A model generated the notes under the pieces. That model was not told where the DNA came from. It worked only from the letters and a program-made list of their open reading frames with translations, and did not search any database. Positions 1 through 64,000 of a DNA stretch of 64,000 nt are shown here, in pieces. This DNA comes from an uncultured bacterium. GTDB taxonomy: Bacteria; CSSED10-310. The stretch's first letter is position 1. Every line of letters begins with the position of its first letter. The stretch covers positions 83,797 to 147,796 of the forward strand of contig CAYOJK010000001.1 in assembly GCA_964404285.1 (NCBI GenBank), written 5' to 3'. The position numbers and the translations under genes were made by a program.

Positions 1-213
1 TGTTCGTGGTTTTAACAAATGCAACGTTTTTCCTTTGGTTTTAATATCAGAAACCCAACTTTTTGCTAAACGCCGCCATGGTGTTCCTCTGAACTTTTCT
101 TGTAATTCATCAATTACCAGGAAACCGGCATTATGGCGTGCTTCTGCATATTGTGCTCCAGGATTCCCTAAACCAATAATTCCACGGTAATTCCTGCTTT
201 CCTTTTGTAACAT
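1..213 (-). CDS. pth: peptidyl-tRNA hydrolase (N-terminal part; gene continues beyond window start)
   Basis: Minus-strand translation reads [37 protein letters not shown]..., the canonical Pth N-terminal GLGNPG / RHNxGF motifs; it sits immediately downstream of rplY as in the conserved prs-rplY-pth arrangement. Confidence 0.85.
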
Positions 214-240
214 ATACCAGAATCCAAAAAGGGCCCCAGC

Positions 241-882
241 TTAAGCTGACGCATCTGTTTGGGATTCAGAAGCTTCCGGCGCCCCTTCTTCCACTCCTTC
301 TTCACCAACAGGTTCTTCAACTTCCGCTCTAACCGTAACTATACTAGCAACAACTTTTTCTGGATCGTCAAGAAGTTTGACTGTTTCCGGAAGCTTGATA
401 TCACCCATAAAAATGCTGGCGCCCATCTCAATCGAACTGATATCCACTTCTATAGATTCTGGAATATTTCTGGGTAAGCATTGAATCGTGACTTCTCTTG
501 TCACAAATTGAAGTGTTCCGCCCTTTTCCTTTTCTTTTGCATCCCCAGTAAAAACAATGGGAAGCACAATGGTTATCTTTTCACCACGGGTAACACTATA
601 CAAATCCATGTGGTCCAGTTTACCCGTCAAAGCGTTTCTCTGGATTTCTTTGAACATGACCAACGTCTGGTTATCTTTGACATTTAAACCGTTAATATCC
701 AGCGTTATCAGTTTTCCAGCGCCTCCAACCGCAAGAACTTTTTCGACTTCCAATTGGTTGAGAGACATAGGGATTGGACTTTGATGTTTTCCATACAAAA
801 TCGCCGGTACACGTCCCTGTTTTCTTAAGCGTCTATTCACGCCCTTCCCAACCTGTGATTTAACTTCTGCCGACAGCTTCAT
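241..882 (-). CDS. rplY: 50S ribosomal protein L25 / general stress protein Ctc
   Basis: 213-aa ORF with an L25/Ctc-type N-terminal beta-barrel (RRLRKQGRVPAILYG) and an acidic C-terminal tail; synteny with prs and pth. Confidence 0.9.
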   Translation of the reverse strand: MKLSAEVKSQVGKGVNRRLRKQGRVPAILYGKHQSPIPMSLNQLEVEKVLAVGGAGKLITLDINGLNVKDNQTLVMFKEIQRNALTGKLDHMDLYSVTRGEKITIVLPIVFTGDAKEKEKGGTLQFVTREVTIQCLPRNIPESIEVDISSIEMGASIFMGDIKLPETVKLLDDPEKVVASIVTVRAEVEEPVGEEGVEEGAPEASESQTDASA

Positions 883-903
883 TGATTGTCTCCTTTATAT
901 CCC

Positions 904-1878
904 TCAACAACGACCTTTGTTTCCAACATTCAAAAGAAAACTCACCGATTCCTCATTGTGAATACATCTTATGGCCTTGGCCAATAGTGAGGCTATCGAT
1001 AACACTGTTATCTTTTTGTTCTTTTTTATCTCTTCTGAATGAGCAATTGAATTTGTTACAACCACTTCATCCAGGTATTCGTTATTTTGAATTCTTTCCA
1101 TTGCCGGTGGCGAAAACACTCCATGAGACGCACAGCAGGTGACTGTAGCAGCACCCGCTATCTTCAATGCTTCAACCGCTTTCATAAGTGTCCCTGCACT
1201 ATCGATAATATCATCCAGAATCAAAACACTTCTATTACTGACATCCCCAATGATTCGGATTGTGCTGGTAATTCCCGGCGCTAATCTTCGCTTATCAGCT
1301 ACCGCCAAGTCGACCTCAAGACATCGTGCTAAAAAATTGGCTCGTTCAACCCCCCCAGCATCTGGTGAAACAACCATCAAATTATTTTTAAACGATCGTT
1401 TGTGAATATAATCAATAAAAACGGGAGTTGCATTCAAGTGGTCCATGGGTATTGAAAAAAAACCTTGTATTTGGCCGGCATGAAGATCAATCGCAATGAT
1501 TCGATCTGCTCCAGCCTTTGTCAACAAATCTGCGACAAGTCTTGCTGTAATCGGCACCCGAGGCCTGTCTTTTCGATCTTGTCTAGCATATCCATAATAG
1601 GGAAGCACCGCCGTGATTCGTTTCGCAGATGCGCGTTTAGCTGCATCAATGATTATCAACAATTCCATCAGATTTTCGTTGGCGGGCGAACACGTGGGTT
1701 GAATAATAAATAAATCGTCACCGCGGATATTCTCAAGAATTTGAACAAATATTTCGCCATCATTGAATCGGCGGATATCGACATCGACTGGTTGAATACC
1801 CAAATGACCACAAATTTCCTTACCCAAAGTCGGGTGTGCTGACCCATACAAAATTTTCATGTTATAATTGGATTTCAC
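904..1878 (-). CDS. prs: ribose-phosphate pyrophosphokinase
   Basis: 324-aa ORF with NDGEIFVQI, PYYGYARQDRK and the PRPP-binding loop; a GTG start at 1878 is preceded by an AGGAGA RBS, with an alternative ATG at 1860. Confidence 0.95.
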   Translation of the reverse strand: MKSNYNMKILYGSAHPTLGKEICGHLGIQPVDVDIRRFNDGEIFVQILENIRGDDLFIIQPTCSPANENLMELLIIIDAAKRASAKRITAVLPYYGYARQDRKDRPRVPITARLVADLLTKAGADRIIAIDLHAGQIQGFFSIPMDHLNATPVFIDYIHKRSFKNNLMVVSPDAGGVERANFLARCLEVDLAVADKRRLAPGITSTIRIIGDVSNRSVLILDDIIDSAGTLMKAVEALKIAGAATVTCCASHGVFSPPAMERIQNNEYLDEVVVTNSIAHSEEIKKNKKITVLSIASLLAKAIRCIHNEESVSFLLNVGNKGRC

Positions 1879-1929
1879 GTTGTGTCTCCTGGGATATCAC
1901 TTTTATTAAACCAATATCTATAAAAAAAA

Positions 1930-2001
1930 CTGGGGCGGTAGGATTCGAACCTACGAATGCTGGTGCCAAAAACCAGTGGCTTGCCGCTTGCCGACGCCCC
2001 A
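1930..2001 (-). tRNA. tRNA-Gln (anticodon UUG)
   Basis: The minus-strand sequence UGGGGCGUCGGCAAGCGGCAAGCCACUGGUUUUUGGCACCAGCAUUCGUAGGUUCGAAUCCUACCGCCCCAG folds as a cloverleaf with anticodon loop UUUUGGC, a GGUUCGAAUCC T-arm and a U1-A72 pair. It closely resembles bacterial tRNA-Gln, and the CCA tail is not encoded. Confidence 0.9.
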
Positions 2002-2023
2002 ATTTCCTCCCACATCTATCTCC

Positions 2024-2890
2024 TTAACAGGTCCCTGCAACTGTATGAGCGAGGTAAACCCATGGAAAAAGCTCTTTTGCTTTCCCAGCAGCCCTGGACG
2101 CTAAATCTGAATCCATAAACAATCCAAACACTGTGCCTCCACTACCGGAAACGCAAACCGTATCCGCGCCCTGACCGTGCATCCAGTTCAGCATATCACC
2201 AATCATAGGATAAAGCTTCAAAACCGTGCCTTGCAAATCGTTTTGAACATTTCTGATCAGTTCCATGCCGGTCATTTCACCGGACATTAAAACGGGCAGT
2301 ATGTTAAGAACATTGTTAGATGATGTCAAGTACAACTTGTGCCTGGAATAAACCTCTGCAGTCGAAACAGAAAATCCAGGATTAATCAGCAATACCGGTA
2401 TTTCACCAACAAACGGCAGCGGAACAGTGATCTCACCACGACCTGTCGCCAACGCGGTTCCTCCATTAATAAAAAATGGCACATCTGAACCCAGGCCTGC
2501 TGCTAAGTTATGCAAACATTCCCGTGAAAGAGGTTCTCCCCACAACATATTCAACGCTTTCAAAGTAGCAGCCGCATCTGAAGAACCACCTCCAAGACCC
2601 GCACCAACAGGGATTCTTTTTTTCAAAAAAATTTCAACACCGCCGGGTTCTTCGACCTCACTAAAAAAGGTTTCTGCCGCTTTAACGACAAGATTAGTCG
2701 ACCCCTGCATCATAATTTCAGAATTCGACAAAAATGATATGCCGATTGAACGCTTTTTCTTAAGAATTATCTTGTCACTTAACGATATTGACTGGATAAT
2801 TGACTGCAACTCATGAAATCCATCATCTCTTTTATGCAGAATTTCAAGCATTAAATTTATCTTTGCAGGGCATTCAATCTGCATGATCAT
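2024..2890 (-). CDS. ispE: 4-diphosphocytidyl-2-C-methyl-D-erythritol kinase
   Basis: 288-aa GHMP-kinase-family ORF (PAKINLMLEI, GAGLGGGSSDAAA) in the conserved lolB-ispE-prs arrangement; its ATG overlaps the stop of the upstream gene (ATGA). Confidence 0.93.
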   Translation of the reverse strand: MIMQIECPAKINLMLEILHKRDDGFHELQSIIQSISLSDKIILKKKRSIGISFLSNSEIMMQGSTNLVVKAAETFFSEVEEPGGVEIFLKKRIPVGAGLGGGSSDAAATLKALNMLWGEPLSRECLHNLAAGLGSDVPFFINGGTALATGRGEITVPLPFVGEIPVLLINPGFSVSTAEVYSRHKLYLTSSNNVLNILPVLMSGEMTGMELIRNVQNDLQGTVLKLYPMIGDMLNWMHGQGADTVCVSGSGGTVFGLFMDSDLASRAAGKAKELFPWVYLAHTVAGTC

Positions 2891-3537
2891 TCCACCTTAA
2901 GTATAGCGTCGGAAAATGGAAAATTCATGCATTTTAACCATTCTCCAGGTAAGGTCATCGATGATTGCATTGACGAAGATAGCCGGTCTTCATTCCATTT
3001 GATGGATATTTCAACATTTTTTACCGGGTAACTGATCACAACCCTACCATTACCATCAAAAGTTGGTGGGAAATGACTGATATCAAGATACTGTTTTTTA
3101 TATGAAAAGAGTCGATAGGTCACAGGTTTCTCAGGCCAAGATTCAGGAAATAGCCACTCAATAATATTCTGATAATTGAATGCTCTACCGGAAATATGTC
3201 CCAGCTTGGACAACCATGATTTTTTGACGGCATAACATCGATCAGCCATTGAATATAATTCCAAACGCCTTGAATCCAGCAAGATGACAACTTGTGTTAC
3301 CCCAAATGCATCCAACGCATCTATCCGAACTGACTTTTTTGTTGGGAAGGCAATAAAGAGAGGGGCTGAAATAATTTTTTCTGGAGAGATAATTTTTGCT
3401 GTTGCGTGAATCGTTCTGAAACTGGGTGGCGCTTTGGCAGGTGATAACTGATGATAGGAACAGCCTGTAAGGGCAAGCATTAGACTCAATATCGTCACGT
3501 TGACAATAATTTTCATGGCGCGATTATTTCTCTTCAT
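2887..3537 (-). CDS. outer-membrane lipoprotein, LolB-like (DUF4292-type)
   Basis: 216-aa ORF with lipoprotein signal MKIIVNVTILSLMLALTGC (lipobox LTGC). Its position directly upstream of ispE matches lolB in the E. coli-type lolB-ispE-prs operon. The true start may be the internal ATG at 3516, which avoids overlap with the upstream gene. Confidence 0.55.
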   Translation of the reverse strand: MKRNNRAMKIIVNVTILSLMLALTGCSYHQLSPAKAPPSFRTIHATAKIISPEKIISAPLFIAFPTKKSVRIDALDAFGVTQVVILLDSRRLELYSMADRCYAVKKSWLSKLGHISGRAFNYQNIIEWLFPESWPEKPVTYRLFSYKKQYLDISHFPPTFDGNGRVVISYPVKNVEISIKWNEDRLSSSMQSSMTLPGEWLKCMNFPFSDAILKVE

Positions 3538-5284
3538 TCGTTGAAGAAAATAAAAAGCCTACGTCGATCAAGCCCTTATGGTCGGGGAATTGAGCTGTTG
3601 CCTTTTCCCATAACTCCAAAGCTTTTTCTCGATCACCCAATGCCCAATGAACATGTATCAAATGCTCAATAATAGTCGGGTCATCCGGCATTTTTTCACT
3701 TGCCTTTTCTATCGCTTCCAAGGCTTCGTTCAGTTTACCCATCCGGAATAAAACCCAGCCAAGGCTGTCAAGATAAGCCGCTTCGTCTGGAAATTGCGTC
3801 AAGGCTAACTTGATAAGTGAAAGCGCTCTATCCAGTTCCTTGTTTTTGTCAGCAAGAACGTATCCAATAAAATTAGCCGCATCTGAATCGTTCGGTTCTC
3901 TTTCAAGAATTTTTTCTGCTACTTCTATGGCTTCCTTCCAATCACCCTGTTGTTCAAGCCTTGAAGCAAAATAGATGTTCAGAAAAGAATTTTCGGGAAA
4001 TTTTTCAACACCTTTGCGTAAAATCTCTATAACCCTTTTATGCTGATCCATCTGTTCCAATACATCTACAAATATCAGATAGGATCTAAGATCGTCCGGC
4101 CTTTCCTCCAGTAATCGATCACAAATGTTCAAGGCCATATCATTATGATTCAATTGCAACAGACAATGGATGGCCAGGTCTGCTGACAAAGTTGAGATAG
4201 GCTTTTCTTCCAGGTTATTTTCTATCATTCTCAAGGCATCTCGGCATTTACCCTGTATTTGAAAGACAAGAGCCGTATAAAATGTCGCTTGACGATTATT
4301 TGGCGCTTTCATTACCGCCTGCAGAAAGTATTTTTCTGCTTTTTCGAAATTTTCCAAGCTTAAATATATTTCACCAATCGCTATCAAAGCGTCTATTTCA
4401 AAACGTGGGTCTTGTGCAACAACTTTTAGCAATTCGACCGCATCAGAAAATTTTCCTCGAGCTTTTAAAACATCTATATACAAATTTACAAAATCAACAG
4501 CTAATCCTCTTGTCTGATGAAGATAAGCCAGTATTTCTTCAGCCTCCTCATATCTGTCCAAGCGGAAATAACAAAGCGCTAAGTTGAACATTGCTTCAAA
4601 ATCATCTGAAGATATTTTCAGGTAGTTGTTATATATCGTGATTGCTTCTTCAAAATGATTCGATTCAGCATTGGCTAATGCAAGCACCTTTAAAACATCA
4701 GGATTCGGGATTGTATCATCTTCAAGCAATGAATTAAGCATATCTATAGCTTTTTCAGCATTTTGTTCATGGATAAAAAGACGTGCCAGATCGATTTTTA
4801 TAGCAGCATCATCGGGATTCCTATCAATCAGCTTTTCCAAAATAGCTGTCGCCGCCCTAAATTCTTCGGTTTCTATATAAATACTGGCCATCATTTTTTG
4901 TGCTTCAAAATGTGATGGATCAAGCTCTATTGTTTTAAGAAATGCACCTTTTGAAAGCTCCAGCATGTTGCCGGCAATTTCAGGACTCTGAGCTCTCAAA
5001 GCAAGGTCTAAGTAAAACTTGGCATATTGAAAGTTTAAATCACTATTTTCAGGAAACCTAATTAAAAGATCATCGAAAATAGTAATCGCCTCGGGCACCA
5101 ATCCGATAAAACTCAGATAATGAGCCTGTAATATTGATTCGTAAACATTCTGATCAAACAAATCAGCTTTTTCAGTTGACGGCATTTCCGATGTTTCAAT
5201 TGACAGCCGTTTCGGCGTAGACAGACAGCCCGTAAACACCATGCCAACTAATAAATAAACAAATAATTTTTCGATCAAACTCAT
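3524..5284 (-). CDS. TPR-repeat lipoprotein
   Basis: 586-aa ORF with lipoprotein signal (LVGMVFTGC) followed by many 34-residue TPR-like repeats; translationally coupled to the flanking genes by 4-bp overlaps. Confidence 0.75.
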   Translation of the reverse strand: MSLIEKLFVYLLVGMVFTGCLSTPKRLSIETSEMPSTEKADLFDQNVYESILQAHYLSFIGLVPEAITIFDDLLIRFPENSDLNFQYAKFYLDLALRAQSPEIAGNMLELSKGAFLKTIELDPSHFEAQKMMASIYIETEEFRAATAILEKLIDRNPDDAAIKIDLARLFIHEQNAEKAIDMLNSLLEDDTIPNPDVLKVLALANAESNHFEEAITIYNNYLKISSDDFEAMFNLALCYFRLDRYEEAEEILAYLHQTRGLAVDFVNLYIDVLKARGKFSDAVELLKVVAQDPRFEIDALIAIGEIYLSLENFEKAEKYFLQAVMKAPNNRQATFYTALVFQIQGKCRDALRMIENNLEEKPISTLSADLAIHCLLQLNHNDMALNICDRLLEERPDDLRSYLIFVDVLEQMDQHKRVIEILRKGVEKFPENSFLNIYFASRLEQQGDWKEAIEVAEKILEREPNDSDAANFIGYVLADKNKELDRALSLIKLALTQFPDEAAYLDSLGWVLFRMGKLNEALEAIEKASEKMPDDPTIIEHLIHVHWALGDREKALELWEKATAQFPDHKGLIDVGFLFSSTNEEK

Positions 5285-7194
5285 TCCGTTCTGCCCTGAT
5301 ATATTCCGCTGAATGACAGGATACGCTCTCGAACCTGGTTCAACTGTTTACGTCTTTCTGCGTTCAATGTTGCTTGAATTGCCATATTTAAAACCCTCAA
5401 ACACTCCATTATAGCATTACCAACACGATTTTCTTTGATCAACTTCAAAAATATTTCTGGCTGGATGAGCAGTTTTTCAGGTGTTTGAGCAAAAGGTTCA
5501 ACCAATGCATATAAATAGTCATCTTGGGGTCTTTCATGTTGAATAACCGGATAATTCAACTCAGGATAAGTCGGTGTTTCAAGTAATCCTTTCAACACAA
5601 TACGGTCAAGAGAACCCATTTTGATCCGCCTTGTATAAACGGCAGTTGAAGGATAAGGAATAAGTGATGGTGAATTTGGCAGAATACGAAAAGAATTTGG
5701 ATAGGTTGTGCAAAGCGTGTCCAGAAAAAGAAGTTCTTCTATGAACTCAGGCCAATCAGTTTCAGCATCCGTAACAATCCAATAGTGGTATCCAACCAAT
5801 CCGAATCGATCGATGTCCGCACATATCTGTGTGATCGATTCTGAAGACCCTGGCTTTCCCAAACGTTTCAATCGTTTCGACATAAAAGCATCTGTTCCGA
5901 CCCACAATAAAGGTTTGGCATCCACAAAATAATCGCGTTTTTGGATTTGCGTGAAAAATTTTTCTCTTAACGATTCAGAACTCAAAGAATCGATCGATGT
6001 TTGAATACCCCACAGTCGAAATCCCGTTGACCGGCACATATCCAAAATTCTCAGCGCCCGATCCGGATCCAATAAAATATCATCATCATTAATATTGATT
6101 GTATAATGATCCGGTTGAATTTGCTTTTTCTTCGCTGAGCTGTCCAGCAATCCATACATCCATGTTAAATGTTTCCGGACAACGTAATCAGGGTAGGTGC
6201 GCATTTTCTTACCATGAACGTGCGAACAAAAAACACACGATCTTGGGCAACCACGTGATGTCGAATATTCAAAACCGACAGCAGGGTCCGGGTCATTATC
6301 CTGATCGATCGCCAGTTCAATATCGTCAAAATTATTAATAACCGGCGCCAGTTGAAATTCGCCGGAAACCGCCCAGGTTTCCCCTTGAGTATAAAGCCCT
6401 TCCATATCAGCCATTTTAATCAGTGTCGTAATACTTGGCTTCGTCAGCTCAGCAAAAAACGTCTCCAGGAATTTCGGGAAAGTTTCTTCTACTTCCCCTC
6501 GTAAAAAAGCATTAGCCTGATCACAATGAGCCGCTACGTAGTCAGGCATAAGCGTGACCATTGGCCCTCCTAACACTATCGGCAAGTCACTGATTTTTCT
6601 AATTCGTTCAATCAATTGAATCGTCTCAAAAATGGTGTCCTCATACACACCAATCCCAACACAATCACAGTTTTTGACAAAATCCAGCGAGTCTGATGCT
6701 GCAATTACAGGTCTATATCGAACGAGATGTTTAGCCTTTTTTAGCGCTCCCATCACGATTTGTGCCGATGATGGCAAGCCTAAACTATTCCAGCGTCTAT
6801 CCCCAGGATTCCGTATATTGATCAGTGTAACAGAAATAGAATGCTTATGCGAAGCTATCGGCGAATATTCTGAAACACGATAGGCAAATAGTAATTCCGG
6901 TAAGTTATCGATATTTAGATGAATGTTTTGACGCGCTTCGGTCATTAAGATTTTTTCTTTTGTCAGGTTTTGCTCAAGCTTTTTAGGATTATCAGATATG
7001 ATAACTGGTGTTTTTGAAGATGTTTGACTGTTTGTTTCAAATATTCCGTTTTTCTTCAAACATCTGAAAAAATGTATGGGAGCGCCTTTTTCGGATAGCC
7101 AGGAAATCGTTTCCGGATTAAAAACTTTTAACACATATTTCCCTGAAGGAAATTTCGATACTTGGTCAATGGTTATATTTGGGTGTAACAACAT
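5281..7194 (-). CDS. radical SAM protein with N-terminal B12-binding-like domain (class B-like)
   Basis: 637-aa ORF carrying the CPRSCVFCSH (CxxxCxxC) radical-SAM cluster motif, preceded by a Rossmann-like region typical of cobalamin-binding radical SAM enzymes. Confidence 0.75.
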   Translation of the reverse strand: MLLHPNITIDQVSKFPSGKYVLKVFNPETISWLSEKGAPIHFFRCLKKNGIFETNSQTSSKTPVIISDNPKKLEQNLTKEKILMTEARQNIHLNIDNLPELLFAYRVSEYSPIASHKHSISVTLINIRNPGDRRWNSLGLPSSAQIVMGALKKAKHLVRYRPVIAASDSLDFVKNCDCVGIGVYEDTIFETIQLIERIRKISDLPIVLGGPMVTLMPDYVAAHCDQANAFLRGEVEETFPKFLETFFAELTKPSITTLIKMADMEGLYTQGETWAVSGEFQLAPVINNFDDIELAIDQDNDPDPAVGFEYSTSRGCPRSCVFCSHVHGKKMRTYPDYVVRKHLTWMYGLLDSSAKKKQIQPDHYTININDDDILLDPDRALRILDMCRSTGFRLWGIQTSIDSLSSESLREKFFTQIQKRDYFVDAKPLLWVGTDAFMSKRLKRLGKPGSSESITQICADIDRFGLVGYHYWIVTDAETDWPEFIEELLFLDTLCTTYPNSFRILPNSPSLIPYPSTAVYTRRIKMGSLDRIVLKGLLETPTYPELNYPVIQHERPQDDYLYALVEPFAQTPEKLLIQPEIFLKLIKENRVGNAIMECLRVLNMAIQATLNAERRKQLNQVRERILSFSGIYQGRTE

Positions 7195-7202
7195 ATTGGT
7201 GA

Positions 7203-8015
7203 TTACTTTTTGTTATTGGTCAATAGGACAGTGTCCGTATTGACTATTGAGCGCTCAGGATAAAAACCGCCTTTAACAAACACGCATGGATAAATCCAGG
7301 TTTCGCGGCCGATAAGTGAACCAGGGGCAATCACGGAGTTGCATCCTGTTTCGACTCCATCCCCCAATATTGCCCCAAATTTTGCAAGATTTGTCGAAAG
7401 CTTTTCGTTGCCGACGTTCACGTCAATTTCTGGAAATAGTTGTTTTTGTTTCTGTTCCAGCGATCGGAATCGCAAATTGGCTAGCCGGGTGCCGGCGCCT
7501 AAGTTGACATGGCTTCCGATAATACTATCGCCAATATATGCAAAATGACCCGCTTCACTATGATTCATTAAAACAGCTGATTTTACTTCAGAGGAATGGC
7601 CAATAGTGCAGGAATCACCGACAATCACGCCACCTCGGATATAAGACCCTTGACGTATTTCCGTTTTTCTACCGATGATCAAAGGTGGTTTAATCACCGC
7701 ACCTGGTTCAATCGAAGAACCTTTTCCAATCGCAATCTGAACATCTGAAAACACCGTGTCTTTTTCTGCAGAAAAGCCTTTTACGACGAAAATAACAGTC
7801 TCACTTTGATTGTCTCGAGTAATCCAGGTCTGGCTTTGAAAATTTTCTGATAGAGATTGCGTACTTTTTATACCATCAAAAAACGTTTGACATACTGGGT
7901 AAATTCTATTTAAACCGGTCCAAACAGGCTGGCGCTTTTGGAACAAGCTGGTTATTAAAGGATTGTTCGGGAGTTCAAAAAAGAATTCAAAATCTATCCG
8001 GTATGGTTGCGTCAT
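7203..8015 (-). CDS. hexapeptide-repeat (left-handed beta-helix) transferase, GlmU C-terminal/acyl- or nucleotidyl-transferase-like
   Basis: 270-aa ORF with tandem [LIV]GxxxxI hexapeptide repeats (IGKGSSIEPGAVI, IGDSIIGSHVNLGAGT...); its stop overlaps the start of the next gene. Confidence 0.65.
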   Translation of the reverse strand: MTQPYRIDFEFFFELPNNPLITSLFQKRQPVWTGLNRIYPVCQTFFDGIKSTQSLSENFQSQTWITRDNQSETVIFVVKGFSAEKDTVFSDVQIAIGKGSSIEPGAVIKPPLIIGRKTEIRQGSYIRGGVIVGDSCTIGHSSEVKSAVLMNHSEAGHFAYIGDSIIGSHVNLGAGTRLANLRFRSLEQKQKQLFPEIDVNVGNEKLSTNLAKFGAILGDGVETGCNSVIAPGSLIGRETWIYPCVFVKGGFYPERSIVNTDTVLLTNNKK

Positions 8016-8617
8016 TATATTTCTCCTTTTCCCTTTCGAATAACAACCAATTCCGATTGAGTCATGTCCAAAACCGTCGTATGAGCAGGGGTTATAAGCC
8101 CACCATCGATGATAATGTCCAAATGTATGCCAAAAACGTCACGAATCTGTTTGGGGTCTGCCAGAAACATGCCATCGACTTTTGCCGTCGTCGATATGAT
8201 CGGATTTCCCAACTCACAGATTAACTGATTGCAGATGGCGTTATCCGGAACACGTATTCCAACTGTCGCCCGCTTTGTTCTAAGTATTTTAGGGACTAAT
8301 CGAGTTGCGTTAAGCACAAAGGTATAAGGGCCTGGAGTTACTTTTCGCATGTATTTATATGCCCAATTACCCACATTGGCATATTGCGCAAGATTGGACA
8401 AATCTGCACAGAGAAAAGAAAAAGGTTTCTGCCGATCCCGATTTTTTATCTGATGTAATTTATCTACGGAAGCCACTTCGTAAACATTACAGCCTATGCC
8501 ATATGTCGAATCTGTCGGAAACGCTACCAAGCCGCCTGACTTCAATTTTTCAACCACCTGTTTGATACGTCTAGGTTGAGGATTCAAAGGATTTATTTCC
8601 AATATTTGACAGCTCAT
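8015..8617 (-). CDS. tsaC: L-threonylcarbamoyladenylate synthase (TsaC/YrdC family)
   Basis: 200-aa ORF with the YrdC-domain signature (GGLVAFPTDSTYGIGCN and KNRDRQKPFSFL), involved in t6A tRNA modification. Confidence 0.88.
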   Translation of the reverse strand: MSCQILEINPLNPQPRRIKQVVEKLKSGGLVAFPTDSTYGIGCNVYEVASVDKLHQIKNRDRQKPFSFLCADLSNLAQYANVGNWAYKYMRKVTPGPYTFVLNATRLVPKILRTKRATVGIRVPDNAICNQLICELGNPIISTTAKVDGMFLADPKQIRDVFGIHLDIIIDGGLITPAHTTVLDMTQSELVVIRKGKGEI

Positions 8618-8629
8618 CTTTGTTGTTTT

Positions 8630-9250
8630 TTATATCCCCAATGAAAAAGAATACCGTGCGGATAATCGTAACGATAACCCTCCTACATCTTTCTCACTAA
8701 AATAATAACTCAAATCGCCTGATCCAATAATATCAGGATACGATGAATACTCTGATTCAACCAACAGGCTAAATGAATTATTTATCAACCATTCCACTCC
8801 TGCCAGAGCCAAAAACCCTAATCCGCTTTTAGAAGAACCTTCTGTTTCTTTGAAGCTACAATAACCTATGCCAAGCCCCCAATAAGGTGTAACAGGGATT
8901 TCGAGTGGAAGATACCGACATAAATTCAGAGTTATCGGCAATAATTCAAACGTGATCTTCTCACCAGTTTTCTCCCATCCCCCCCTTCCATCCGGCCAAA
9001 CTCTTACGCCGTCTCCATCAATACTGTCAACAGCCAAACCCACTTTCCAGTAGTCGGAAAGTTTTAGGGCAATCTCCGCGCCCAGCATTAGTTCGCCATT
9101 ATTTGCATAAATGACGTCATAGGTCTTCGACCAATTCGGCAGTAAATAATACCCTGCTCTGGCTGTAATTGAGACCTGAGGATAAGATTGTGCGTCTATA
9201 TTGTTGATAGGGAAGATCAATAGAAGAGCTAAAACAATAATCTGTCTCAT
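8630..9250 (-). CDS. outer-membrane beta-barrel protein (porin/OmpW-like fold)
   Basis: 206-aa ORF with signal peptide MRQIIVLALLLIFPINNIDA, alternating amphipathic beta-strands and a C-terminal aromatic residue typical of OM beta-barrels. Confidence 0.6.
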   Translation of the reverse strand: MRQIIVLALLLIFPINNIDAQSYPQVSITARAGYYLLPNWSKTYDVIYANNGELMLGAEIALKLSDYWKVGLAVDSIDGDGVRVWPDGRGGWEKTGEKITFELLPITLNLCRYLPLEIPVTPYWGLGIGYCSFKETEGSSKSGLGFLALAGVEWLINNSFSLLVESEYSSYPDIIGSGDLSYYFSEKDVGGLSLRLSARYSFSLGI

Positions 9251-10677
9251 TAGTTAGCCCCCCATCCATAACCTCGTTTGACGATTGTCGGAATGTCGAT
9301 CAGTCCATACCCGTATTTTTCATCGAAACCTTTTGGCCCAAGATCCAAACTGGTCTCTTTGATTGCCTGCAGAAACTCATCAGGCCCCCCGCCCATGCGC
9401 GATACAAACAAAGCGGCTGCCGCTGAAACATGTGGAGTTGCCATAGATGTGCCTTGATAAAAATAATATCCGAATTTTTGAGGGTTCCCCTTCGCGATAG
9501 TTTGTTGAAGAATCCCATCTGGATAGCCATCTTTGTTTTGGTCCACATTGATATCTCCGCCCGGAGCCACACACGTCAACTCAGGCCCATAATTCGAGTA
9601 GTAGGCATTTTTTTTGTCATAACGAATAGCTCCCACTGCAATACATTGATTAAAAGCAGCTGGGTAAGACACTCCACCGGTATACCAGGTTTCATAAGCG
9701 TCATTGCCGGATGCCGCCACCAGGATAACGCCTTTGTAATAAGCATACGCAATCGCATCCCGGACGACTTTTCCACCATCGCTGCCAATAGGGAATCCAA
9801 GGCTCATGTTGATGACCTTTGCCCCATTATCAGCAGCCCAACGAATACCCTGCGACAGCGTTCCAGAAGACCCCACCCCTTTTGAATCCAACACCTTAAC
9901 CGGCATCAACGTGCTGCGATAAGCCAAACCGGCAACGCCTATACCGTTGTTAGTCGCTTGAGCAATAGTGCCGGCAACATGCGTTCCATGACCTTCATCG
10001 TCATTGGCATGACTGGTGTTATCAATAAAATTGTACGGATGCGTAAAGGCAATTCCAACCAGGTCGGGAGCAATGGTGTATGAACCATAATTTTCATAAG
10101 CTATACCGCTATCCAAGACTGCGACCACAACTTCACTTTTTCCCCCATTAGTCAATAGCCAGGCGTTTTCTGCACCAACATGCCTGAAATTCCATTGCAT
10201 GGAATAATAGGGGTCATTGGGTATCTTGGACATATAACACAAGTAATCGAATTGAGCGGATTCAACCGAGGGAAGCTGTTGGATATCCGATAAAAACTGC
10301 TCAACAGTTTTATCCGAGGGAACAGGAATCTGAACATAATCCGGCACAATCATATTGATCAAAGCCGATTGATTTACCCCTGCGCTGACTAATTCATGAA
10401 CCAAACCAATTTGACCGCTCTCCTGTCGGTACTTAACCAATATTCTATCTGCTCGATAAGCCCATTCCCCCTGCTTTCGAACAGTTCTTTCAGAACCCGA
10501 AACATGAACAGCCAGATCGTATCCGTCAATTATTCCATCTCCATTATAGTCATATTTCGCATTATAGCTGTCATCTCCAATTCGCGACTGAAAAGATCTG
10601 TCAAACCCGTTTGCCACCATTGGCGGGACAAATAACCAGGCCAAAATTAATGTCAAAATGATCTGTCGCCCTGCCAT
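9250..10677 (-). CDS. secreted subtilisin-like serine peptidase (S8 family)
   Basis: 475-aa ORF with the catalytic triad motifs VAVLDSGI (Asp), HGTHVAGT (His) and GTSMATPHVSAAAAL (Ser). It has a signal peptide and an N-terminal dockerin/EF-hand-like segment (DYNGDGIIDGYD). Confidence 0.9.
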   Translation of the reverse strand: MAGRQIILTLILAWLFVPPMVANGFDRSFQSRIGDDSYNAKYDYNGDGIIDGYDLAVHVSGSERTVRKQGEWAYRADRILVKYRQESGQIGLVHELVSAGVNQSALINMIVPDYVQIPVPSDKTVEQFLSDIQQLPSVESAQFDYLCYMSKIPNDPYYSMQWNFRHVGAENAWLLTNGGKSEVVVAVLDSGIAYENYGSYTIAPDLVGIAFTHPYNFIDNTSHANDDEGHGTHVAGTIAQATNNGIGVAGLAYRSTLMPVKVLDSKGVGSSGTLSQGIRWAADNGAKVINMSLGFPIGSDGGKVVRDAIAYAYYKGVILVAASGNDAYETWYTGGVSYPAAFNQCIAVGAIRYDKKNAYYSNYGPELTCVAPGGDINVDQNKDGYPDGILQQTIAKGNPQKFGYYFYQGTSMATPHVSAAAALFVSRMGGGPDEFLQAIKETSLDLGPKGFDEKYGYGLIDIPTIVKRGYGWGAN

Positions 10678-10804
10678 ATTTATTTCCTTTCAAAGCCAAA
10701 CCGTGCTCATTATAAGTCTTGATTTCATTTTTTTTCAATTAAATCGGTGTAATTGTATTTACCCACCTTGCATGGTATAGACAAATTCAGGGGGTTTTAT
10801 CATT

Positions 10805-11620
10805 ATGAATGAGGAGCAAGCGTCATCTCTCTTCCTTGAACTTTTGAACATTATTCGGACTCTGCGGAGTCCGACCGGTTGTCCTTGGGATCGCAAACAA
10901 ACACATCAAACTCTGATTCCTTATATGCTGGAAGAAGCCCATGAAGCTGTCGCCGCCATTGAAGAAAACAACATGGCCGCCCTGGCGGAGGAACTCGGTG
11001 ATGTTCTGTTGCAGGTCGTATTACATGCCGAAATAGCTTCTGAACGTTTAGAACAAGGTCTGACTGACGGATTTGATATCCAAACAGTATTAAAGGCCAT
11101 AAACTCTAAGTTACGGTATCGCCATCCACATGTTTTCGATGATTTAAAAGTTGAAACCAGCCAAGAAGTTGTTGAAAACTGGACCAAACTCAAATATCTC
11201 GAGCATAAAAGTGATTCAGATGAATCCATTTTAGATACGGTTTCCACTGCCCTGCCGCAACTCACTGCCGCCTGGAAATACCAGGTTCAAGCGGCTCTTA
11301 CCGGTTTTGATTGGGATAACATCGAAGATGTTTTGTATAAAGTTGAAGAGGAATTCCACGAATTAGTGTACGAGATCAAACACGACGAAGGTAAGGAACG
11401 GATCGAAGATGAAGCAGGGGATTTGTTGTTTGCCATCGTAAACCTATGCCGATTTTTGGATGTCAACCCTGAAGACGCTCTGCGTAAGGCGAATAAAAAA
11501 TTCAAACATCGGTTTACTCGTATTGAAAAGCGTTTGGGTGGAGCTGAAAAGATGAAGTTGATGAGTGTAGAAGAACTCGATTTGGAATGGGATAACGTCA
11601 AGCAAGAGGAGACTGAGTAG
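10805..11620 (+). CDS. mazG: nucleoside triphosphate pyrophosphohydrolase MazG
   Basis: 271-aa ORF with tandem MazG domains (RSPTGCPWDRKQTHQTLIPYMLEEAHEAV and EEEFHELVYEIKHDE). Confidence 0.9.
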   Translation: MNEEQASSLFLELLNIIRTLRSPTGCPWDRKQTHQTLIPYMLEEAHEAVAAIEENNMAALAEELGDVLLQVVLHAEIASERLEQGLTDGFDIQTVLKAINSKLRYRHPHVFDDLKVETSQEVVENWTKLKYLEHKSDSDESILDTVSTALPQLTAAWKYQVQAALTGFDWDNIEDVLYKVEEEFHELVYEIKHDEGKERIEDEAGDLLFAIVNLCRFLDVNPEDALRKANKKFKHRFTRIEKRLGGAEKMKLMSVEELDLEWDNVKQEETE

Positions 11621-11624
11621 GCAG

Positions 11625-13682
11625 TCAGTGGATTTCTACGGGTTCGAGTTCAACCCGATTTCTGCCACGTTCTTTTGCTCGATATAATGCTTCATCAGCA
11701 ACCGCAATCAGAGTGGCTGCATCAGCGCCATGCTCTGGAAAACATGAAATTCCGATACTGACGGTTATATTCAATATTTGATCACGTATTTTAATCTTTT
11801 GCTGATCACTTGCTTTCCTGATTCGTTCCGCAATTTTCACTGCCATTTTTGGTTCACATTGTCTCAGTACAATGGCAAATTCCTCGCCTCCATACCTGGC
11901 GACAATATCGATTTCCCGAGCGTGTTGTTTCATCACCTTTGCTAGATGTATCAGGACCTGATCACCAGCTTGATGACCAAAAGTATCGTTGAACCTTTTA
12001 AAATGATCGATATCCAGAAGCAGCAGACAAAATCTCATTGGCTCGCGACGAGAAATAGCAATCAATTCCGACATCCGTTCCTGAAAGCGTCGGTGATTAT
12101 TCAATCCCGTCAAACCATCGGTTTCGGCCAGTTTTTGAATTTTCAGCAGATTTATAACATTTTCCAAGGCAACCCCCAGTTGAGCTGCCAACATCGCAAA
12201 TGCGTCCTTATCTATTTGAGTATAATAATTTTTTCTTGTCGAGCCTAAAAATAACATACCTTTTAGATTGTTTTGCATCGGCAAGGCGACAAACATCATG
12301 CTGTTCAGATCAATTCTTGGTTCACCAGCATAAAAAACAGGGATTCGATCATTTCGCATCTCTTCATACGTCGGAATCAGCACATCGTTTTGCGATTGCA
12401 TGAGTTTACCGGATAGGGAATCTGATTCAATTTCAGCTCCGATCATCCTGGTCAACGTTTCGCCTTCAGCATGTTCAATTGAGCCTGTTCCTCCTTCGTG
12501 CGGAACAACAACAGCAACCTCTTCACTTTGTTTGAACATATTACTTATCTGAATCAGTTTTTCGAGACGCGTTTTTAGATCGAGTTTTGTCTGTATCATG
12601 TCCCTGACAGCTTGATAAAACCCTCCCATATATCCGGCATAAAGGTCTTTTCGTAAGAATATCCGGTAGGTCATGATGAGACTGGCTGCCAAGTTTGAAA
12701 ACATCGCTAAGATCTTGTCTTCATTCTCACCAAACGAAATATTGACTTTAGAATCAACGACAAGTAAGCCTTCCACTTTGTCATTGATCAAAATGGGATG
12801 GACAATACAAGACTGTATTCTCTCCCCCCCAGCATAGTACTCAGGAGTTTGTCGTTCTTTAGGCACCCGATCATATTTCAGCTTTTTTCCATTCTTATAA
12901 ACATGAGACAGAATACCTGGGACAGTTGGATCGATGACTGTGTTAGGTTCGAAAAAGCGAGATCTGGTTTTATATGCTTGAATTTTTAAAGTATTGTCAC
13001 GCTCATCCAAACAGAAAAATATACAGGAATAAAAGGAAACCATCGTATTGATGATTTCAGTGAGTTCCGCTAGAAGCTCGGATAATTTGAATTCGTTTGC
13101 TGCTGATTTAACGAAACGTGTCTCTGTATCTAGATCTGGAATTTCATCCGACAGCAGATTTTTCTCAGCTTGGGACCGAAACTCATCAATTCTTTTCAAT
13201 GTCCCATCATATCTGGCCAAGATAGATTCTTTTTCTCTAGATTGAACCCGTGTCAATAACGCTAAAGCTATACAGAAGATTGCCAACCAGACAAACTGAT
13301 TAATGGATATAAAGCCGCCCCAAGCGCTGGATCCTGTCAAGCAAACCAGAATCACTGAAACAGTGACAGCTTCTTGGAAACGAAGACTAAAAAAAGCGAA
13401 CAATACTGTTACATAAAGCAGAGGAAATATGTCAACAGCTTGTAATGCATAGATTTGCCAGATGGTGCCTATCGCCAGAGGGAAAACCCATTGAAAACGG
13501 AACTCGTCGGCTTGGCCTCCTAGGACTAGTTTGAAGAAGGAGTAAATACAAATCGAGGTGACTACGATAAGCCAAAGGGGATGAAGCGCAAGTGGGTGTC
13601 CTATTATAAAAGAAACACACAATACAATAACGGCAAATCCTGGGATAATGTGTTCAATTGAATGAATAGCGCCAGATTTCAA
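11625..13682 (-). CDS. membrane-anchored GAF-domain diguanylate cyclase (GGDEF)
   Basis: 685-aa ORF with N-terminal transmembrane helices, GAF-like central regions and a C-terminal GGDEF domain (RYGGEEFAIVL, DHFKRFNDTFGH). Only a TTG start is available, so the start is uncertain. Confidence 0.85.
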   Translation of the reverse strand: MKSGAIHSIEHIIPGFAVIVLCVSFIIGHPLALHPLWLIVVTSICIYSFFKLVLGGQADEFRFQWVFPLAIGTIWQIYALQAVDIFPLLYVTVLFAFFSLRFQEAVTVSVILVCLTGSSAWGGFISINQFVWLAIFCIALALLTRVQSREKESILARYDGTLKRIDEFRSQAEKNLLSDEIPDLDTETRFVKSAANEFKLSELLAELTEIINTMVSFYSCIFFCLDERDNTLKIQAYKTRSRFFEPNTVIDPTVPGILSHVYKNGKKLKYDRVPKERQTPEYYAGGERIQSCIVHPILINDKVEGLLVVDSKVNISFGENEDKILAMFSNLAASLIMTYRIFLRKDLYAGYMGGFYQAVRDMIQTKLDLKTRLEKLIQISNMFKQSEEVAVVVPHEGGTGSIEHAEGETLTRMIGAEIESDSLSGKLMQSQNDVLIPTYEEMRNDRIPVFYAGEPRIDLNSMMFVALPMQNNLKGMLFLGSTRKNYYTQIDKDAFAMLAAQLGVALENVINLLKIQKLAETDGLTGLNNHRRFQERMSELIAISRREPMRFCLLLLDIDHFKRFNDTFGHQAGDQVLIHLAKVMKQHAREIDIVARYGGEEFAIVLRQCEPKMAVKIAERIRKASDQQKIKIRDQILNITVSIGISCFPEHGADAATLIAVADEALYRAKERGRNRVELEPVEIH

Positions 13683-13698
13683 AGTCTGTTACACTCAA

Positions 13699-14052
13699 TT
13701 ACCGTTCATGCTTTTCCTGTTCAGTTTTACAGTGAATACAAAGGCTTGCGACCGGCCTCGCTTCCAACCTTTTTATATCGATATTTTCACCGCATCCCTC
13801 ACACAACCCATATGTTCCATTTTTGATTTTGAGTAGACAGGCATCAATTTTTTGAACCAGTTTCAGCTCCCGATCACGTATTCTCAAAAGAAAATTTCTA
13901 TCCGCCTCTTTGTTAGCCAAATCACCATAATCACCTTTGCGAGATAATTCTTCTGATAACGATTCCGATATTGCATCACTGGTTTCATGTAGCAGTGTGT
14001 TTTTCCATTCCAACAGTTTGTTTTCAAAATATTCAAGCTGTTTTTTATCCAT
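13699..14052 (-). CDS. DksA/TraR-family C4-type zinc-finger transcription factor
   Basis: 117-aa ORF with a coiled-coil N-terminus and the C-terminal CxxC-N17-CxxC finger (CEGCGENI...CIHCK). Confidence 0.85.
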   Translation of the reverse strand: MDKKQLEYFENKLLEWKNTLLHETSDAISESLSEELSRKGDYGDLANKEADRNFLLRIRDRELKLVQKIDACLLKIKNGTYGLCEGCGENIDIKRLEARPVASLCIHCKTEQEKHER

Positions 14053-14181
14053 GAAAATACCCTCCGAATTAAATCCGCAGTAATCAAGATGAATGATTCT
14101 ATTCAGGTCATCTTAATGTGTCAAGAACCTGAAGGATTAAATTCAATTTCATCCGAAATATAATCATGCTAGACTGCTTTT

Positions 14182-16443
14182 GTGAAAATTTCAGATCAGA
14201 AACGAAAGATATATTTATTCTGTGCGACCTTTATCGCTTCGTTTGCGCTTTTTCTGTTGTCATCTCCATCCGATGCTGTCTCCGGCGCTAATACCGGTGA
14301 ACTCATTGCAGCCGGCGATACATTGGGTATCGCACATCCAACTGGATATCCTACCTGGACATCGATCGCTCACTTTTTTACAAATACAATCCCGCTTGCG
14401 GATAAAGCTTTCCGTACCACCCTTTTTTCCATAGTCATCGGATGCCTGACTCTACTGTTCACCTATGCCATTCTTATATCGCTCTTCAGAAGCAGTTGGT
14501 TTGTTCTGCCCATACTGGCGGCTGTTGCCGTAGAACCTCTGTTCTGGATTCAATGTGTCTCTGTTGAAGTTTACGGATTTCAAATCCTCCTAACCACGAT
14601 ATTTCTTTACGCTCTTGTCAAAAACAGAACAACTGCCGACGTCCGCTTTGCTTTTCTTGCCGTTTTTACCATTGCCTTGGCTCTGACCAACCATTTGATG
14701 TCCATTTTTTTCTTACCCTTGCTTCTGTTAATCGACTCCAAACACTGGACTTCGATCAAACACCGGCGACACTTTATAACCACAGGAGTTTTGTTGTTCA
14801 TTTTAGGACTGGCTCCTGTTCTCTATCTGCCAATACGCGCCGCTGGCAAACCTCTGTTTTGCTGGCACAATCCGTCTGATTTTCGCGCTTTCATCGCACA
14901 TATCACCGGAAGACAATTTCACGGCCTTGCAACCGGATTCACTCTGGAATTGCTGCTTTCACGTCTGGGATCGATTCCCAAAGAAATTCAGACGCCTATC
15001 CAATTCCTGTTCTGGCTGATCGGAATCCCAGGACTGATTCTTGCCCGAAAATCTTTCTCGGGGAAAGTTGAGCGCAATGCTGTGGAATTGTTTCTGATCG
15101 GTATCATTTTATTTCCTCTTGTTTACCCTATTCACGATATCGATTCTTACTTTTTGCCATTTGTTTGGTTGCTGTATATTGCTTCCAGCTTACTTCTATC
15201 ACGTATCAAAATTTCCGTCTTAAACAAAAATCACTCTATAGATATTCTCACCGCTGCACTGATCGCTGGAATTGGCATTACCTTTTCTCTTCCTGAAGTC
15301 CGATTGCTGAAAAAGACACTATTGCGAAGTTACGGAAAACTAATGCTCGCTTCTGTGCCCGGTACAAGCACCTTTTATTATCAGGGCGATACGGCGATGA
15401 ACAGCATCGCTCTATTGACGGCTGTCGAGCGTTTTGCTGATGACCTAGCGCTGGTGGATAGAGGTCAAAACCTTCAGCCGATCTCATTCGGTCGAAAGCG
15501 ACCTGCAAAAGACGCAGTTGCAACTTCGTTTCGGTTTTTTCAGGAGTATCCGGTATTCAGCCCGAATGGAATGGCTTTTATTTCCCGCGATTTTCAGTAT
15601 CGGTCGGAGGACATCGTCAATCTAAGCAAAAAGCTGCTATTGAACCCTTTAGCGCCGAAAAGCCGCTGGAACCCTTATCGTAATGAGCTGCAAAATCAGG
15701 TGTTATTGAATCTGGCAGACAATGAACTTGAATTCGGCAACTGGGATGATGGTATCCGCTATCTGAAAACCGCTTTCGAACACGCAACGACAACTGAGTT
15801 CAAACGTTATGTCGCTCTAACGATGGCGGAACGCGGCCAAATCGACCTGGCCATCGAAATGAATCAACGCATACTGGAAAATGCTCCAAAAGACCGTTTA
15901 GCCCTGAATGCTGTCGCATCCTATCACTACCTTATCGGAACGGATCTGGAAACGGCGGAAAACTATGCTTACCGCAGTGTGCAGATAAAACCTCCGTTTC
16001 CTGACAGCGTGGTCACGTATTATCGAATTTTGCTGGCCGGAGGCAAGCTCGATACCGCCACCGAAATTGAAACGCAATACCCTCAATTTATCGACTCATC
16101 CTTGACCATGCAAAGGGAACTCCTCTCGCGTTTAGCCAGCAAAATACCTATCGATGTGCAGGCGGATTTAACGCCCACCCAAATAACGGAAATCCTCGAT
16201 AAACTGCCACTGCCGGCTCTGCGTCACCATTATCGACTATTGATGATCAAAAAGCTGGTGAGCGGAGCTTTTACTCCACAGGATTTTATTCATTTTGCAG
16301 AGCTATCCGAAAACCTGGGATACACAAATGCGGCGCTCTACCTTTTAACGCATTACACCGGCCACTATAACGCTGATGATTATCGCGACATCGTGAACCA
16401 ATTGCAGAAAAAGTGTTTTAACTTGTCATTGGTAACCCAGTAA
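14182..16443 (+). CDS. polytopic membrane protein with C-terminal TPR repeats (DUF2723/GT-C-like putative glycosyltransferase)
   Basis: 753-aa ORF with ~11 predicted TM helices in the N-terminal 400 aa and TPR-like repeats in the C-terminal third; GTG start. Confidence 0.6.
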   Translation: MKISDQKRKIYLFCATFIASFALFLLSSPSDAVSGANTGELIAAGDTLGIAHPTGYPTWTSIAHFFTNTIPLADKAFRTTLFSIVIGCLTLLFTYAILISLFRSSWFVLPILAAVAVEPLFWIQCVSVEVYGFQILLTTIFLYALVKNRTTADVRFAFLAVFTIALALTNHLMSIFFLPLLLLIDSKHWTSIKHRRHFITTGVLLFILGLAPVLYLPIRAAGKPLFCWHNPSDFRAFIAHITGRQFHGLATGFTLELLLSRLGSIPKEIQTPIQFLFWLIGIPGLILARKSFSGKVERNAVELFLIGIILFPLVYPIHDIDSYFLPFVWLLYIASSLLLSRIKISVLNKNHSIDILTAALIAGIGITFSLPEVRLLKKTLLRSYGKLMLASVPGTSTFYYQGDTAMNSIALLTAVERFADDLALVDRGQNLQPISFGRKRPAKDAVATSFRFFQEYPVFSPNGMAFISRDFQYRSEDIVNLSKKLLLNPLAPKSRWNPYRNELQNQVLLNLADNELEFGNWDDGIRYLKTAFEHATTTEFKRYVALTMAERGQIDLAIEMNQRILENAPKDRLALNAVASYHYLIGTDLETAENYAYRSVQIKPPFPDSVVTYYRILLAGGKLDTATEIETQYPQFIDSSLTMQRELLSRLASKIPIDVQADLTPTQITEILDKLPLPALRHHYRLLMIKKLVSGAFTPQDFIHFAELSENLGYTNAALYLLTHYTGHYNADDYRDIVNQLQKKCFNLSLVTQ

Positions 16444-16645
16444 CATTTTTTGTTTGCTTCCTTTTATCCGTAACAACTCAAATTCGCTCCGACCCTTTCA
16501 AACCGGACACGGGTGTCCGCATTTCGGACAGTTCGGACTGTAAAAAACATATAATCTTTATATTTCAACAGGTTATATTTGAACAAAATACGGCATCTCT
16601 CTTGCTCTATACAGGGATGATTTCAGGCATCGAGGAGGAAATGAG

Positions 16646-18217
16646 ATGTTAGCGAAAATTCAAACCAGTTCAATTTTAGGCGTTGATGCTCAACCGGTAT
16701 TGGTTGAGATTTTTATTCGATGGGGTCAATTGCCTTGTTTTCTTACGGTCGGTCTTCCGGATACGGCAGTTCGGGAAAGTAAGGAGCGGATTTTTGCCGC
16801 TTTGAGTCATTCAGGGTATCGTGTTCCGCCGGCCAAAATCACGATCAATCTGGCTCCGGCAGATGTTCGGAAAGAGGGTTCTTCTTTCGATTTGCCTATA
16901 GCGGTCGGCCTTTTATCAGCGATGGAGATTTTACCCGATCGTGAATACCCGGACACACTGATCATTGGGGAGTTATCTTTGGATGGTGATATTCGATCGG
17001 TTCGAGGTGTTCTACCTATTGCCGCCGGCGCCAAAAAACATGGCTGGAAACGCATGATAGTTCCGATTGAAAATGCGCCGGAGGCATCTTTTGTCGATGG
17101 TTTGACGGTTTATGGAGTAAAAAACTTACTGGAAGTCATTCAAATATTGAATGGCGAAAGAACAGTTAAACCTTTCGACAAAACTCTTTTTCAGAATCGA
17201 GAGATCGAGCGTAACACCGATATTGATTTTTTCGATGTCAAAGGCCAAGAGCATGCGAAGCGTGCAATAGAAGTCGCTGCCGCCGGAGGCCACAACATTA
17301 TTCTGATCGGGCCTCCCGGTTCAGGTAAAACCATGTTGACGCGGCGTCTTCCGACGATTTTACCCGCGCTGTCTTTGGAAGAAGCGCTTGACATATCCAA
17401 AATACACTCGATTTCCGGTCTGATCGATCCTGGGCAGGGGTTGGTCTTTACGCGGCCGTTTCGAGCGCCTCATCATTCGATATCGGATGCGGGGTTGATC
17501 GGCGGCGGCAGTTATCCGATGCCGGGGGAGGTCAGTCTGGCTCATCACGGGGTATTGTTTTTAGACGAAATGCCGGAGTTCAGACGTCATGTTCTGGAAG
17601 TCATGCGGCAACCGCTCGAAGACGGTGTTGTCACATTGACGCGGGCTCTGGCATCAGTGACCTACCCGTCCCGCTTCATGCTGGTCGGAGCAATGAACCC
17701 CTGCCCATGTGGTTATTACTCACATCCGGAAAAAACCTGTTTGTGCAGACCGGATATCATCGCTAAATATCTGGGTAGGATTTCCGGGCCGTTGTTGGAT
17801 CGCATCGATTTGCATATCGAGGTCAACGCGGTCAAATTCAGTGATCTGCAGGATCGCCGAAGAGGAGAATCTTCCAAATCCATTCGGGAGCGGGTGGAGG
17901 CGGCTCGAAAGATTCAGCAGGCTCGGTTTTCACAGTCGGCCTCGTTAAATGGCAACCTAGCATCCCATTGTAATTCACATATGTCATCCCGAGAAATCCG
18001 GACTTATTGCAAACTCAATAGTGACGGGTATCGTTTGATGGAACACGCCATGAAAAGGCTGGGGCTGACCGCTCGGGCCTATGACAGAATATTGAAAGTC
18101 GCCAGAACCATTGCCGATCTGGCGGATTCCGAAACCATCGAATCGCATCACCTTGCAGAAGCCATTCAGTATCGTGCGCTGGACAGATCGCACTGGACAC
18201 ACGCGCATACCTACTGA
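16646..18217 (+). CDS. comM: Mg-chelatase-like AAA+ ATPase ComM/YifB
   Basis: 523-aa ORF with an N-terminal Lon-like domain, Walker A GPPGSGKT, Walker [10 protein letters not shown] and a C-terminal ChlI/ComM domain. There is a strong GGAGGA RBS. Its 3' 520 bp recurs at 35.0-35.6 kb. Confidence 0.93.
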
Positions 18218-18292
18218 ATTTATTCCTCCTCCCTCCTCCTCATTACCATTAACCCTCCAACCGGCACGCCAACCCGGCGTGCCGACCTTTTT
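17696..18292 (+). repeat. Left copy of a ~595 bp direct repeat (comM 3' end + terminator), putative attL of the integrated island
   Basis: The sequence from CTGCCCATGTGGTTATTACTCACATCCGGAAAAAACCTG through the terminator T-run recurs at 35045-35637 with roughly 90-92% identity and no large indels. Confidence 0.85.
18262..18292 (+). terminator. rho-independent terminator of comM
   Basis: GC-rich hairpin CGGCACGCC-aaccc-GGCGTGCCG followed by ACCTTTTT. Confidence 0.8.
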
Positions 18293-18536
18293 GGAAGAAG
18301 AAATAAGGGTGATGAAACGCTGTAAATTACCAAACAGGCATATAAGAAGATCGTTCACACTATCTGGAAACCCAAAACCAAATTGCAAACATTACTTGAC
18401 ACTAACAACGACCGGATTTATTGACATTGTGATCAGGCTATTCCCGATTGCCATTTAACGTGGGATTTAACATGCTAAATAGGGTGGGACGTGATAATTG
18501 CCAAAGGAAAAATCAAGAAACAGATCAGTATCTTAT

Positions 18537-18830
18537 TCACTGTTTCTTTTCTTGCAGAATAAAGATGTTTTTCCTGATCGAGCCTTCATCTACGTTTTTA
18601 GATTTGGTTAATAATGCTGTTTCCAGATTTACGAGCATTTTAAATCTATCGTGACCGCTACTTGCATGACCATCAACATTACATCCGTGTAATTCGTCAA
18701 AATTTGGATACGACAGAACAAGCCCGCTTTTTAAAGAACCCACTACTGATCCACTCCGAGGATCTACAATGTCAATATCTACCATAAGCTCTATTTCACC
18801 TTCTGTTTCTGGGAAAAAAACTTTTGCCAA
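18537..18830 (-). CDS. hypothetical small protein (island cargo)
   Basis: 97-aa ORF with a TTG start only and no recognisable motifs; listed for completeness. Confidence 0.25.
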   Translation of the reverse strand: MAKVFFPETEGEIELMVDIDIVDPRSGSVVGSLKSGLVLSYPNFDELHGCNVDGHASSGHDRFKMLVNLETALLTKSKNVDEGSIRKNIFILQEKKQ

Positions 18831-19097
18831 TTTTGACTCATATAAATAGCTGCGGATATAATGATGATGTGTGCGTAAAAAGTAATTTTCAGGAAAATCG
18901 ATGTTGTATTTTCAAGGGTTTGCGAAGGGGATTCGAGCTAAAAACAGGGTTTTTACATTTGCATCAATGATCAGTAGAAGCCAATATATCAGATGTATTT
19001 TAAAATTTTTCATAACCTCTCCTTTTTACTCGCCTTTTTCATCATGTCCTCAAGATTTTCTTTTATTCGAGCAGGAGTGAAGTGAGGTGGTCAAGTA

Positions 19098-19134
19098 AAA
19101 ACGGACAGAATCATTAAATGTGACAATTTCATGG
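19098..19134 (-). pseudogene. Remnant 5' end of a paralogue of the 167-aa RHS-adjacent (immunity-like) gene
   Basis: About 37 bp here match 27417-27453 at ~85% identity. It encodes MKLSHLMILSVFT followed by a stop, versus MRLSHLTILSVFFMF... for the intact gene at 27451. Confidence 0.5.
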
Positions 19135-19638
19135 CTAAACCGATGGTTCATTATTACTTCTAACACAACGAATCTGTCGAATCATGAAAAGTATCGGGAT
19201 TAGCAAATGCAGAAGAGATGCCCCCAAATAAGCTACTATTTGAAACGTTTCGAACGGCGCTGCAAAGAGATGTTTCCTTGTGTAAAATATGAAAAACAAG
19301 TGAAAGCCTATTGTAAAGTAACAAAACATCACAAGCATGCTATTGGGTTTATTCCAAAAAGCGATCCCAAACGAAATGAGAAGCAACCATAGCAAACCCT
19401 CTGAAGCAGATAGCCAAAACGGATAGTCTAAGTATTCTTCGTCTGATACGTAGCTTTCATTTGATTGAGAGACATAAGTAATGACATCAGGCAAGTAAAA
19501 CAACAAAGCCATGATGGCACAAAAAAGAATCATAGCACCAAATTTAACAAGCTCTTTTGTATTTCGTTTTTCAGGTGTTGGGCTTATCCCATTCGTCCTC
19601 CTTTGCCGTTTGTCAGAAAGCCTCACCTCCTGAAGCAT
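19135..19638 (-). CDS. orphan cassette: small polytopic membrane protein whose N-terminus is homologous to the RHS C-terminal tail
   Basis: With the ATG at 19636-19638 the product starts MLQEVRLSDKRQRRTNGISPT..., matching the last residues of the RHS protein (LQEVKLYDKRQRRTNRLSPT). Three or four hydrophobic helices follow. The six-frame ORF extends to a GTG at 19713. Confidence 0.4.
   Translation of the reverse strand: MLQEVRLSDKRQRRTNGISPTPEKRNTKELVKFGAMILFCAIMALLFYLPDVITYVSQSNESYVSDEEYLDYPFWLSASEGLLWLLLISFGIAFWNKPNSMLVMFCYFTIGFHLFFIFYTRKHLFAAPFETFQIVAYLGASLLHLLIPILFMIRQIRCVRSNNEPSV
19576..19635. repeat. 60 bp direct repeat, copy 1 (matches the RHS 3' end at 27463-27522)
   Basis: TGTTGGGCTTATCCCATTCGTCCTCCTTTGCCGTTTGTCAGAAAGCCTCACCTCCTGAAG versus TGTTGGGCTTAATCTATTCGTCCTCCTTTGCCGTTTGTCATAAAGCTTCACCTCCTGAAG; 55 of 60 bases identical, same orientation. 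Confidence 0.9.
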
Positions 19639-20213
19639 TTCTTTCGTTTCCGGGTCGATGGATTTTGTAAAGCGGCAAGATAACCGGCCCGCGCTTCCGA
19701 GCGCATAAACCACATTATAGCTCCAATCAGCGCAGGACCGAATAGAAACAGAGCATCACAAAAACCGACCCCCTCATTTTTCTCATTTTTACCTGATCGC
19801 AGTGAATCAATTAGATCGATAAAATAACTTATGATCAGCGTTACTATAAGAAATTGCGCATACACATATTTTGTGAACAAAGCGATAAGCAGCAATATTC
19901 CAGTTGTGATTTTAGATTTCTTGCCCGTTCCCGCCGCCGCTAAAAGTGTCAATACCGTAATAAATGCGCCTTGCATTTCGAGCATCGGTTGTGCTGCGTA
20001 CAGTGTCATCATTGGGGAAGTGATAGACAGAACCAAGGCAATCAAACCGGCGGTCCACGCAGCTCCTGGCGCTGCACTCTTACGGGCCGCCCATATCGTC
20101 GCAGCGATTGTCCCCACCCAGAAAATCAACGACAATAAACGAGACGATAAAAAAGATGGACCGCCTATGAAAAATAAAACGGCAAGAATCCACGAATGAA
20201 GAAACGGCCACAA
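19623..20213 (-). CDS. hypothetical polytopic membrane protein
   Basis: 196-aa ORF with 5-6 hydrophobic helices and a TTG start; its stop lies inside the 60-bp repeat. There is no motif evidence. Confidence 0.35.
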   Translation of the reverse strand: MWPFLHSWILAVLFFIGGPSFLSSRLLSLIFWVGTIAATIWAARKSAAPGAAWTAGLIALVLSITSPMMTLYAAQPMLEMQGAFITVLTLLAAAGTGKKSKITTGILLLIALFTKYVYAQFLIVTLIISYFIDLIDSLRSGKNEKNEGVGFCDALFLFGPALIGAIMWFMRSEARAGYLAALQNPSTRKRKKCFRR

Positions 20214-20448
20214 ATTCTGCGATTTCGTGGCAATTACAAAAGCTCGAAAATCATGATTTTTTAGCGCTGATTAAATATTCAAACCATTAAGGCTATGGTC
20301 GGCTCCATCCCATGTCGGCGGCCCTTGCGTCAAAATGAGGGCTTTGTAATTTATCAAGCAGGTTATTGCGAGGATGCCTATTATTATGACCGAAATTAAT
20401 GATCTGTTTTTGTTTGCAATAGGGTTAAGACTAATCATTAGGCTTATG

Positions 20449-20925
20449 TTAATTTATCGAGACGAAAAGAGTCAGACCTTTAATAATAGCCGTTGCATCC
20501 AGTTCCAGGTTCACCTTCGAGGTTCCGTTCATGTCCGGTGCGTATTTCTGCAATCTTTCGAGGAGTTCCAGGTTGCTTACCGGCACATAAGAAGTCGAAA
20601 GTACGGCCCGACACTCGCGCCCGTCCATCCGGACCAAGAATTCCTTGTCCTGGGAGAGCTTTTGGAGCCATCGGTTCACGTTCTGCGCCCGAAGATCTAC
20701 GAGATCATCATCGCACCGCCGGAGGTATCCGGCCTGCACGCCGATCCGGTTCGCGAGCGTATTGAGGGCCTGGGATTGCAACGGCGATGAATTCATGAAT
20801 CCGCTTAACTTCATCGTGCCGTCCGGGTTCATCCGGATCTCGGATACTGGCAATGTCATGTCGAAGAACCGCTTTTCCCTTTCCCGCAACGTCTCGATTG
20901 CTTCAGATATGCTGATCAGTTTCAT
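20449..20925 (-). CDS. hypothetical protein (GC-rich mobile module), translationally coupled to the Cas4-like nuclease
   Basis: 158-aa ORF starting MKLISISEAIE with an AAAGGAGG RBS; its ATG overlaps the stop of the upstream nuclease gene. The six-frame ORF continues upstream to 21012. Confidence 0.55.
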   Translation of the reverse strand: MKLISISEAIETLREREKRFFDMTLPVSEIRMNPDGTMKLSGFMNSSPLQSQALNTLANRIGVQAGYLRRCDDDLVDLRAQNVNRWLQKLSQDKEFLVRMDGRECRAVLSTSYVPVSNLELLERLQKYAPDMNGTSKVNLELDATAIIKGLTLFVSIN

Positions 20926-21731
20926 GCTGCCACCTCCTTTACGTGGAACTGCCGCATCCCGGAATTTCCTTTCCATTCGATGCATTCCTGAAGATACTCG
21001 CAGTCCGTGCACATCCAGTTTGGCGTCGGGAAGAAGATCCCGGTGCAGATTCCCTGCAACACGGCATTCGCGACATTGAACAGCCGGACATAATCGCTTT
21101 CCGTCCGCTGCACCTTGAAGCTCACAATTCGCGTCTGCTTGGACTTCGTGATGTTGTCCAGCCTGATTCCCGGCTCGATCCGGTCGAACAAGTAGCGGAA
21201 CGCGTAGCTATACGCAGTGAGCTGAAGGCTGGCGTTCACCGTGCTCTCGTCCATGACACGCGCCGATGTCTTGTGCTCGACAATGGTATCGTCGGATTCC
21301 AGCAGGTCGATCACGCCCTTCAGATCCATGTCGAGTATTTCGCCAGTTTCCGGATTCACAAGTGGAATCCTAAACTCTACTTCTACGTCCAGCGGCTTTT
21401 TTTCCGGAAGATTCTCCATGTACTTGAGGATCATCCTCTGGCCGGTTTCGGTGAGTGAATCATGGTTCTGTCCGTCCTTGAACCGAACGTTTTGAAACTT
21501 CCATGCGTACCAGTCTGCCTTGAATATCCGGGCAACTTCTTCCTCGGAGATTTTCGGAGCATGATCTATCCGCCGGCGATGGAGCCACTCAAGCGCGGCA
21601 TGGAAAGAGCTTCCGAATGCCAGCGCAGCAGGCTTGAATTTCGGCTCGATCTCGTCGATGTAGGAAAACCTGTATTTCAAGCTGCACATCATATACAAGT
21701 TGATTTGGCTGACGCTGATGTAATCACGCAT
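20922..21731 (-). CDS. Cas4-like PD-(D/E)XK nuclease with Fe-S cysteine cluster (RecB-family exonuclease)
   Basis: The N-terminus has QINLYMMCSLKYRFSY (the Cas4 motif I region with the first Cys). The core has D...EHK, and the C-terminus has CTDCEYLQEC, so the four Cys spacing resembles the Cas4/AddB Fe-S cluster. AGGAGG RBS; the ATG at 21731 sits just downstream of a TTG. Confidence 0.7.
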   Translation of the reverse strand: MRDYISVSQINLYMMCSLKYRFSYIDEIEPKFKPAALAFGSSFHAALEWLHRRRIDHAPKISEEEVARIFKADWYAWKFQNVRFKDGQNHDSLTETGQRMILKYMENLPEKKPLDVEVEFRIPLVNPETGEILDMDLKGVIDLLESDDTIVEHKTSARVMDESTVNASLQLTAYSYAFRYLFDRIEPGIRLDNITKSKQTRIVSFKVQRTESDYVRLFNVANAVLQGICTGIFFPTPNWMCTDCEYLQECIEWKGNSGMRQFHVKEVAA

Positions 21732-21797
21732 CAATGCCTCCTTTCTGCTTGGCTGGCAGGGAAATTATCCCGTGCCAGCCCGTTTCGATGTTTGCGG

Positions 21798-22271
21798 TTA
21801 CGCCGCCTGCTTGACCATGTCGTCGATCAGCTTGCTCGCCTGGGACTTCGTCACGTCGTTGAGATCATTGACTTTGAGGATCTGGATCAGGGTCGAAAGT
21901 GCTTCGTCGCCCTCGATGCCCCTCTCAGCGAGCAGCCGGAACAGATAACGCCGCTGGGATTCGGTCATCGCGCCGTTCTTCTTCCCGCTGTTCTGTTCCC
22001 GCTTGAACTGGCTCGGAATAACGGAACCGTTGGAGCAGTTTCCCTTGTTCGCCTGGATGACGCTTTCCGGGAGTGTCGAAGCGGGTCTTCCGTTCCCGTT
22101 CGTCCGGCTCTCAAGCTGGCGGGACACGGCTGCTTCCGCCTCCTTGAACAGGTAATCCGCGACTTCCGCGATGTCGTTGAACTCGGTGTCGCATTCCATG
22201 GAGACCGTGAAGGTCTCGTTTTCGTAGTCTCCTGTGGAGACCTTCTTCGAGAAATTGGTCAGGATTCTCAT
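21798..22271 (-). CDS. hypothetical protein (GC-rich mobile module)
   Basis: 157-aa ORF with a strong AGGAGG RBS and no recognisable domain; co-oriented with the nuclease and replication-relaxation genes. Confidence 0.5.
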   Translation of the reverse strand: MRILTNFSKKVSTGDYENETFTVSMECDTEFNDIAEVADYLFKEAEAAVSRQLESRTNGNGRPASTLPESVIQANKGNCSNGSVIPSQFKREQNSGKKNGAMTESQRRYLFRLLAERGIEGDEALSTLIQILKVNDLNDVTKSQASKLIDDMVKQAA

Positions 22272-22607
22272 GGCTTTTACCTCCTTTCCTGACAGGTTCG
22301 GTTACACAGCTTTATTGCTGTCGATTGGGTTATTTATTTGTAAATGAGCGATATCACTCTGGTGATAGCCGATAAAGAAGTGTCCATGCTTGAAGTATGA
22401 ACGCCTCTTCAACGGCCTCCTGCAATCTGCCGGAAACCCATTTCTTGCCGGGAATCCGGCAGATCTGACGACTCTGGCAAGTTTCGGTCATTAAGGACGC
22501 ACTTATGGTGTTTCGGCGCCCCCAGGAAGCCCCAGGAGATTCCTCGCTGGCTCTCGGCAGCCTCTATTGATCCTGGCTTTCAAGAGTAAACGAGGAATGA
22601 CTCTGGA

Positions 22608-23522
22608 TCATTCGGGAATCAAAGCCATGGGACGGTCATAATCGCTGACAGCGCGATACCATATTGGCTCAAAGATGCTTGATGGATTTTCCAAGTTGAT
22701 TCTGTCGAAGGTCGTGAACCAGAAGAAGCCGCTGCCCCTTCCGGAATCGCTGGCCTTTATTGTCGTCCTGATGAGGTTACCCATCCTCCGGTCGTTGGTC
22801 GTGACCGTCAGCACTCGGAAATTCCGCACGCCGTATCTGTCGACATAACCCTTATGCTTCCACCATTCATAATACCCACGCTGCTTCAGCTTGAATTTCC
22901 GATGCCCGATGGTTCCCCTGTCGATCTCCACATACGCGCACATCCTGCCCTTGGGAGTCTGGATGCACATGAACCCGTCCGGAACCAACGGAACCCGAAC
23001 ATGGTGGCCTCTGTCATTTTCAATGAAAATGGTGTCGCCAACAGCCCGATCCTGCTTCCAGAACAGGAAGTCCAGATCTTCACGATCTCGGCATGCGGCA
23101 AGGATCGCTGCCCTGAAGTCGTTTCTTCTCAGCGTATGGTGAAGCAGGAAGTAGTAGTTACGGCTGGAATCCACCCTTGATACTTTTCCCGGTTCTATTC
23201 CGAGCTGTTCTGCAATCAATCTCCGGCCATGCGAGCCGACAACGTATATTGACGGGGGTGAACCTTCGCCAACGAATAACGGGAGATCAACTCGATCAAG
23301 CAATCTGTTTTGCCAGAGCAGGTAAAGCCTGATCCTGGCTGTTTGAAGGTTTGAGTTGATCATGAGCGCGACCTGCTTGGCCGTCGCGAACCTCAGCTCG
23401 GAGACGGATTTGACGATCTGGATGTCGCGCTCAGTTATTTTCATCCTCGGTGGGTTTACCGTGTCCCTCTTGAATCTTGATCTCCGCTTCTTTCTTCTTG
23501 TGAAAAGTGGGTTTCCATTCAT
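22608..23522 (-). CDS. replication-relaxation family protein (Replic_Relax, plasmid/ICE-type)
   Basis: 304-aa ORF. The N-terminal wHTH segment (ITERDIQIVKSVSELRFATAKQVALMI) and overall architecture match the replication-relaxation family. The start overlaps the stop of the upstream small ORF. Confidence 0.65.
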   Translation of the reverse strand: MNGNPLFTRRKKRRSRFKRDTVNPPRMKITERDIQIVKSVSELRFATAKQVALMINSNLQTARIRLYLLWQNRLLDRVDLPLFVGEGSPPSIYVVGSHGRRLIAEQLGIEPGKVSRVDSSRNYYFLLHHTLRRNDFRAAILAACRDREDLDFLFWKQDRAVGDTIFIENDRGHHVRVPLVPDGFMCIQTPKGRMCAYVEIDRGTIGHRKFKLKQRGYYEWWKHKGYVDRYGVRNFRVLTVTTNDRRMGNLIRTTIKASDSGRGSGFFWFTTFDRINLENPSSIFEPIWYRAVSDYDRPMALIPE

Positions 23523-23779
23523 TTTTCTGGATACCTTATGCCGAATGTCTTCGCGTAGAATTTCAGACGGGAGATGAATGAATCGGTTTTGGATCGAGGT
23601 ATGATCGCGATGCTGTTCGCCCTTTCGGTTTCCCTGAGCGCCATACGGATCAATGGCCGGGGAACATTCGAGACGATTTCAAGGAATTGCTTCCAATTCT
23701 TCTCATTGAGTTGCTTCGCCAGGCTTTTTGCTTGAATGCGTGAGATAATTGGATAGAATCGATTTCTTTTTTTTTTCAT
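23519..23779 (-). CDS. hypothetical small basic protein
   Basis: 86-aa ORF translationally coupled to the replication-relaxation gene. Confidence 0.4.
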   Translation of the reverse strand: MKKKRNRFYPIISRIQAKSLAKQLNEKNWKQFLEIVSNVPRPLIRMALRETERANSIAIIPRSKTDSFISRLKFYAKTFGIRYPEK

Positions 23780-23986
23780 TGTCGTTAGTTTTGTTTATCC
23801 ACAAGGAAATGTGGCTGATTAGTAAGGTTTTACGGCAATCAGAGTCGTCCGTTGTTTCTTACTGGAAGCAGTCCGTCGTTGCGTCTCGTAACTTCTAGTT
23901 CATAAATACTTGGTTCTAGTTTCTTCCAAGTGGCACCGGTCAGTGAAATCTTGGAACGGAAGCGGGTTCCGTGTAAAAGCTGTGGA

Positions 23987-24352
23987 CTATTGGCCTGTTT
24001 TTTCTTCCTTCTGGAAGTGGAAGATTGCGAGTCCAGAATGAGGCAGAATGCGGTAGTTAAGCGATGCGAACCGGCCGGACGGCGTTCGCTTTTTCTCAGC
24101 GATATCGATGATCGGCCTTCCGTTTAATCGGAATCTGCTGAGGGATCTTACACGATCCCAGGCTGACGTATGCGAAACCCCGATATCCCTCGCCAACCTT
24201 GCCTGCGATGGATTACATTTCCCGTCCTGGTTCATGTATGTTGCGAGAACGCACAAAGTCTTCCAGTCTCGGTCTGATATTGCCGAGAGCAGCCCGGACT
24301 TCCGGGCTTCTATGTAAAATTTGACGAATATTTTCTTGTTCTGGTCTTGCAT
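23987..24352 (-). CDS. helix-turn-helix DNA-binding protein
   Basis: 121-aa ORF with a wHTH-like segment (QARLARDIGVSHTSAWDRVRSL). Confidence 0.5.
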   Translation of the reverse strand: MQDQNKKIFVKFYIEARKSGLLSAISDRDWKTLCVLATYMNQDGKCNPSQARLARDIGVSHTSAWDRVRSLSRFRLNGRPIIDIAEKKRTPSGRFASLNYRILPHSGLAIFHFQKEEKTGQ

Positions 24353-24455
24353 GATTATTCGATCTGAGCGAATTAGATTACATAAATATTGCTCCGTAGA
24401 ATGGACGAATTATTTTTTCCATTCCAAGTGCGCATGGGTAGCGGTGTAGGACTTG

Positions 24456-24761
24456 CTAGCTGTTGGGCGGATGAGCTTTCTGAGCTGAAATATCTTCCGG
24501 TCGGAAGCCCTCCTGAATGAGTTCATCCCTAGCGTCCCGGGCAAGGTTCGGAAACAACTGGTCGATCCTGGCGTTAAGCAGGAACTGCAACTTCAGAGCG
24601 TTCTTGAGATTCGGCGACTTGAACCCGGTTTCCCAGTAGCCGATTGCCACGGCTGTCTTGTGACCGAGAAGGCTTGCCGCCTTCTTGCGGTTCAGTCCGC
24701 GCAGCTTTCTGACAAGCGCGACTTGGTTTGGAGGATTTGGTTTTATGGGTTTAGTATTCAT
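24456..24761 (-). CDS. XRE-family HTH transcriptional regulator
   Basis: 101-aa ORF with the HTH_3 signature (NRKKAASLLGHKTAVAIGYWETGFKSPNLKNALKL). Confidence 0.75.
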   Translation of the reverse strand: MNTKPIKPNPPNQVALVRKLRGLNRKKAASLLGHKTAVAIGYWETGFKSPNLKNALKLQFLLNARIDQLFPNLARDARDELIQEGFRPEDISAQKAHPPNS

Positions 24762-25082
24762 GGAGCATCCTCCGGATCTCCGGATTTATTAGGTCTCTTA
24801 ATCCTACCAACCTGTCCACAGATACGCTCCCAAAATTGTTTCCCATGAGAAAAAAACCGTCGATCAAAGACGATTCTTTTATCTAAACTATGCGATTTTC
24901 CATGTGGATAACTCGGTCTGAATGTACCTTGACCCGGTACGTGGTACGGGTATTGTACGTACGTTTCTTTTCATCCCGCGCAGGTATTTCCACCTCAAAT
25001 ACTTCCAAAGAGAAGCAAAGTTGCCTGATCTTGCCCGGTATCTCCGTTATGCTGGAAGCAGAAGTAACTTCCAGCAAACAAA

Positions 25083-25259
25083 ATGGAGATTTCAAAAAAG
25101 AAGCTTGAAGAATTCAAGCAAATTATCCGCGAAGACTACGGCCAGGAGCTTTCCGACAAGGAAGCATACCGGGTTGCCAACAAGGTGCTGACAATGTTCA
25201 GGATCATTTGCCAGCCCCAGCCTGAGGACTTCCGAAATAATCACAAACAAGATGCCTAA
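25083..25259 (+). CDS. small ORF (58 aa) overlapping the serine recombinase start; candidate accessory/directionality factor
   Basis: The ATG at 25083 reads through to a TAA at 25257-25259, which overlaps the recombinase ATG at 25252. The product is MEISKKKLEEFKQIIREDYGQELSDKEAYRVANKVL.... It is below the 60-aa cutoff of the supplied track and has no clear RBS. Confidence 0.3.
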   Translation: MEISKKKLEEFKQIIREDYGQELSDKEAYRVANKVLTMFRIICQPQPEDFRNNHKQDA

Positions 25260-26829
25260 ATATTTCGTTTACACGCGCAAATCGACCGAATCGGAGGACA
25301 AACAAGTCCTATCCCTGGAATCCCAGCAAAAAGAGCTGGATAGTTTTGTCGAGCGAGAGAAACTGGAAGTCGTGGAATATATCGAGGGTGAATCGAAGAG
25401 CGCGAAGCAGCCTGGAAGGCCGATTTTCGACAAAATGATCAAGCGGATCGAGAAAGGAGAAGCTGACGGGATCATTGCCTGGCATCCGGATCGGCTTGCT
25501 AGAAATTCCGTTGACGGCGGGAAAATTATTTATCTGCTCGATACAGGCAAGCTGAAAGAGCTGAAATTTCCGACGTACCGTTTCGAGAACGACTCCCAGG
25601 GAAAGTTCATGCTTAACCTGATCTTCGGCCAGTCGAAGTATTACGTTGACAGCCTGAGCGAGAACGTAAGGCGTGGAAACAAAACGAAGCTCGAAAAAGG
25701 CTGGCTTCCGGGCGTCGCGCCCATGGGATACCTGAACGATGTAAAAAACAAGACAATCGTGAAAGATCCAGAAAGGTTTCGGCTGATCAGAAAGATGTGG
25801 AATATGCTGCTTTCCGGCGCGTATTCCGTCCCTGAGATCCACCGGATAGCCTGCGATGACTGGGGCTTTAAGACGAAGAAGTTCAAGCGGACAGGCGGCA
25901 AGGAAATCAGTCGGAGCATGATTTATAGGCTGTTTGAGAATCCATTCTATTACGGGCTGATCAGACGCAATGGCGACACATACCAGGGAGCGCATGAACC
26001 GATGGTGACACTCGCCGAGTTCGAGCGAGTGCAGAGATTACTCGGAAGGGATGAACGTCCAAGATATGAAAAACATGATTTCGCTTATACAGGAATGATC
26101 CGGTGCGCCGAATGCGGTTGTCAGATTACCGCGAGCAATCACAAAAATCGGTTCGGATCTCGGTATATCTATTACCACTGTACAAAACGAAAAAAAGGAG
26201 CCAAATGCTCCCAAAAATATGTGCGATTAGAGGAATTGGAACGGCAGATCCTAAAAATACTGGACGATATTACGATTTCCGATCAGGTCAAGGATTGGGC
26301 TATCCAGTATCTGCGAGAGAAAAATGACAGCGAGATTATTGACCGACAGCAGATATTCAAAGCCCAGCAACGAGCTTATGCAGCCTGCCAGAAGCAACTT
26401 GACGAACTAACCCGGATGCGCCTGAGAGATCAGGTGAACGATTCAGAATATGCCTCCATGAAAAAGGAACTTTTATCGGAACTGATCAGCCTAAAAGAAA
26501 AATTGACCGATACGGAGCATCGGGCGAGTAGATGGTTTGAACTTTCAGAGAAGGCGTTTATATTCGCGAATGAAGCGAAAAAACGGTTCGAGACCGGATC
26601 ATTCAATCAAAAACGGGAAATTGTCCAATCTCTCGGTTTGAACTTTTCATTGAAGGACGGAAAACTGCATGTACAACTGGAAATTCCGTACCTCATAATA
26701 TCGAAAAAACCTAAAAATCGCAGTTGGCAGGCCACAGTAGACATAATCGGAACCTTTTTTCGTAAATTGGACGGTGATTTCCATATTCCAACTTGGACTT
26801 CTGAAAATGAGTCCGCAATCACCCCTTAG
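25252..26829 (+). CDS. large serine recombinase (resolvase/invertase N-domain + recombinase + zinc-ribbon domains)
   Basis: 525-aa ORF with the N-terminal catalytic domain YTRKSTESEDKQVLSLESQ (Ser nucleophile), a DRLAR motif and a central recombinase domain. A Cys pair (CAECGC...HCTKRK) is followed by a coiled coil. Confidence 0.9.
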   Translation: MPKYFVYTRKSTESEDKQVLSLESQQKELDSFVEREKLEVVEYIEGESKSAKQPGRPIFDKMIKRIEKGEADGIIAWHPDRLARNSVDGGKIIYLLDTGKLKELKFPTYRFENDSQGKFMLNLIFGQSKYYVDSLSENVRRGNKTKLEKGWLPGVAPMGYLNDVKNKTIVKDPERFRLIRKMWNMLLSGAYSVPEIHRIACDDWGFKTKKFKRTGGKEISRSMIYRLFENPFYYGLIRRNGDTYQGAHEPMVTLAEFERVQRLLGRDERPRYEKHDFAYTGMIRCAECGCQITASNHKNRFGSRYIYYHCTKRKKGAKCSQKYVRLEELERQILKILDDITISDQVKDWAIQYLREKNDSEIIDRQQIFKAQQRAYAACQKQLDELTRMRLRDQVNDSEYASMKKELLSELISLKEKLTDTEHRASRWFELSEKAFIFANEAKKRFETGSFNQKREIVQSLGLNFSLKDGKLHVQLEIPYLIISKKPKNRSWQATVDIIGTFFRKLDGDFHIPTWTSENESAITP

Positions 26830-26947
26830 GCTTCGTAAGTATAATAGCAGCGGATTAATTAGCTGGCAATGAACACCACTTCCCCTGAGAAGTATTTGTG
26901 GGGATAAAATCTGAATATTTCATCCTCTTTTGATCCTCCTGGGTTTG

Positions 26948-27451
26948 TCATTTCTTCAGATGGAAGACTGTTGTAGCAACTATTGGGTCTATGCAAGGAG
27001 TTGTCTTATATTCATTTAGATTTGTTTTGTCCACCTTTTCTGGCATTTTATATGCTGGTAACGTGAACTTGAGTTCATAGTCACCTTCTGGAAGCTCAAA
27101 GTCTTTTAAGTTTATAGTCTTTTGGCAAACAAGATAACTTGAGCTTGGCAGATAGAAGAAAGTCCTTCCCATTGGGAAATGCACATCTGTAACAAGGAAT
27201 CCTTTGTTAATTGCCGGATCATCTAGTTTGACAAAATGATAAGGTATGTCAGAGCCTACTCTTTCCAAGATCTTATCATCGAGAATACAACCCTCGGCAT
27301 CATCTGCACACATCAATTTAAGATTAATCTGCATTTCTTCACATTCATAAAATGTCTTTTTCTCCAGTTCGATTTCCATCTTTACCTGGCTATATGCAAT
27401 TTGGTGGAACATGAAAAAAACGGATAGTATCGTTAAATGTGACAATCTCAT
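26948..27451 (-). CDS. secreted small protein, candidate immunity protein for the RHS C-terminal metallopeptidase toxin
   Basis: 167-aa ORF with a signal-peptide-like N-terminus (MRLSHLTILSVFFMFHQIAYSQ). Its ATG overlaps the RHS stop codon (ATGA), indicating translational coupling. Confidence 0.5.
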   Translation of the reverse strand: MRLSHLTILSVFFMFHQIAYSQVKMEIELEKKTFYECEEMQINLKLMCADDAEGCILDDKILERVGSDIPYHFVKLDDPAINKGFLVTDVHFPMGRTFFYLPSSSYLVCQKTINLKDFELPEGDYELKFTLPAYKMPEKVDKTNLNEYKTTPCIDPIVATTVFHLKK

Positions 27452-30400
27452 GGTAACTCCTTTGTTGGGCTTAATCTATTCGTCCTCCTTTGCCGTTTGT
27501 CATAAAGCTTCACCTCCTGAAGGACCTTTTTGATATAGGGAATATTTCTAATCTCTTCAGGTCTCTTATTATGGGGCTCATACTGTTTTTTTAGAACCGT
27601 ATAATCATATGCTTCCTGTGCAGCAGTCCCCAGGTTGCTGATTGCGTCTTCTGCGTGCCCAATCTCATGTATCAATACACCTGCTAACTTTTTGTTTCTT
27701 GTAACGAGCACGTCCTCGACGGTGATTGTAACGCCGTATAGAACTGTTAAATCGGGATTTATAGTATCTGTCACTTTAGTCCCTGTGCTATCAAGTTTCA
27801 TTGCGGGAGAAATCCTTGCTTTATGTGTTCCTTCGGCTGGTATACCCGTTGGATCTACAAGGTTCTGGCCAGATGTTATAGTTAAGTCTGGATTTTGAGT
27901 TCCTCTATATTTAGCAAGAGTGCTTTTTACTGTTGGAGATGCATTTTCTAAACTTAAAACCATTCCCTCCAATGCTTTTGAATGGGGTCCTCTGAAAAAT
28001 ATTTCAAGACCGTTAGGATCTGTGAAATTTACAGGGTTATTTTGGCAAAATGTATAGCGGTTCCAACTTTGCGGGTTTTCCAAATATCCTTTTATAGCAT
28101 CAGGACTTAAAAACCTTGGAGGCAATTCATAGTTTGTTTGCTCGGTGATGGCATTAAGATAACGAGCGTTGAAATAGTGTTTCTGGGTTGTAGATTCGAA
28201 CAGTTTACCAGTGTATCGAATATCTTGTGCGGAAAACACCGGACTTCCAAGATCATCAAAATCTGCGCCAAAGGGCTCGTAATTGTGCACCTCATATGGC
28301 AGGCCGCCTGTTTGCTCCGGCCATACTATTGTGGCAACATCATTAGTGAACGCCATTGGGGAGCCAAGGTGATTAAGGTGCGCAAAAATGATAGTAGTTG
28401 TTGCTCCATCATCTGTAACTCTTACTAAGAGTTCTCCACCTAAATAAATATTATCAATGAAAAGCATTGCTGATGTATCGAACTCTGATAGTAAAAGTTC
28501 TCCGAGATATGAATAAATGAATGTGTTGCTTCCTTCTGCCTTGTAAATTCTCTTATCTATTCCGTCATATCGGTATTGAACTGTAGAGTCGGTATCGATC
28601 AGTTTCCCTAGCTCATCGTAGGTGTAAAGATAAATGCTGTCATCGGTCATATTGCCGTCAGCATCATGAGTAACGCTGGCAATCTTGTTATTGGAATAGG
28701 TGAAGCTTGAGGTGTCTGAGGGATTGGTTTTGGCAACACTCAGAATATTGCCCACGCTGTCATAGGAATAGGTGAAATTCCTGCTCCCAAGTCCGGTGGC
28801 CGTCTCAATCCTGTTCAAATTGTCATACGTGAAGGTGGTTGTTCCAAGTTCGGTGATGTTACCAAAGGCATCATAGGCAAAACTATCGTTCACTAAATCA
28901 TCAACGCCGATTTGCGTGACCCAGCTCGATGGCCGATTTCGAACATCATGAGAAATTGTCGTTACAACTCCATTGCCAAACACATACTCTTCAAGCCCGC
29001 CTGCCGGATTGTGCAGGAGACCATTTGCCATGGTCTGTGTTCCGGAACTCCCGGTAAGAGATATTGTTTCCAGTAGATTTGTTCCCGCTCCATATGTGTA
29101 AGAAACATCGATTCCGGACGGATAAACGATATTGTTGAGGTTCCCCAGCGTGTCATATCCAAAGTAATAACTTGCAGTCAGTGCTGGACTTGCAAGGTTT
29201 ACATCTTTTAATAGATTGCGTCCCTGGACATCAAATTCCGGCCAGACTAAAATGCTCTCCTCGTTAAGAGACACACCTTTACGCACTACAGCACCGGTTC
29301 GGTGATTGAAAGCCTCCACATAAAAACCTGGAGCGTCATCACCGGTAAAATTCAATATGTCATCTCCATCATAGTAGTAGTCCACCTTGATTTGATCTGC
29401 TCCGCTGCCGGCATTCTTTGAAGTTAATCTGTAGATCTCATCATACGTGAAGCTGATAACCCTGCCAGAAGCTTTGGAGATTGTCTCGACTTGGCCGGAA
29501 TTATAATAGGTGTAAGTGACGGTGCCTGTTTCCGGATGTGTCTCGCTTGTCAAGCGCCCTAGGCCGTCATAGATAAACGTCCGGTCAGAACACGTCACAT
29601 CATTGGGATGATCTACCAACGTCAGATTATCCAGGACATCATATCCATAGTCGAAAAGCTTGCTGTCGGCATCGGTAATCTGATCCAGCCTGCCCAGAGC
29701 ATCATATAATTTCACTGTTGTCTGGGTTCCTCTAGTAATAGTCACTTCATTTCCGTCATAGGAATAGGTCGTTGTTCCGTCCGGATCAGTCACGTCAATC
29801 AACCTGTTGAGGGGGCCATATGTGTAATACATTCCGTCTGTTGAAGAAGACGAAAATGATGCTTCCGAGATGAAATTTGGATTCCCGACAGCATCGTATT
29901 CCTGATTAATGTAGGATGGCCCGGCTTGGTCGCTCGGAATTATGGTCTGTTTCAATCTGCCTAGAGCGTCGTAATTGTAGGTTATAGAATACGATCCCTG
30001 TGTTGATGTTACCTGTCCGCCAGTCACATCATATGTCAGAGCCGTTTGCAGGTCTGAGGGTGGTGTTATCTGGATCAAATGCCCCAGATCGTCATAAACA
30101 TAATTCGTCGTGTTCCCGTTCGGATCGGTGATGCTTGTCACTCGGCCTGTATCCGGGTCAACTCCTTGTGAAAACGTCATGTAACTTGAATCCGGCAACT
30201 GCTGAGGAGTGGTGATTTGAGAAATGGTTCCGGCATTCCAGGCAAATGTAGTCACCTTGGCTTGTGCATCTGTAATCGTGTAAAGATTGCCTGCATCTCC
30301 TGCTGAAGTGTAATAAGCATATCCCACTATAATGTCAGGGGATCCGGTGGACGGATCTGTCCACTGATTCACCGACTGCAAGCGAGTAAATTTGGGGTCA

Positions 30401-33400
30401 CCTAGACTACTGAAATACTCACTTCGTGTTCTGGATTTGACTGTGCCACCGGTGTTCCCCTCTATTATTTCTTCTTGGTAAACTCCGCTCAGAAAATTGG
30501 CTGTCCTGAAGTTAGAATATCCGGAACAAGCACTTTCCCAGACATAAATGTAGCTGGTCGTCCTCTCAGCGGTATCGGAGTAGTTGTATTCGATCACATT
30601 TCCAGGCATTCCGAGAGCCACATAATTCTCAAGGTCTGCCAGATCCCCATCGGCACCTGGATAGATGTATTCTATTTTGGAGCTTACCTGTCCGCGGGAT
30701 TCCTGTTGCTTCAATAGCGGAACCTGGCTTGAATACAGGTTTTGATTGTGACCAGGTTCTTGCGAAACGGTTTTAATGAGTTGCGAGATCCTTCCCCCTT
30801 TTGTGGTGCCATGTAGAATTGTATCAGTTTGAGTTATCACCGGGAAATGGACATACTCCCGGTCATTGTTTAGTTTACGCCACCTGGAAAGCCGCCTGGA
30901 CTCATAGGTTTTTGTTTCCGTCTTTACTGGCGATCCCCCGGATACCAGACCATCATAGTAGATAATCTCCGCGGACAATCCGATTTTCCACTCCGCGATA
31001 TCCCCGAGATCTGTGGAGTAATAATTCCAGTAGCGATATTGCGTGTCATTACCCAAGGGGTCGTTCACAACCGTATACTGATCCAGCGGGCCATAGGTCG
31101 CGATGCTGTAGGTTGTTGTTCCTGCCGTGACATCTGAGCCGTCTGCCGTTCTGGAAACTATCGAGATGTCTGCGTAGGTTCGATCATAGATGTTGCTTCC
31201 ATCGAAAGCTTTCAGGTGGAACTCGTGCTCTTCATGGGCATATGTGATGGTGCCGCCAGTTGGAAGCAGAATATCTGTCAGAACTCCGAAGGCCGGTGAT
31301 GCAATATCACCGTCATAGCTGTATGCAGTAGACATGTCGCCTGGATCTCCGCCAGTTCCGTTTGCACGAGCAATAACCGTATCCAAAGCGTTCCTGCCAT
31401 AACCGAACTCTGTGACTGAATATTCAATATAGACGCTGTTGTTCGGGCCTCTTATTTGCGTCAGAAATCCGGATGCGTAATCAAACTCAACGACTCTGCT
31501 ATAGGTGTCGGTCACGTTGTCCACGACCATACGTCCGCCTTCAACTCCGTAGGCGATGGAGATACGATTACCGCTTACTCCATCAGCATCCGCGCTCCGG
31601 ATCTCGCTGACCGCAGCGCAATCCTTCTGCCAGCACTCAACCAGATTGGTCTCCGTATAAAAATCTGAGCGATCGAAGTAGTATTTTATCCCGCTGGTCG
31701 TTGTCAGGAGAAGATCATAGGCCAGCCCGCTGACGTTGATTTTTTCAAGCTTCCACAAGTCACTCGTATATTTTGGATATCCTCCCTGACTTCCTGAATG
31801 TGGCACTTCATATGCGACATGCCGGGACCCGTCAGGCATCACGATGACAGGCGTATCGCTATCCATATTTAGGATTTTCCCAAAATGAATATCCCAACCA
31901 AGACCAAGACAGGTTTCCGGGATGAATTTTTGAGTGAAAATATTGTCGTCACCCCACGGCGTCCGCTCTTTGATGCAGCTGCTATATGTCCTCAAAACAT
32001 TTACGTCCAAACCGCCTTTGCCCGACAGATGGAGGTCGGTATAAGTCAGGTTTACCTTCCCGGTGAATGTATCGATAGACTCTTCCGGCATTCCGGCCAG
32101 ATTGACATGGTTGGCATCGAATCCTGGCGTTGAAAAATGTTCAGGATAATACACGTAATCATCCCCTGGATGCCCTCGATCTTTATTCGTGCTGATCCAA
32201 CAGAAATTGGCTACTCCGACAGGGTTGTCTGCCGTCAGTGTCACATATTCCGGATTCGGATAGGCATAGATGCTGCTCTTCTCGGCAGTGACGGTATAGG
32301 ATGCGGGGAATGTTCCGGGATTGAGCGCAAAGTAGTAGTCTCCTTCTGTTGTGGTTTCTCTTGTCAGCCCGCCAGGATTCAGCGTTATTGTGGCTCCGCT
32401 GACCGGGCCTGTGGGAGAACGCACCTTGCCGTGGATCATTGCACATACAACCTGGATATCACGCTCATATGTCCTGGGTTCGGAAACGACAACCGTTTCC
32501 ATAGATTCCTGGCAATCATCGACTAGAGCAACAACATAATACGTTCCCAGGGGAAGAATTGTCGGGTCATCTGCTGTGGTGTATACGCCTTCTACATTGG
32601 TTTGAACAGTGAAGTAGAAGTCTTCCACCAGATTTATAACAATTACATCCTCTCCGGAGCCGACAGGCGTTTCTCCGGGATATTCACCGATTGTAACCGT
32701 TCCGGTAATAACCGGTTTTTCAAGATAGACTTGAAAATAGACAGGGGAGCCAAAGTCTGCGTTGGCGCAGGTTGCCCGAACCCAGATATCTCCCTCATAG
32801 TTCGGTAACGGGCCGATCCATGAGGCATTACCCTCTGAGTCTGTGGTTACATTATCAAGTAAGGTGTAAGAACCATACTGCGTTGTTGACCATTCAAAAA
32901 CGACATTCTCACCGGGGACACCTGAAAGCGGATCGTCTGTGGCTATCAATAATTTTGGTCTCTTCTGAGGATCTCCAACATACTCCGAGCTATAACACCA
33001 AGCGTAATAATCGTAACCGGTTCCTACTGCCCAAAGGCCAAGGCCATAACTGGACGGACTCGCTGAGAACCAATCCTGAACCAAACCGGACGGAAGATCG
33101 TAATAATTATACTGGTCATCGACGATTGTAAAATCTTCGCCGGGATTGATCTCATACCAGTCAGGTCGAGTATTCCATGTCACTGAAGTCTCATACCAGT
33201 CTTCGGTAACATTGAACATCCATCCATGCAAAAGAGTTGACGACGGATAAGTATCGTAAACGTAAAGCCTCAGGGTGCCACCCAAGACATTGTATGGATA
33301 TGAGGGGTTATTAAACTTAAGATACGTGTAAGCTTCCCTGGGCTGCGTGACAACTATTCTTCTTCCGAAATTCAAGTCTGTGCCGTTAAGGTTCTGATCG

Positions 33401-34554
33401 GGCCATCTCTGATCCACAAAAGCATCATTTGTCGGCTCAACCTCTGTTGTGTAAACTAGCCGAGCGACAAGCGGCTCTTCCAGGTCTTTTGTGGGGACAC
33501 CGGATTGATTGTTGCCGCTGGCCATGGTCAACATCGTGGATTGGGCAAAGGTCGCCGGAATGGATAGAGCCAGCAAGATCGCGATTGATAAAACGGCCTT
33601 TCTTCTCATTTTCATAACTCCTCCGATGAGAAACAGGGCAATAAAAATTCCCCAAATGCTCATGCTCGGCAGTGGGGGAAGCACATATTCAAACCATCCC
33701 ATATCAAAATCTGAACTCCAATAAGGGTATTCATCACCCTGGTCTGTTCCCGCATCGAAGCAGGGAGACATCTCATTGATTCGGTAGTTCGAATCCCAAA
33801 GCGGGTCTTGGCTGATGCTGTTCGGACCGGCTGAGCAACCAACATAGTTGTCGTCCAAATTATTCCAGACATCGTTATAATCCAGTGTGGGAAGGGCTGA
33901 TCCGGAGCACCGGATTCCGGCCGTTCCCATCCCTGTCTGGCCGTTTCCCGCGACGATGTTGTCCTGAATGTCTGCTGATGACTCATAAGCCCGGATACCG
34001 TCGTTACTGTTGCTTGCGATGGAATTATAGTGCACAAAGGCTGACGAATAGACCAGTTCAAGCCCGATTCCCCCGTTTTCAGCGATCAGGTTTTTATGAA
34101 TAATGCCATCACCGAGGAGATAGAGTCCGCCTCCTGCATTGTTGATTATCCGGTTGCCAACGACTTCAACCGTTTCGAAATATCCATGGACGGCAAATCC
34201 AGACGAGCTTCCTCCGGTTATTGTGAACCCTTCCAACCTTGAGTCGTTTGCCAACTCTACAACAGGAAATGAACCGTTCCCGTCAATTACCGTGACTCCC
34301 GACTTATAGAAATAGTCATTGTAACCATCCGTTCCCTGGTCATAACTTTTCAGGGTTACTCCATCTTTCATCGTGACTTGCTCCTGGTAAGTTCCCGGAT
34401 AAACGACAACTTCATCCCCATATTCCGCGGCTATCAAAGCTTCATGGATAGTTGGATAATCCTGACCGCTGGGGCCAACTGTGATCGTGGCTGCAAATGA
34501 TGAAAAAGAATACACCAAGGTAATTAATAAAAGCATCAGGATTGCCAGTTTCAT
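27448..34554 (-). CDS. RHS/YD-repeat polymorphic toxin with C-terminal HExxH zinc-metallopeptidase toxin domain, fused in frame to an N-terminal ~313-aa parallel beta-helix protein
   Basis: Single 2368-aa frame. Residues 1-313 carry signal peptide 1, a pectate-lyase-like beta-helix and a C-terminal hydrophobic anchor followed by RRK. Residues 314 onward begin MKMRRKAVLSIAILLALSIPATFA (signal peptide 2) preceded by a GGAGGA RBS, followed by Ig/carboxypeptidase-regulatory-like domains and many YD repeats (YTYDALGRL, YGYDVLDNL...). The RHS core ends NPVNFTDPNGL, and a ~180-aa C-terminal domain has LIHEIGHAED. Confidence 0.85.
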   Translation of the reverse strand: MKLAILMLLLITLVYSFSSFAATITVGPSGQDYPTIHEALIAAEYGDEVVVYPGTYQEQVTMKDGVTLKSYDQGTDGYNDYFYKSGVTVIDGNGSFPVVELANDSRLEGFTITGGSSSGFAVHGYFETVEVVGNRIINNAGGGLYLLGDGIIHKNLIAENGGIGLELVYSSAFVHYNSIASNSNDGIRAYESSADIQDNIVAGNGQTGMGTAGIRCSGSALPTLDYNDVWNNLDDNYVGCSAGPNSISQDPLWDSNYRINEMSPCFDAGTDQGDEYPYWSSDFDMGWFEYVLPPLPSMSIWGIFIALFLIGGVMKMRRKAVLSIAILLALSIPATFAQSTMLTMASGNNQSGVPTKDLEEPLVARLVYTTEVEPTNDAFVDQRWPDQNLNGTDLNFGRRIVVTQPREAYTYLKFNNPSYPYNVLGGTLRLYVYDTYPSSTLLHGWMFNVTEDWYETSVTWNTRPDWYEINPGEDFTIVDDQYNYYDLPSGLVQDWFSASPSSYGLGLWAVGTGYDYYAWCYSSEYVGDPQKRPKLLIATDDPLSGVPGENVVFEWSTTQYGSYTLLDNVTTDSEGNASWIGPLPNYEGDIWVRATCANADFGSPVYFQVYLEKPVITGTVTIGEYPGETPVGSGEDVIVINLVEDFYFTVQTNVEGVYTTADDPTILPLGTYYVVALVDDCQESMETVVVSEPRTYERDIQVVCAMIHGKVRSPTGPVSGATITLNPGGLTRETTTEGDYYFALNPGTFPASYTVTAEKSSIYAYPNPEYVTLTADNPVGVANFCWISTNKDRGHPGDDYVYYPEHFSTPGFDANHVNLAGMPEESIDTFTGKVNLTYTDLHLSGKGGLDVNVLRTYSSCIKERTPWGDDNIFTQKFIPETCLGLGWDIHFGKILNMDSDTPVIVMPDGSRHVAYEVPHSGSQGGYPKYTSDLWKLEKINVSGLAYDLLLTTTSGIKYYFDRSDFYTETNLVECWQKDCAAVSEIRSADADGVSGNRISIAYGVEGGRMVVDNVTDTYSRVVEFDYASGFLTQIRGPNNSVYIEYSVTEFGYGRNALDTVIARANGTGGDPGDMSTAYSYDGDIASPAFGVLTDILLPTGGTITYAHEEHEFHLKAFDGSNIYDRTYADISIVSRTADGSDVTAGTTTYSIATYGPLDQYTVVNDPLGNDTQYRYWNYYSTDLGDIAEWKIGLSAEIIYYDGLVSGGSPVKTETKTYESRRLSRWRKLNNDREYVHFPVITQTDTILHGTTKGGRISQLIKTVSQEPGHNQNLYSSQVPLLKQQESRGQVSSKIEYIYPGADGDLADLENYVALGMPGNVIEYNYSDTAERTTSYIYVWESACSGYSNFRTANFLSGVYQEEIIEGNTGGTVKSRTRSEYFSSLGDPKFTRLQSVNQWTDPSTGSPDIIVGYAYYTSAGDAGNLYTITDAQAKVTTFAWNAGTISQITTPQQLPDSSYMTFSQGVDPDTGRVTSITDPNGNTTNYVYDDLGHLIQITPPSDLQTALTYDVTGGQVTSTQGSYSITYNYDALGRLKQTIIPSDQAGPSYINQEYDAVGNPNFISEASFSSSSTDGMYYTYGPLNRLIDVTDPDGTTTYSYDGNEVTITRGTQTTVKLYDALGRLDQITDADSKLFDYGYDVLDNLTLVDHPNDVTCSDRTFIYDGLGRLTSETHPETGTVTYTYYNSGQVETISKASGRVISFTYDEIYRLTSKNAGSGADQIKVDYYYDGDDILNFTGDDAPGFYVEAFNHRTGAVVRKGVSLNEESILVWPEFDVQGRNLLKDVNLASPALTASYYFGYDTLGNLNNIVYPSGIDVSYTYGAGTNLLETISLTGSSGTQTMANGLLHNPAGGLEEYVFGNGVVTTISHDVRNRPSSWVTQIGVDDLVNDSFAYDAFGNITELGTTTFTYDNLNRIETATGLGSRNFTYSYDSVGNILSVAKTNPSDTSSFTYSNNKIASVTHDADGNMTDDSIYLYTYDELGKLIDTDSTVQYRYDGIDKRIYKAEGSNTFIYSYLGELLLSEFDTSAMLFIDNIYLGGELLVRVTDDGATTTIIFAHLNHLGSPMAFTNDVATIVWPEQTGGLPYEVHNYEPFGADFDDLGSPVFSAQDIRYTGKLFESTTQKHYFNARYLNAITEQTNYELPPRFLSPDAIKGYLENPQSWNRYTFCQNNPVNFTDPNGLEIFFRGPHSKALEGMVLSLENASPTVKSTLAKYRGTQNPDLTITSGQNLVDPTGIPAEGTHKARISPAMKLDSTGTKVTDTINPDLTVLYGVTITVEDVLVTRNKKLAGVLIHEIGHAEDAISNLGTAAQEAYDYTVLKKQYEPHNKRPEEIRNIPYIKKVLQEVKLYDKRQRRTNRLSPTKELP
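27463..27522. repeat. 60 bp direct repeat, copy 2 (inside the last codons of the RHS gene)
   Basis: See copy 1 at 19576-19635. Confidence 0.9.
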
Positions 34555-34790
34555 TACAATTCCCTCCTAACTAAATCAAACGTCTATTGCTGATCATATC
34601 CCCGGAACTGGTCTGAAGTCAATCAACGGTATTTTCTGGTGTGACCGGAGAAAGTTTGACATCATTTACATCCTCGCTGGCAAGGCGCTTTAATGCGTAG
34701 TAAAATACTATGACCGCAGATTTTCCCGGTATCCTCAAAGTCATATCCGTCATCACCAGTTACCCCAAGAAACAACCTGCTTCGGTGAAA

Positions 34791-35042
34791 TTACGGATTA
34801 CGTGGGTCATACCCAATAAACTCGATAATCTTTAGGATCAGTTTGTCCTGGGGATACGAGTGAGACATCTCCCAGTTGTGAATGGTGCCTTCGTCAACAC
34901 CGATTATGTTGGCAACATCTCTCTGGAAAAGCTTCAAGTCCATCCGTCTCCTGCGGATATGGTCGCCAATCGTTCTTGGCGTTTCCGGGTACGAGAAAGG
35001 CAATGGTTTCGAGGCTTTGAGCGTAAGTGGCAACTGTTCCAC
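34791..35042 (-). CDS. XRE-family HTH regulator at the island edge
   Basis: 83-aa ORF with an HTH_3-like segment (IRRRRMDLKLFQRDVANIIGVDEGTIHNWEMSHSYP). Its GTG start abuts the right comM repeat, so the start is uncertain. Confidence 0.55.
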   Translation of the reverse strand: MEQLPLTLKASKPLPFSYPETPRTIGDHIRRRRMDLKLFQRDVANIIGVDEGTIHNWEMSHSYPQDKLILKIIEFIGYDPRNP

Positions 35043-35044
35043 GC

Positions 35045-35637
35045 AACCCTGCCCATGTGGTTATTACTCACATCCGGAAAAAACCTGTTTGTGCAGACCG
35101 GATATCATCGCTAAATATTTGGGGCGGATATCCGGGCCATTGTTGGATCGTATCGACTTACACATTGAGGTCAACGCGGTCAAATTCAGCGATCTGCAGG
35201 ATCGCCGACGAGGGGAATCTTCCAAGTCCATTCGGGAACGAGTGGAAGCCGCTCGACAGATTCAGCAGACGCGGTTTTCGGAATCGGCCTCGTCAAATGG
35301 CAACCTGGCATCACACTGCAATTCTCACATGTCATCCCGTGAAATCCGGACCTATTGCAAGCTCAACAGTGACGGGTATCGTTTGATGGAACATGCCATG
35401 AAAAGGCTGGGGCTGACGGCTCGAGCCTACGACAGAATATTGAAAGTCGCCAGAACCATTGCTGATCTGGCGGATTCCGAAACCATAGAATCGCATCATC
35501 TTGCAGAAGCCATTCAGTATCGTGCGCTGGACAGATCTCACTGGACACAGGCGCATACTTACTGAGTTTGCTCCTCTTCCTCCTCATTACCATTAACCCT
35601 TCAACCGGCACGCCAATCACGGCGTGCCGACCTTTTT
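35045..35637 (+). pseudogene. orphan 3' fragment of comM (right copy of the ~595 bp repeat, putative attR) with its own terminator
   Basis: It encodes the last ~175 aa of ComM ([69 protein letters not shown]...) with several substitutions relative to the intact gene and no N-terminal ATPase domain. A six-frame ORF at 34882-35565 extends upstream into unrelated sequence. Confidence 0.85.
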
Positions 35638-36038
35638 TGTTTATCCCACAACACTATACCCTTAGCTACTCCGGAGAAGAAGGTCGGGGCTCGCTTTTCT
35701 AAAGCCATCCATTCTGCCGTTGATTTAATGACTGCCTGAACTTTGATCCCCTCTTTCCCATCTTCGGATAAATAGAGCTTAAACGGTTCTTTAATCTCTT
35801 CTTTTCTGTTGCCAATAATCAGGATATCAACGTCGCTGTCCTTGGCATTCTCTCCTCTTGAATAGCTACCATAGAGAACGATCCGATTTGAAAACTCACG
35901 AACCGGTTCCATGATTTCTGCTAGGAGAACAACAATATTCAGTATTTTGAACTGCCGAACAGCCGGATTAGAATCATTCAGGATGTACATCATTGTTTTT
36001 CCGACACTTCGAGGGTGTAAAATTCCCTCAGAATACAA
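35601..36038 (-). CDS. nucleotidyltransferase-domain protein (minimal nucleotidyltransferase, MNT/antitoxin-like)
   Basis: The ORF has GSYSRGENAKDSDVDILIIG, the GS-x9-DxD nucleotidyltransferase motif. No HEPN partner lies adjacent, and the 3' end reads through the duplicated comM terminator hairpin. Only a TTG start is available, so the true start is probably an internal ATG (MMYILN or MEPVREF). Confidence 0.6.
   Translation of the reverse strand: MYSEGILHPRSVGKTMMYILNDSNPAVRQFKILNIVVLLAEIMEPVREFSNRIVLYGSYSRGENAKDSDVDILIIGNRKEEIKEPFKLYLSEDGKEGIKVQAVIKSTAEWMALEKRAPTFFSGVAKGIVLWDKQKRSARRDWRAG
35605..35637 (+). terminator. rho-independent terminator (duplicate of the comM terminator)
   Basis: CGGCACGCC-aatcac-GGCGTGCCG hairpin followed by ACCTTTTTT. 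Confidence 0.75.
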
Positions 36039-36280
36039 AGTATTCGGCGCTCTGTTATACTACCGGCGCTGACACCTATTTCTCGAGACAATTGTCCTTC
36101 ATATCTCTCCATCTTTTACACTTTAAATGAACGATGCAGGTGTCTGAAAGTAATTGACACATTCCGGTGGGATCGGTAAATTGGCGGGCAGTCATATACA
36201 GGCCAACAATCAGCAGAATTAACCCTGTAAGTTAGGAACAGCGGGAAAGCTATCGAGCAAAAGGTGACCTTTCTCATTTT

Positions 36281-37756
36281 TCATCTTCCCTCTATTTGGG
36301 CTAAAGGAGGAAACTGAAATTCAACGAATTCCGACTGGGTTATGAGATATATGCGTCCGACTTTTTCATCAAGGATAACTCGGGCATTCTTTAGATCACG
36401 GCTCCTCAGGCCTTTGGTAGAAAATTCTCTTTGAATTTTTGCATGAGCAACCGGATTCAAGTCAGAATTCAAGATTAAGAGTAATCTATTTCCTTTTGTT
36501 ATCCCAGATTCCAAATCAGCTTTGAAAGAGTCACCGACACAGAAATAATAGTCTTGGTCATCATCACAAGCGATAGGATCAGACAGGCCATAGTATACTC
36601 TCTTCAATTCTTTTAGGTGTTCGGGTTGGCTTTCAACATCTGATTCTGATTTGTAAAGTACCCCGCCTACCATAACCTGTCTTATATCTCCCCACTTTTT
36701 TAAAAATCCAGAGGATAGAGCAGTACAAGAGATCCTTTTTTCGGCAATAGAACTGCTAGTCTCCTCTAATAGAACACAGAACTTTTCTGAATTTGATCGT
36801 TTTGGTGACTCGCAAAATATGATGCTTTTTCCATCTCTCGACAAATTAATTGAAGACATCATTGATGGATTGGTCTCCGGTTCTGGTTGCCAGAGAATTT
36901 CTCCATCAGAACATCTGATTACTGATAAAATATCAGATGAATCTGCACTCGTTTTAACAAGAAGCCGGGTTCCATCTTCACTGAAGACGGCGAATTCTAT
37001 AGGTGATGTGCCAAAATCCTTTAAAAGTACACCTGATCTTTCATAGAGTGCCTTAGTGGTCAGATTTCTGTTCGGAAGAAAATGTCCGTGAGTCAGAAAA
37101 AGCTGACCACTATTCGAAATAATAAAATATTCAACAGGCTTTATATCGACACGGGTTCCTTGAGACCAGGGAATCCCGGGGAAAGACGGATTGATTTTTG
37201 CTACGTCATTTTTGTTTTGTATTTCCTTTGTGGGCGGTTCCCACAAAATATTGCCTTGATGATCTAATAAAAAAAAGCGTGACTGAATCAATTCGTAACC
37301 GACAAACTGTTGCAATATATTAATGCCGACATATTTGTGGTTTGTGCTCAGTCTGACATCACACACGAATGTCAGTGGATCGCCTTTGTCAGATGTAAAC
37401 CTAAATTCTATTTTCCTATGAGCATGATTATTTTGACTGTAATAAGGATCTAATCTTTCCACTCCTATCATCAGTTCATTCAAATATGAATTGTCGAATG
37501 TCCCTGAATAATCCGGATTGTATCCATCCTTGATTCTCTTTATAAATGCTCTTAGGCATGTCTCGACGGTTGGACTATTCACCTCAATTATCTGTGGCTC
37601 ACTCGTGATTGACACCTCAGAATATTCAACTTTTCTTATTAGCTTCAGTTGATCGTCAAGAAGTAGATTATTTAGTCCTGAAGCAAGTGCGGATAAGCAA
37701 AAGGGTAAGAATATAAGAAAGATCTTAGCTATTATTCTCATGACAATTACCTCCAA
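36281..37756 (-). CDS. hypothetical secreted protein
   Basis: 491-aa ORF with an N-terminal signal peptide (MRIIAKIFLIFLPFCLSALA) and no recognisable catalytic motifs. Confidence 0.5.
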   Translation of the reverse strand: MEVIVMRIIAKIFLIFLPFCLSALASGLNNLLLDDQLKLIRKVEYSEVSITSEPQIIEVNSPTVETCLRAFIKRIKDGYNPDYSGTFDNSYLNELMIGVERLDPYYSQNNHAHRKIEFRFTSDKGDPLTFVCDVRLSTNHKYVGINILQQFVGYELIQSRFFLLDHQGNILWEPPTKEIQNKNDVAKINPSFPGIPWSQGTRVDIKPVEYFIISNSGQLFLTHGHFLPNRNLTTKALYERSGVLLKDFGTSPIEFAVFSEDGTRLLVKTSADSSDILSVIRCSDGEILWQPEPETNPSMMSSINLSRDGKSIIFCESPKRSNSEKFCVLLEETSSSIAEKRISCTALSSGFLKKWGDIRQVMVGGVLYKSESDVESQPEHLKELKRVYYGLSDPIACDDDQDYYFCVGDSFKADLESGITKGNRLLLILNSDLNPVAHAKIQREFSTKGLRSRDLKNARVILDEKVGRIYLITQSEFVEFQFPPLAQIEGR

Positions 37757-38012
37757 AGGAATATGCCATCAAAGTGATCAACACCTTATACATCCGATTA
37801 TCTAATTACTAATCTGCCAATTCAAATAGCTCCTTATGTTAGGATGATTCAACAGCTCTTTTTCTTGTAGCAAAGACTATTTTTCTTTTGGATTATTTTG
37901 TGAAATTCGGGTCGGATTGACCAATCACCCAAAATCCTCCATAATACAAGCATTGCTGCCTTTGCAAAGGCTTATGTTTGTTAGTTTGCACTCATTAACA
38001 CAGGCAAGGACT

Positions 38013-38630
38013 ATGGATACAAAAATTGCAGTTTTCAAAGGGAAGAAAGTCCGGAAAACCATTCACAATAATGAATGGTGGTTTTCGGTAGTTGATGTAT
38101 GTTCAATTTTAACAGAGAGCGCCGATCCAGGCGCTTATTGGCGCAAGTTAAAACAACGACTGAAAGAAGAAGGAAGTGAAGTCGTGACATTTTGTCACGG
38201 GTTGAAATTAGAAGCTCCGGACGGAAAGATGAGAAGCGCCGATTGCGCAAATACAGAGCTTCTCTTCCGTGTAATCCAATCAATCCCGTCACCCAAGGCA
38301 GAACCATTCAAACGATGGCTCGCAAAAGTCGGATACGAACTGGTTCAGGAAATCGAAGATCCAGAGTTGGCGACAAAGCGCACCCGGGCTTTATATAAAG
38401 CCAAGGGATATAGTGACAACTGGATCGAAAAGCGGATGCGCGGAATCGCAATCCGGGATGAACTCACCGATGAATGGCAGAAGCGTGGTGTCAGGGAAGC
38501 GTCCGAATACGCGATACTGACAGCGGAGATATCCAAGGCGGCATTCGACATGACGCCATCGGAATATAAAAAGCACAAGAATCTGAACGGGAAAATCGAT
38601 GGGATCATTCATGCCCGTATTGGATTATAA
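38013..38630 (+). CDS. Bro-N domain protein (phage BRO/antirepressor-like N-terminal domain)
   Basis: The ATG at 38013 gives MDTKIAVFKGKKVRKTIHNNEWWFSVVDVCSILTES..., a typical Bro-N domain pattern. The six-frame ORF starts at 37917, upstream of this ATG. Confidence 0.65.
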   Translation: MDTKIAVFKGKKVRKTIHNNEWWFSVVDVCSILTESADPGAYWRKLKQRLKEEGSEVVTFCHGLKLEAPDGKMRSADCANTELLFRVIQSIPSPKAEPFKRWLAKVGYELVQEIEDPELATKRTRALYKAKGYSDNWIEKRMRGIAIRDELTDEWQKRGVREASEYAILTAEISKAAFDMTPSEYKKHKNLNGKIDGIIHARIGL

Positions 38631-39003
38631 GGGAGTGTCCTACGGTTTTTTTGTGCTTAGGACATACGGCGCGATCGAGATACAGTTTTAGCATTTAAAA
38701 CAAAAGCCACCATTCGATCATATCGACATGCGCAATCTGTTGCGCAGTAAGTTAAACGAAATTAAGAATGTTGATATCCCAGAAGACGGTATTGAAAGAA
38801 GACCTAGTTATAAAGTCTCCATGATAACGAAAGAATCACAGTTTAATACGTTTATCTCGGCAATGAACTGGGCAGTTTCGCAGATAAAAAATCAATCTTC
38901 ATATCACACCAGATAGTTTGTCTAAAAAAGCCTTATCAACCAGTTCTTTCATTTATGCTGAAAAATGGGTACTATTAGCAGTAAGAAAATGTGAGGATTG
39001 TTT

Positions 39004-42000
39004 ATGAATACACAAGAAAACGATGCCAATACCTCTGGATTAAATGTTTTAAAACCAAGAAAAGCTCTAAACAAAGCATTTCTAAAAGTTAAACCCAAGA
39101 GGATAGAATTTGAATATTTTAAGAATAATCTTATCCAGTTACTTGACAGGATCAATGAAACAGAATCAGAAGAGTTTCACAAAAATCTAGTCATCGATTT
39201 TTTTAAAAAAACTTATTATGAACCGAATCATTTTATCAATACCAAAGGACGAACAGACCTTGTAATACACAACGGAGACAAAGCGAATAGTTCAGTAGGT
39301 GTAGTTATCGAAACCAAAAAGCCTACGAACCGAAGTGAAATAGTAACCACTTCGAATCTCAATACAAAGGCATTTCATGAACTGGTGCTTTACTATTTGC
39401 GCGAACGAATCACCGAAAATAATCTAGAAGTAAAACATCTGATAATCACAAATATCAATGAATGGTTTATTTTTGATGCGACAACATTTGACAGAATGTT
39501 TGCACAAAACAAACACTTTGTAAAACAATTCAACGATTTTGAGAGCGGGCGTTTGGCAGACATTAAAACCGACTTCTTCTACAGACAAATTGCTGACCCA
39601 TTTATTGCAAACTTTAAAAATGTAATTGAATTTACATATTTCAACATTCAGGATTACCAACAATTTCTTCGAAATGGAAATAAAGCTGATGACAACAAAC
39701 TGATAGCTCTTTTAAAAATCTTATCACCTGAACACCTTTTAAAGCTTCCATTTGCCAATGATAGTAACAGCCTTGATAAAAGTTTTTACAGCGAACTGCT
39801 GCATATTATCGGTTTGACAGAGGTTAAAGAAAAGAGCAAAAGACTTATTCAAAGAAGCAAGGAAGGTGAACGAAATTCTGGCAGTATTTTGGAAGATGCT
39901 ATTGTACAAATTGATAGCCTGGATAAAATATCACGATTGGACCAGCCAGAAAAATACGGAAAAACTAAAGAAGAACAGTTTTTCAATGTTGCGCTAGAGC
40001 TTACCATTACTTGGATAAACAGAATATTGTTTTTAAAATTATTGGAAGCGCAATTACTTACCTACCACAAAGGTGATGAATCATATTCGTTTCTAAAAAT
40101 TGAAAGAGTTAAAAATTATGATGACTTAAACAGTCTGTTTTTCCAGGTGTTGGCTAAAAAACATGACGAACGTAATGCAAATGTTAGAAGAATGTTTGAG
40201 AAAATCCCTTACCTGAATTCCTCGCTTTTCGAGATGACAGAATTAGAACATATATGCTTCTCGATTACCCAGTTGAATAACAATTCTGAAATGCCAATCT
40301 ATCAACAGACTGTTTTAAAAACAGACACGGGTAAAAAGCGTAGTGGTGTAATCCCAACGCTGGAATATCTATTTGAATTCCTAAGCGCTTATGATTTTAG
40401 TAGTGAAGGATCAGAGGAAATACAGGAAGAAAACAAAACGCTTATAAATGCATCTGTTTTAGGATTGATATTCGAAAAAATTAACGGTTATAAAGATGGT
40501 TCATTTTTTACGCCTGGCTTTATTACCATGTACATGAGCCGTGAAACTATACGCAAAGCGGTTGTTCAGAAGTTTAATGAAGTAAAGAACTGGAATTGTG
40601 AAAACCTTACAGACCTTTATGACAAAATTGATAGCCGAGATGAAGCTAATGAGATAGTCAATAGTCTTAGAATTTGCGATCCAGCAGTTGGATCAGGGCA
40701 TTTTCTGGTATCAGCTCTGAATGAAATCCTTGCTGTTAAAAACGATCTTAAAATCCTGCAAGATCGTCAAGGCAGGCGCCTGAAGGAATATCAGGTTGAA
40801 GTTGAAAACGATGAGCTTATCGTAACGGACGAAGAAGGTGAGTTGTTTGAATACAAACCGAATAATAAAGAGAGTCAACGAGTTCAAGAAACACTGTTTC
40901 ATGAAAAGCAGACAATTATAGAAAACTGTCTTTTTGGGGTAGATATAAATCCTAACTCGGTAAAAATATGCCGTTTGCGATTATGGATCGAGCTTTTAAA
41001 AAATGCTTATTACAAAACCAATAACGAGCTTGAAACACTTCCCAATATCGATATCAACATAAAAACTGGAAACTCTCTCATAAATCGATTTAGCCTAGAT
41101 TCAGATATTAAAAAGGCATTAGGAAACAGCAAATGGACTATTGATGGTTATAAGGTTGCAGTATCGGCCTATCGCAATGCCCAGAACAGAGAACACAAAA
41201 AAGATATGTTACGAATTATTGATGATATTAAAAAAGATTTTCGGATGGAGTGTACTTTCAATGACCCCAAGAAGAAGAAACTAAGAAACTTGGGAGGTGA
41301 TTTATACACCCTGACAAAACAAAAAAGTATCTTTGAATTCACACCACAGGAAAAGAAGGAATGGGAAAACAAGGTTAAGAAAATTACAAACGAGATTGAA
41401 AAGCTTGAAAAAGAGATAGAAGAATTAGAAACAAGTAAAATTTTTGATAATGCATTTGAATGGCGTTTTGAATTTCCAGAAGCGCTGAATGATGACGGTG
41501 ATTTTGTGGGATTTGATGTGGTGATTGGTAATCCGCCATATATTCAATTGCAAAGCAATGGTGGACAACTGGCGAATCTGTATAAAAACCAGAATTATGA
41601 GACCTTTGACCGCAGCAGCGATATTTATAGCCTATTTTACGAAAAAGGCATAAACTTGTTGAAACCAAAAGGGCATTTGACTTTTATAACGTCTAACAAA
41701 TGGATGCGTGCCGCATACGGTAAAAGCACTCGAGAGTTCTTTTGCAAACATAAACCCGTCACGTTAATCGATTTGGGAAGTGATGTTTTTGAATCGGCTA
41801 CGGTGGATACCAATATACTGATTATGCAAAAAACAGATGAAAAAACACCTACCTGTTCCGTGAATGCTCTGGATATTTCAAAAGAGAAAGAAATAATCAG
41901 TTTTGATCGATTTGAAGACCAATGGATAGTTCTACAAAATCTGACTGAAGAGAGTTGGACAATAGTATCACCCTCAGAACAACGGATTATAGAAAAAATC

Positions 42001-42804
42001 GAACGCGCAGGTAAGCCATTGAAAGAATGGGACGTGCAGATTAATTATGGTATAAAAACCGGTTATAACAAAGCATTTATAATTGATGGCAAAATAAAGG
42101 AAGAAATTTTAAGCAACTGTCAAGATAAAGTTGAGCGTGAACGAACAAAAGTGATTCTTAAGCCGGTTTTGAGAGGCCGAGATATTAAACGATATAAGGC
42201 GGAATATAAGGATTTATGGTTGATAAACACTCACAACGGTGTGAGAGGAAAAATTCCACGGATAAATGTAAAAAAAGACTATCCTGCTGTTTATAGACAC
42301 TTAAAACAATATGAAGCAGAGCTTAAAAAAAGACAAGACAAAGGCGATCATTGGTCGAATCTTAGAAATTGTGCGTATCTCGAGGATTTTGAGAAAGAGA
42401 AGATTATTTATCCAGTAATCTCAGATACCACTAAATGTTTTTCTTATGTTAAAGAAACAATTTTCTTTAATGATAAATGTTTTATGATAATTGGTGATTC
42501 TCTTAAATATTTAATATCCTTTTTCAACTCAACTCTATTTGAATTCGCTTTTAAAACTCACTTCCCGCCTTTGGGTAGCGAAGGAATAGAATTAAGAAAA
42601 GTATTTTTTGAAAATATTCCTGTTCCAGACATCCCACATTCCCAGCAACAACCCTTCATTTCCCTTGTCGATAAGATCATTTCTGGAAAAGATCGGGGTG
42701 AAGACACATCGGTCTTCGAAAGGCAAATTGACCGGATGGTTTATGATTTATACGGTCTTGCCGATGAGGAGATTAAAATTATTGAAGGAGAAGAACGAGC
42801 ATAA
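39004..42804 (+). CDS. Type IIG/IIL restriction-modification enzyme (MmeI-like: N-terminal PD-(D/E)XK endonuclease + gamma-class N6-adenine methyltransferase + TRD)
   Basis: About 1266 aa. The N-terminus has a D-x-ExK nuclease motif (TDLVIHNGDK...VGVVIETKKP). The central methyltransferase has FFTPGFIT (SAM motif I-like), CDPAVGSGHFL and the catalytic VVIGNPPYIQLQ (NPPY), and there is a long C-terminal target-recognition region. The gene is very AT-rich. The ATG at 39004 follows a GTGAGGA RBS. Confidence 0.8.
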   Translation: MNTQENDANTSGLNVLKPRKALNKAFLKVKPKRIEFEYFKNNLIQLLDRINETESEEFHKNLVIDFFKKTYYEPNHFINTKGRTDLVIHNGDKANSSVGVVIETKKPTNRSEIVTTSNLNTKAFHELVLYYLRERITENNLEVKHLIITNINEWFIFDATTFDRMFAQNKHFVKQFNDFESGRLADIKTDFFYRQIADPFIANFKNVIEFTYFNIQDYQQFLRNGNKADDNKLIALLKILSPEHLLKLPFANDSNSLDKSFYSELLHIIGLTEVKEKSKRLIQRSKEGERNSGSILEDAIVQIDSLDKISRLDQPEKYGKTKEEQFFNVALELTITWINRILFLKLLEAQLLTYHKGDESYSFLKIERVKNYDDLNSLFFQVLAKKHDERNANVRRMFEKIPYLNSSLFEMTELEHICFSITQLNNNSEMPIYQQTVLKTDTGKKRSGVIPTLEYLFEFLSAYDFSSEGSEEIQEENKTLINASVLGLIFEKINGYKDGSFFTPGFITMYMSRETIRKAVVQKFNEVKNWNCENLTDLYDKIDSRDEANEIVNSLRICDPAVGSGHFLVSALNEILAVKNDLKILQDRQGRRLKEYQVEVENDELIVTDEEGELFEYKPNNKESQRVQETLFHEKQTIIENCLFGVDINPNSVKICRLRLWIELLKNAYYKTNNELETLPNIDINIKTGNSLINRFSLDSDIKKALGNSKWTIDGYKVAVSAYRNAQNREHKKDMLRIIDDIKKDFRMECTFNDPKKKKLRNLGGDLYTLTKQKSIFEFTPQEKKEWENKVKKITNEIEKLEKEIEELETSKIFDNAFEWRFEFPEALNDDGDFVGFDVVIGNPPYIQLQSNGGQLANLYKNQNYETFDRSSDIYSLFYEKGINLLKPKGHLTFITSNKWMRAAYGKSTREFFCKHKPVTLIDLGSDVFESATVDTNILIMQKTDEKTPTCSVNALDISKEKEIISFDRFEDQWIVLQNLTEESWTIVSPSEQRIIEKIERAGKPLKEWDVQINYGIKTGYNKAFIIDGKIKEEILSNCQDKVERERTKVILKPVLRGRDIKRYKAEYKDLWLINTHNGVRGKIPRINVKKDYPAVYRHLKQYEAELKKRQDKGDHWSNLRNCAYLEDFEKEKIIYPVISDTTKCFSYVKETIFFNDKCFMIIGDSLKYLISFFNSTLFEFAFKTHFPPLGSEGIELRKVFFENIPVPDIPHSQQQPFISLVDKIISGKDRGEDTSVFERQIDRMVYDLYGLADEEIKIIEGEERA

Positions 42805-43607
42805 ATAGTCCTGACTGGATTATGCTTTTCAATGTGAAGAAAATTTCTTGCACTGCTGGAACGCAGGACACGCTGAGTTTAAAGAATCTGCGAGACAAAA
42901 AATTGAATACGAAATGCGGTGCTTCACACTTTGAAGAATTCGAAGACGTTGAGTACTAGCATGTGACAAAGGTCGCTGATTTAAATTGATTTTACTCATA
43001 CCGCATATGAAGACCATGGAACGTTTACATACAGCTGATTTTCTAGAAAGTGAGGAATTAAAAATTGGCCAGTTACGAGCATAAAAAGTTATTAGAATAT
43101 ATCGTACGCCTGGACAAAGTCCCAGAGGATTCCAGACGGATTGAGTCAAACCTTTGAGACGCCCGCGGCGTTCATTTAAGGACTGACTCTTTGTCTGTAG
43201 TCAAGGTTTTCCGTGTTATTGATCCCGGCTATTTTCCATCGCATCCTTTCTATCCTCGCTCTCAAAGTTTACTACGCTAATCTTTTATAGGCTAGGTGTC
43301 TCATTCATATTGACACAGAGGGTCCTTTATAGTTTTACGGTACTGTAACCATGAGTAGCTGAAAGTGTTTCACTCATGCACATGCAATTCTTAATTTCAA
43401 CGATATTTAGTCTCACAAATCGCTGGTCATGTCAAGAACTTATTGACACCTGCCCCGTTTATTAAAAATCTGATTTTTTTGCTGTCACCAGGCCTCCTTG
43501 CATCTGCGATCCAAGCTGTTACCGAATATTTTTACCCATGCTCCAAATTATCGCCAATAATTTGACCTTTGCTCCAAATTATCGTATAAAAAACCGAGGT
43601 GATGACT

Positions 43608-44747
43608 ATGATTGAAAGAATTCTGAAAATCGATCTTCCCATGGACCGTTCGGCTTTCCTGTGGGGACCGCGAAAAACCGGTAAAACAACGTTGCTGAAA
43701 CATCAGTTTCCGGAAGCTTTGTTCCTGGATCTACTGAATTATGACCTCTACCTTGCGCTGAGTAGAGAGCCGATGCAATTGCGTCGAATGCTGGACGCTG
43801 AACAAAACCACACCGTCATTATCGATGAAGTGCAAAAAGCGCCTCATCTAATGGACGAAATTCATTGGCTGATTGAAAATCGACCTTATCGATTTATACT
43901 TTCCGGTTCCAGCGCACGGAAATTCAGGCGTGGTCAGGTGAATTTGTTGGGAGGTCGAGCTTGGCGATATGAACTGTATCCTCTTGTTTCTGCTGAATTG
44001 GGGTCATTCGACCTCGAGAAAACACTGTTATCCGGATTTCTTCCATCGCATTATCTGTCTTCTAATAGTCTTATGGACTTGAAGGCATACGTACACGACT
44101 ATTTGAAAGAAGAAATACAGGCTGAGGCGTTGACACGGAACCTTCCGGCATTTTCCAGATTTCTGCAGTCCGCCGCCCTGACCAGCGGCATGCTGTTGAA
44201 TTATTCTAATGCTGCCCGCGATTCTGGTGTTTCGGTCAAAACAATCCGCGAATACTATCAGATTCTTGAGGACACATTGATCGGACGATTACTGGAGCCC
44301 TGGAAACGATCCAAATCCCGCCGTTTGATAGAAACATCGAAATTTTATTTTTTTGATACCGGAATAATTGCAACCTTGCTCGATTACCGTACTTTGAATC
44401 CCGGCACTAGGGAATTCGGTCGCATCTTCGAACATTTTATCATTCAAGAATGTTTTGCCTATAGACATTACAGCCGAAAGGATTTTCCGATATCGTTCTG
44501 GCGAACGGCAAATGGATCCGAGGTTGATCTGATATTGGGTGATGCACAAGTTGCCCTCGAGATAAAATCCGGTAAACAAGCAAGCAGTTTGAAACCCAAC
44601 GGGTTACACCTTTTTGGTCAGGAATATAAGCCGGCTAAAAAAATTATCGTCTCACGGGATCCATTTCCGCAAAAACTATTATCCGGCATTACCCTATTGC
44701 CATGGCAAAATTTCTGTGAACAGCTTTGGAGCGGAGACCTGATATAA
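43608..44747 (+). CDS. AAA+ ATPase, DUF4143 family
   Basis: The ORF has Walker A GPRKTGKTT and Walker B VIIDEVQK, with a C-terminal DUF4143-like region. A GAGGTG RBS sits 6 nt upstream of the ATG at 43608. Confidence 0.75.
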   Translation: MIERILKIDLPMDRSAFLWGPRKTGKTTLLKHQFPEALFLDLLNYDLYLALSREPMQLRRMLDAEQNHTVIIDEVQKAPHLMDEIHWLIENRPYRFILSGSSARKFRRGQVNLLGGRAWRYELYPLVSAELGSFDLEKTLLSGFLPSHYLSSNSLMDLKAYVHDYLKEEIQAEALTRNLPAFSRFLQSAALTSGMLLNYSNAARDSGVSVKTIREYYQILEDTLIGRLLEPWKRSKSRRLIETSKFYFFDTGIIATLLDYRTLNPGTREFGRIFEHFIIQECFAYRHYSRKDFPISFWRTANGSEVDLILGDAQVALEIKSGKQASSLKPNGLHLFGQEYKPAKKIIVSRDPFPQKLLSGITLLPWQNFCEQLWSGDLI

Positions 44748-44871
44748 CACTATTACGCATCGAAACGAGTGTTCTTCGTTGCCGAAGCGTCTGAATCACA
44801 CCAGCTTGTCCGATACCGAAGAATGCGCTATAAATACGCTGTTATTTTTAGGATGCTAGCGAGGGGGCGCT

Positions 44872-45555
44872 ATGAATTCACATCGAAAAATCATGCAGGA
44901 AGAATGGAAAGACAACACGCATCGATACACTGATCCAATCGGCATGACCGGCAGGCGCCCTGATCAAAAAGAGTTTTCTGCTACTGTGGAAGATATCCGT
45001 TCCAAATTCGATCTCTCCAACTGTCCCCATAATCGCATCCTGGATGTCGGGTGTAACAACGGTTACCTGTTGAGTCGTTTGAATCCGAATGCCAAACACC
45101 TTATCGCTATCGATTTCTGCTTAACACCTCTTCGTAGCGGCAAAGCCAAGTTTGAAGCGATTGACTTCATTCAAGGCGATATAAGTAATCTTCCTTTCAA
45201 AAAAGATAGTTTTGATAGAGTGCTCTGCTATAATATGTTTCATTATTTACCGACTCAAAAGCATGCCCGGGATGCAACGACCGAACTGTTTAGAGTGCTT
45301 GCTCCGAGAGGCATTCTGTTAATTGGGGACATTTTTGTAGAAGAGTGTAAACATCTGATCCCAATCGATGATATAAAGCGATGGGACGATCCAGAAAGGC
45401 CTTTTATGCACCGAATCAGTAACTGGCTGTTTGTTTCACTCAAAGATCTTCAACACCATCTTTTAACCTTGGGAGCAGAAACGGTTGAAATTCATGGCCA
45501 GAAGCAGGATGTCAGATGTTCCGGATACCGGTTTGATCTGATCGTGAAAAAATAA
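44872..45555 (+). CDS. class I SAM-dependent methyltransferase
   Basis: 227-aa ORF with motif I ILDVGCNNGYL and the post-I/II acidic residues typical of Methyltransf_11/25. Confidence 0.8.
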   Translation: MNSHRKIMQEEWKDNTHRYTDPIGMTGRRPDQKEFSATVEDIRSKFDLSNCPHNRILDVGCNNGYLLSRLNPNAKHLIAIDFCLTPLRSGKAKFEAIDFIQGDISNLPFKKDSFDRVLCYNMFHYLPTQKHARDATTELFRVLAPRGILLIGDIFVEECKHLIPIDDIKRWDDPERPFMHRISNWLFVSLKDLQHHLLTLGAETVEIHGQKQDVRCSGYRFDLIVKK

Positions 45556-45558
45556 AGG

Positions 45559-46293
45559 GTGAAAATGCGAGGAACGATTTTACAACCTGGTTACCTGCCT
45601 TGGCTCGGGTTTTTCAACCAGATGGCTCTGTCGGATGTTTTTGTTTTCTATGACGATGTTCAATACGACAAACGAGGATGGCGAAACAGGAACCGGATAA
45701 AAGGCATTTCAGGCCCTATCTGGCTGACCGTGCCGGTTATCACCAAGGGTTGCTTTGAACAAGAATTGCGCCATACACAGATTGACAATTCTCAAAACTG
45801 GGCCAGAAAACACATCGAGGCGATCCGCTTCAATTATCGAAAGGCTCCGTTTTTCAACGATTTTTTTCCAGAAATAGACTCTATTCTTAACACTCATTAC
45901 GACAATCTGACGGCTCTGGACCTTGCATTGATCGACTTGCATGTGCGTTGGCTGCAAATCGATACGGTCAAAACGATGCGCTCATCAGATCTATCGATCG
46001 AATCGACGGATAAAACCGGTCGGTTGGTAGAAATCTGTCTTAAACTGGGCATCACCGATTATATCAGCGGACCGTTGTGCAGAAACTACTTGGACATAAA
46101 TCAGTTTCACCAAGCGGGTTTACGCGTGCTTTTACATGAATATGATCATCCGGAGTATTCTCAACTGCACGGGGAGTTTGTTCCCTATATGGCAACCGTG
46201 GATTTGATGTTCAATGAAGGTGATCGCGCTTTGGAGATTTTGAAGCAGGAATCAGCGCTTGTTGAATACTTCGGTGAGTCCTCAACTGATTGA
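45559..46293 (+). CDS. WbqC-family protein (LPS/O-antigen-associated)
   Basis: 244-aa ORF starting [49 protein letters not shown], characteristic of the WbqC-like family. Confidence 0.75.
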
Positions 46294-47397
46294 GTCTTTG
46301 ATTTTTTCGAACAGCGATTTTTTTCTACCCGGCAGGACGGGAGTGCCTTCTATTTTGGCCAGTTCTTCAAGTAATCGCCGTTGTTCCGGGTCAAGTCGTG
46401 TCGGCGTGACAACGATGACTTTGACATAAAAGTCACCGGGGTAACCGCTTTGGACATTTTTGACGCCTTTCCCCTTCAGAACAAAACTTTTGCCGGTTTG
46501 GGTGCCCGCTGGTATTTTGAGTGTATCTTCCCCATCCAACAAGTCGATTGTAACATGACTTCCCAGGGCAGCCTGAGCAAATGAAATCGGATATTCAAGC
46601 AAGATATCGTCACCATGGCGCTGAAAAACCTCGTGGTCTTTTACCCTGATAACGATGTACAAATCACCTGGCGGACCACCAAAGCTACCCGGTTCACCTT
46701 CACCACGAAGTCGAATTCGAGATCCGCTATCGACGCCTGGAGGAATTTTGACGGTAAGAGTTTTTCGTTTCTCGACTTTTCCAAATCCTCTACAGTTTTT
46801 GCAGGGGTTTTGAATAAATTGGCCTGAACCACGACATTGTGGACATGGCGTTGCAATCGTGAAGAAGCCTTGTGAACGGCGCACCTGCCCACTACCACCA
46901 CATTGCGGACAAAGGGTTGGGCTTGATCCCGGTTCTGCACCGATTCCGGAACACGTTTCGCAGGCTGCCAACTTTTCAACATCAATTTGTTTTTCAATGC
47001 CCTTAACCGCATCCATGAATTCGATCGCCAAATCATACCGCAAGTCGTCTCCAGCCGTTGCTCTGGTTCGTGATCGTCTTCCGGAACCAAAAATATCACC
47101 GAAAATATCGCCAAAAGATTCAAAAATTTCGTCAAACCCCGAGTATGATTGAAACCCGCCCCCATTGAGTCCTTGATGTCCAAACTGGTCATATCTTTGC
47201 CGCTTCACAGGGTCAGACAATACCTGATAGGCCTCGGAAATTTCCTTGAATTTATCCTCTGCTTCACTATCACCATGATTTCTATCCGGGTGATATTTCA
47301 AGGCGAGTTTTCGGTATTTTTGCTTGATGGCTTGTTGATCGGCATTTCGATCGACACCCAGTATTTCATAGTAATCACGTTTGTTGCGGGTCGCCAT
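46282..47397 (-). CDS. dnaJ: molecular chaperone DnaJ (type I, with CxxCxGxG zinc finger)
   Basis: 371-aa ORF with an N-terminal J domain (YYEILGV...HPDRN), four CxxCxGxG repeats and C-terminal substrate-binding domains. Confidence 0.92.
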
Positions 47398-47414
47398 TTA
47401 CCTTTCTCCAAACA

Positions 47415-47810
47415 CTACATTTTTCCGAAGTCGATAATCTGGATCAATGTGCTCATCGATGTCCTCATCGGAAATTTATCCCCCTCCATCTGATCCATGT
47501 AATTCCGAAGAATTTTACCTGCTTCATAAAGCATTTGATACAGTTGATCCTTTTCTTTTTCCACTGCTTGGATGCGTTGAACAAGCTTGATGATCACCTC
47601 GATACCGGCAAGATTGACTTTCAAATCCTGAGTCAGTTTCAGAATCATTTTTAAGGTATCGACATCGTCATCGGAATAGAGGCGTGTATTTCCCTGTGAT
47701 CGCCTGGGTGTGATAAACCCTCTTTCTTCATAGCCCCTGATTGTCTGAGGCGTGATATTCAGCATTTCAGCGACGATACCAATAGTATATTTACCATCAG
47801 TCAAGGCCAA
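47415..47810 (-). CDS. hspR: MerR-family heat-shock repressor HspR
   Basis: 131-aa ORF with a MerR HTH ([30 protein letters not shown]) sitting between two dnaJ genes downstream of dnaK, matching the HspR operon context. Confidence 0.8.
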
Positions 47811-48924
47811 ACATTCCTTTCCTGGGCTCGTAATGGTTCAACCGATCAAACTCACGAATCAGATCCTTCACATCCTCCCGCACCTGCGGCGGTGAGACTA
47901 TTTTAACTTTTACCATAAGATCACCGGTTTTCCCACCCTTGATATCCTGAAACCCTTTACCAGACAACCTGAACGTTTGATCGACGTTACAGGCGGGCGG
48001 AATTGTCATTTTGACCATACCACCTGGCGTTGGAATAGAAATCCTGGCGCCCAATAGCGCTTCCGATACCGTAATTGGAATTTCAAGCATGATGTTTTTA
48101 CCGCTTCGTTTGAAATACGGATGCTCTTTGACATTGATCGAAATAATGATATCTCCGGCGGATCCACCGTTTTCGCCTGGATGCCCTTTACCTGCCACTC
48201 GCACTTTTGATCCTGTGTCAACGCCGGCAGGGATTTTGACTCGAATTCTCTGCATTTGAGGCACAAAACCTTTTCCATGACATTTTTGGCACTTTGCAAC
48301 GTTAACTTTGCCTGAACCTTTACAATTAGGACAAGCATGCGCCACCTTGAACGGACCCGTAGCCGACTCAACTTGGCCGGTTCCCTGACACACCGGACAC
48401 GTCTGTGCAGACGTTCCAGGCTCATTTCCATCGCCATTGCACCTATCACATACTGTAGGCGCTTGAAGTTGCAATTCCGTTGTAACTCCACGGAAGGCAT
48501 CCATAAATGATACTTCCAAGTTGTAATGAATATCTTGTCCTTGAACAGGGCCTCGTCGAACCGACTCTTCACGACCGAAGATATCTCTAAAAAAATCACG
48601 AAAGTTCCCCGGCCCCTGCTGATCATGCCTACCCGTCTGCGAAAAGTTAAAATCAAACCCTTCAAAAGGATTTCCCCCGGAATACGCTTGACTCTGCCCG
48701 GGTTGCCTAAAATATCCTGAGCCAAACTCATCATATTCCGCGCGCTTTTTGGGATCGGACAAAACTGAATATGCATCGGAAATTTTTTTAAACCGTTCTT
48801 CAGAAGCAGTGTTTCCTGGATTCACATCCGGATGATACTTCCGTGCTAATTTACGATAGGCTTTTTTAATATCAGCCGCGGATGCCTTTTTATCGACACC
48901 AAGTATTTTATAGTAATCTTCCAT
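47797..48924 (-). CDS. dnaJ: second DnaJ paralogue (J domain + zinc finger)
   Basis: 375-aa ORF with a J domain (YYKILGV...HPDVN), a Gly/Phe-rich linker and four CxxCxGxG repeats. Its 3' end overlaps hspR by 14 bp. Confidence 0.9.
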
Positions 48925-48993
48925 TTTTCTGTTTTAAATGGAACCAGAGAACACCCTATTTAGAAGCTCTCTGGTCCCCTGTTTTCTCTTCAA

Positions 48994-50898
48994 TTAGTTT
49001 GATTCTTCAAATTCAGCATCGACGACATCATTTTGACCGGATTTATGCGTTTCTTCCTGCCCTGTATAAGTGTTGGATGTATTCTGCTGCTGATTTGCCT
49101 GAGCTTCTTTGTAGATGATCTCAGCCAATTTATGAGATGCCTGAGTCAATGCGCTTATTTTCTGCTCTATTTCAAATTTATCACCATTCTCTACAACAGA
49201 TTTCAAGTCTTCGATCGCTGTGCGAACAGCGCCGGCTTCAACATCAGAAATCTTATCCGAATTTTCATTCAGAACTTTCTCGGTGTTGTAAATCAGATTA
49301 TCTGCCTGATTGCGGATATCGATAAGCTCTCGCTGTTTTTTATCACTATCAGCATGAGCGTCTGCATCATCAACCATTTTATTGATTTCATCTTTCGATA
49401 AACCTGAAGATGCTGTAATGGTAATTCTCTGCTCTTTTCCCGTGCCCAGATCCTTTGCCGACACATTGACGATACCGTTTGCATCGATGTCGAAAGAGAC
49501 TTCAATCTGAGGCATTCCCCTGGGAGCCGGTGGAATACCAACCAAGTTAAATCGACCTAAAGTTCTGTTTTGGTTTGCCATAGGCCTTTCGCCCTGTAGA
49601 ACATGGATTTCAACCTGAGTTTGATTGTCAGCCGCTGTTGAAAAAACCTCGCTTTTCTTAGTCGGTATCGTTGTATTACGCTCGATCAGCTTTGTCATAA
49701 CACCACCAAGCGTTTCAATACCCAGCGATAACGGCGTCACATCCAGCAACAAGACATCCTTGACATCTCCCGCAAGAATACCTCCCTGTATGGCGGCGCC
49801 AAGGGAAACAACTTCATCAGGGTTCACACCTTTGTGAGGATCCCTTCTGAAAAAGTCACGTACCATTTCCTGCACTTTGGGGATACGTGTCGAACCACCA
49901 ACCAGAACCACTTCATCGATCGCATCAGGCTCTAATCCGGCATCTTTCAGAGCTTTTCGACAAGGTTCCAAAGTGCGTTTTAATTCATCTTCAACCAACT
50001 GTTCAAATTTAGCTCGCGTTAAAGTCATCACCAAATGTTTCGGCCCAGATGCATCAGCAGTTATAAAGGGTAGATTAATAGAGGTCTCTTTAACACTGGA
50101 CAACTCGATTTTAGCCTTTTCCGCTGCTTCCCGAAGACGCTGAAGAGCCATGGGGTCATTCGACAAATCGATGCCCTGTTCCTTTTTGAATTCTGTTGTG
50201 ATCCAGGTGTAAATTTTGTGATCCAAATTATCTCCACCCAAATGGGTATCACCATTGGTCGATTTGACTTCCACCACCTGATCACCCACTTCCAAAATGG
50301 ATATATCAAATGTCCCACCACCAAAATCATAGACTGCTATGGTCTGATCTTCTTTCTTTTCCAAACCATACGCCAAGGCCGCTGCCGTGGGTTCATTGAT
50401 GATTCTCTCCACCTTCAACCCGGCAATTGTACCGGCATCTTTGGTTGCCTGGCGTTGACTGTCATTGAAGTATGCAGGAACAGTGATCACCGCTCGAGTT
50501 ATTTTTTCACCCAGATAATCTTCAGCGGCCTGTTTGAGTTTCTGTAATACCATGGCAGAAAGCTCCGGAGGGCTGAATTGCTTGTCATCGATTTTTATTC
50601 TGACATCACCATTTTTCCCCTCAACAACTTTGAAAGGAACCATACCGATTTCTTCAGCTACCTCACGATAACGTCGACCCATAAACCGTTTGATTGAATA
50701 CACTGTTTTTTCAGGATTTGTTACGGCCTGCCGCTTGGCCACTTGACCGACAACCCTGCTACCATCTTTGACGAAACCAATGACAGACGGTGTTGTCCTA
50801 TTACCTTCCTCATTCGGAATAATCGTCGGTTCGCCACCTTCCATCACAGAAACACATGAATTTGTTGTTCCAAGATCTATTCCTATTACTTTGCTCAT
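48994..50898 (-). CDS. dnaK: molecular chaperone DnaK (Hsp70)
   Basis: 634-aa ORF with all Hsp70 signatures ([29 protein letters not shown]); GGAGGA RBS. Confidence 0.97.
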
Positions 50899-50935
50899 AG
50901 TTGGTCCTCCTTGTTAAACACTTGACCTGATCACT

Positions 50936-50965
50936 AATATAAACTCTTAGTCTGATATTGTCAAG
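50936..50965 (-). promoter_or_regulatory. sigma70-type promoter of dnaK (TTGACA-17-TATATT) overlapping a degenerate HAIR-like inverted repeat
   Basis: The minus strand reads CTTGACAATATCAGACTAAGAGTTTATATT. A -35 TTGACA and a -10 TATATT are separated by 17 bp, ~30 nt upstream of the dnaK ATG. The segment CTTGACA-N7-ACTAAGA matches the HspR operator consensus CTTGAGT-N7-ACTCAAG at 10 of 14 positions. Confidence 0.6.
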
Positions 50966-52139
50966 CTTTTTTCTGTGACCACCATTGTATCCAGGTCTCG
51001 ACTAACAAGGGAACTAACGTGACACCATCAATCAAATCTTTGATTTCAATGTATTCATCGTGGCTGTGAACCGCTGTTTGCCCTGTGCCGATAACCGCAG
51101 TTTGAATTTTATTTGCATTAAAAACGTTGGCATCACTTCCTCCCATATTCCTGCTTTGCATCACTTCACGCCCAATTGCAGTCAGAGCCTGAGATGCACA
51201 AGCAACAACAGGACTATCGGAGCTAAGCAAGAACCCATCAAATTCACGATGAACCTGCACATCGATCATCGATGAAACCACTTTTTCAGCCACATTGACG
51301 TGCCATTTTTTACGAGTGTTTTCACAAATATTATGAAGTACTTCCGTCAATGCATCGATTGTGTTCAGGTTATGGCTTCGTATTTCTAATTCTGTGATAC
51401 ACGTATCTGGAACAACGTTCCTTGCGGCGCCTCCAGAAATCGTCCCGACATTTGAGGTTGTTTCCGGATCGATTTGGCCGAAAGGAAATTTTTTCAAGAT
51501 ATCGGACATGATCAAAATGCTATTGATGCCTTCATCGGGATTAACGGCAGCATGAGAAGATCTCCCATTGGCAGTTACGGTGATTGCATTATAGTATGGA
51601 GCTCCTATTCCGATTCTTCCGAGACCACTGGAGTCCAGCGAAAAACCATGTTTTGATTTAAGTTGTCCATAGTCTAAACCTATCGCTCCTTGAAGCCCGC
51701 TTTCTTCGCTGACGGTCAATACCACTTCGATTGTGCAAGGGTGTGTTTTATACTTTTTGAACAATTCTTTCAATCCAACCAGAATCATCACCAGCCCGGC
51801 CCTGTTATCCGCACCTAAAATCGTATCCGTTTCACTGATTATTCTTGTTCCTCTAATGATTGGAACAATTTGGCCGCCCGGTTCAACTGTGTCCATATGG
51901 GCATTTAAAAGAATTGGAGGTATCGTGGTATCTTCTCCTTCAAAAACAGCAATAATATTTCCTGCATTTCCACCTGTTTTTGTGCCCGCATCATCTTCAA
52001 TAACGCGCGCTCCCATGCTCTGAAGCATTTCTTTACAAAAATCTGCTGTCTCCCGTTCATGGCCTGAGGGCGCATGTATCCGGGCTAATTCTATAAACAA
52101 TTCAACAGGTAATATATTTTTATCATGAAATGATTTCAT
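50961..52139 (-). CDS. M20-family metallopeptidase (peptidase T / deacylase-like)
   Basis: 392-aa ORF with the metal-binding motif LLNAHMDTVEPGG and a dimerisation domain. Confidence 0.8.
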   Translation of the reverse strand: MKSFHDKNILPVELFIELARIHAPSGHERETADFCKEMLQSMGARVIEDDAGTKTGGNAGNIIAVFEGEDTTIPPILLNAHMDTVEPGGQIVPIIRGTRIISETDTILGADNRAGLVMILVGLKELFKKYKTHPCTIEVVLTVSEESGLQGAIGLDYGQLKSKHGFSLDSSGLGRIGIGAPYYNAITVTANGRSSHAAVNPDEGINSILIMSDILKKFPFGQIDPETTSNVGTISGGAARNVVPDTCITELEIRSHNLNTIDALTEVLHNICENTRKKWHVNVAEKVVSSMIDVQVHREFDGFLLSSDSPVVACASQALTAIGREVMQSRNMGGSDANVFNANKIQTAVIGTGQTAVHSHDEYIEIKDLIDGVTLVPLLVETWIQWWSQKKA

Positions 52140-52308
52140 CTAACTCTCCTTGCTTCAAACGATAAAAAGCAGCAACAAAGCCTCATTATTTATTTTAACA
52201 GGCTCTTACATCCCACGAAATATAATTCAGGAGTTGTGTTATTTTTCAGAAAAGCAAACAGAAAACTGCCGGAATTTTAACTGCCAAACCGTTTATTTAG
52301 AGTGGCAT

Positions 52309-52869
52309 CTAGTTTTTAGAATCCGGTTTTGGTGTTCGCTTTGACGATCCACAGGGCGGAAAGGTCGGCATTCTTTCAAAATCGGATCCTTTCTTGACAG
52401 GTTTGATTGAATTACCACAGATAACCGGTTCAAAACCGCTATGAAGTGATGCTGGATTCACATACCAGTCATCCTCTTCCCAAATCCAGCTCATTGTTTT
52501 TCTCCGCGCCAAGGATGGAGATGGCAAACCAGCCCTAAATCCCATTTCGACCATGTAAGCCATGCCTTCATCACCATCGATGTCTATCGCTTCGATAAAA
52601 ACTGCCACCAAGCCAATAGAAATCCCAACAGCATAATTCTGAAAATCATCAAAACTCATCTCTCTTCGAAATGCCGGAGAGAACAGTTGATATAGAGTGT
52701 CCATGTTAGCGGACTTTTGACTAGAAATATAATCTTCTACTCTTGCTCTCAAGCGACGTTGCTGCATCATCGTCTTGTCCATTCCCGGTTTTTCAACAGC
52801 AGAGCTAACTGATATCAGGCAAAAAACCAATAATGAATAAAATGCCAATATCCTTGTAAAGGTTCTCAT
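52309..52869 (-). CDS. hypothetical secreted protein
   Basis: 186-aa ORF with a signal peptide; a 4-bp overlap couples it to the upstream TPR lipoprotein gene. Confidence 0.45.
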   Translation of the reverse strand: MRTFTRILAFYSLLVFCLISVSSAVEKPGMDKTMMQQRRLRARVEDYISSQKSANMDTLYQLFSPAFRREMSFDDFQNYAVGISIGLVAVFIEAIDIDGDEGMAYMVEMGFRAGLPSPSLARRKTMSWIWEEDDWYVNPASLHSGFEPVICGNSIKPVKKGSDFERMPTFPPCGSSKRTPKPDSKN

Positions 52870-53942
52870 CTCTCCTCCTCATTTTCAGATACAATTGCAT
52901 CATCTGAAATGATGACTCTTTCAGGCGCAAAAAACAAGACCTCTTCCATAAGCTCCTCTACCCTGTCGTATTTGTGCTGATCTCGAAAAATAGTCGCCAT
53001 CAGTTGAAGACGCAATCCTTCGAAGTAGGCTATACCCAGCCCTTCCATTTCATCCAGAAGAACCATGGCTTTGTCCAGGTTTGAATCTGCGTATTCTTTT
53101 CTAGCCTGAACCAGTTTTTTCATCCAAGGCAATAATTGAGATTGTTCTGTCAGTTCCATCTGCAGGAAAACCTTTTCAATTTCATCAATGGACGCATTCT
53201 GAGCGGATAACAGCTCAACTTTCTCAGCTAGATAAAGCTCGTTTGAGGGATCTTTTGATAGCAGGCTATCAATTAACGATGCCACCTCAGAATAATTTTT
53301 ATCTCCAATATAGATTCTAACTAAAGTCAAATCCAGTGATTTTCTCAACGTACTATCAACAGGGACTTTTTGAATTAACTCTTTGCTTTGCTCTCTTTTA
53401 CCATTTAACAATAAAGACTTGATATAAATTTGATTCATTCGGGCATCACCCTGTGCAAAACCATAACCTCTCGTTGCCATTTCCTCGGCCATTTTCCAGT
53501 CTTTTTTTTCCATGTATATCTGAGCCATATTATAATATGGCATATGGTAAGATTTATGAAACTCGGTCGACTTCTGGTAAGATTCTATGGCTTTGTCCAG
53601 TTCGCCTTCACGCCAATAAACACCGGCAATGTTATTATGATATGCAGCATTCGATGGTTTTTCCTTCATAAGCTCTTCCCAAATTTTAATGGCTTTTTCA
53701 GGTTCATTTACATATTCGGCATATAAAATTGCCAAATTATTCTTTATATGTTCTAGATCTGGCTTTAGGTCCAAAGCATTCAAAAATTTTTTTTCAGCTT
53801 GAGAATAGTCTTGTGTCTGAATAGCAATCGCTGCTTCTCTTTCCAGTTGCCATAGCCGGCGAGTCACTGCTTTTTCTTTATTGACACATCCGGGAAAGAT
53901 GAAGAAACTGATCAACAATATAAAGCTACATTTTATTTTCAT
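52866..53942 (-). CDS. TPR-repeat lipoprotein
   Basis: 358-aa ORF with a lipoprotein signal (LISFFIFPGC) and multiple TPR repeats. Confidence 0.7.
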   Translation of the reverse strand: MKIKCSFILLISFFIFPGCVNKEKAVTRRLWQLEREAAIAIQTQDYSQAEKKFLNALDLKPDLEHIKNNLAILYAEYVNEPEKAIKIWEELMKEKPSNAAYHNNIAGVYWREGELDKAIESYQKSTEFHKSYHMPYYNMAQIYMEKKDWKMAEEMATRGYGFAQGDARMNQIYIKSLLLNGKREQSKELIQKVPVDSTLRKSLDLTLVRIYIGDKNYSEVASLIDSLLSKDPSNELYLAEKVELLSAQNASIDEIEKVFLQMELTEQSQLLPWMKKLVQARKEYADSNLDKAMVLLDEMEGLGIAYFEGLRLQLMATIFRDQHKYDRVEELMEEVLFFAPERVIISDDAIVSENEEER

Positions 53943-54023
53943 AGTAAACTCCCCTAGGAAATTAACAGGTAAAGCGTAACACCCAAAGACACCTTTTTCA
54001 ATATCCTTCCATGAAATCTATTC

Positions 54024-56504
54024 TCATAAAAACCAGTTTGCCAGCGAATCATTCCAAATAGAGTTACGCAAAAAATATCCGGCAACTATTAAAATCACCA
54101 CAATGGCCGACCATGTATAAAGGCCATTCAGATCCGGTTGATCATCAGGTGTCTTTTCTTTAAAAAAATAATTCGATTGATACTTATTGGATAAAACAAA
54201 AACATAAAACAGTAACACAAGTAATGTAATAAATAGACCTAATCGGTAGGATACAGGATCATAAATCAGGTTCAAACGATGAAACCCCGCTGGTAACAAC
54301 AGTGCCTGAAACAAAAGATCACCTCGATACATCCGAATTGGTTTGTTATCAACGAAAGCTTTCCATCCCTGATCAAATGCCTCAGAAATAACTATGCAGC
54401 CGGGATCATCCATCTGGACAGTAATTTCCTTTGAGTGCTCCGTCTGTCGATCGATAGAGATTGTTCCGTGCAATTGTTCGCTATTATACTGGCTCTCGCT
54501 CTCTAAGCCCACTATCAATACTTCCCTCGAACTCAGCGAACGGTCTGCTATGAGTTTTAATATACTTTCATCATCAGCGTCAGTTGCTAAGGGTATTCTG
54601 AAATCAACAGCTTTTCCCCTATAAGGCTCAGAAATTTCATCAATCACCCAGTTGTCTTTTGCTATCAGTTCACTGCCTTTAAACAATTTGTTGGCAACTG
54701 GTGAACATATATATCTGACATTAAAATATTTTATAATATGCCGCTCAAGTCTTCCGGCATTCTGTGCCCATAAGGTATAACTCGAATAATGCAAAGGACT
54801 CCATTCATCAAATGTCAGCAATTTCAATTTGTGTATCATACCGGAATACATCGGAAATACATCTTTGAGCCTGGCATAATCGCTGTGGTCTTTTTTAATC
54901 CATCCACCATGCCAGTCTTCTGGAATGAGTATTGAGCTGGAATGATACAACGACATTATACGGGAATCCTGATCTGTGATAGAGGTCATTCCAAGCGGCT
55001 CAGCAAACAACAAACTTTTATCACCTGTTGAAGGATAGGCGTGATGCGCCCAAAACAGTTCGGAGAACACCAGCAATGGGATCAGAAGCCCTGCCTGTTT
55101 ATGCTTAACAACCCAGATAACAGCAATCAGGCCAGTGGTTAGTATCAGAAAGACAAGGGCTCCGAAGCATGCTTTTTGAAATTGAGGATTTGTATTCCAA
55201 GCTTGATTTTGGCGAAGAAACATCCATGCAGCGGTGAGTAACACCAATAAGCTCGGTAAACTCCTTGTAAAATACTTCCGACAGGTTTCTTTACTTTTTT
55301 CGGAGACCAAATCATTTGCCGTGTGCGCTAACAAACCTGAAAATCCAATAATCATCAGAAACGCCCATCTGGCAGGAGCTCTAAGCATATTGGTGAAAGG
55401 TAGTAAGCGAAGGATATCGGTACTTAAACTGTAAGGTCCTAAAGATAGAAAAAGCCCAGTTACGATACAAAATCCAAAAAAACGAACTCGTCGTGATTTC
55501 CATGAGGTGGCTAGAGCAAGCGCCACAGTTGAAAGACCAATAAATATATTCAATTCCCATTCATAAGCAGGCCACCTGTTAATATCGAACGATCCTGTTG
55601 CTGCGTTACCGAACGGATCATTCAAAATCAAATTTGGGATATAGGAGGGTGGCAGAGGCATTTGGGCTGAAAACATATTGGGTGACAGGTCGATACTTCT
55701 AGATGCCTCAAACATGAGTTCTGCCGTTGGTAATAATTGCCAGGCTCCCATAATTATCCCTGCCACTGTAATCATCGTCAGTAGAACGATTTTTTGTCTA
55801 TAAGGAATAAATACTGGGCCCAACAGGCCATAAAGCCATAACAATGTGATCGTTATAACTATCACTTGTGGATGCCCGGCAAGGCAAATCAGCGCTAATA
55901 TCGCCATACCGGATGCAATCGGTTTAACCGAATCGACTTTTCCAAAACCCTTTTGAAAGGTGATGACAGATAATAACCAAGGAGCCCAACTCAAAGCTTG
56001 AATATAGTTTACAAACATCAACTTACGAATGACATAACCGGAAAATGTGCAGCAAACAGCTCCAGCCAAAGCAGCTACCGGCACATAACGGAATCTTCTA
56101 AATAAAAAATAAAAACCATAACTCATCCACAACACGTGGATAATTAGCGTCAAATTATACGCCTGCACAAACGATAACAGATTATAAAACGGCCAGATCA
56201 ATAAATAAGATGCGCCACTCTGCCCTTCCGCGAATAAAGGAAAACCTGCAGCAGAAAACGGACACCATAAAGGCATTCGTCCTTCGTTGATTTGACTGAA
56301 AGCATAATACCGGAAAGGAACATTTTGAAAGCCGTGATCCATATAGAAAAAAAGCTCGTCTGTTTTAAAAGCTTTTAAAAAAAACAGGCAAGTCAGGAGC
56401 GTTAGAATAGCTATCGGTATCCAATTTTTTTTTATCAGCGCCCACACCCTCGTTGACCCGGCGCCATGGAATTTGAGCTTGCTTGTGAATCCGACCACGC
56501 CCAA
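54024..56504 (-). CDS. large polytopic membrane protein, YfhO/GT-C-like putative glycosyltransferase
   Basis: 826-aa ORF with 12 or more predicted TM helices in the N-terminal 500 aa and two further helices at the C-terminus; TTG start. It overlaps the upstream gene by ~70 bp, so the true start is probably further downstream (a GTG near 56447). Confidence 0.55.
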   Translation of the reverse strand: MGVVGFTSKLKFHGAGSTRVWALIKKNWIPIAILTLLTCLFFLKAFKTDELFFYMDHGFQNVPFRYYAFSQINEGRMPLWCPFSAAGFPLFAEGQSGASYLLIWPFYNLLSFVQAYNLTLIIHVLWMSYGFYFLFRRFRYVPVAALAGAVCCTFSGYVIRKLMFVNYIQALSWAPWLLSVITFQKGFGKVDSVKPIASGMAILALICLAGHPQVIVITITLLWLYGLLGPVFIPYRQKIVLLTMITVAGIIMGAWQLLPTAELMFEASRSIDLSPNMFSAQMPLPPSYIPNLILNDPFGNAATGSFDINRWPAYEWELNIFIGLSTVALALATSWKSRRVRFFGFCIVTGLFLSLGPYSLSTDILRLLPFTNMLRAPARWAFLMIIGFSGLLAHTANDLVSEKSKETCRKYFTRSLPSLLVLLTAAWMFLRQNQAWNTNPQFQKACFGALVFLILTTGLIAVIWVVKHKQAGLLIPLLVFSELFWAHHAYPSTGDKSLLFAEPLGMTSITDQDSRIMSLYHSSSILIPEDWHGGWIKKDHSDYARLKDVFPMYSGMIHKLKLLTFDEWSPLHYSSYTLWAQNAGRLERHIIKYFNVRYICSPVANKLFKGSELIAKDNWVIDEISEPYRGKAVDFRIPLATDADDESILKLIADRSLSSREVLIVGLESESQYNSEQLHGTISIDRQTEHSKEITVQMDDPGCIVISEAFDQGWKAFVDNKPIRMYRGDLLFQALLLPAGFHRLNLIYDPVSYRLGLFITLLVLLFYVFVLSNKYQSNYFFKEKTPDDQPDLNGLYTWSAIVVILIVAGYFLRNSIWNDSLANWFL

Positions 56505-57298
56505 TACGGTGCCGTAGAACCCCTTGTTCCTGAAGAATAAGAAGTCTCAGCATTATTTTGCTGCATTTGTCTGCCCCGTCCAGTAAAACGAGACTCAGCC
56601 CTGTCAGCGCCGGCCATTTCTTTTTCTCTCTTCATTTCTTCTTCTTTTTCCCGTTCTTGTTGAGAAGCGGGGCGTCTTTGATTGTTCCCGGGGACAGCTC
56701 TTTGCTGTGTCGGGCCGCCACCGGCTACCGGCTGCCGGCCTCCTCTGGCCGGAGGTCTCCCCGCAACTTGGGATGGTTTCAACTGCAGCAATGCAATCTC
56801 TTCCCCACGCATTAGGGTTACCCGATTAGATTCTATCAATGATATCAAATAATCACCTATCCACTCACCTTGTCCATACTTTCGCACCTTGTTTCGCATC
56901 GATGGATCAGCGTCATTTGCATTTTTTATGAAGGCATAACTACTTTTATCAACAGTCTTCTGCAGTGTGCCAACCAATTCCAAATTTGGCACATCTATCT
57001 GCATGCGCGCTGGTGTCGGCTCTGGTTCAACAGGAATATCTTCCTGTCCAATATCTAGAAAAACTCTATCTGGACTGAAAAGTGTTTTCAGATAAATATC
57101 GTCGTATTTCATTTGGGATCCAGAAGATTTCTTTAGCTGAATATTTGGATTGGCTGTTATATCATCCGCAATGAAAACAGCGTCTTCAATCTCATCAGAA
57201 ACCCAATCTGTCACGTCGACTTCTGAACACCCGAACAAACATAGCATCAGAACAATCGACAAAATACTTGTTAAAATCCACCTTTCGAAAAACTTCAT
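56435..57298 (-). CDS. lipoprotein with Arg/Gly/Gln-rich low-complexity C-terminal tail
   Basis: The ATG at 57298 gives MKFFERWILTSILSIVLMLCLFGC (lipobox) followed by a globular region. The C-terminal ~120 aa are low-complexity (RPPARGGRQPVAGGGPTQQRAV...EREKEEEMKREKE). The six-frame ORF extends upstream to 57403. Confidence 0.5.
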   Translation of the reverse strand: MKFFERWILTSILSIVLMLCLFGCSEVDVTDWVSDEIEDAVFIADDITANPNIQLKKSSGSQMKYDDIYLKTLFSPDRVFLDIGQEDIPVEPEPTPARMQIDVPNLELVGTLQKTVDKSSYAFIKNANDADPSMRNKVRKYGQGEWIGDYLISLIESNRVTLMRGEEIALLQLKPSQVAGRPPARGGRQPVAGGGPTQQRAVPGNNQRRPASQQEREKEEEMKREKEMAGADRAESRFTGRGRQMQQNNAETSYSSGTRGSTAPYWAWSDSQASSNSMAPGQRGCGR

Positions 57299-57305
57299 GT
57301 TCCGC

Positions 57306-58295
57306 CTATTCGAGTGTCCCCCAACTCTGGCCTCCGTCATCGCTGAATACAACCCCGGAAGATGTCGTAAAAATAAGATGATCAAAATTATTCCGATCAA
57401 CATCTATAGAAAAGGTTAGAAAACGGTTGCTTGCCAAATACCGTAGATCATAATGGTTTCTTTTTTCCAACGTGATCATCAAAGGCGCAACTCCGATTGT
57501 CGCCGCCATGAAAACATTCGCTTTCTGGGGATGACGCTTGATAAAAGTCGGTCGAGCCGACATAAAAGATATATTGAAATACTCCTGGTTTTCACCCAGA
57601 GCAAAATAGCTAAACCCACCTTTTTTTAAATGGGCGCCATGTTCTAAAGTTTTTTCCGGAATACTCACTAATTCTCCCGTCTCCCAATTACATCGATAGC
57701 GAGACTCTTTCGTTCCAGAAATCAAAAACCATTCATCACTAATAATATCCGAAAAAGCAAATACAATCCTATCTTCATAAGGTTCCATCGAAACGGTTTT
57801 ATTCACTATCAACTCATTCCCATCAAAGGAGCAAAGCGCTATCGTGTCCGTACCGGCAAATAAGATTTTGTCAGGTAAACTATCATGAAAAAGAATGGAT
57901 TTCACAATGCCGACTGATGCCTGCTGAAGCAAATCCAATTTTGTATATTTGAAAACGTTGTCAGCAAAGAAGCTGAGATACACATCACCTTGATCCGATG
58001 CAAAGGCCACATGACCTTCCTTATGCGGATTAGACATCATAGCTGTAATCACAGTATCTTCTAACACCTTTTCTGTAACTTTTTTACTCCCGATCTCAAT
58101 AATGGAAATCCCTTTTGAATCCCCTTTTATTACATACGACGAACTTAAAAACTGGGCATAAACCGGACGTTGATAAAAGGGCGGCGCAAACGGCAAACTA
58201 GCTCCGGGATTCACCTGTCCCCGAACTCCAGTAACAAATATTACCATTATCAACACGCTTGCCATCACTATTTTGTTCGTTAATTTTTTTGCCAT
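57306..58295 (-). CDS. hypothetical secreted protein
   Basis: The ATG at 58295 gives MAKKLTNKIVMASVLIMVIFVTGVRG (signal peptide). The rest is predicted to be mostly beta. Confidence 0.45.
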   Translation of the reverse strand: MAKKLTNKIVMASVLIMVIFVTGVRGQVNPGASLPFAPPFYQRPVYAQFLSSSYVIKGDSKGISIIEIGSKKVTEKVLEDTVITAMMSNPHKEGHVAFASDQGDVYLSFFADNVFKYTKLDLLQQASVGIVKSILFHDSLPDKILFAGTDTIALCSFDGNELIVNKTVSMEPYEDRIVFAFSDIISDEWFLISGTKESRYRCNWETGELVSIPEKTLEHGAHLKKGGFSYFALGENQEYFNISFMSARPTFIKRHPQKANVFMAATIGVAPLMITLEKRNHYDLRYLASNRFLTFSIDVDRNNFDHLIFTTSSGVVFSDDGGQSWGTLE

Positions 58296-58321
58296 ATTAA
58301 AACCCCCTAACAGGCTCGAGT

Positions 58322-60310
58322 TTAAGGCAACACACAATACATGTCAATGTACCAATTGGATAGCTCCAATTCAAGAAAAACGGGTTTCAGCCAGATTACA
58401 CGCCCATCAGAACATCCCGTGGAACATGAAGTAACGAGGTCCAACCTGGTCGCTTCGTCGTAACGCATCAGAATCGGAACAGCCAGAAAAGCATAATTTT
58501 CATTTCTGTCATATTCTATCGTACTCACGGGTATATCATTGATCCTGATTTCAGCTCTTAACGAGCAATCTTCTGAAAACAATGATGACTCAAACAAAAC
58601 CACGCAGTAGAGCACAGTGTCATTTAGCGGAGATATTTCAAATTGGATTTCCGAGCCACACTCTTGAACGAGTATTTCCGATTTGTCCTCCACAAGCCCT
58701 TGTATTTGCAATATTGTATTAATCCCAACAGCATGCGCGACGGCATCCGAGAAGTCATGTAATAACAAAGGAGAATCTTTAGGTTTTCGACGATATATAT
58801 CAAAACCCGCAGCTCTCTCCCAACGATAATAATCACTCAATATCCACATCATCAGCTCAGGATATTGCTTCGAAAAACGGCGTGATTCTTCGTCATCAAA
58901 GGGTATATCATTGATTAAAAAAATGTCCGGTGCATGTTGACTGACTTCCTCAAGCATATCCTGGTAATAGATCGGATGAGTAAGCATGCCGGGTAGAAGC
59001 CATTCAAAGTATGATGTATTTTGCAAATTTGTTATGAAATTCAATAGTGGATGAAAAGGAAGCGTCATCATCGTTTGATATTGCATGGTTTTCAACTGCT
59101 CAAGACCACTGATCAGCTCAGACATTTGACGACATTCAGAAGCAAAAACTTTAGCCGAGTAACGGGGATGAGATAACAGGACATTATCTGACTTGATGAC
59201 ACCGATAGATTGATAAATATGGGGATTTTTTATCAGCGAGTCCAATAATAATCCAACAAAGAAAAAGGTTCCGACAATATATTTTATACCCTGATATGTT
59301 TTATTTCTTGTTATCAACCAAACCGACAAAATACTGATCGGAGGAAAACAGCGTAACAAATTTCCAAATCCAGTTCGCCAGATAACCAATCCGAAACCGA
59401 TAAATCCCGTTATAACGATTGCAGTCCGCCACGCATTAAATTGCTTTGACAAGATAATAGACAACCCACTCAACAGCAGTATAATTCCCGTTACATAAAA
59501 AAGGCTGTCCTGAAACAACGAAAAATAATTATTATTTTGAAGGTATTGGAAAGAAAACAAAGGTGGCCAAGAAAGTGACATCCCTTTGAATCCTCCCGAA
59601 AAAGTATTTGTACACAACCCAACATAATGAAGCCATGACTTGATACCTCCTGTATATAACACCAAACTTATTTGACCCGCATACAAAATAAAGCTTGGCA
59701 AAGCATTTATCATATTGGGCCGATTATCTTTTAATCTCCAGTTAATCACCATAAGAAAAGGAAACAGCGCCAATAAAATTATTCCCAATTCAAAACGAAA
59801 CCAGCAGATAAGCAATGCTAAAACACCGCTAATTATCGTATTTAAATAGGTGAGGGGTTTCAGTTGAAGCGCTAGGCTTATGATCATCAGAACAAGGCTG
59901 AATGAAAAAAATCTATAGTAGTAATACATGGGAGTTAATAGATATATAACCCAAGGAATTATAGCGCTTTTTTTCAGGCCTGCTTTTCTGCCTATCAGCC
60001 AGATTAGAGTAGCAAAAAAGGCTGATAGAAATGCCTGTAAAATTCTGGGAGACGACACATGCAATCCACCAATTTTCATTGATAGATAATATAAAATGTA
60101 TCGACCCGGCGGGTAGGCAAAAAAATCTCTAATAGGCCTTTCACCTTGAAACATTCGCAAAGCCCCATTTAAAGGAACTCCTTCATCCCAAATATTCATC
60201 CCATAATTGAAGTAACTTAAAAAATACAGGCACGAAATCAGAAAAATCGTGCAAATGACGGCGACATCTTTTTGCCTGAATCGATTTTTTTTCTGAGAAT
60301 TATCACCCAT
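58322..60310 (-). CDS. polytopic membrane protein, GT-C (ArnT/PMT-like) putative glycosyltransferase
   Basis: 662-aa ORF with ~13 TM helices followed by a ~260-aa soluble C-terminal domain; adjacent to GT2 and sugar-phosphotransferase genes. Confidence 0.55.
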   Translation of the reverse strand: MGDNSQKKNRFRQKDVAVICTIFLISCLYFLSYFNYGMNIWDEGVPLNGALRMFQGERPIRDFFAYPPGRYILYYLSMKIGGLHVSSPRILQAFLSAFFATLIWLIGRKAGLKKSAIIPWVIYLLTPMYYYYRFFSFSLVLMIISLALQLKPLTYLNTIISGVLALLICWFRFELGIILLALFPFLMVINWRLKDNRPNMINALPSFILYAGQISLVLYTGGIKSWLHYVGLCTNTFSGGFKGMSLSWPPLFSFQYLQNNNYFSLFQDSLFYVTGIILLLSGLSIILSKQFNAWRTAIVITGFIGFGLVIWRTGFGNLLRCFPPISILSVWLITRNKTYQGIKYIVGTFFFVGLLLDSLIKNPHIYQSIGVIKSDNVLLSHPRYSAKVFASECRQMSELISGLEQLKTMQYQTMMTLPFHPLLNFITNLQNTSYFEWLLPGMLTHPIYYQDMLEEVSQHAPDIFLINDIPFDDEESRRFSKQYPELMMWILSDYYRWERAAGFDIYRRKPKDSPLLLHDFSDAVAHAVGINTILQIQGLVEDKSEILVQECGSEIQFEISPLNDTVLYCVVLFESSLFSEDCSLRAEIRINDIPVSTIEYDRNENYAFLAVPILMRYDEATRLDLVTSCSTGCSDGRVIWLKPVFLELELSNWYIDMYCVLP

Positions 60311-60391
60311 AACCGTTCGTTTGAAAGGACTCCCCTACCTTGACGCCAAACGTCAATATGAGTAGTGTATGTTATTGTGGAGCGAATAGGA

Positions 60392-61282
60392 ATGATTTCG
60401 ATAATAATTGTGTCTTACAATGTCCCAGATCTTCTAGTCAATTGTATTGAATCCGTAGAAAAATCGGAACAAGCTGGTACATACGAAATCATTGTTGTTG
60501 ACAATGCATCAAAAGACAATGCTCGAGTTATGGTTCAAGAACGTTTTCCAAAAGTTGTTTGGATCCAAAATCAAACCAATCTCGGCTTCGCTTCAGCAGT
60601 CAACATCGGGCTTTTACATGCCCGTGGTAATATCTTTGTTTTGCTCAACCCCGATTCAATCATCCATTCCAATGCCCTGTCTTCACTCAGAGTTTTCTGG
60701 CAATTACACCCGGATGCAGGCATTGTCGGTGGAAAAGTGCTGAATCCAGATGGATCCTTCCAAAAGCAATGCCGACGAAGTTTTCCTACTCCATCAAGCG
60801 CTTTTTTCAGACTATTTAGATTGTCTCGTCTTTTTCCTAATTATAAATTAGCTCATTCTTATGAATTGGATATCGAAGGTATTAATGAAACCCATGAAAT
60901 TGATGCTGTTGCCGGAGCCTTTATGAGTTTTACACGTAATCTGACAGAACTCATAGGTATGTTTGATGAAGGTTATTTTCTAATGGGTGAAGATCTTGAC
61001 TTTTGTTATCGAACAAAACTTGCATCAAAGAAAATCTTTTTTTCTCCAGAAGCAACCATCACACATTTTCATGGCGCCAGTAGACAAACCCAACCAATGA
61101 AAAGCACTTATCATAGCCACATCGCTATGTTCAGATACTTTCGGAAGTTCTTAAAGGATGATTACTCAGCGCTATCGGGCGCTCTTATTTATTCCGGTAT
61201 TGTAATTCATCTACTGATATTCTTGTGTTTAAATTTAATCCCTATGGCCAAGCAACAGTTATCACGACGTGAAAAAGATTAG
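60392..61282 (+). CDS. family 2 glycosyltransferase
   Basis: The ATG at 60392 gives MISIIIVSYNVPDLLVNCIESV...VVDNASKDN, the classic GT2 N-terminus with a DxD-type motif. Confidence 0.85.
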   Translation: MISIIIVSYNVPDLLVNCIESVEKSEQAGTYEIIVVDNASKDNARVMVQERFPKVVWIQNQTNLGFASAVNIGLLHARGNIFVLLNPDSIIHSNALSSLRVFWQLHPDAGIVGGKVLNPDGSFQKQCRRSFPTPSSAFFRLFRLSRLFPNYKLAHSYELDIEGINETHEIDAVAGAFMSFTRNLTELIGMFDEGYFLMGEDLDFCYRTKLASKKIFFSPEATITHFHGASRQTQPMKSTYHSHIAMFRYFRKFLKDDYSALSGALIYSGIVIHLLIFLCLNLIPMAKQQLSRREKD

Positions 61283-62663
61283 TGAACTTCGACGATTGAC
61301 AGTTTTTGTCCTATTTTTGGGAGACCTTATCTGGACTCCTGTCATCTACATGTTTTCCTACTGGCTTCGATCTAAGAGTGCACTGATATTTTTTCATGAG
61401 AAAATGCCATTAGATAGAATGGAAATCGTTAACCATCGTCTGTGGATTCTTATCTTCATGCATATTTTATTTCTATATCTTCATGGTTTTTATGATACGA
61501 TGTCTCTCAGAAGAAAACATGAATCCATTGCTTTAATCATTCGATTGGTTACGTTAGAAACGCTAATCCTGGTTTCAATCTACTTTTTCAGCCAAGATAT
61601 TCTATTTCCTCGATCAATTTTTATAATGATATGGATCCTACTGATTATTTTTACCAGTATATGGCACGTCAATATTAGGCGTATTTTTCAAACTCAGAGC
61701 CTTGAAAGAAGCGTACTTATTGTCGGATCTAATGACGGCATCCAAAAGATTATCGAAGAAATCCGAAGACTCCCAACATACGGTTTAACTATCAAGGGCG
61801 TTCTATTGGATCATGCTAACGGGAAGCCGGCTGCCGATATATTAGGGGTTCCTGTTCTTGGGACTCGTGACGAATTACTGCAGATCATCGATCAACACCA
61901 TATCGATGAAGTTATCCTGTCAGAAAGACAAACATGGCAAGAAAATCTTGTCGATTCAATAAGTAAAATAGAACAGTTGCCGACACGTATTTGTATCCTA
62001 CCGAATTTTTATGAGATATTGATTGGAAAAATTAATCACTTGCGCCTGTATGATATTCCTCTTATCGAGATGATTAAGCATCCGGAAACACCAGCTTCCA
62101 AACGATTTTTCGATATCATAATATCCTTGGCCGTTCTGATTTTATCCTTACCGATTTTACTAGTTGCTTGCCTCTTTGTATTCCTGCTGATGGGACCACC
62201 AATAATATTTAAACAGGAACGTGTAGGAAAAGATAAAAAAAGTTTTTCGATCTATAAGCTCAGAACAATGATTCGAGATGCTGAGATAGAAACCGGCCCG
62301 GTTTTAACTGGAGAAATCGATCCGCGCATCACTCCACTAGGCCGTATTTTGCGAAAATATCGAATAGATGAGATACCACAAGTATTTAATATTCTTCAAG
62401 GAGATATGAGTTTTGTCGGTCCCAGGCCTGAAAGACCGCATTTTGTCAATCAATACATCAATCAAGTTGTAGGGTATGGGGAGAGATTTAAAGCTCTTCC
62501 CGGCTTGACTGGATTGGCACAGGTCAATGGTGGCTATGCATCGTCTCCTGAAAACAAATTGAAATATGATTTAGCATATATTTATAACCGATCACTTTGG
62601 CTGGACCTTAAAATCATTATTGAGACCATAAAAGTGATTTTGACGGGTCGTGTCAACCCTTAA
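61269..62663 (+). CDS. polyprenyl (undecaprenyl)-phosphate glycosyl-1-phosphate transferase (WbaP/EpsL-type sugar transferase)
   Basis: 464-aa ORF with N-terminal TM helices, a central Rossmann-like region and a C-terminal bacterial sugar-transferase domain (KLRTM...ILQGDMSFVGPRPERP); GTG start. Confidence 0.88.
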   Translation: MKKISELRRLTVFVLFLGDLIWTPVIYMFSYWLRSKSALIFFHEKMPLDRMEIVNHRLWILIFMHILFLYLHGFYDTMSLRRKHESIALIIRLVTLETLILVSIYFFSQDILFPRSIFIMIWILLIIFTSIWHVNIRRIFQTQSLERSVLIVGSNDGIQKIIEEIRRLPTYGLTIKGVLLDHANGKPAADILGVPVLGTRDELLQIIDQHHIDEVILSERQTWQENLVDSISKIEQLPTRICILPNFYEILIGKINHLRLYDIPLIEMIKHPETPASKRFFDIIISLAVLILSLPILLVACLFVFLLMGPPIIFKQERVGKDKKSFSIYKLRTMIRDAEIETGPVLTGEIDPRITPLGRILRKYRIDEIPQVFNILQGDMSFVGPRPERPHFVNQYINQVVGYGERFKALPGLTGLAQVNGGYASSPENKLKYDLAYIYNRSLWLDLKIIIETIKVILTGRVNP

Positions 62664-62710
62664 AACCTTTTAAAACGACGAATTCGTCAGGAACATTTAA
62701 TTGGCCTGAC

Positions 62711-63934
62711 TCAAAAAGCCGGAATCAATAATTTCCGACCGGCAATGATCAAATCATTTTGCAGTAGATTTGTTGCCATCAACGACTCAACCGTAATTCC
62801 AAAGCGGTAAGAAATACCGATCAACGTATCCCCAGGTTGAATGACATACTCAATTTCTTTGTCCCCAGAATTTGCTAAAGCAAGAAAATCTTGTATTTTT
62901 TTAAAGTGATCAACCGGTATATTTAATTCAAAACCAGGATATTCCGGAGGTGTTATATTTCGTTTCAGAGCTGGGTTGAGTTCTTTTATTTTTTGAAGTG
63001 GAATCCCTGTTTTTTCCGAAAGAAAACGTAAGTCCAACTGTTTGTCCAACGATAGAACAGCCATTTCCTGCATTTTTGGCGCTGGGAACATGACCCCGTG
63101 TGATTCAGGGTCTCTTTCAATCAAAGCAAGCGCCATCAATGCTGCAACGTAAAAACGAGTTTGTGGGGAGAACTCTTTTTTTTGTGCCATTTCCCAGTAA
63201 TCTTCGCTCCCGTTATTGCGTATTGCTTTGAAAACACATCCTTCACCGCTGTGATAGGCTGCAAACGCCAAAAACCAATTACCGGTCTTTTCATAAAGAT
63301 ACTCTAGTAAATCCAAGGCTGCCTGTGTCGCTTTGACCGGATCTCGTCGCTCATCTATCCACTTGTCTATTCTTAAGCCAAATGAACGGGCAGTCATTGG
63401 CATCAGTTGCCACAAGCCGGCCGCATTCGATTTTGACGTTGCCGAATTCAAAAACCAGGATTCAACCATTGGAATCCATTTAACCGCTTCCGGCATACCC
63501 CTTTGACGGACTTGATCCTGAATCATCTCAATTGACAACCTACGACGCACTAAAGCAGATTCATAATCATCTCTATATTTGACTAAAAAATAATTTTTAC
63601 ATCTGCCTACAAGTCCAACCTCTGGAACATTTAATTGAACCAAGGCTTTTTGCAGCTGTTCTTCCTCCTGGTCACCCTCACAGATTTGATCAGAAATTTT
63701 TTCTATATCTAACAACTCTTCTTCTGTACCTGATTCTTGAAAAAGCTCTTCATCAAAAGTTAACAGATTCTTTTCCATTACAGGTTGCTCATCATCCAGG
63801 ATCAAATCGACAGGTCCCATCACATCATTTTTTTTCCAATGTATACAGCCAACCAAGTGAATGATCGCAAAAATTACATATATTTTATAAATAAAAGACC
63901 GCATAACGACGAATAGTTCCGCCGAAAAACCCAT
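62711..63934 (-). CDS. membrane-bound lytic murein transglycosylase with C-terminal LysM domain (MltD-like)
   Basis: 407-aa ORF with an SLT-domain catalytic region (ES...GLWQLMP, AAYHSGEG) and a C-terminal LysM (YVIQPGDTLIGISYRFGITVESL). Confidence 0.8.
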   Translation of the reverse strand: MGFSAELFVVMRSFIYKIYVIFAIIHLVGCIHWKKNDVMGPVDLILDDEQPVMEKNLLTFDEELFQESGTEEELLDIEKISDQICEGDQEEEQLQKALVQLNVPEVGLVGRCKNYFLVKYRDDYESALVRRRLSIEMIQDQVRQRGMPEAVKWIPMVESWFLNSATSKSNAAGLWQLMPMTARSFGLRIDKWIDERRDPVKATQAALDLLEYLYEKTGNWFLAFAAYHSGEGCVFKAIRNNGSEDYWEMAQKKEFSPQTRFYVAALMALALIERDPESHGVMFPAPKMQEMAVLSLDKQLDLRFLSEKTGIPLQKIKELNPALKRNITPPEYPGFELNIPVDHFKKIQDFLALANSGDKEIEYVIQPGDTLIGISYRFGITVESLMATNLLQNDLIIAGRKLLIPAF

Positions 63935-64000
63935 TTTTTAGTTTTTCAGTGTATTGATTAAAAGGTCGATCTGACTTCTCAGATCAGAATTTGACTCCAT

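What the first reader, a model, noticed from the sequence alone, without database searches (positions are those of the whole stretch)
33560..33700. Internal RBS plus second signal peptide inside the giant RHS ORF: two translational units in one frame
The 2368-aa frame has no stop, yet at codon 314-316 the sequence reads GGAGGAGTT-ATG-AAA-ATG-AGA-AGA-AAG (MKMRRKAVLSIAILLALSIPATFA-QS). This is a strong RBS correctly spaced for the second ATG, followed by a textbook n-h-c signal peptide. The ~20 residues just upstream (PPLPSMSIWGIFIALFLIGGV then MKMRRK) look like a C-terminal hydrophobic anchor plus basic tail of the preceding beta-helix protein (PEP-CTERM or sortase-like sorting signal). Either the RHS protein is made from the internal start and the upstream 313-aa pectate-lyase-fold protein is a read-through partner, or this is a genuine fusion with an internal TM hairpin. 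Both are unusual.
Basis: seen in the sequence. Interest (0 to 1): 0.6.

Follow-up and report, generated by a model that had tools for sequence, protein, structure and literature searches.

The report
Two secreted proteins fused in frame
One 2368-codon gene joins a sugar-enzyme-like surface protein, ending in its membrane anchor, directly to a complete RHS toxin precursor that keeps its own ribosome-binding site, start codon and export signal, so the cell can probably make the toxin either as part of a polyprotein or alone; it is an uncommon but not unprecedented arrangement.

Summary
ORF 27448-34554 has no stop, and GGAGGAG-TT-ATG-AAA-ATG-AGA-AGA-AAG lies at 33624-33598. It is not an assembly error: the identical 2368-aa product is called on at least 24 contigs from many samples.

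The protein reads: signal peptide, right-handed beta-helix, PPLPS motif, 16-residue hydrophobic helix, KMRRK, a second signal peptide with a TFA|Q cleavage site, then a full RHS toxin. An immunity-like gene follows.

- Four relatives keep the same in-frame junction. L004 is intact over 2386 aa.
- L001, L002 and L009 carry a stop or frameshift only in the upstream unit.
- A fifth relative (L008) encodes the RHS alone, starting at the position of the internal ATG.
- Unfused beta-helix relatives end right after an equivalent anchor.

Best reading: a conserved head-to-tail fusion of two export units. The hairpin would let signal peptidase separate them, and the retained Shine-Dalgarno/ATG would allow independent RHS synthesis. 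No processing step is demonstrated.

The anchor meets no curated sorting-signal model (IPTL-CTERM 13.4 bits, cut-off 20.5). Closest precedents are Haloferax HVO_0405 and the 'midcut-by-XrtH' family.

Verdict: new variant of a known kind, moderate interest.

The parts
27448..34554 (-). Single 2368-codon ORF: beta-helix unit, hairpin junction, then RHS toxin unit
   Evidence: The identical product is on at least 24 contigs.
34593..34622 (-). Best sigma-70-like promoter match (TTGACT-18-TATGAT, 10/12) upstream of the ORF. No minus-strand match lies between the ORF start and the internal ATG.
   Evidence: consensus scan only; weak evidence
34563..34568 (-). AGGAGG Shine-Dalgarno of the annotated start (ATG 34554-34552)
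   Evidence: Duplex energy -10.7.
34489..34554 (-). First signal peptide (residues 1-22, MKLAILMLLLITLVYSFSSFAA)
   Evidence: An equivalent signal peptide is present in L001, L002, L004 and L009.
33679..34488 (-). Right-handed parallel beta-helix domain (residues 23-292), ending in the conserved DMGWFEY motif
   Evidence: Pfam PF13229, PF07602 and PF05048. AlphaFold pLDDT above 90. Foldseek hits to pectate lyase, pectin methylesterase and alginate lyase folds. 68-73% aa identity to L004, L001 and L002 with saturated synonymous sites.
33664..33678 (-). PPLPS motif (residues 293-297), the signature-like element ahead of the anchor helix
   Evidence: Invariant in the window, L001 and L002; PPLPA in L004 and ELPA in L009. 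Sub-threshold IPTL-CTERM match.
33616..33663 (-). Hydrophobic helix 1 (residues 298-313, MSIWGIFIALFLIGGV): anchor or stop-transfer segment
   Evidence: helix 300-311
33618..33624 (-). Internal Shine-Dalgarno-like GGAGGAG, encoded by the Gly-Gly-Val codons of helix 1
   Evidence: Equivalent motifs in L004 (GGAGG), L001 (GGGAGG) and L002 (GGCGGAG); absent in L009.
33607..33615 (-). Two in-frame ATGs (M314 at 33615-33613; M316 at 33609-33607): candidate internal starts
   Evidence: The unfused homologue L008 starts at the aligned position.
33598..33612 (-). Basic cluster KMRRK (residues 315-319). It serves both as the cytoplasmic tail of the anchor and as the n-region of the second signal peptide.
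   Evidence: Equivalents are KMKKQ, KMKRQ, KIGKK and RRK in the relatives.
33541..33597 (-). h- and c-regions of the second signal peptide (residues 320-338, AVLSIAILLALSIPATFA). Predicted signal peptidase I site is TFA|QS, between 33541 and 33540.
   Evidence: Sequence rules (-3/-1 small residues, Pro at -5). Such sites are present in all five fused loci and in L008. Cleavage itself was not tested.
32944..33426 (-). DNRLRE / CBM96 domain (residues 377-537)
   Evidence: NF033679 at 76.1 bits; PF24517
31819..32082 (-). DUF6531 (residues 825-912), at the start of the RHS shell
   Evidence: 21.7 bits, slightly below the 24.1 cut-off
28006..31818 (-). RHS/YD repeat shell, ending in the Rhs-associated core (residues 2092-2183, 28006-28281) with PVNFTDPNGL
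   Evidence: PF05593 E=6e-31; TIGR01643; TIGR03696 at 47.5 bits. The motif was read.
27451..28005 (-). Variable C-terminal toxin domain (residues 2184-2368) with an HEIGH motif and no family match
   Evidence: Only 28% identity to the L004 C-terminus.
26948..27451 (-). 167-aa immunity-like ORF. Its ATG overlaps the RHS stop (ATGA) and it has its own AGGAG.
   Evidence: Called in the same position on other contigs.

Best explanation
The ORF is a genuine, evolutionarily retained, in-frame head-to-tail fusion of two complete export units.

Unit 1 consists of a Sec signal peptide, a polysaccharide-enzyme-like beta-helix, and a tripartite anchor (PPLPS motif, hydrophobic helix, basic cluster). Unit 2 is a full RHS polymorphic-toxin precursor with its own Shine-Dalgarno sequence, ATG and cleavable signal peptide. 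The basic cluster KMRRK is shared: it is both the cytoplasmic tail of the anchor and the n-region of the second signal peptide.

Inferred mechanism:
1. Ribosomes starting at codon 1 make a polyprotein.
2. The beta-helix is exported, helix 1 stops transfer, and KMRRK stays in the cytoplasm.
3. The second signal peptide re-starts export of the RHS part.
4. Signal peptidase I cuts after TFA338. This releases the same mature RHS that a separate gene would give and leaves the beta-helix protein held in the membrane by the hairpin. A sorting enzyme might process it further at PPLPS.
5. In parallel, ribosomes can start at M314/M316 and make the RHS precursor alone. That would explain why relatives with a broken upstream unit keep an intact RHS frame.

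Shown: the sequence layout, its conservation, the reality of the open frame, the homology of each unit to unfused proteins, and the SD strength.

Inferred: the membrane topology, cleavage by signal peptidase, use of the internal start, and any sorting-enzyme step.
For: 1. The open frame is real. The identical product is on at least 24 contigs from many samples.

2. The fusion is conserved.
- L004 is a single 2386-codon ORF with the same junction, at 57% N-terminal identity.
- L001 and L009 keep the junction in frame.
- Synonymous sites between these loci are saturated (pS 0.7-0.87), yet the beta-helix stays 68-73% identical to L004, L001 and L002. It is more conserved than the adjacent DNRLRE region at 34-35%.

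3. Unit 1 is a complete protein type. Unfused beta-helix relatives end just after an equivalent anchor that follows the same MG(A/W)(F/Y)EY motif (P0173, P0005; also P0162, P0184, P0227).

4. Unit 2 is a complete protein type. The homologue in L008 stands alone behind a 330-nt intergenic region with GGGGAGG-8 nt-ATG. Its signal peptide aligns with residues ~317-338 here.

5. The second hydrophobic segment looks like a signal peptide rather than a generic TM helix. It has a 12-13-residue h-region, a helix breaker at -5/-6, and small residues at -3/-1 in every locus: TFA|Q, AFA|V, TMG|D, VMA|D, VSA|E.

6. The internal SD is as strong as at real starts:
- window: -9.5, against -10.7 at the true start
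- L004: -10.8, against -9.1
- L001: -10.0, against -7.8
- L002: -6.4, against -6.2

7. All lesions seen in relatives lie in unit 1: L001 (1-nt deletion plus TGA), L002 (TAA in helix 1) and L009 (TAA at about codon 82). About 1180 (L001) and 770 (L009) downstream RHS codons stay open. By my own rough arithmetic, the chance of this placement if lesions fell uniformly is about 0.05.

8. These are the only hydrophobic segments in 2368 residues. Among the 150 best representative homologues out of 1.84 billion proteins, only the family member P0082 has such a hairpin.
Against: - No experiment or expression data exist. Cleavage, topology and internal initiation are all inferred.
- The SD could be a by-product of a conserved Gly-Gly in helix 1. 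GGA makes up 41% of Gly codons in this ORF. By my arithmetic, P is about 0.19 for three of four loci having GGA first.
- L009 has no SD before its only nearby ATG (-1.7).
- The local mRNA-structure test was uninformative.
- The lesions in L001, L002 and L009 are on short metagenomic contigs and could be errors or dying copies.
- Only five fused loci are known, and they are related, so conservation counts are not independent.
- No sorting enzyme lies in the window, and the anchor fails every curated sorting-signal model.
- The cell-envelope type of this candidate-phylum organism is unknown.
Confidence: 0.55

Rival explanations
1. A single, uncleaved protein. The two hydrophobic segments form a permanent membrane hairpin that tethers both the beta-helix and the RHS shell to the producer's cytoplasmic membrane. 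There is no internal initiation.
For: - Uninterrupted frame in the window and in L004.
- AlphaFold predicts helix 300-311, a break, then helix 318-330.
- The SD may be a side effect of the Gly-Gly codons.
- L009 lacks an SD.
Against: - The second segment has a short h-region and conserved -3/-1 small residues with a helix breaker. These are typical of cleaved signal peptides, not stable TM helices.
- The unfused homologue L008 uses the same segment as its N-terminal signal peptide.
- Relatives with a broken upstream unit keep the RHS open.
- A toxin permanently tethered by a hairpin has no obvious route to a target cell.
Confidence: 0.15
2. Effectively two genes. Only the internal start matters for the RHS. 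The missing stop is a neutral accident, and read-through product is a by-product or is degraded.
For: - Strong internal SD and ATG.
- An unfused homologue exists.
- Unit 1 is broken in L001, L002 and L009, and only a fragment remains in L010.
Against: - The open junction persists in four lineages whose synonymous sites are saturated.
- No separate basic tail exists for the anchor ahead of the ATG, so unit 1 needs read-through into KMRRK to have a complete anchor.
- Unit 1 has a strong SD of its own, and its beta-helix is under clear purifying selection. It is therefore translated, and its ribosomes must run into the RHS.
Confidence: 0.15
3. The hairpin is a target-cell membrane-insertion element, like the N-terminal transmembrane domains of T6SS prePAAR Rhs effectors.
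For: Rhs effectors with N-terminal TM domains implicated in translocation across the target membrane are known (PMC7773334).
Against: - No PAAR or prePAAR domain and no Eag-type chaperone gene. The protein has Sec signal peptides instead.
- The hairpin lies after a 290-aa exported domain.
- Its second half is homologous to the N-terminal signal peptide of an unfused relative.
Confidence: 0.04
4. Assembly or sequencing artefact: a stop codon or frameshift between two genes was lost.
For: None found.
Against: - The identical 2368-aa product occurs in at least 24 independently assembled contigs from several projects, plus a 1-aa variant.
- L004, at 57% identity, has the same open junction.
Confidence: 0.01

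Closest known systems
Haloferax volcanii HVO_0405 (archaeosortase ArtA substrate with a centrally located tripartite sorting signal)
   Same: [quoted passage not shown] The signal is still recognised and cut there (PMC7157517; original report cited in PMC11980579 as Abdul Halim et al. 2017, J Bacteriol 199:e00802-16).
   Different: - HVO_0405 is archaeal, a Tat substrate, and carries a PGF-type motif.
- Nothing I read for HVO_0405 describes a second signal peptide or an internal ribosome-binding site.
- Here the anchor is followed at once by a cleavable Sec signal peptide and a 2030-aa exported toxin.
- No sorting enzyme is identified here.
NCBIfam NF033207 'midcut-by-XrtH protein'
   Same: It is a curated family whose name records an exosortase-type signal in mid-protein rather than at the C-terminus. 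The tail of the unfused beta-helix relative P0173 touches this model weakly (20 bits against a 45 cut-off).
   Different: The window protein gives no hit to this model. The downstream part here is an RHS toxin with its own signal peptide. I could not find a paper on the family.
Sec-dependent RHS/YD-repeat polymorphic toxins (for example Bacillus subtilis WapA; from my own knowledge)
   Same: N-terminal signal peptide, RHS shell, Rhs-associated core with PxxxxDPxGL, variable C-terminal toxin, and a downstream immunity gene. The unfused relative L008 has exactly this layout.
   Different: In this ORF the signal peptide is internal. It is preceded in frame by another complete exported, anchored protein.
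Bradyrhizobium japonicum FbcH cytochrome b-c1 precursor (from my own knowledge: Thony-Meyer et al. 1991 PNAS; not retrieved)
   Same: It is a bacterial polyprotein in which an internal signal-peptide-like segment, following transmembrane helices, is cut to give two mature proteins from one ORF.
   Different: FbcH yields respiratory membrane proteins, not a toxin. As far as I recall there is no sorting-signal-like anchor and no retained internal SD. This resemblance rests on memory only.
T6SS prePAAR Rhs effectors with N-terminal transmembrane domains
   Same: They are Rhs toxins with hydrophobic helices upstream of the shell (PMC7773334).
   Different: They have no Sec signal peptide. They are defined by the prePAAR motif, a PAAR domain and an Eag chaperone, all of which are absent here.

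Membership tests
RHS / YD-repeat polymorphic toxin | RHS/YD repeats forming the shell | tested here: met
   PF05593 E=6e-31 with 7 stretches; TIGR01643 at 62.8 bits against a 15.8 cut-off
RHS / YD-repeat polymorphic toxin | Rhs-associated core ending in PxxxxDPxGL, ahead of the toxin domain | tested here: met
   TIGR03696 at 47.5 bits against a 32.5 cut-off. PVNFTDPNGL was read.
RHS / YD-repeat polymorphic toxin | Variable C-terminal toxin plus an adjacent immunity gene | tested here: inconclusive
   The C-terminal 185 aa is only 28% identical to L004, while the shell is 58-62% identical. A 167-aa ORF overlaps by ATGA. Neither has a family match, and no function was tested.
IPTL-CTERM sorting domain (TIGR04174) | Score at or above the curated cut-off | tested here: not met
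   13.4 bits against 20.5 for the window tail. No hit for the tails of L001, L002, L004 or L009.
IPTL-CTERM sorting domain (TIGR04174) | Located at the extreme C-terminus of the protein | tested here: not met
   The segment ends at residue 319 of 2368.
C-terminal tripartite sorting signals in general (sortase, exosortase, archaeosortase, rhombosortase substrates) | Signature motif, hydrophobic helix, then a basic cluster, in a protein with an N-terminal signal peptide | tested here: met
   PPLPS + MSIWGIFIALFLIGGV + KMRRK, with signal peptide 1-22. The layout is as defined in PMC11980579.
PEP-CTERM / exosortase system | PEP motif and a match to the PEP-CTERM model | tested here: not met
   No PEP-CTERM hit at E up to 10 for any of five tails.
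PEP-CTERM / exosortase system | Exosortase gene in the genome and multiple substrates sharing the tail | not testable with these tools
   Only 64 kb is available. No exosortase, sortase or rhombosortase was found among the ORFs scanned.
LPXTG / sortase substrates | LPXTG-type motif and model match | tested here: not met
   No hit for the window tail. Only the unrelated relative P0005 touches the LPXTG models.
midcut-by-XrtH (NF033207) | Match to the family model | tested here: not met
   No hit for the 320-aa N-terminal unit, the junction peptides or the 2055-aa unit.
Type I (signal peptidase I) Sec signal peptide, for residues 314-338 | Positively charged n-region, 7-15-residue hydrophobic h-region, c-region with small uncharged residues at -3 and -1 | tested here: met
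   MKMRRK / AVLSIAILLALSI / PATFA|Q. The equivalent pattern is present in L001, L002, L004, L009 and L008. Judged by rule; no SignalP was available.
Type I (signal peptidase I) Sec signal peptide, for residues 314-338 | Actual cleavage by signal peptidase | not testable with these tools
   Needs N-terminal proteomics or expression.
T6SS prePAAR / PAAR Rhs effectors | prePAAR motif, PAAR domain, Eag chaperone gene | tested here: not met
   No PAAR or DUF1795 hit in the ORF or its neighbours.
Right-handed parallel beta-helix (pectate-lyase-like fold) | Beta_helix repeats and a beta-helix 3D fold | tested here: met
   PF13229 at 42.3 bits against 25.9. Model mean pLDDT 85, above 90 over the domain. 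Foldseek top hits are Pel9A, pectin methylesterases and PL6 alginate lyases, E 3e-6 to 1e-4. No catalytic residues were checked.

The most novel reading that the evidence does not exclude
The junction would be a purpose-built, self-resolving linker for a bacterial secretory polyprotein. A sorting enzyme would cut at PPLPS and signal peptidase I at TFA|Q, discarding the hairpin. The cell would thereby co-export, in fixed 1:1 ratio, a surface-attached polysaccharide-active beta-helix and a free RHS toxin. The helix-1 codons would also encode a working ribosome-binding site (dual coding), giving a second, independently tunable route to the toxin.
Probability: 0.25. Interest if true: 0.6.

Novelty: new variant of a known kind. 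Interest (0 to 1): 0.4.

Why it matters
If the polyprotein reading holds, this would be a natural bacterial case of two Sec-exported proteins made from one reading frame. They would be separated by ordinary export machinery: a stop-transfer anchor followed by a cleavable internal signal peptide.

- It would extend the small set of 'mid-protein' sorting signals (HVO_0405, midcut-by-XrtH) to a candidate phylum and to polymorphic toxins.
- It would give a compact natural linker for co-secretion.
- It shows that an anchor's basic tail and a signal peptide's n-region can be the same residues.
- For annotation, gene callers report one giant protein here. In relatives they split the locus at arbitrary points, hiding a likely internal start.

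If the fusion is merely a tolerated one, the case is a curiosity of a mobile RHS toxin cassette.

Tried and rejected
1. Assembly artefact: rejected. The identical product is on at least 24 contigs.

2. Membership in PEP-CTERM, LPXTG, IPTL-CTERM or midcut-by-XrtH: no curated threshold was met.

3. Tat signal: the RR pair is present only in the window and L009; the others have KK or KR, so Sec is more likely.

4. Lipoprotein signal: there is no lipobox. The Cys-Cys in L001 and L002 is not preceded by allowed -3..-1 residues (read).

5. Local mRNA structure around the internal ATG: uninformative, because even the true starts are not unusually open.

6. Internal promoter: no match between the two starts, but the scan is a weak consensus tool.

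7. dN/dS: synonymous sites are saturated (pS 0.7-0.87), so only the qualitative statement of purifying selection on the beta-helix is possible.

8. Wider family sampling:
- The metagenome-contig scan gave one distant beta-helix relative.
- The word-indexed search across the junction found only P0001.
- The exhaustive representative search found only P0082 and P0115 as junction-relevant hits.
- The family is therefore small in current data.

9. Selenocysteine at the L001 TGA that replaces a conserved Cys: considered, but a 1-nt deletion sits 6 nt upstream, so a decaying copy or an error is more likely. Not followed up.

10. The DNA resemblance between the L008 5'UTR (ATGGGGAGGTTTACAAAATGA) and the L001 junction (ATGGGAGGTTTATTATTCAAAATGA): the spacing differs by 4 nt and the elements are generic SD and A-rich spacer. 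It was not used as evidence.

11. Literature searches for midcut/XrtH, bacterial internal-signal-peptide polyproteins and fbcH returned nothing usable.

12. PDB sequence search with the N-terminal unit: no hit.


Full report
**Observation**

The finding lies on the minus strand. ORF 27448..34554 (-) is 2368 codons with no stop. On that strand the sequence reads GGAGGAG (33624-33618), TT, ATG (M314, 33615-33613), AAA, ATG (M316, 33609-33607), AGA AGA AAG.

A hydropathy scan finds only three hydrophobic segments in the whole protein: residues 1-22, 295-317 and 318-338.

It had not. The exact 2368-residue product is on record from 24 contigs read (29 index blocks), drawn from ENA, Logan and NCBI assemblies of different samples. 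A one-residue variant occurs on further contigs, including a 1.08 Mb contig.

**Anatomy**

Residues 1-22 are a signal peptide, preceded by AGGAGG 8 nt upstream of the ATG.

Residues ~23-292 are a right-handed parallel beta-helix:
- Pfam Beta_helix, DUF1565 and NosD match.
- The AlphaFold model has pLDDT above 90 across this domain.
- The best Foldseek matches are pectate lyase Pel9A, pectin methylesterases, PL6 alginate lyases and mannuronan epimerases, at 10-17% identity.

Then follow PPLPS, a 16-residue hydrophobic helix, KMRRK, and a 13-residue hydrophobic stretch ending in P-A-T-F-A|Q-S.

Downstream are:
- a DNRLRE/CBM96 domain;
- Ig-like or carboxypeptidase-regulatory-like segments;
- DUF6531;
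- RHS repeats;
- the Rhs-associated core with PVNFTDPNGL;
- a 185-residue C-terminal domain with an HEIGH motif and no family match.

A 167-aa ORF overlaps the stop codon (ATGA) and has its own AGGAG. This is the usual position of an immunity gene.

**Source organism and genomic context**

A neighbouring PrsA is 66-75% identical to proteins named 'candidate division CSSED10-310 bacterium'.

The locus sits at one end of a ~17 kb integrated element inside a comM-like gene. The last ~595 nt of comM (17699-18292) recur at 35047-35637 at 90.6% identity. The element carries a serine recombinase and a replication-relaxation protein.

**Relatives**

Six related loci were recovered.

| Locus | Source | State of the upstream unit and junction |
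|---|---|---|
| L004 | MAG in GTDB | Single 2386-codon ORF, 57% identical over residues 1-377, different C-terminal toxin. Junction PPPLPAIGLGGILMLLAVFGGAMMKIGKKSMSLLLFIAAFSTQPTAFA\|VS |
| L001 | JGI, 5.1 kb | Junction in frame (PPLPSLNTLGILFSLAIMGGLLFKMKKQSLLMLFVAGICCIQGITMG\|DD), then 1180 open RHS codons. The beta-helix has a 1-nt deletion and a TGA in place of a conserved Cys codon |
| L002 | JGI, 1.2 kb | In-frame TAA in the middle of helix 1; the same frame continues through FGGAFFKMKRQ... |
| L009 | GCA_016932295.1 | In-frame TAA at about codon 82 of the beta-helix. Junction open: YELPALHWIGLAGLLCAMGILLRRKGVLIGLLIAVLLVPGIVSA\|ET |
| L008 | GCA_016927905.1 | RHS homologue alone, behind a divergently transcribed gene and a 330-nt spacer. 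GGGGAGG-8 nt-ATG; N-terminus MTGSLVFAAILFALILPSACA\|QEP aligns with residues ~317-340 of the window protein |
| L010 | JGI | Only a 120-residue beta-helix fragment, in an unrelated context |

Unfused beta-helix relatives end just after an equivalent anchor that follows the same MG(A/W)(F/Y)EY motif. P0173 ends ...VPALTPIGLLALIGLLSLIAVSVIKSRVHD and P0005 ends ...LLLRRREAN. P0162, P0184 and P0227 also have C-terminal anchors.

Among the 150 best representatives of a search of 1.84 billion proteins, only the family member P0082 has a hydrophobic / basic / hydrophobic hairpin between soluble domains. The other such hairpins in the window belong to ordinary polytopic membrane proteins.

**What this shows**

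Each half is homologous to a complete, independently encoded secreted protein. The join occurs exactly where one ends (anchor) and the other begins (signal peptide). The basic cluster is shared, and no separate basic tail lies ahead of the ATG.

The fusion is old. Synonymous sites between the window and L004, L001, L002 and L009 are saturated (pS 0.7-0.87). Even so, the beta-helix is 68-73% identical to L004, L001 and L002. That makes it better conserved than the neighbouring DNRLRE region (34-35%) and as well conserved as the RHS shell. The upstream unit is therefore a functional, translated protein, and in the intact loci its ribosomes must continue into the RHS.

**Is the internal start used?**

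Points in favour:

1. Duplex energies with the anti-SD are as strong as at real starts.

| Locus | Internal ATG (kcal/mol) | Rank among ATGs of the ORF | True start (kcal/mol) |
|---|---|---|---|
| Window | -9.5 | top 2.4% | -10.7 |
| L004 | -10.1 / -10.8 | top 1% | -9.1 |
| L001 | -10.0 | top 1% | -7.8 |
| L002 | -6.4 | top 11% | -6.2 |

2. An ATG is kept next to the basic cluster in four loci, although the hairpin is only 27-42% identical.
3. The unfused homologue starts there.
4. All lesions in relatives fall in the upstream unit while the RHS frame stays open. By my rough estimate, the chance of that placement is about 0.05.

Points against:

1. The SD is written in the Gly-Gly codons of helix 1. 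GGA is 41% of Gly codons in this ORF, so GGAGG could be a by-product.
2. L009 has no SD.
3. The lesions sit on short metagenomic contigs.
4. The mRNA-structure test was uninformative.
5. No promoter-like site lies between the two starts, so both would share one transcript (weak evidence).

I put the probability of appreciable internal initiation at roughly 0.6.

**Likely mechanism (inferred)**

From the upstream start:
1. SP1 targets the chain to Sec and the beta-helix is exported.
2. Helix 1 stops transfer and KMRRK stays cytoplasmic, in line with the positive-inside rule.
3. The second hydrophobic segment re-initiates export.
4. Its c-region is then exposed to signal peptidase I. Small residues at -3/-1 and a helix breaker at -5/-6 are conserved in every locus.

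Cleavage would release the same mature RHS as the unfused gene gives. It would leave the beta-helix protein anchored by the hairpin, and a sorting enzyme might then act at PPLPS. From the internal start, the RHS precursor is made alone.

Either route yields two separate mature proteins, which explains why losing a stop codon between them could be tolerated and then retained.

**Comparison with known systems**

The layout 'signature motif, hydrophobic helix, basic cluster' defines sortase, exosortase, archaeosortase, rhombosortase and myxosortase substrates (PMC11980579).

Membership in any specific family is not supported:
- IPTL-CTERM is the only model touched, at 13.4 bits against a cut-off of 20.5, and only by the window's tail.
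- No PEP-CTERM, LPXTG or midcut-by-XrtH match was found.
- No sorting enzyme is in the window.

The closest precedent is Haloferax volcanii HVO_0405. [quoted passage not shown] NCBIfam's 'midcut-by-XrtH' family is a curated bacterial analogue by name.

From my own memory, the Bradyrhizobium FbcH cytochrome b-c1 precursor is a bacterial polyprotein cut at an internal signal peptide. I could not retrieve a paper for it.

T6SS prePAAR Rhs effectors also carry N-terminal TM helices (PMC7773334). They lack Sec signals and are defined by prePAAR/PAAR and Eag chaperones, which are absent here.

What is different here is the back-to-back arrangement of anchor and cleavable signal peptide with a shared basic cluster, the retained ribosome-binding site, and the RHS toxin as the downstream partner.

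**Verdict**

The sorting-signal label holds only at the level of architecture.

It is a new variant of known kinds, namely mid-protein sorting signals, polyproteins with internal signal peptides, and Sec-dependent RHS toxins. So far it is found in a handful of uncultured lineages. Interest is moderate. All processing steps remain to be shown.

Noticed in passing
window 16646-18292 and 34882-35637: A comM/yifB-like Mg-chelatase gene (16646-18217, +) is intact. Its last ~595 nt recur at 35047-35637 at 90.6% identity, beside a 227-aa comM 3' fragment ORF. The ~17 kb between them looks like an integrated element carrying a serine recombinase (25252-26829), a replication-relaxation protein (22608-23522), several unassigned ORFs (19135-22292) and the RHS/immunity pair at its edge.
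   Followed up: partly
L001 1342-1352; L002 1118-1120; L009 1843-1845: Every disabling lesion in the related loci falls in the beta-helix/anchor unit: a 1-nt deletion plus TGA at a conserved Cys codon, a TAA inside helix 1, and a TAA at about codon 82. The downstream RHS frames stay open. Whether these are real mutations, sequencing errors or recoding was not resolved.
   Followed up: partly
window 27451-28005 (-) and 26948-27451 (-): The RHS C-terminal ~185 aa carries an HEIGH (HExxH) motif, has no Pfam match, and is only 28% identical to the L004 C-terminus. The overlapping 167-aa ORF (ATGA) also has no family. On some contigs of the same strain the downstream gene is called as 154 aa, starting 36 nt after the stop.
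   Followed up: partly
L010 5095-5631: An isolated fragment of the beta-helix (residues ~107-227, 87% identical) sits in an unrelated context, next to a 902-aa gene on the other strand with no similarity to the RHS. It is apparently a remnant of the cassette.
   Followed up: partly
window 38998-42804 (+), 37917-38630 (+), 43599-44747 (+): Just outside the element lie a 1268-aa single-chain restriction-modification enzyme of the MmeI/Eco57I type (DUF7149, DUF7814, Eco57I, TaqI_C), a BRO-N protein and an AAA_14/DUF4143 ATPase.
   Followed up: no
window 46282-47397, 47797-48924, 48994-50898 (-): Two full-length dnaJ paralogues lie in tandem downstream of dnaK.
   Followed up: no
L008 3984-4004 vs L001 1484-1509: The 5'UTR of the unfused RHS gene (ATGGGGAGGTTTACAAAATGA) resembles the coding junction of L001 (ATGGGAGGTTTATTATTCAAAATGA). 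This could be a trace of the original ribosome-binding site or just generic SD plus A-rich spacer. The spacing differs by 4 nt.
   Followed up: partly
window 9250-10677 (-): A 475-aa subtilisin-like protease gives its best NCBIfam match to T7SS mycosin (170 bits, below the 279 cut-off). It lies in a housekeeping stretch with tsaC, ispE, prs and bL25.
   Followed up: no
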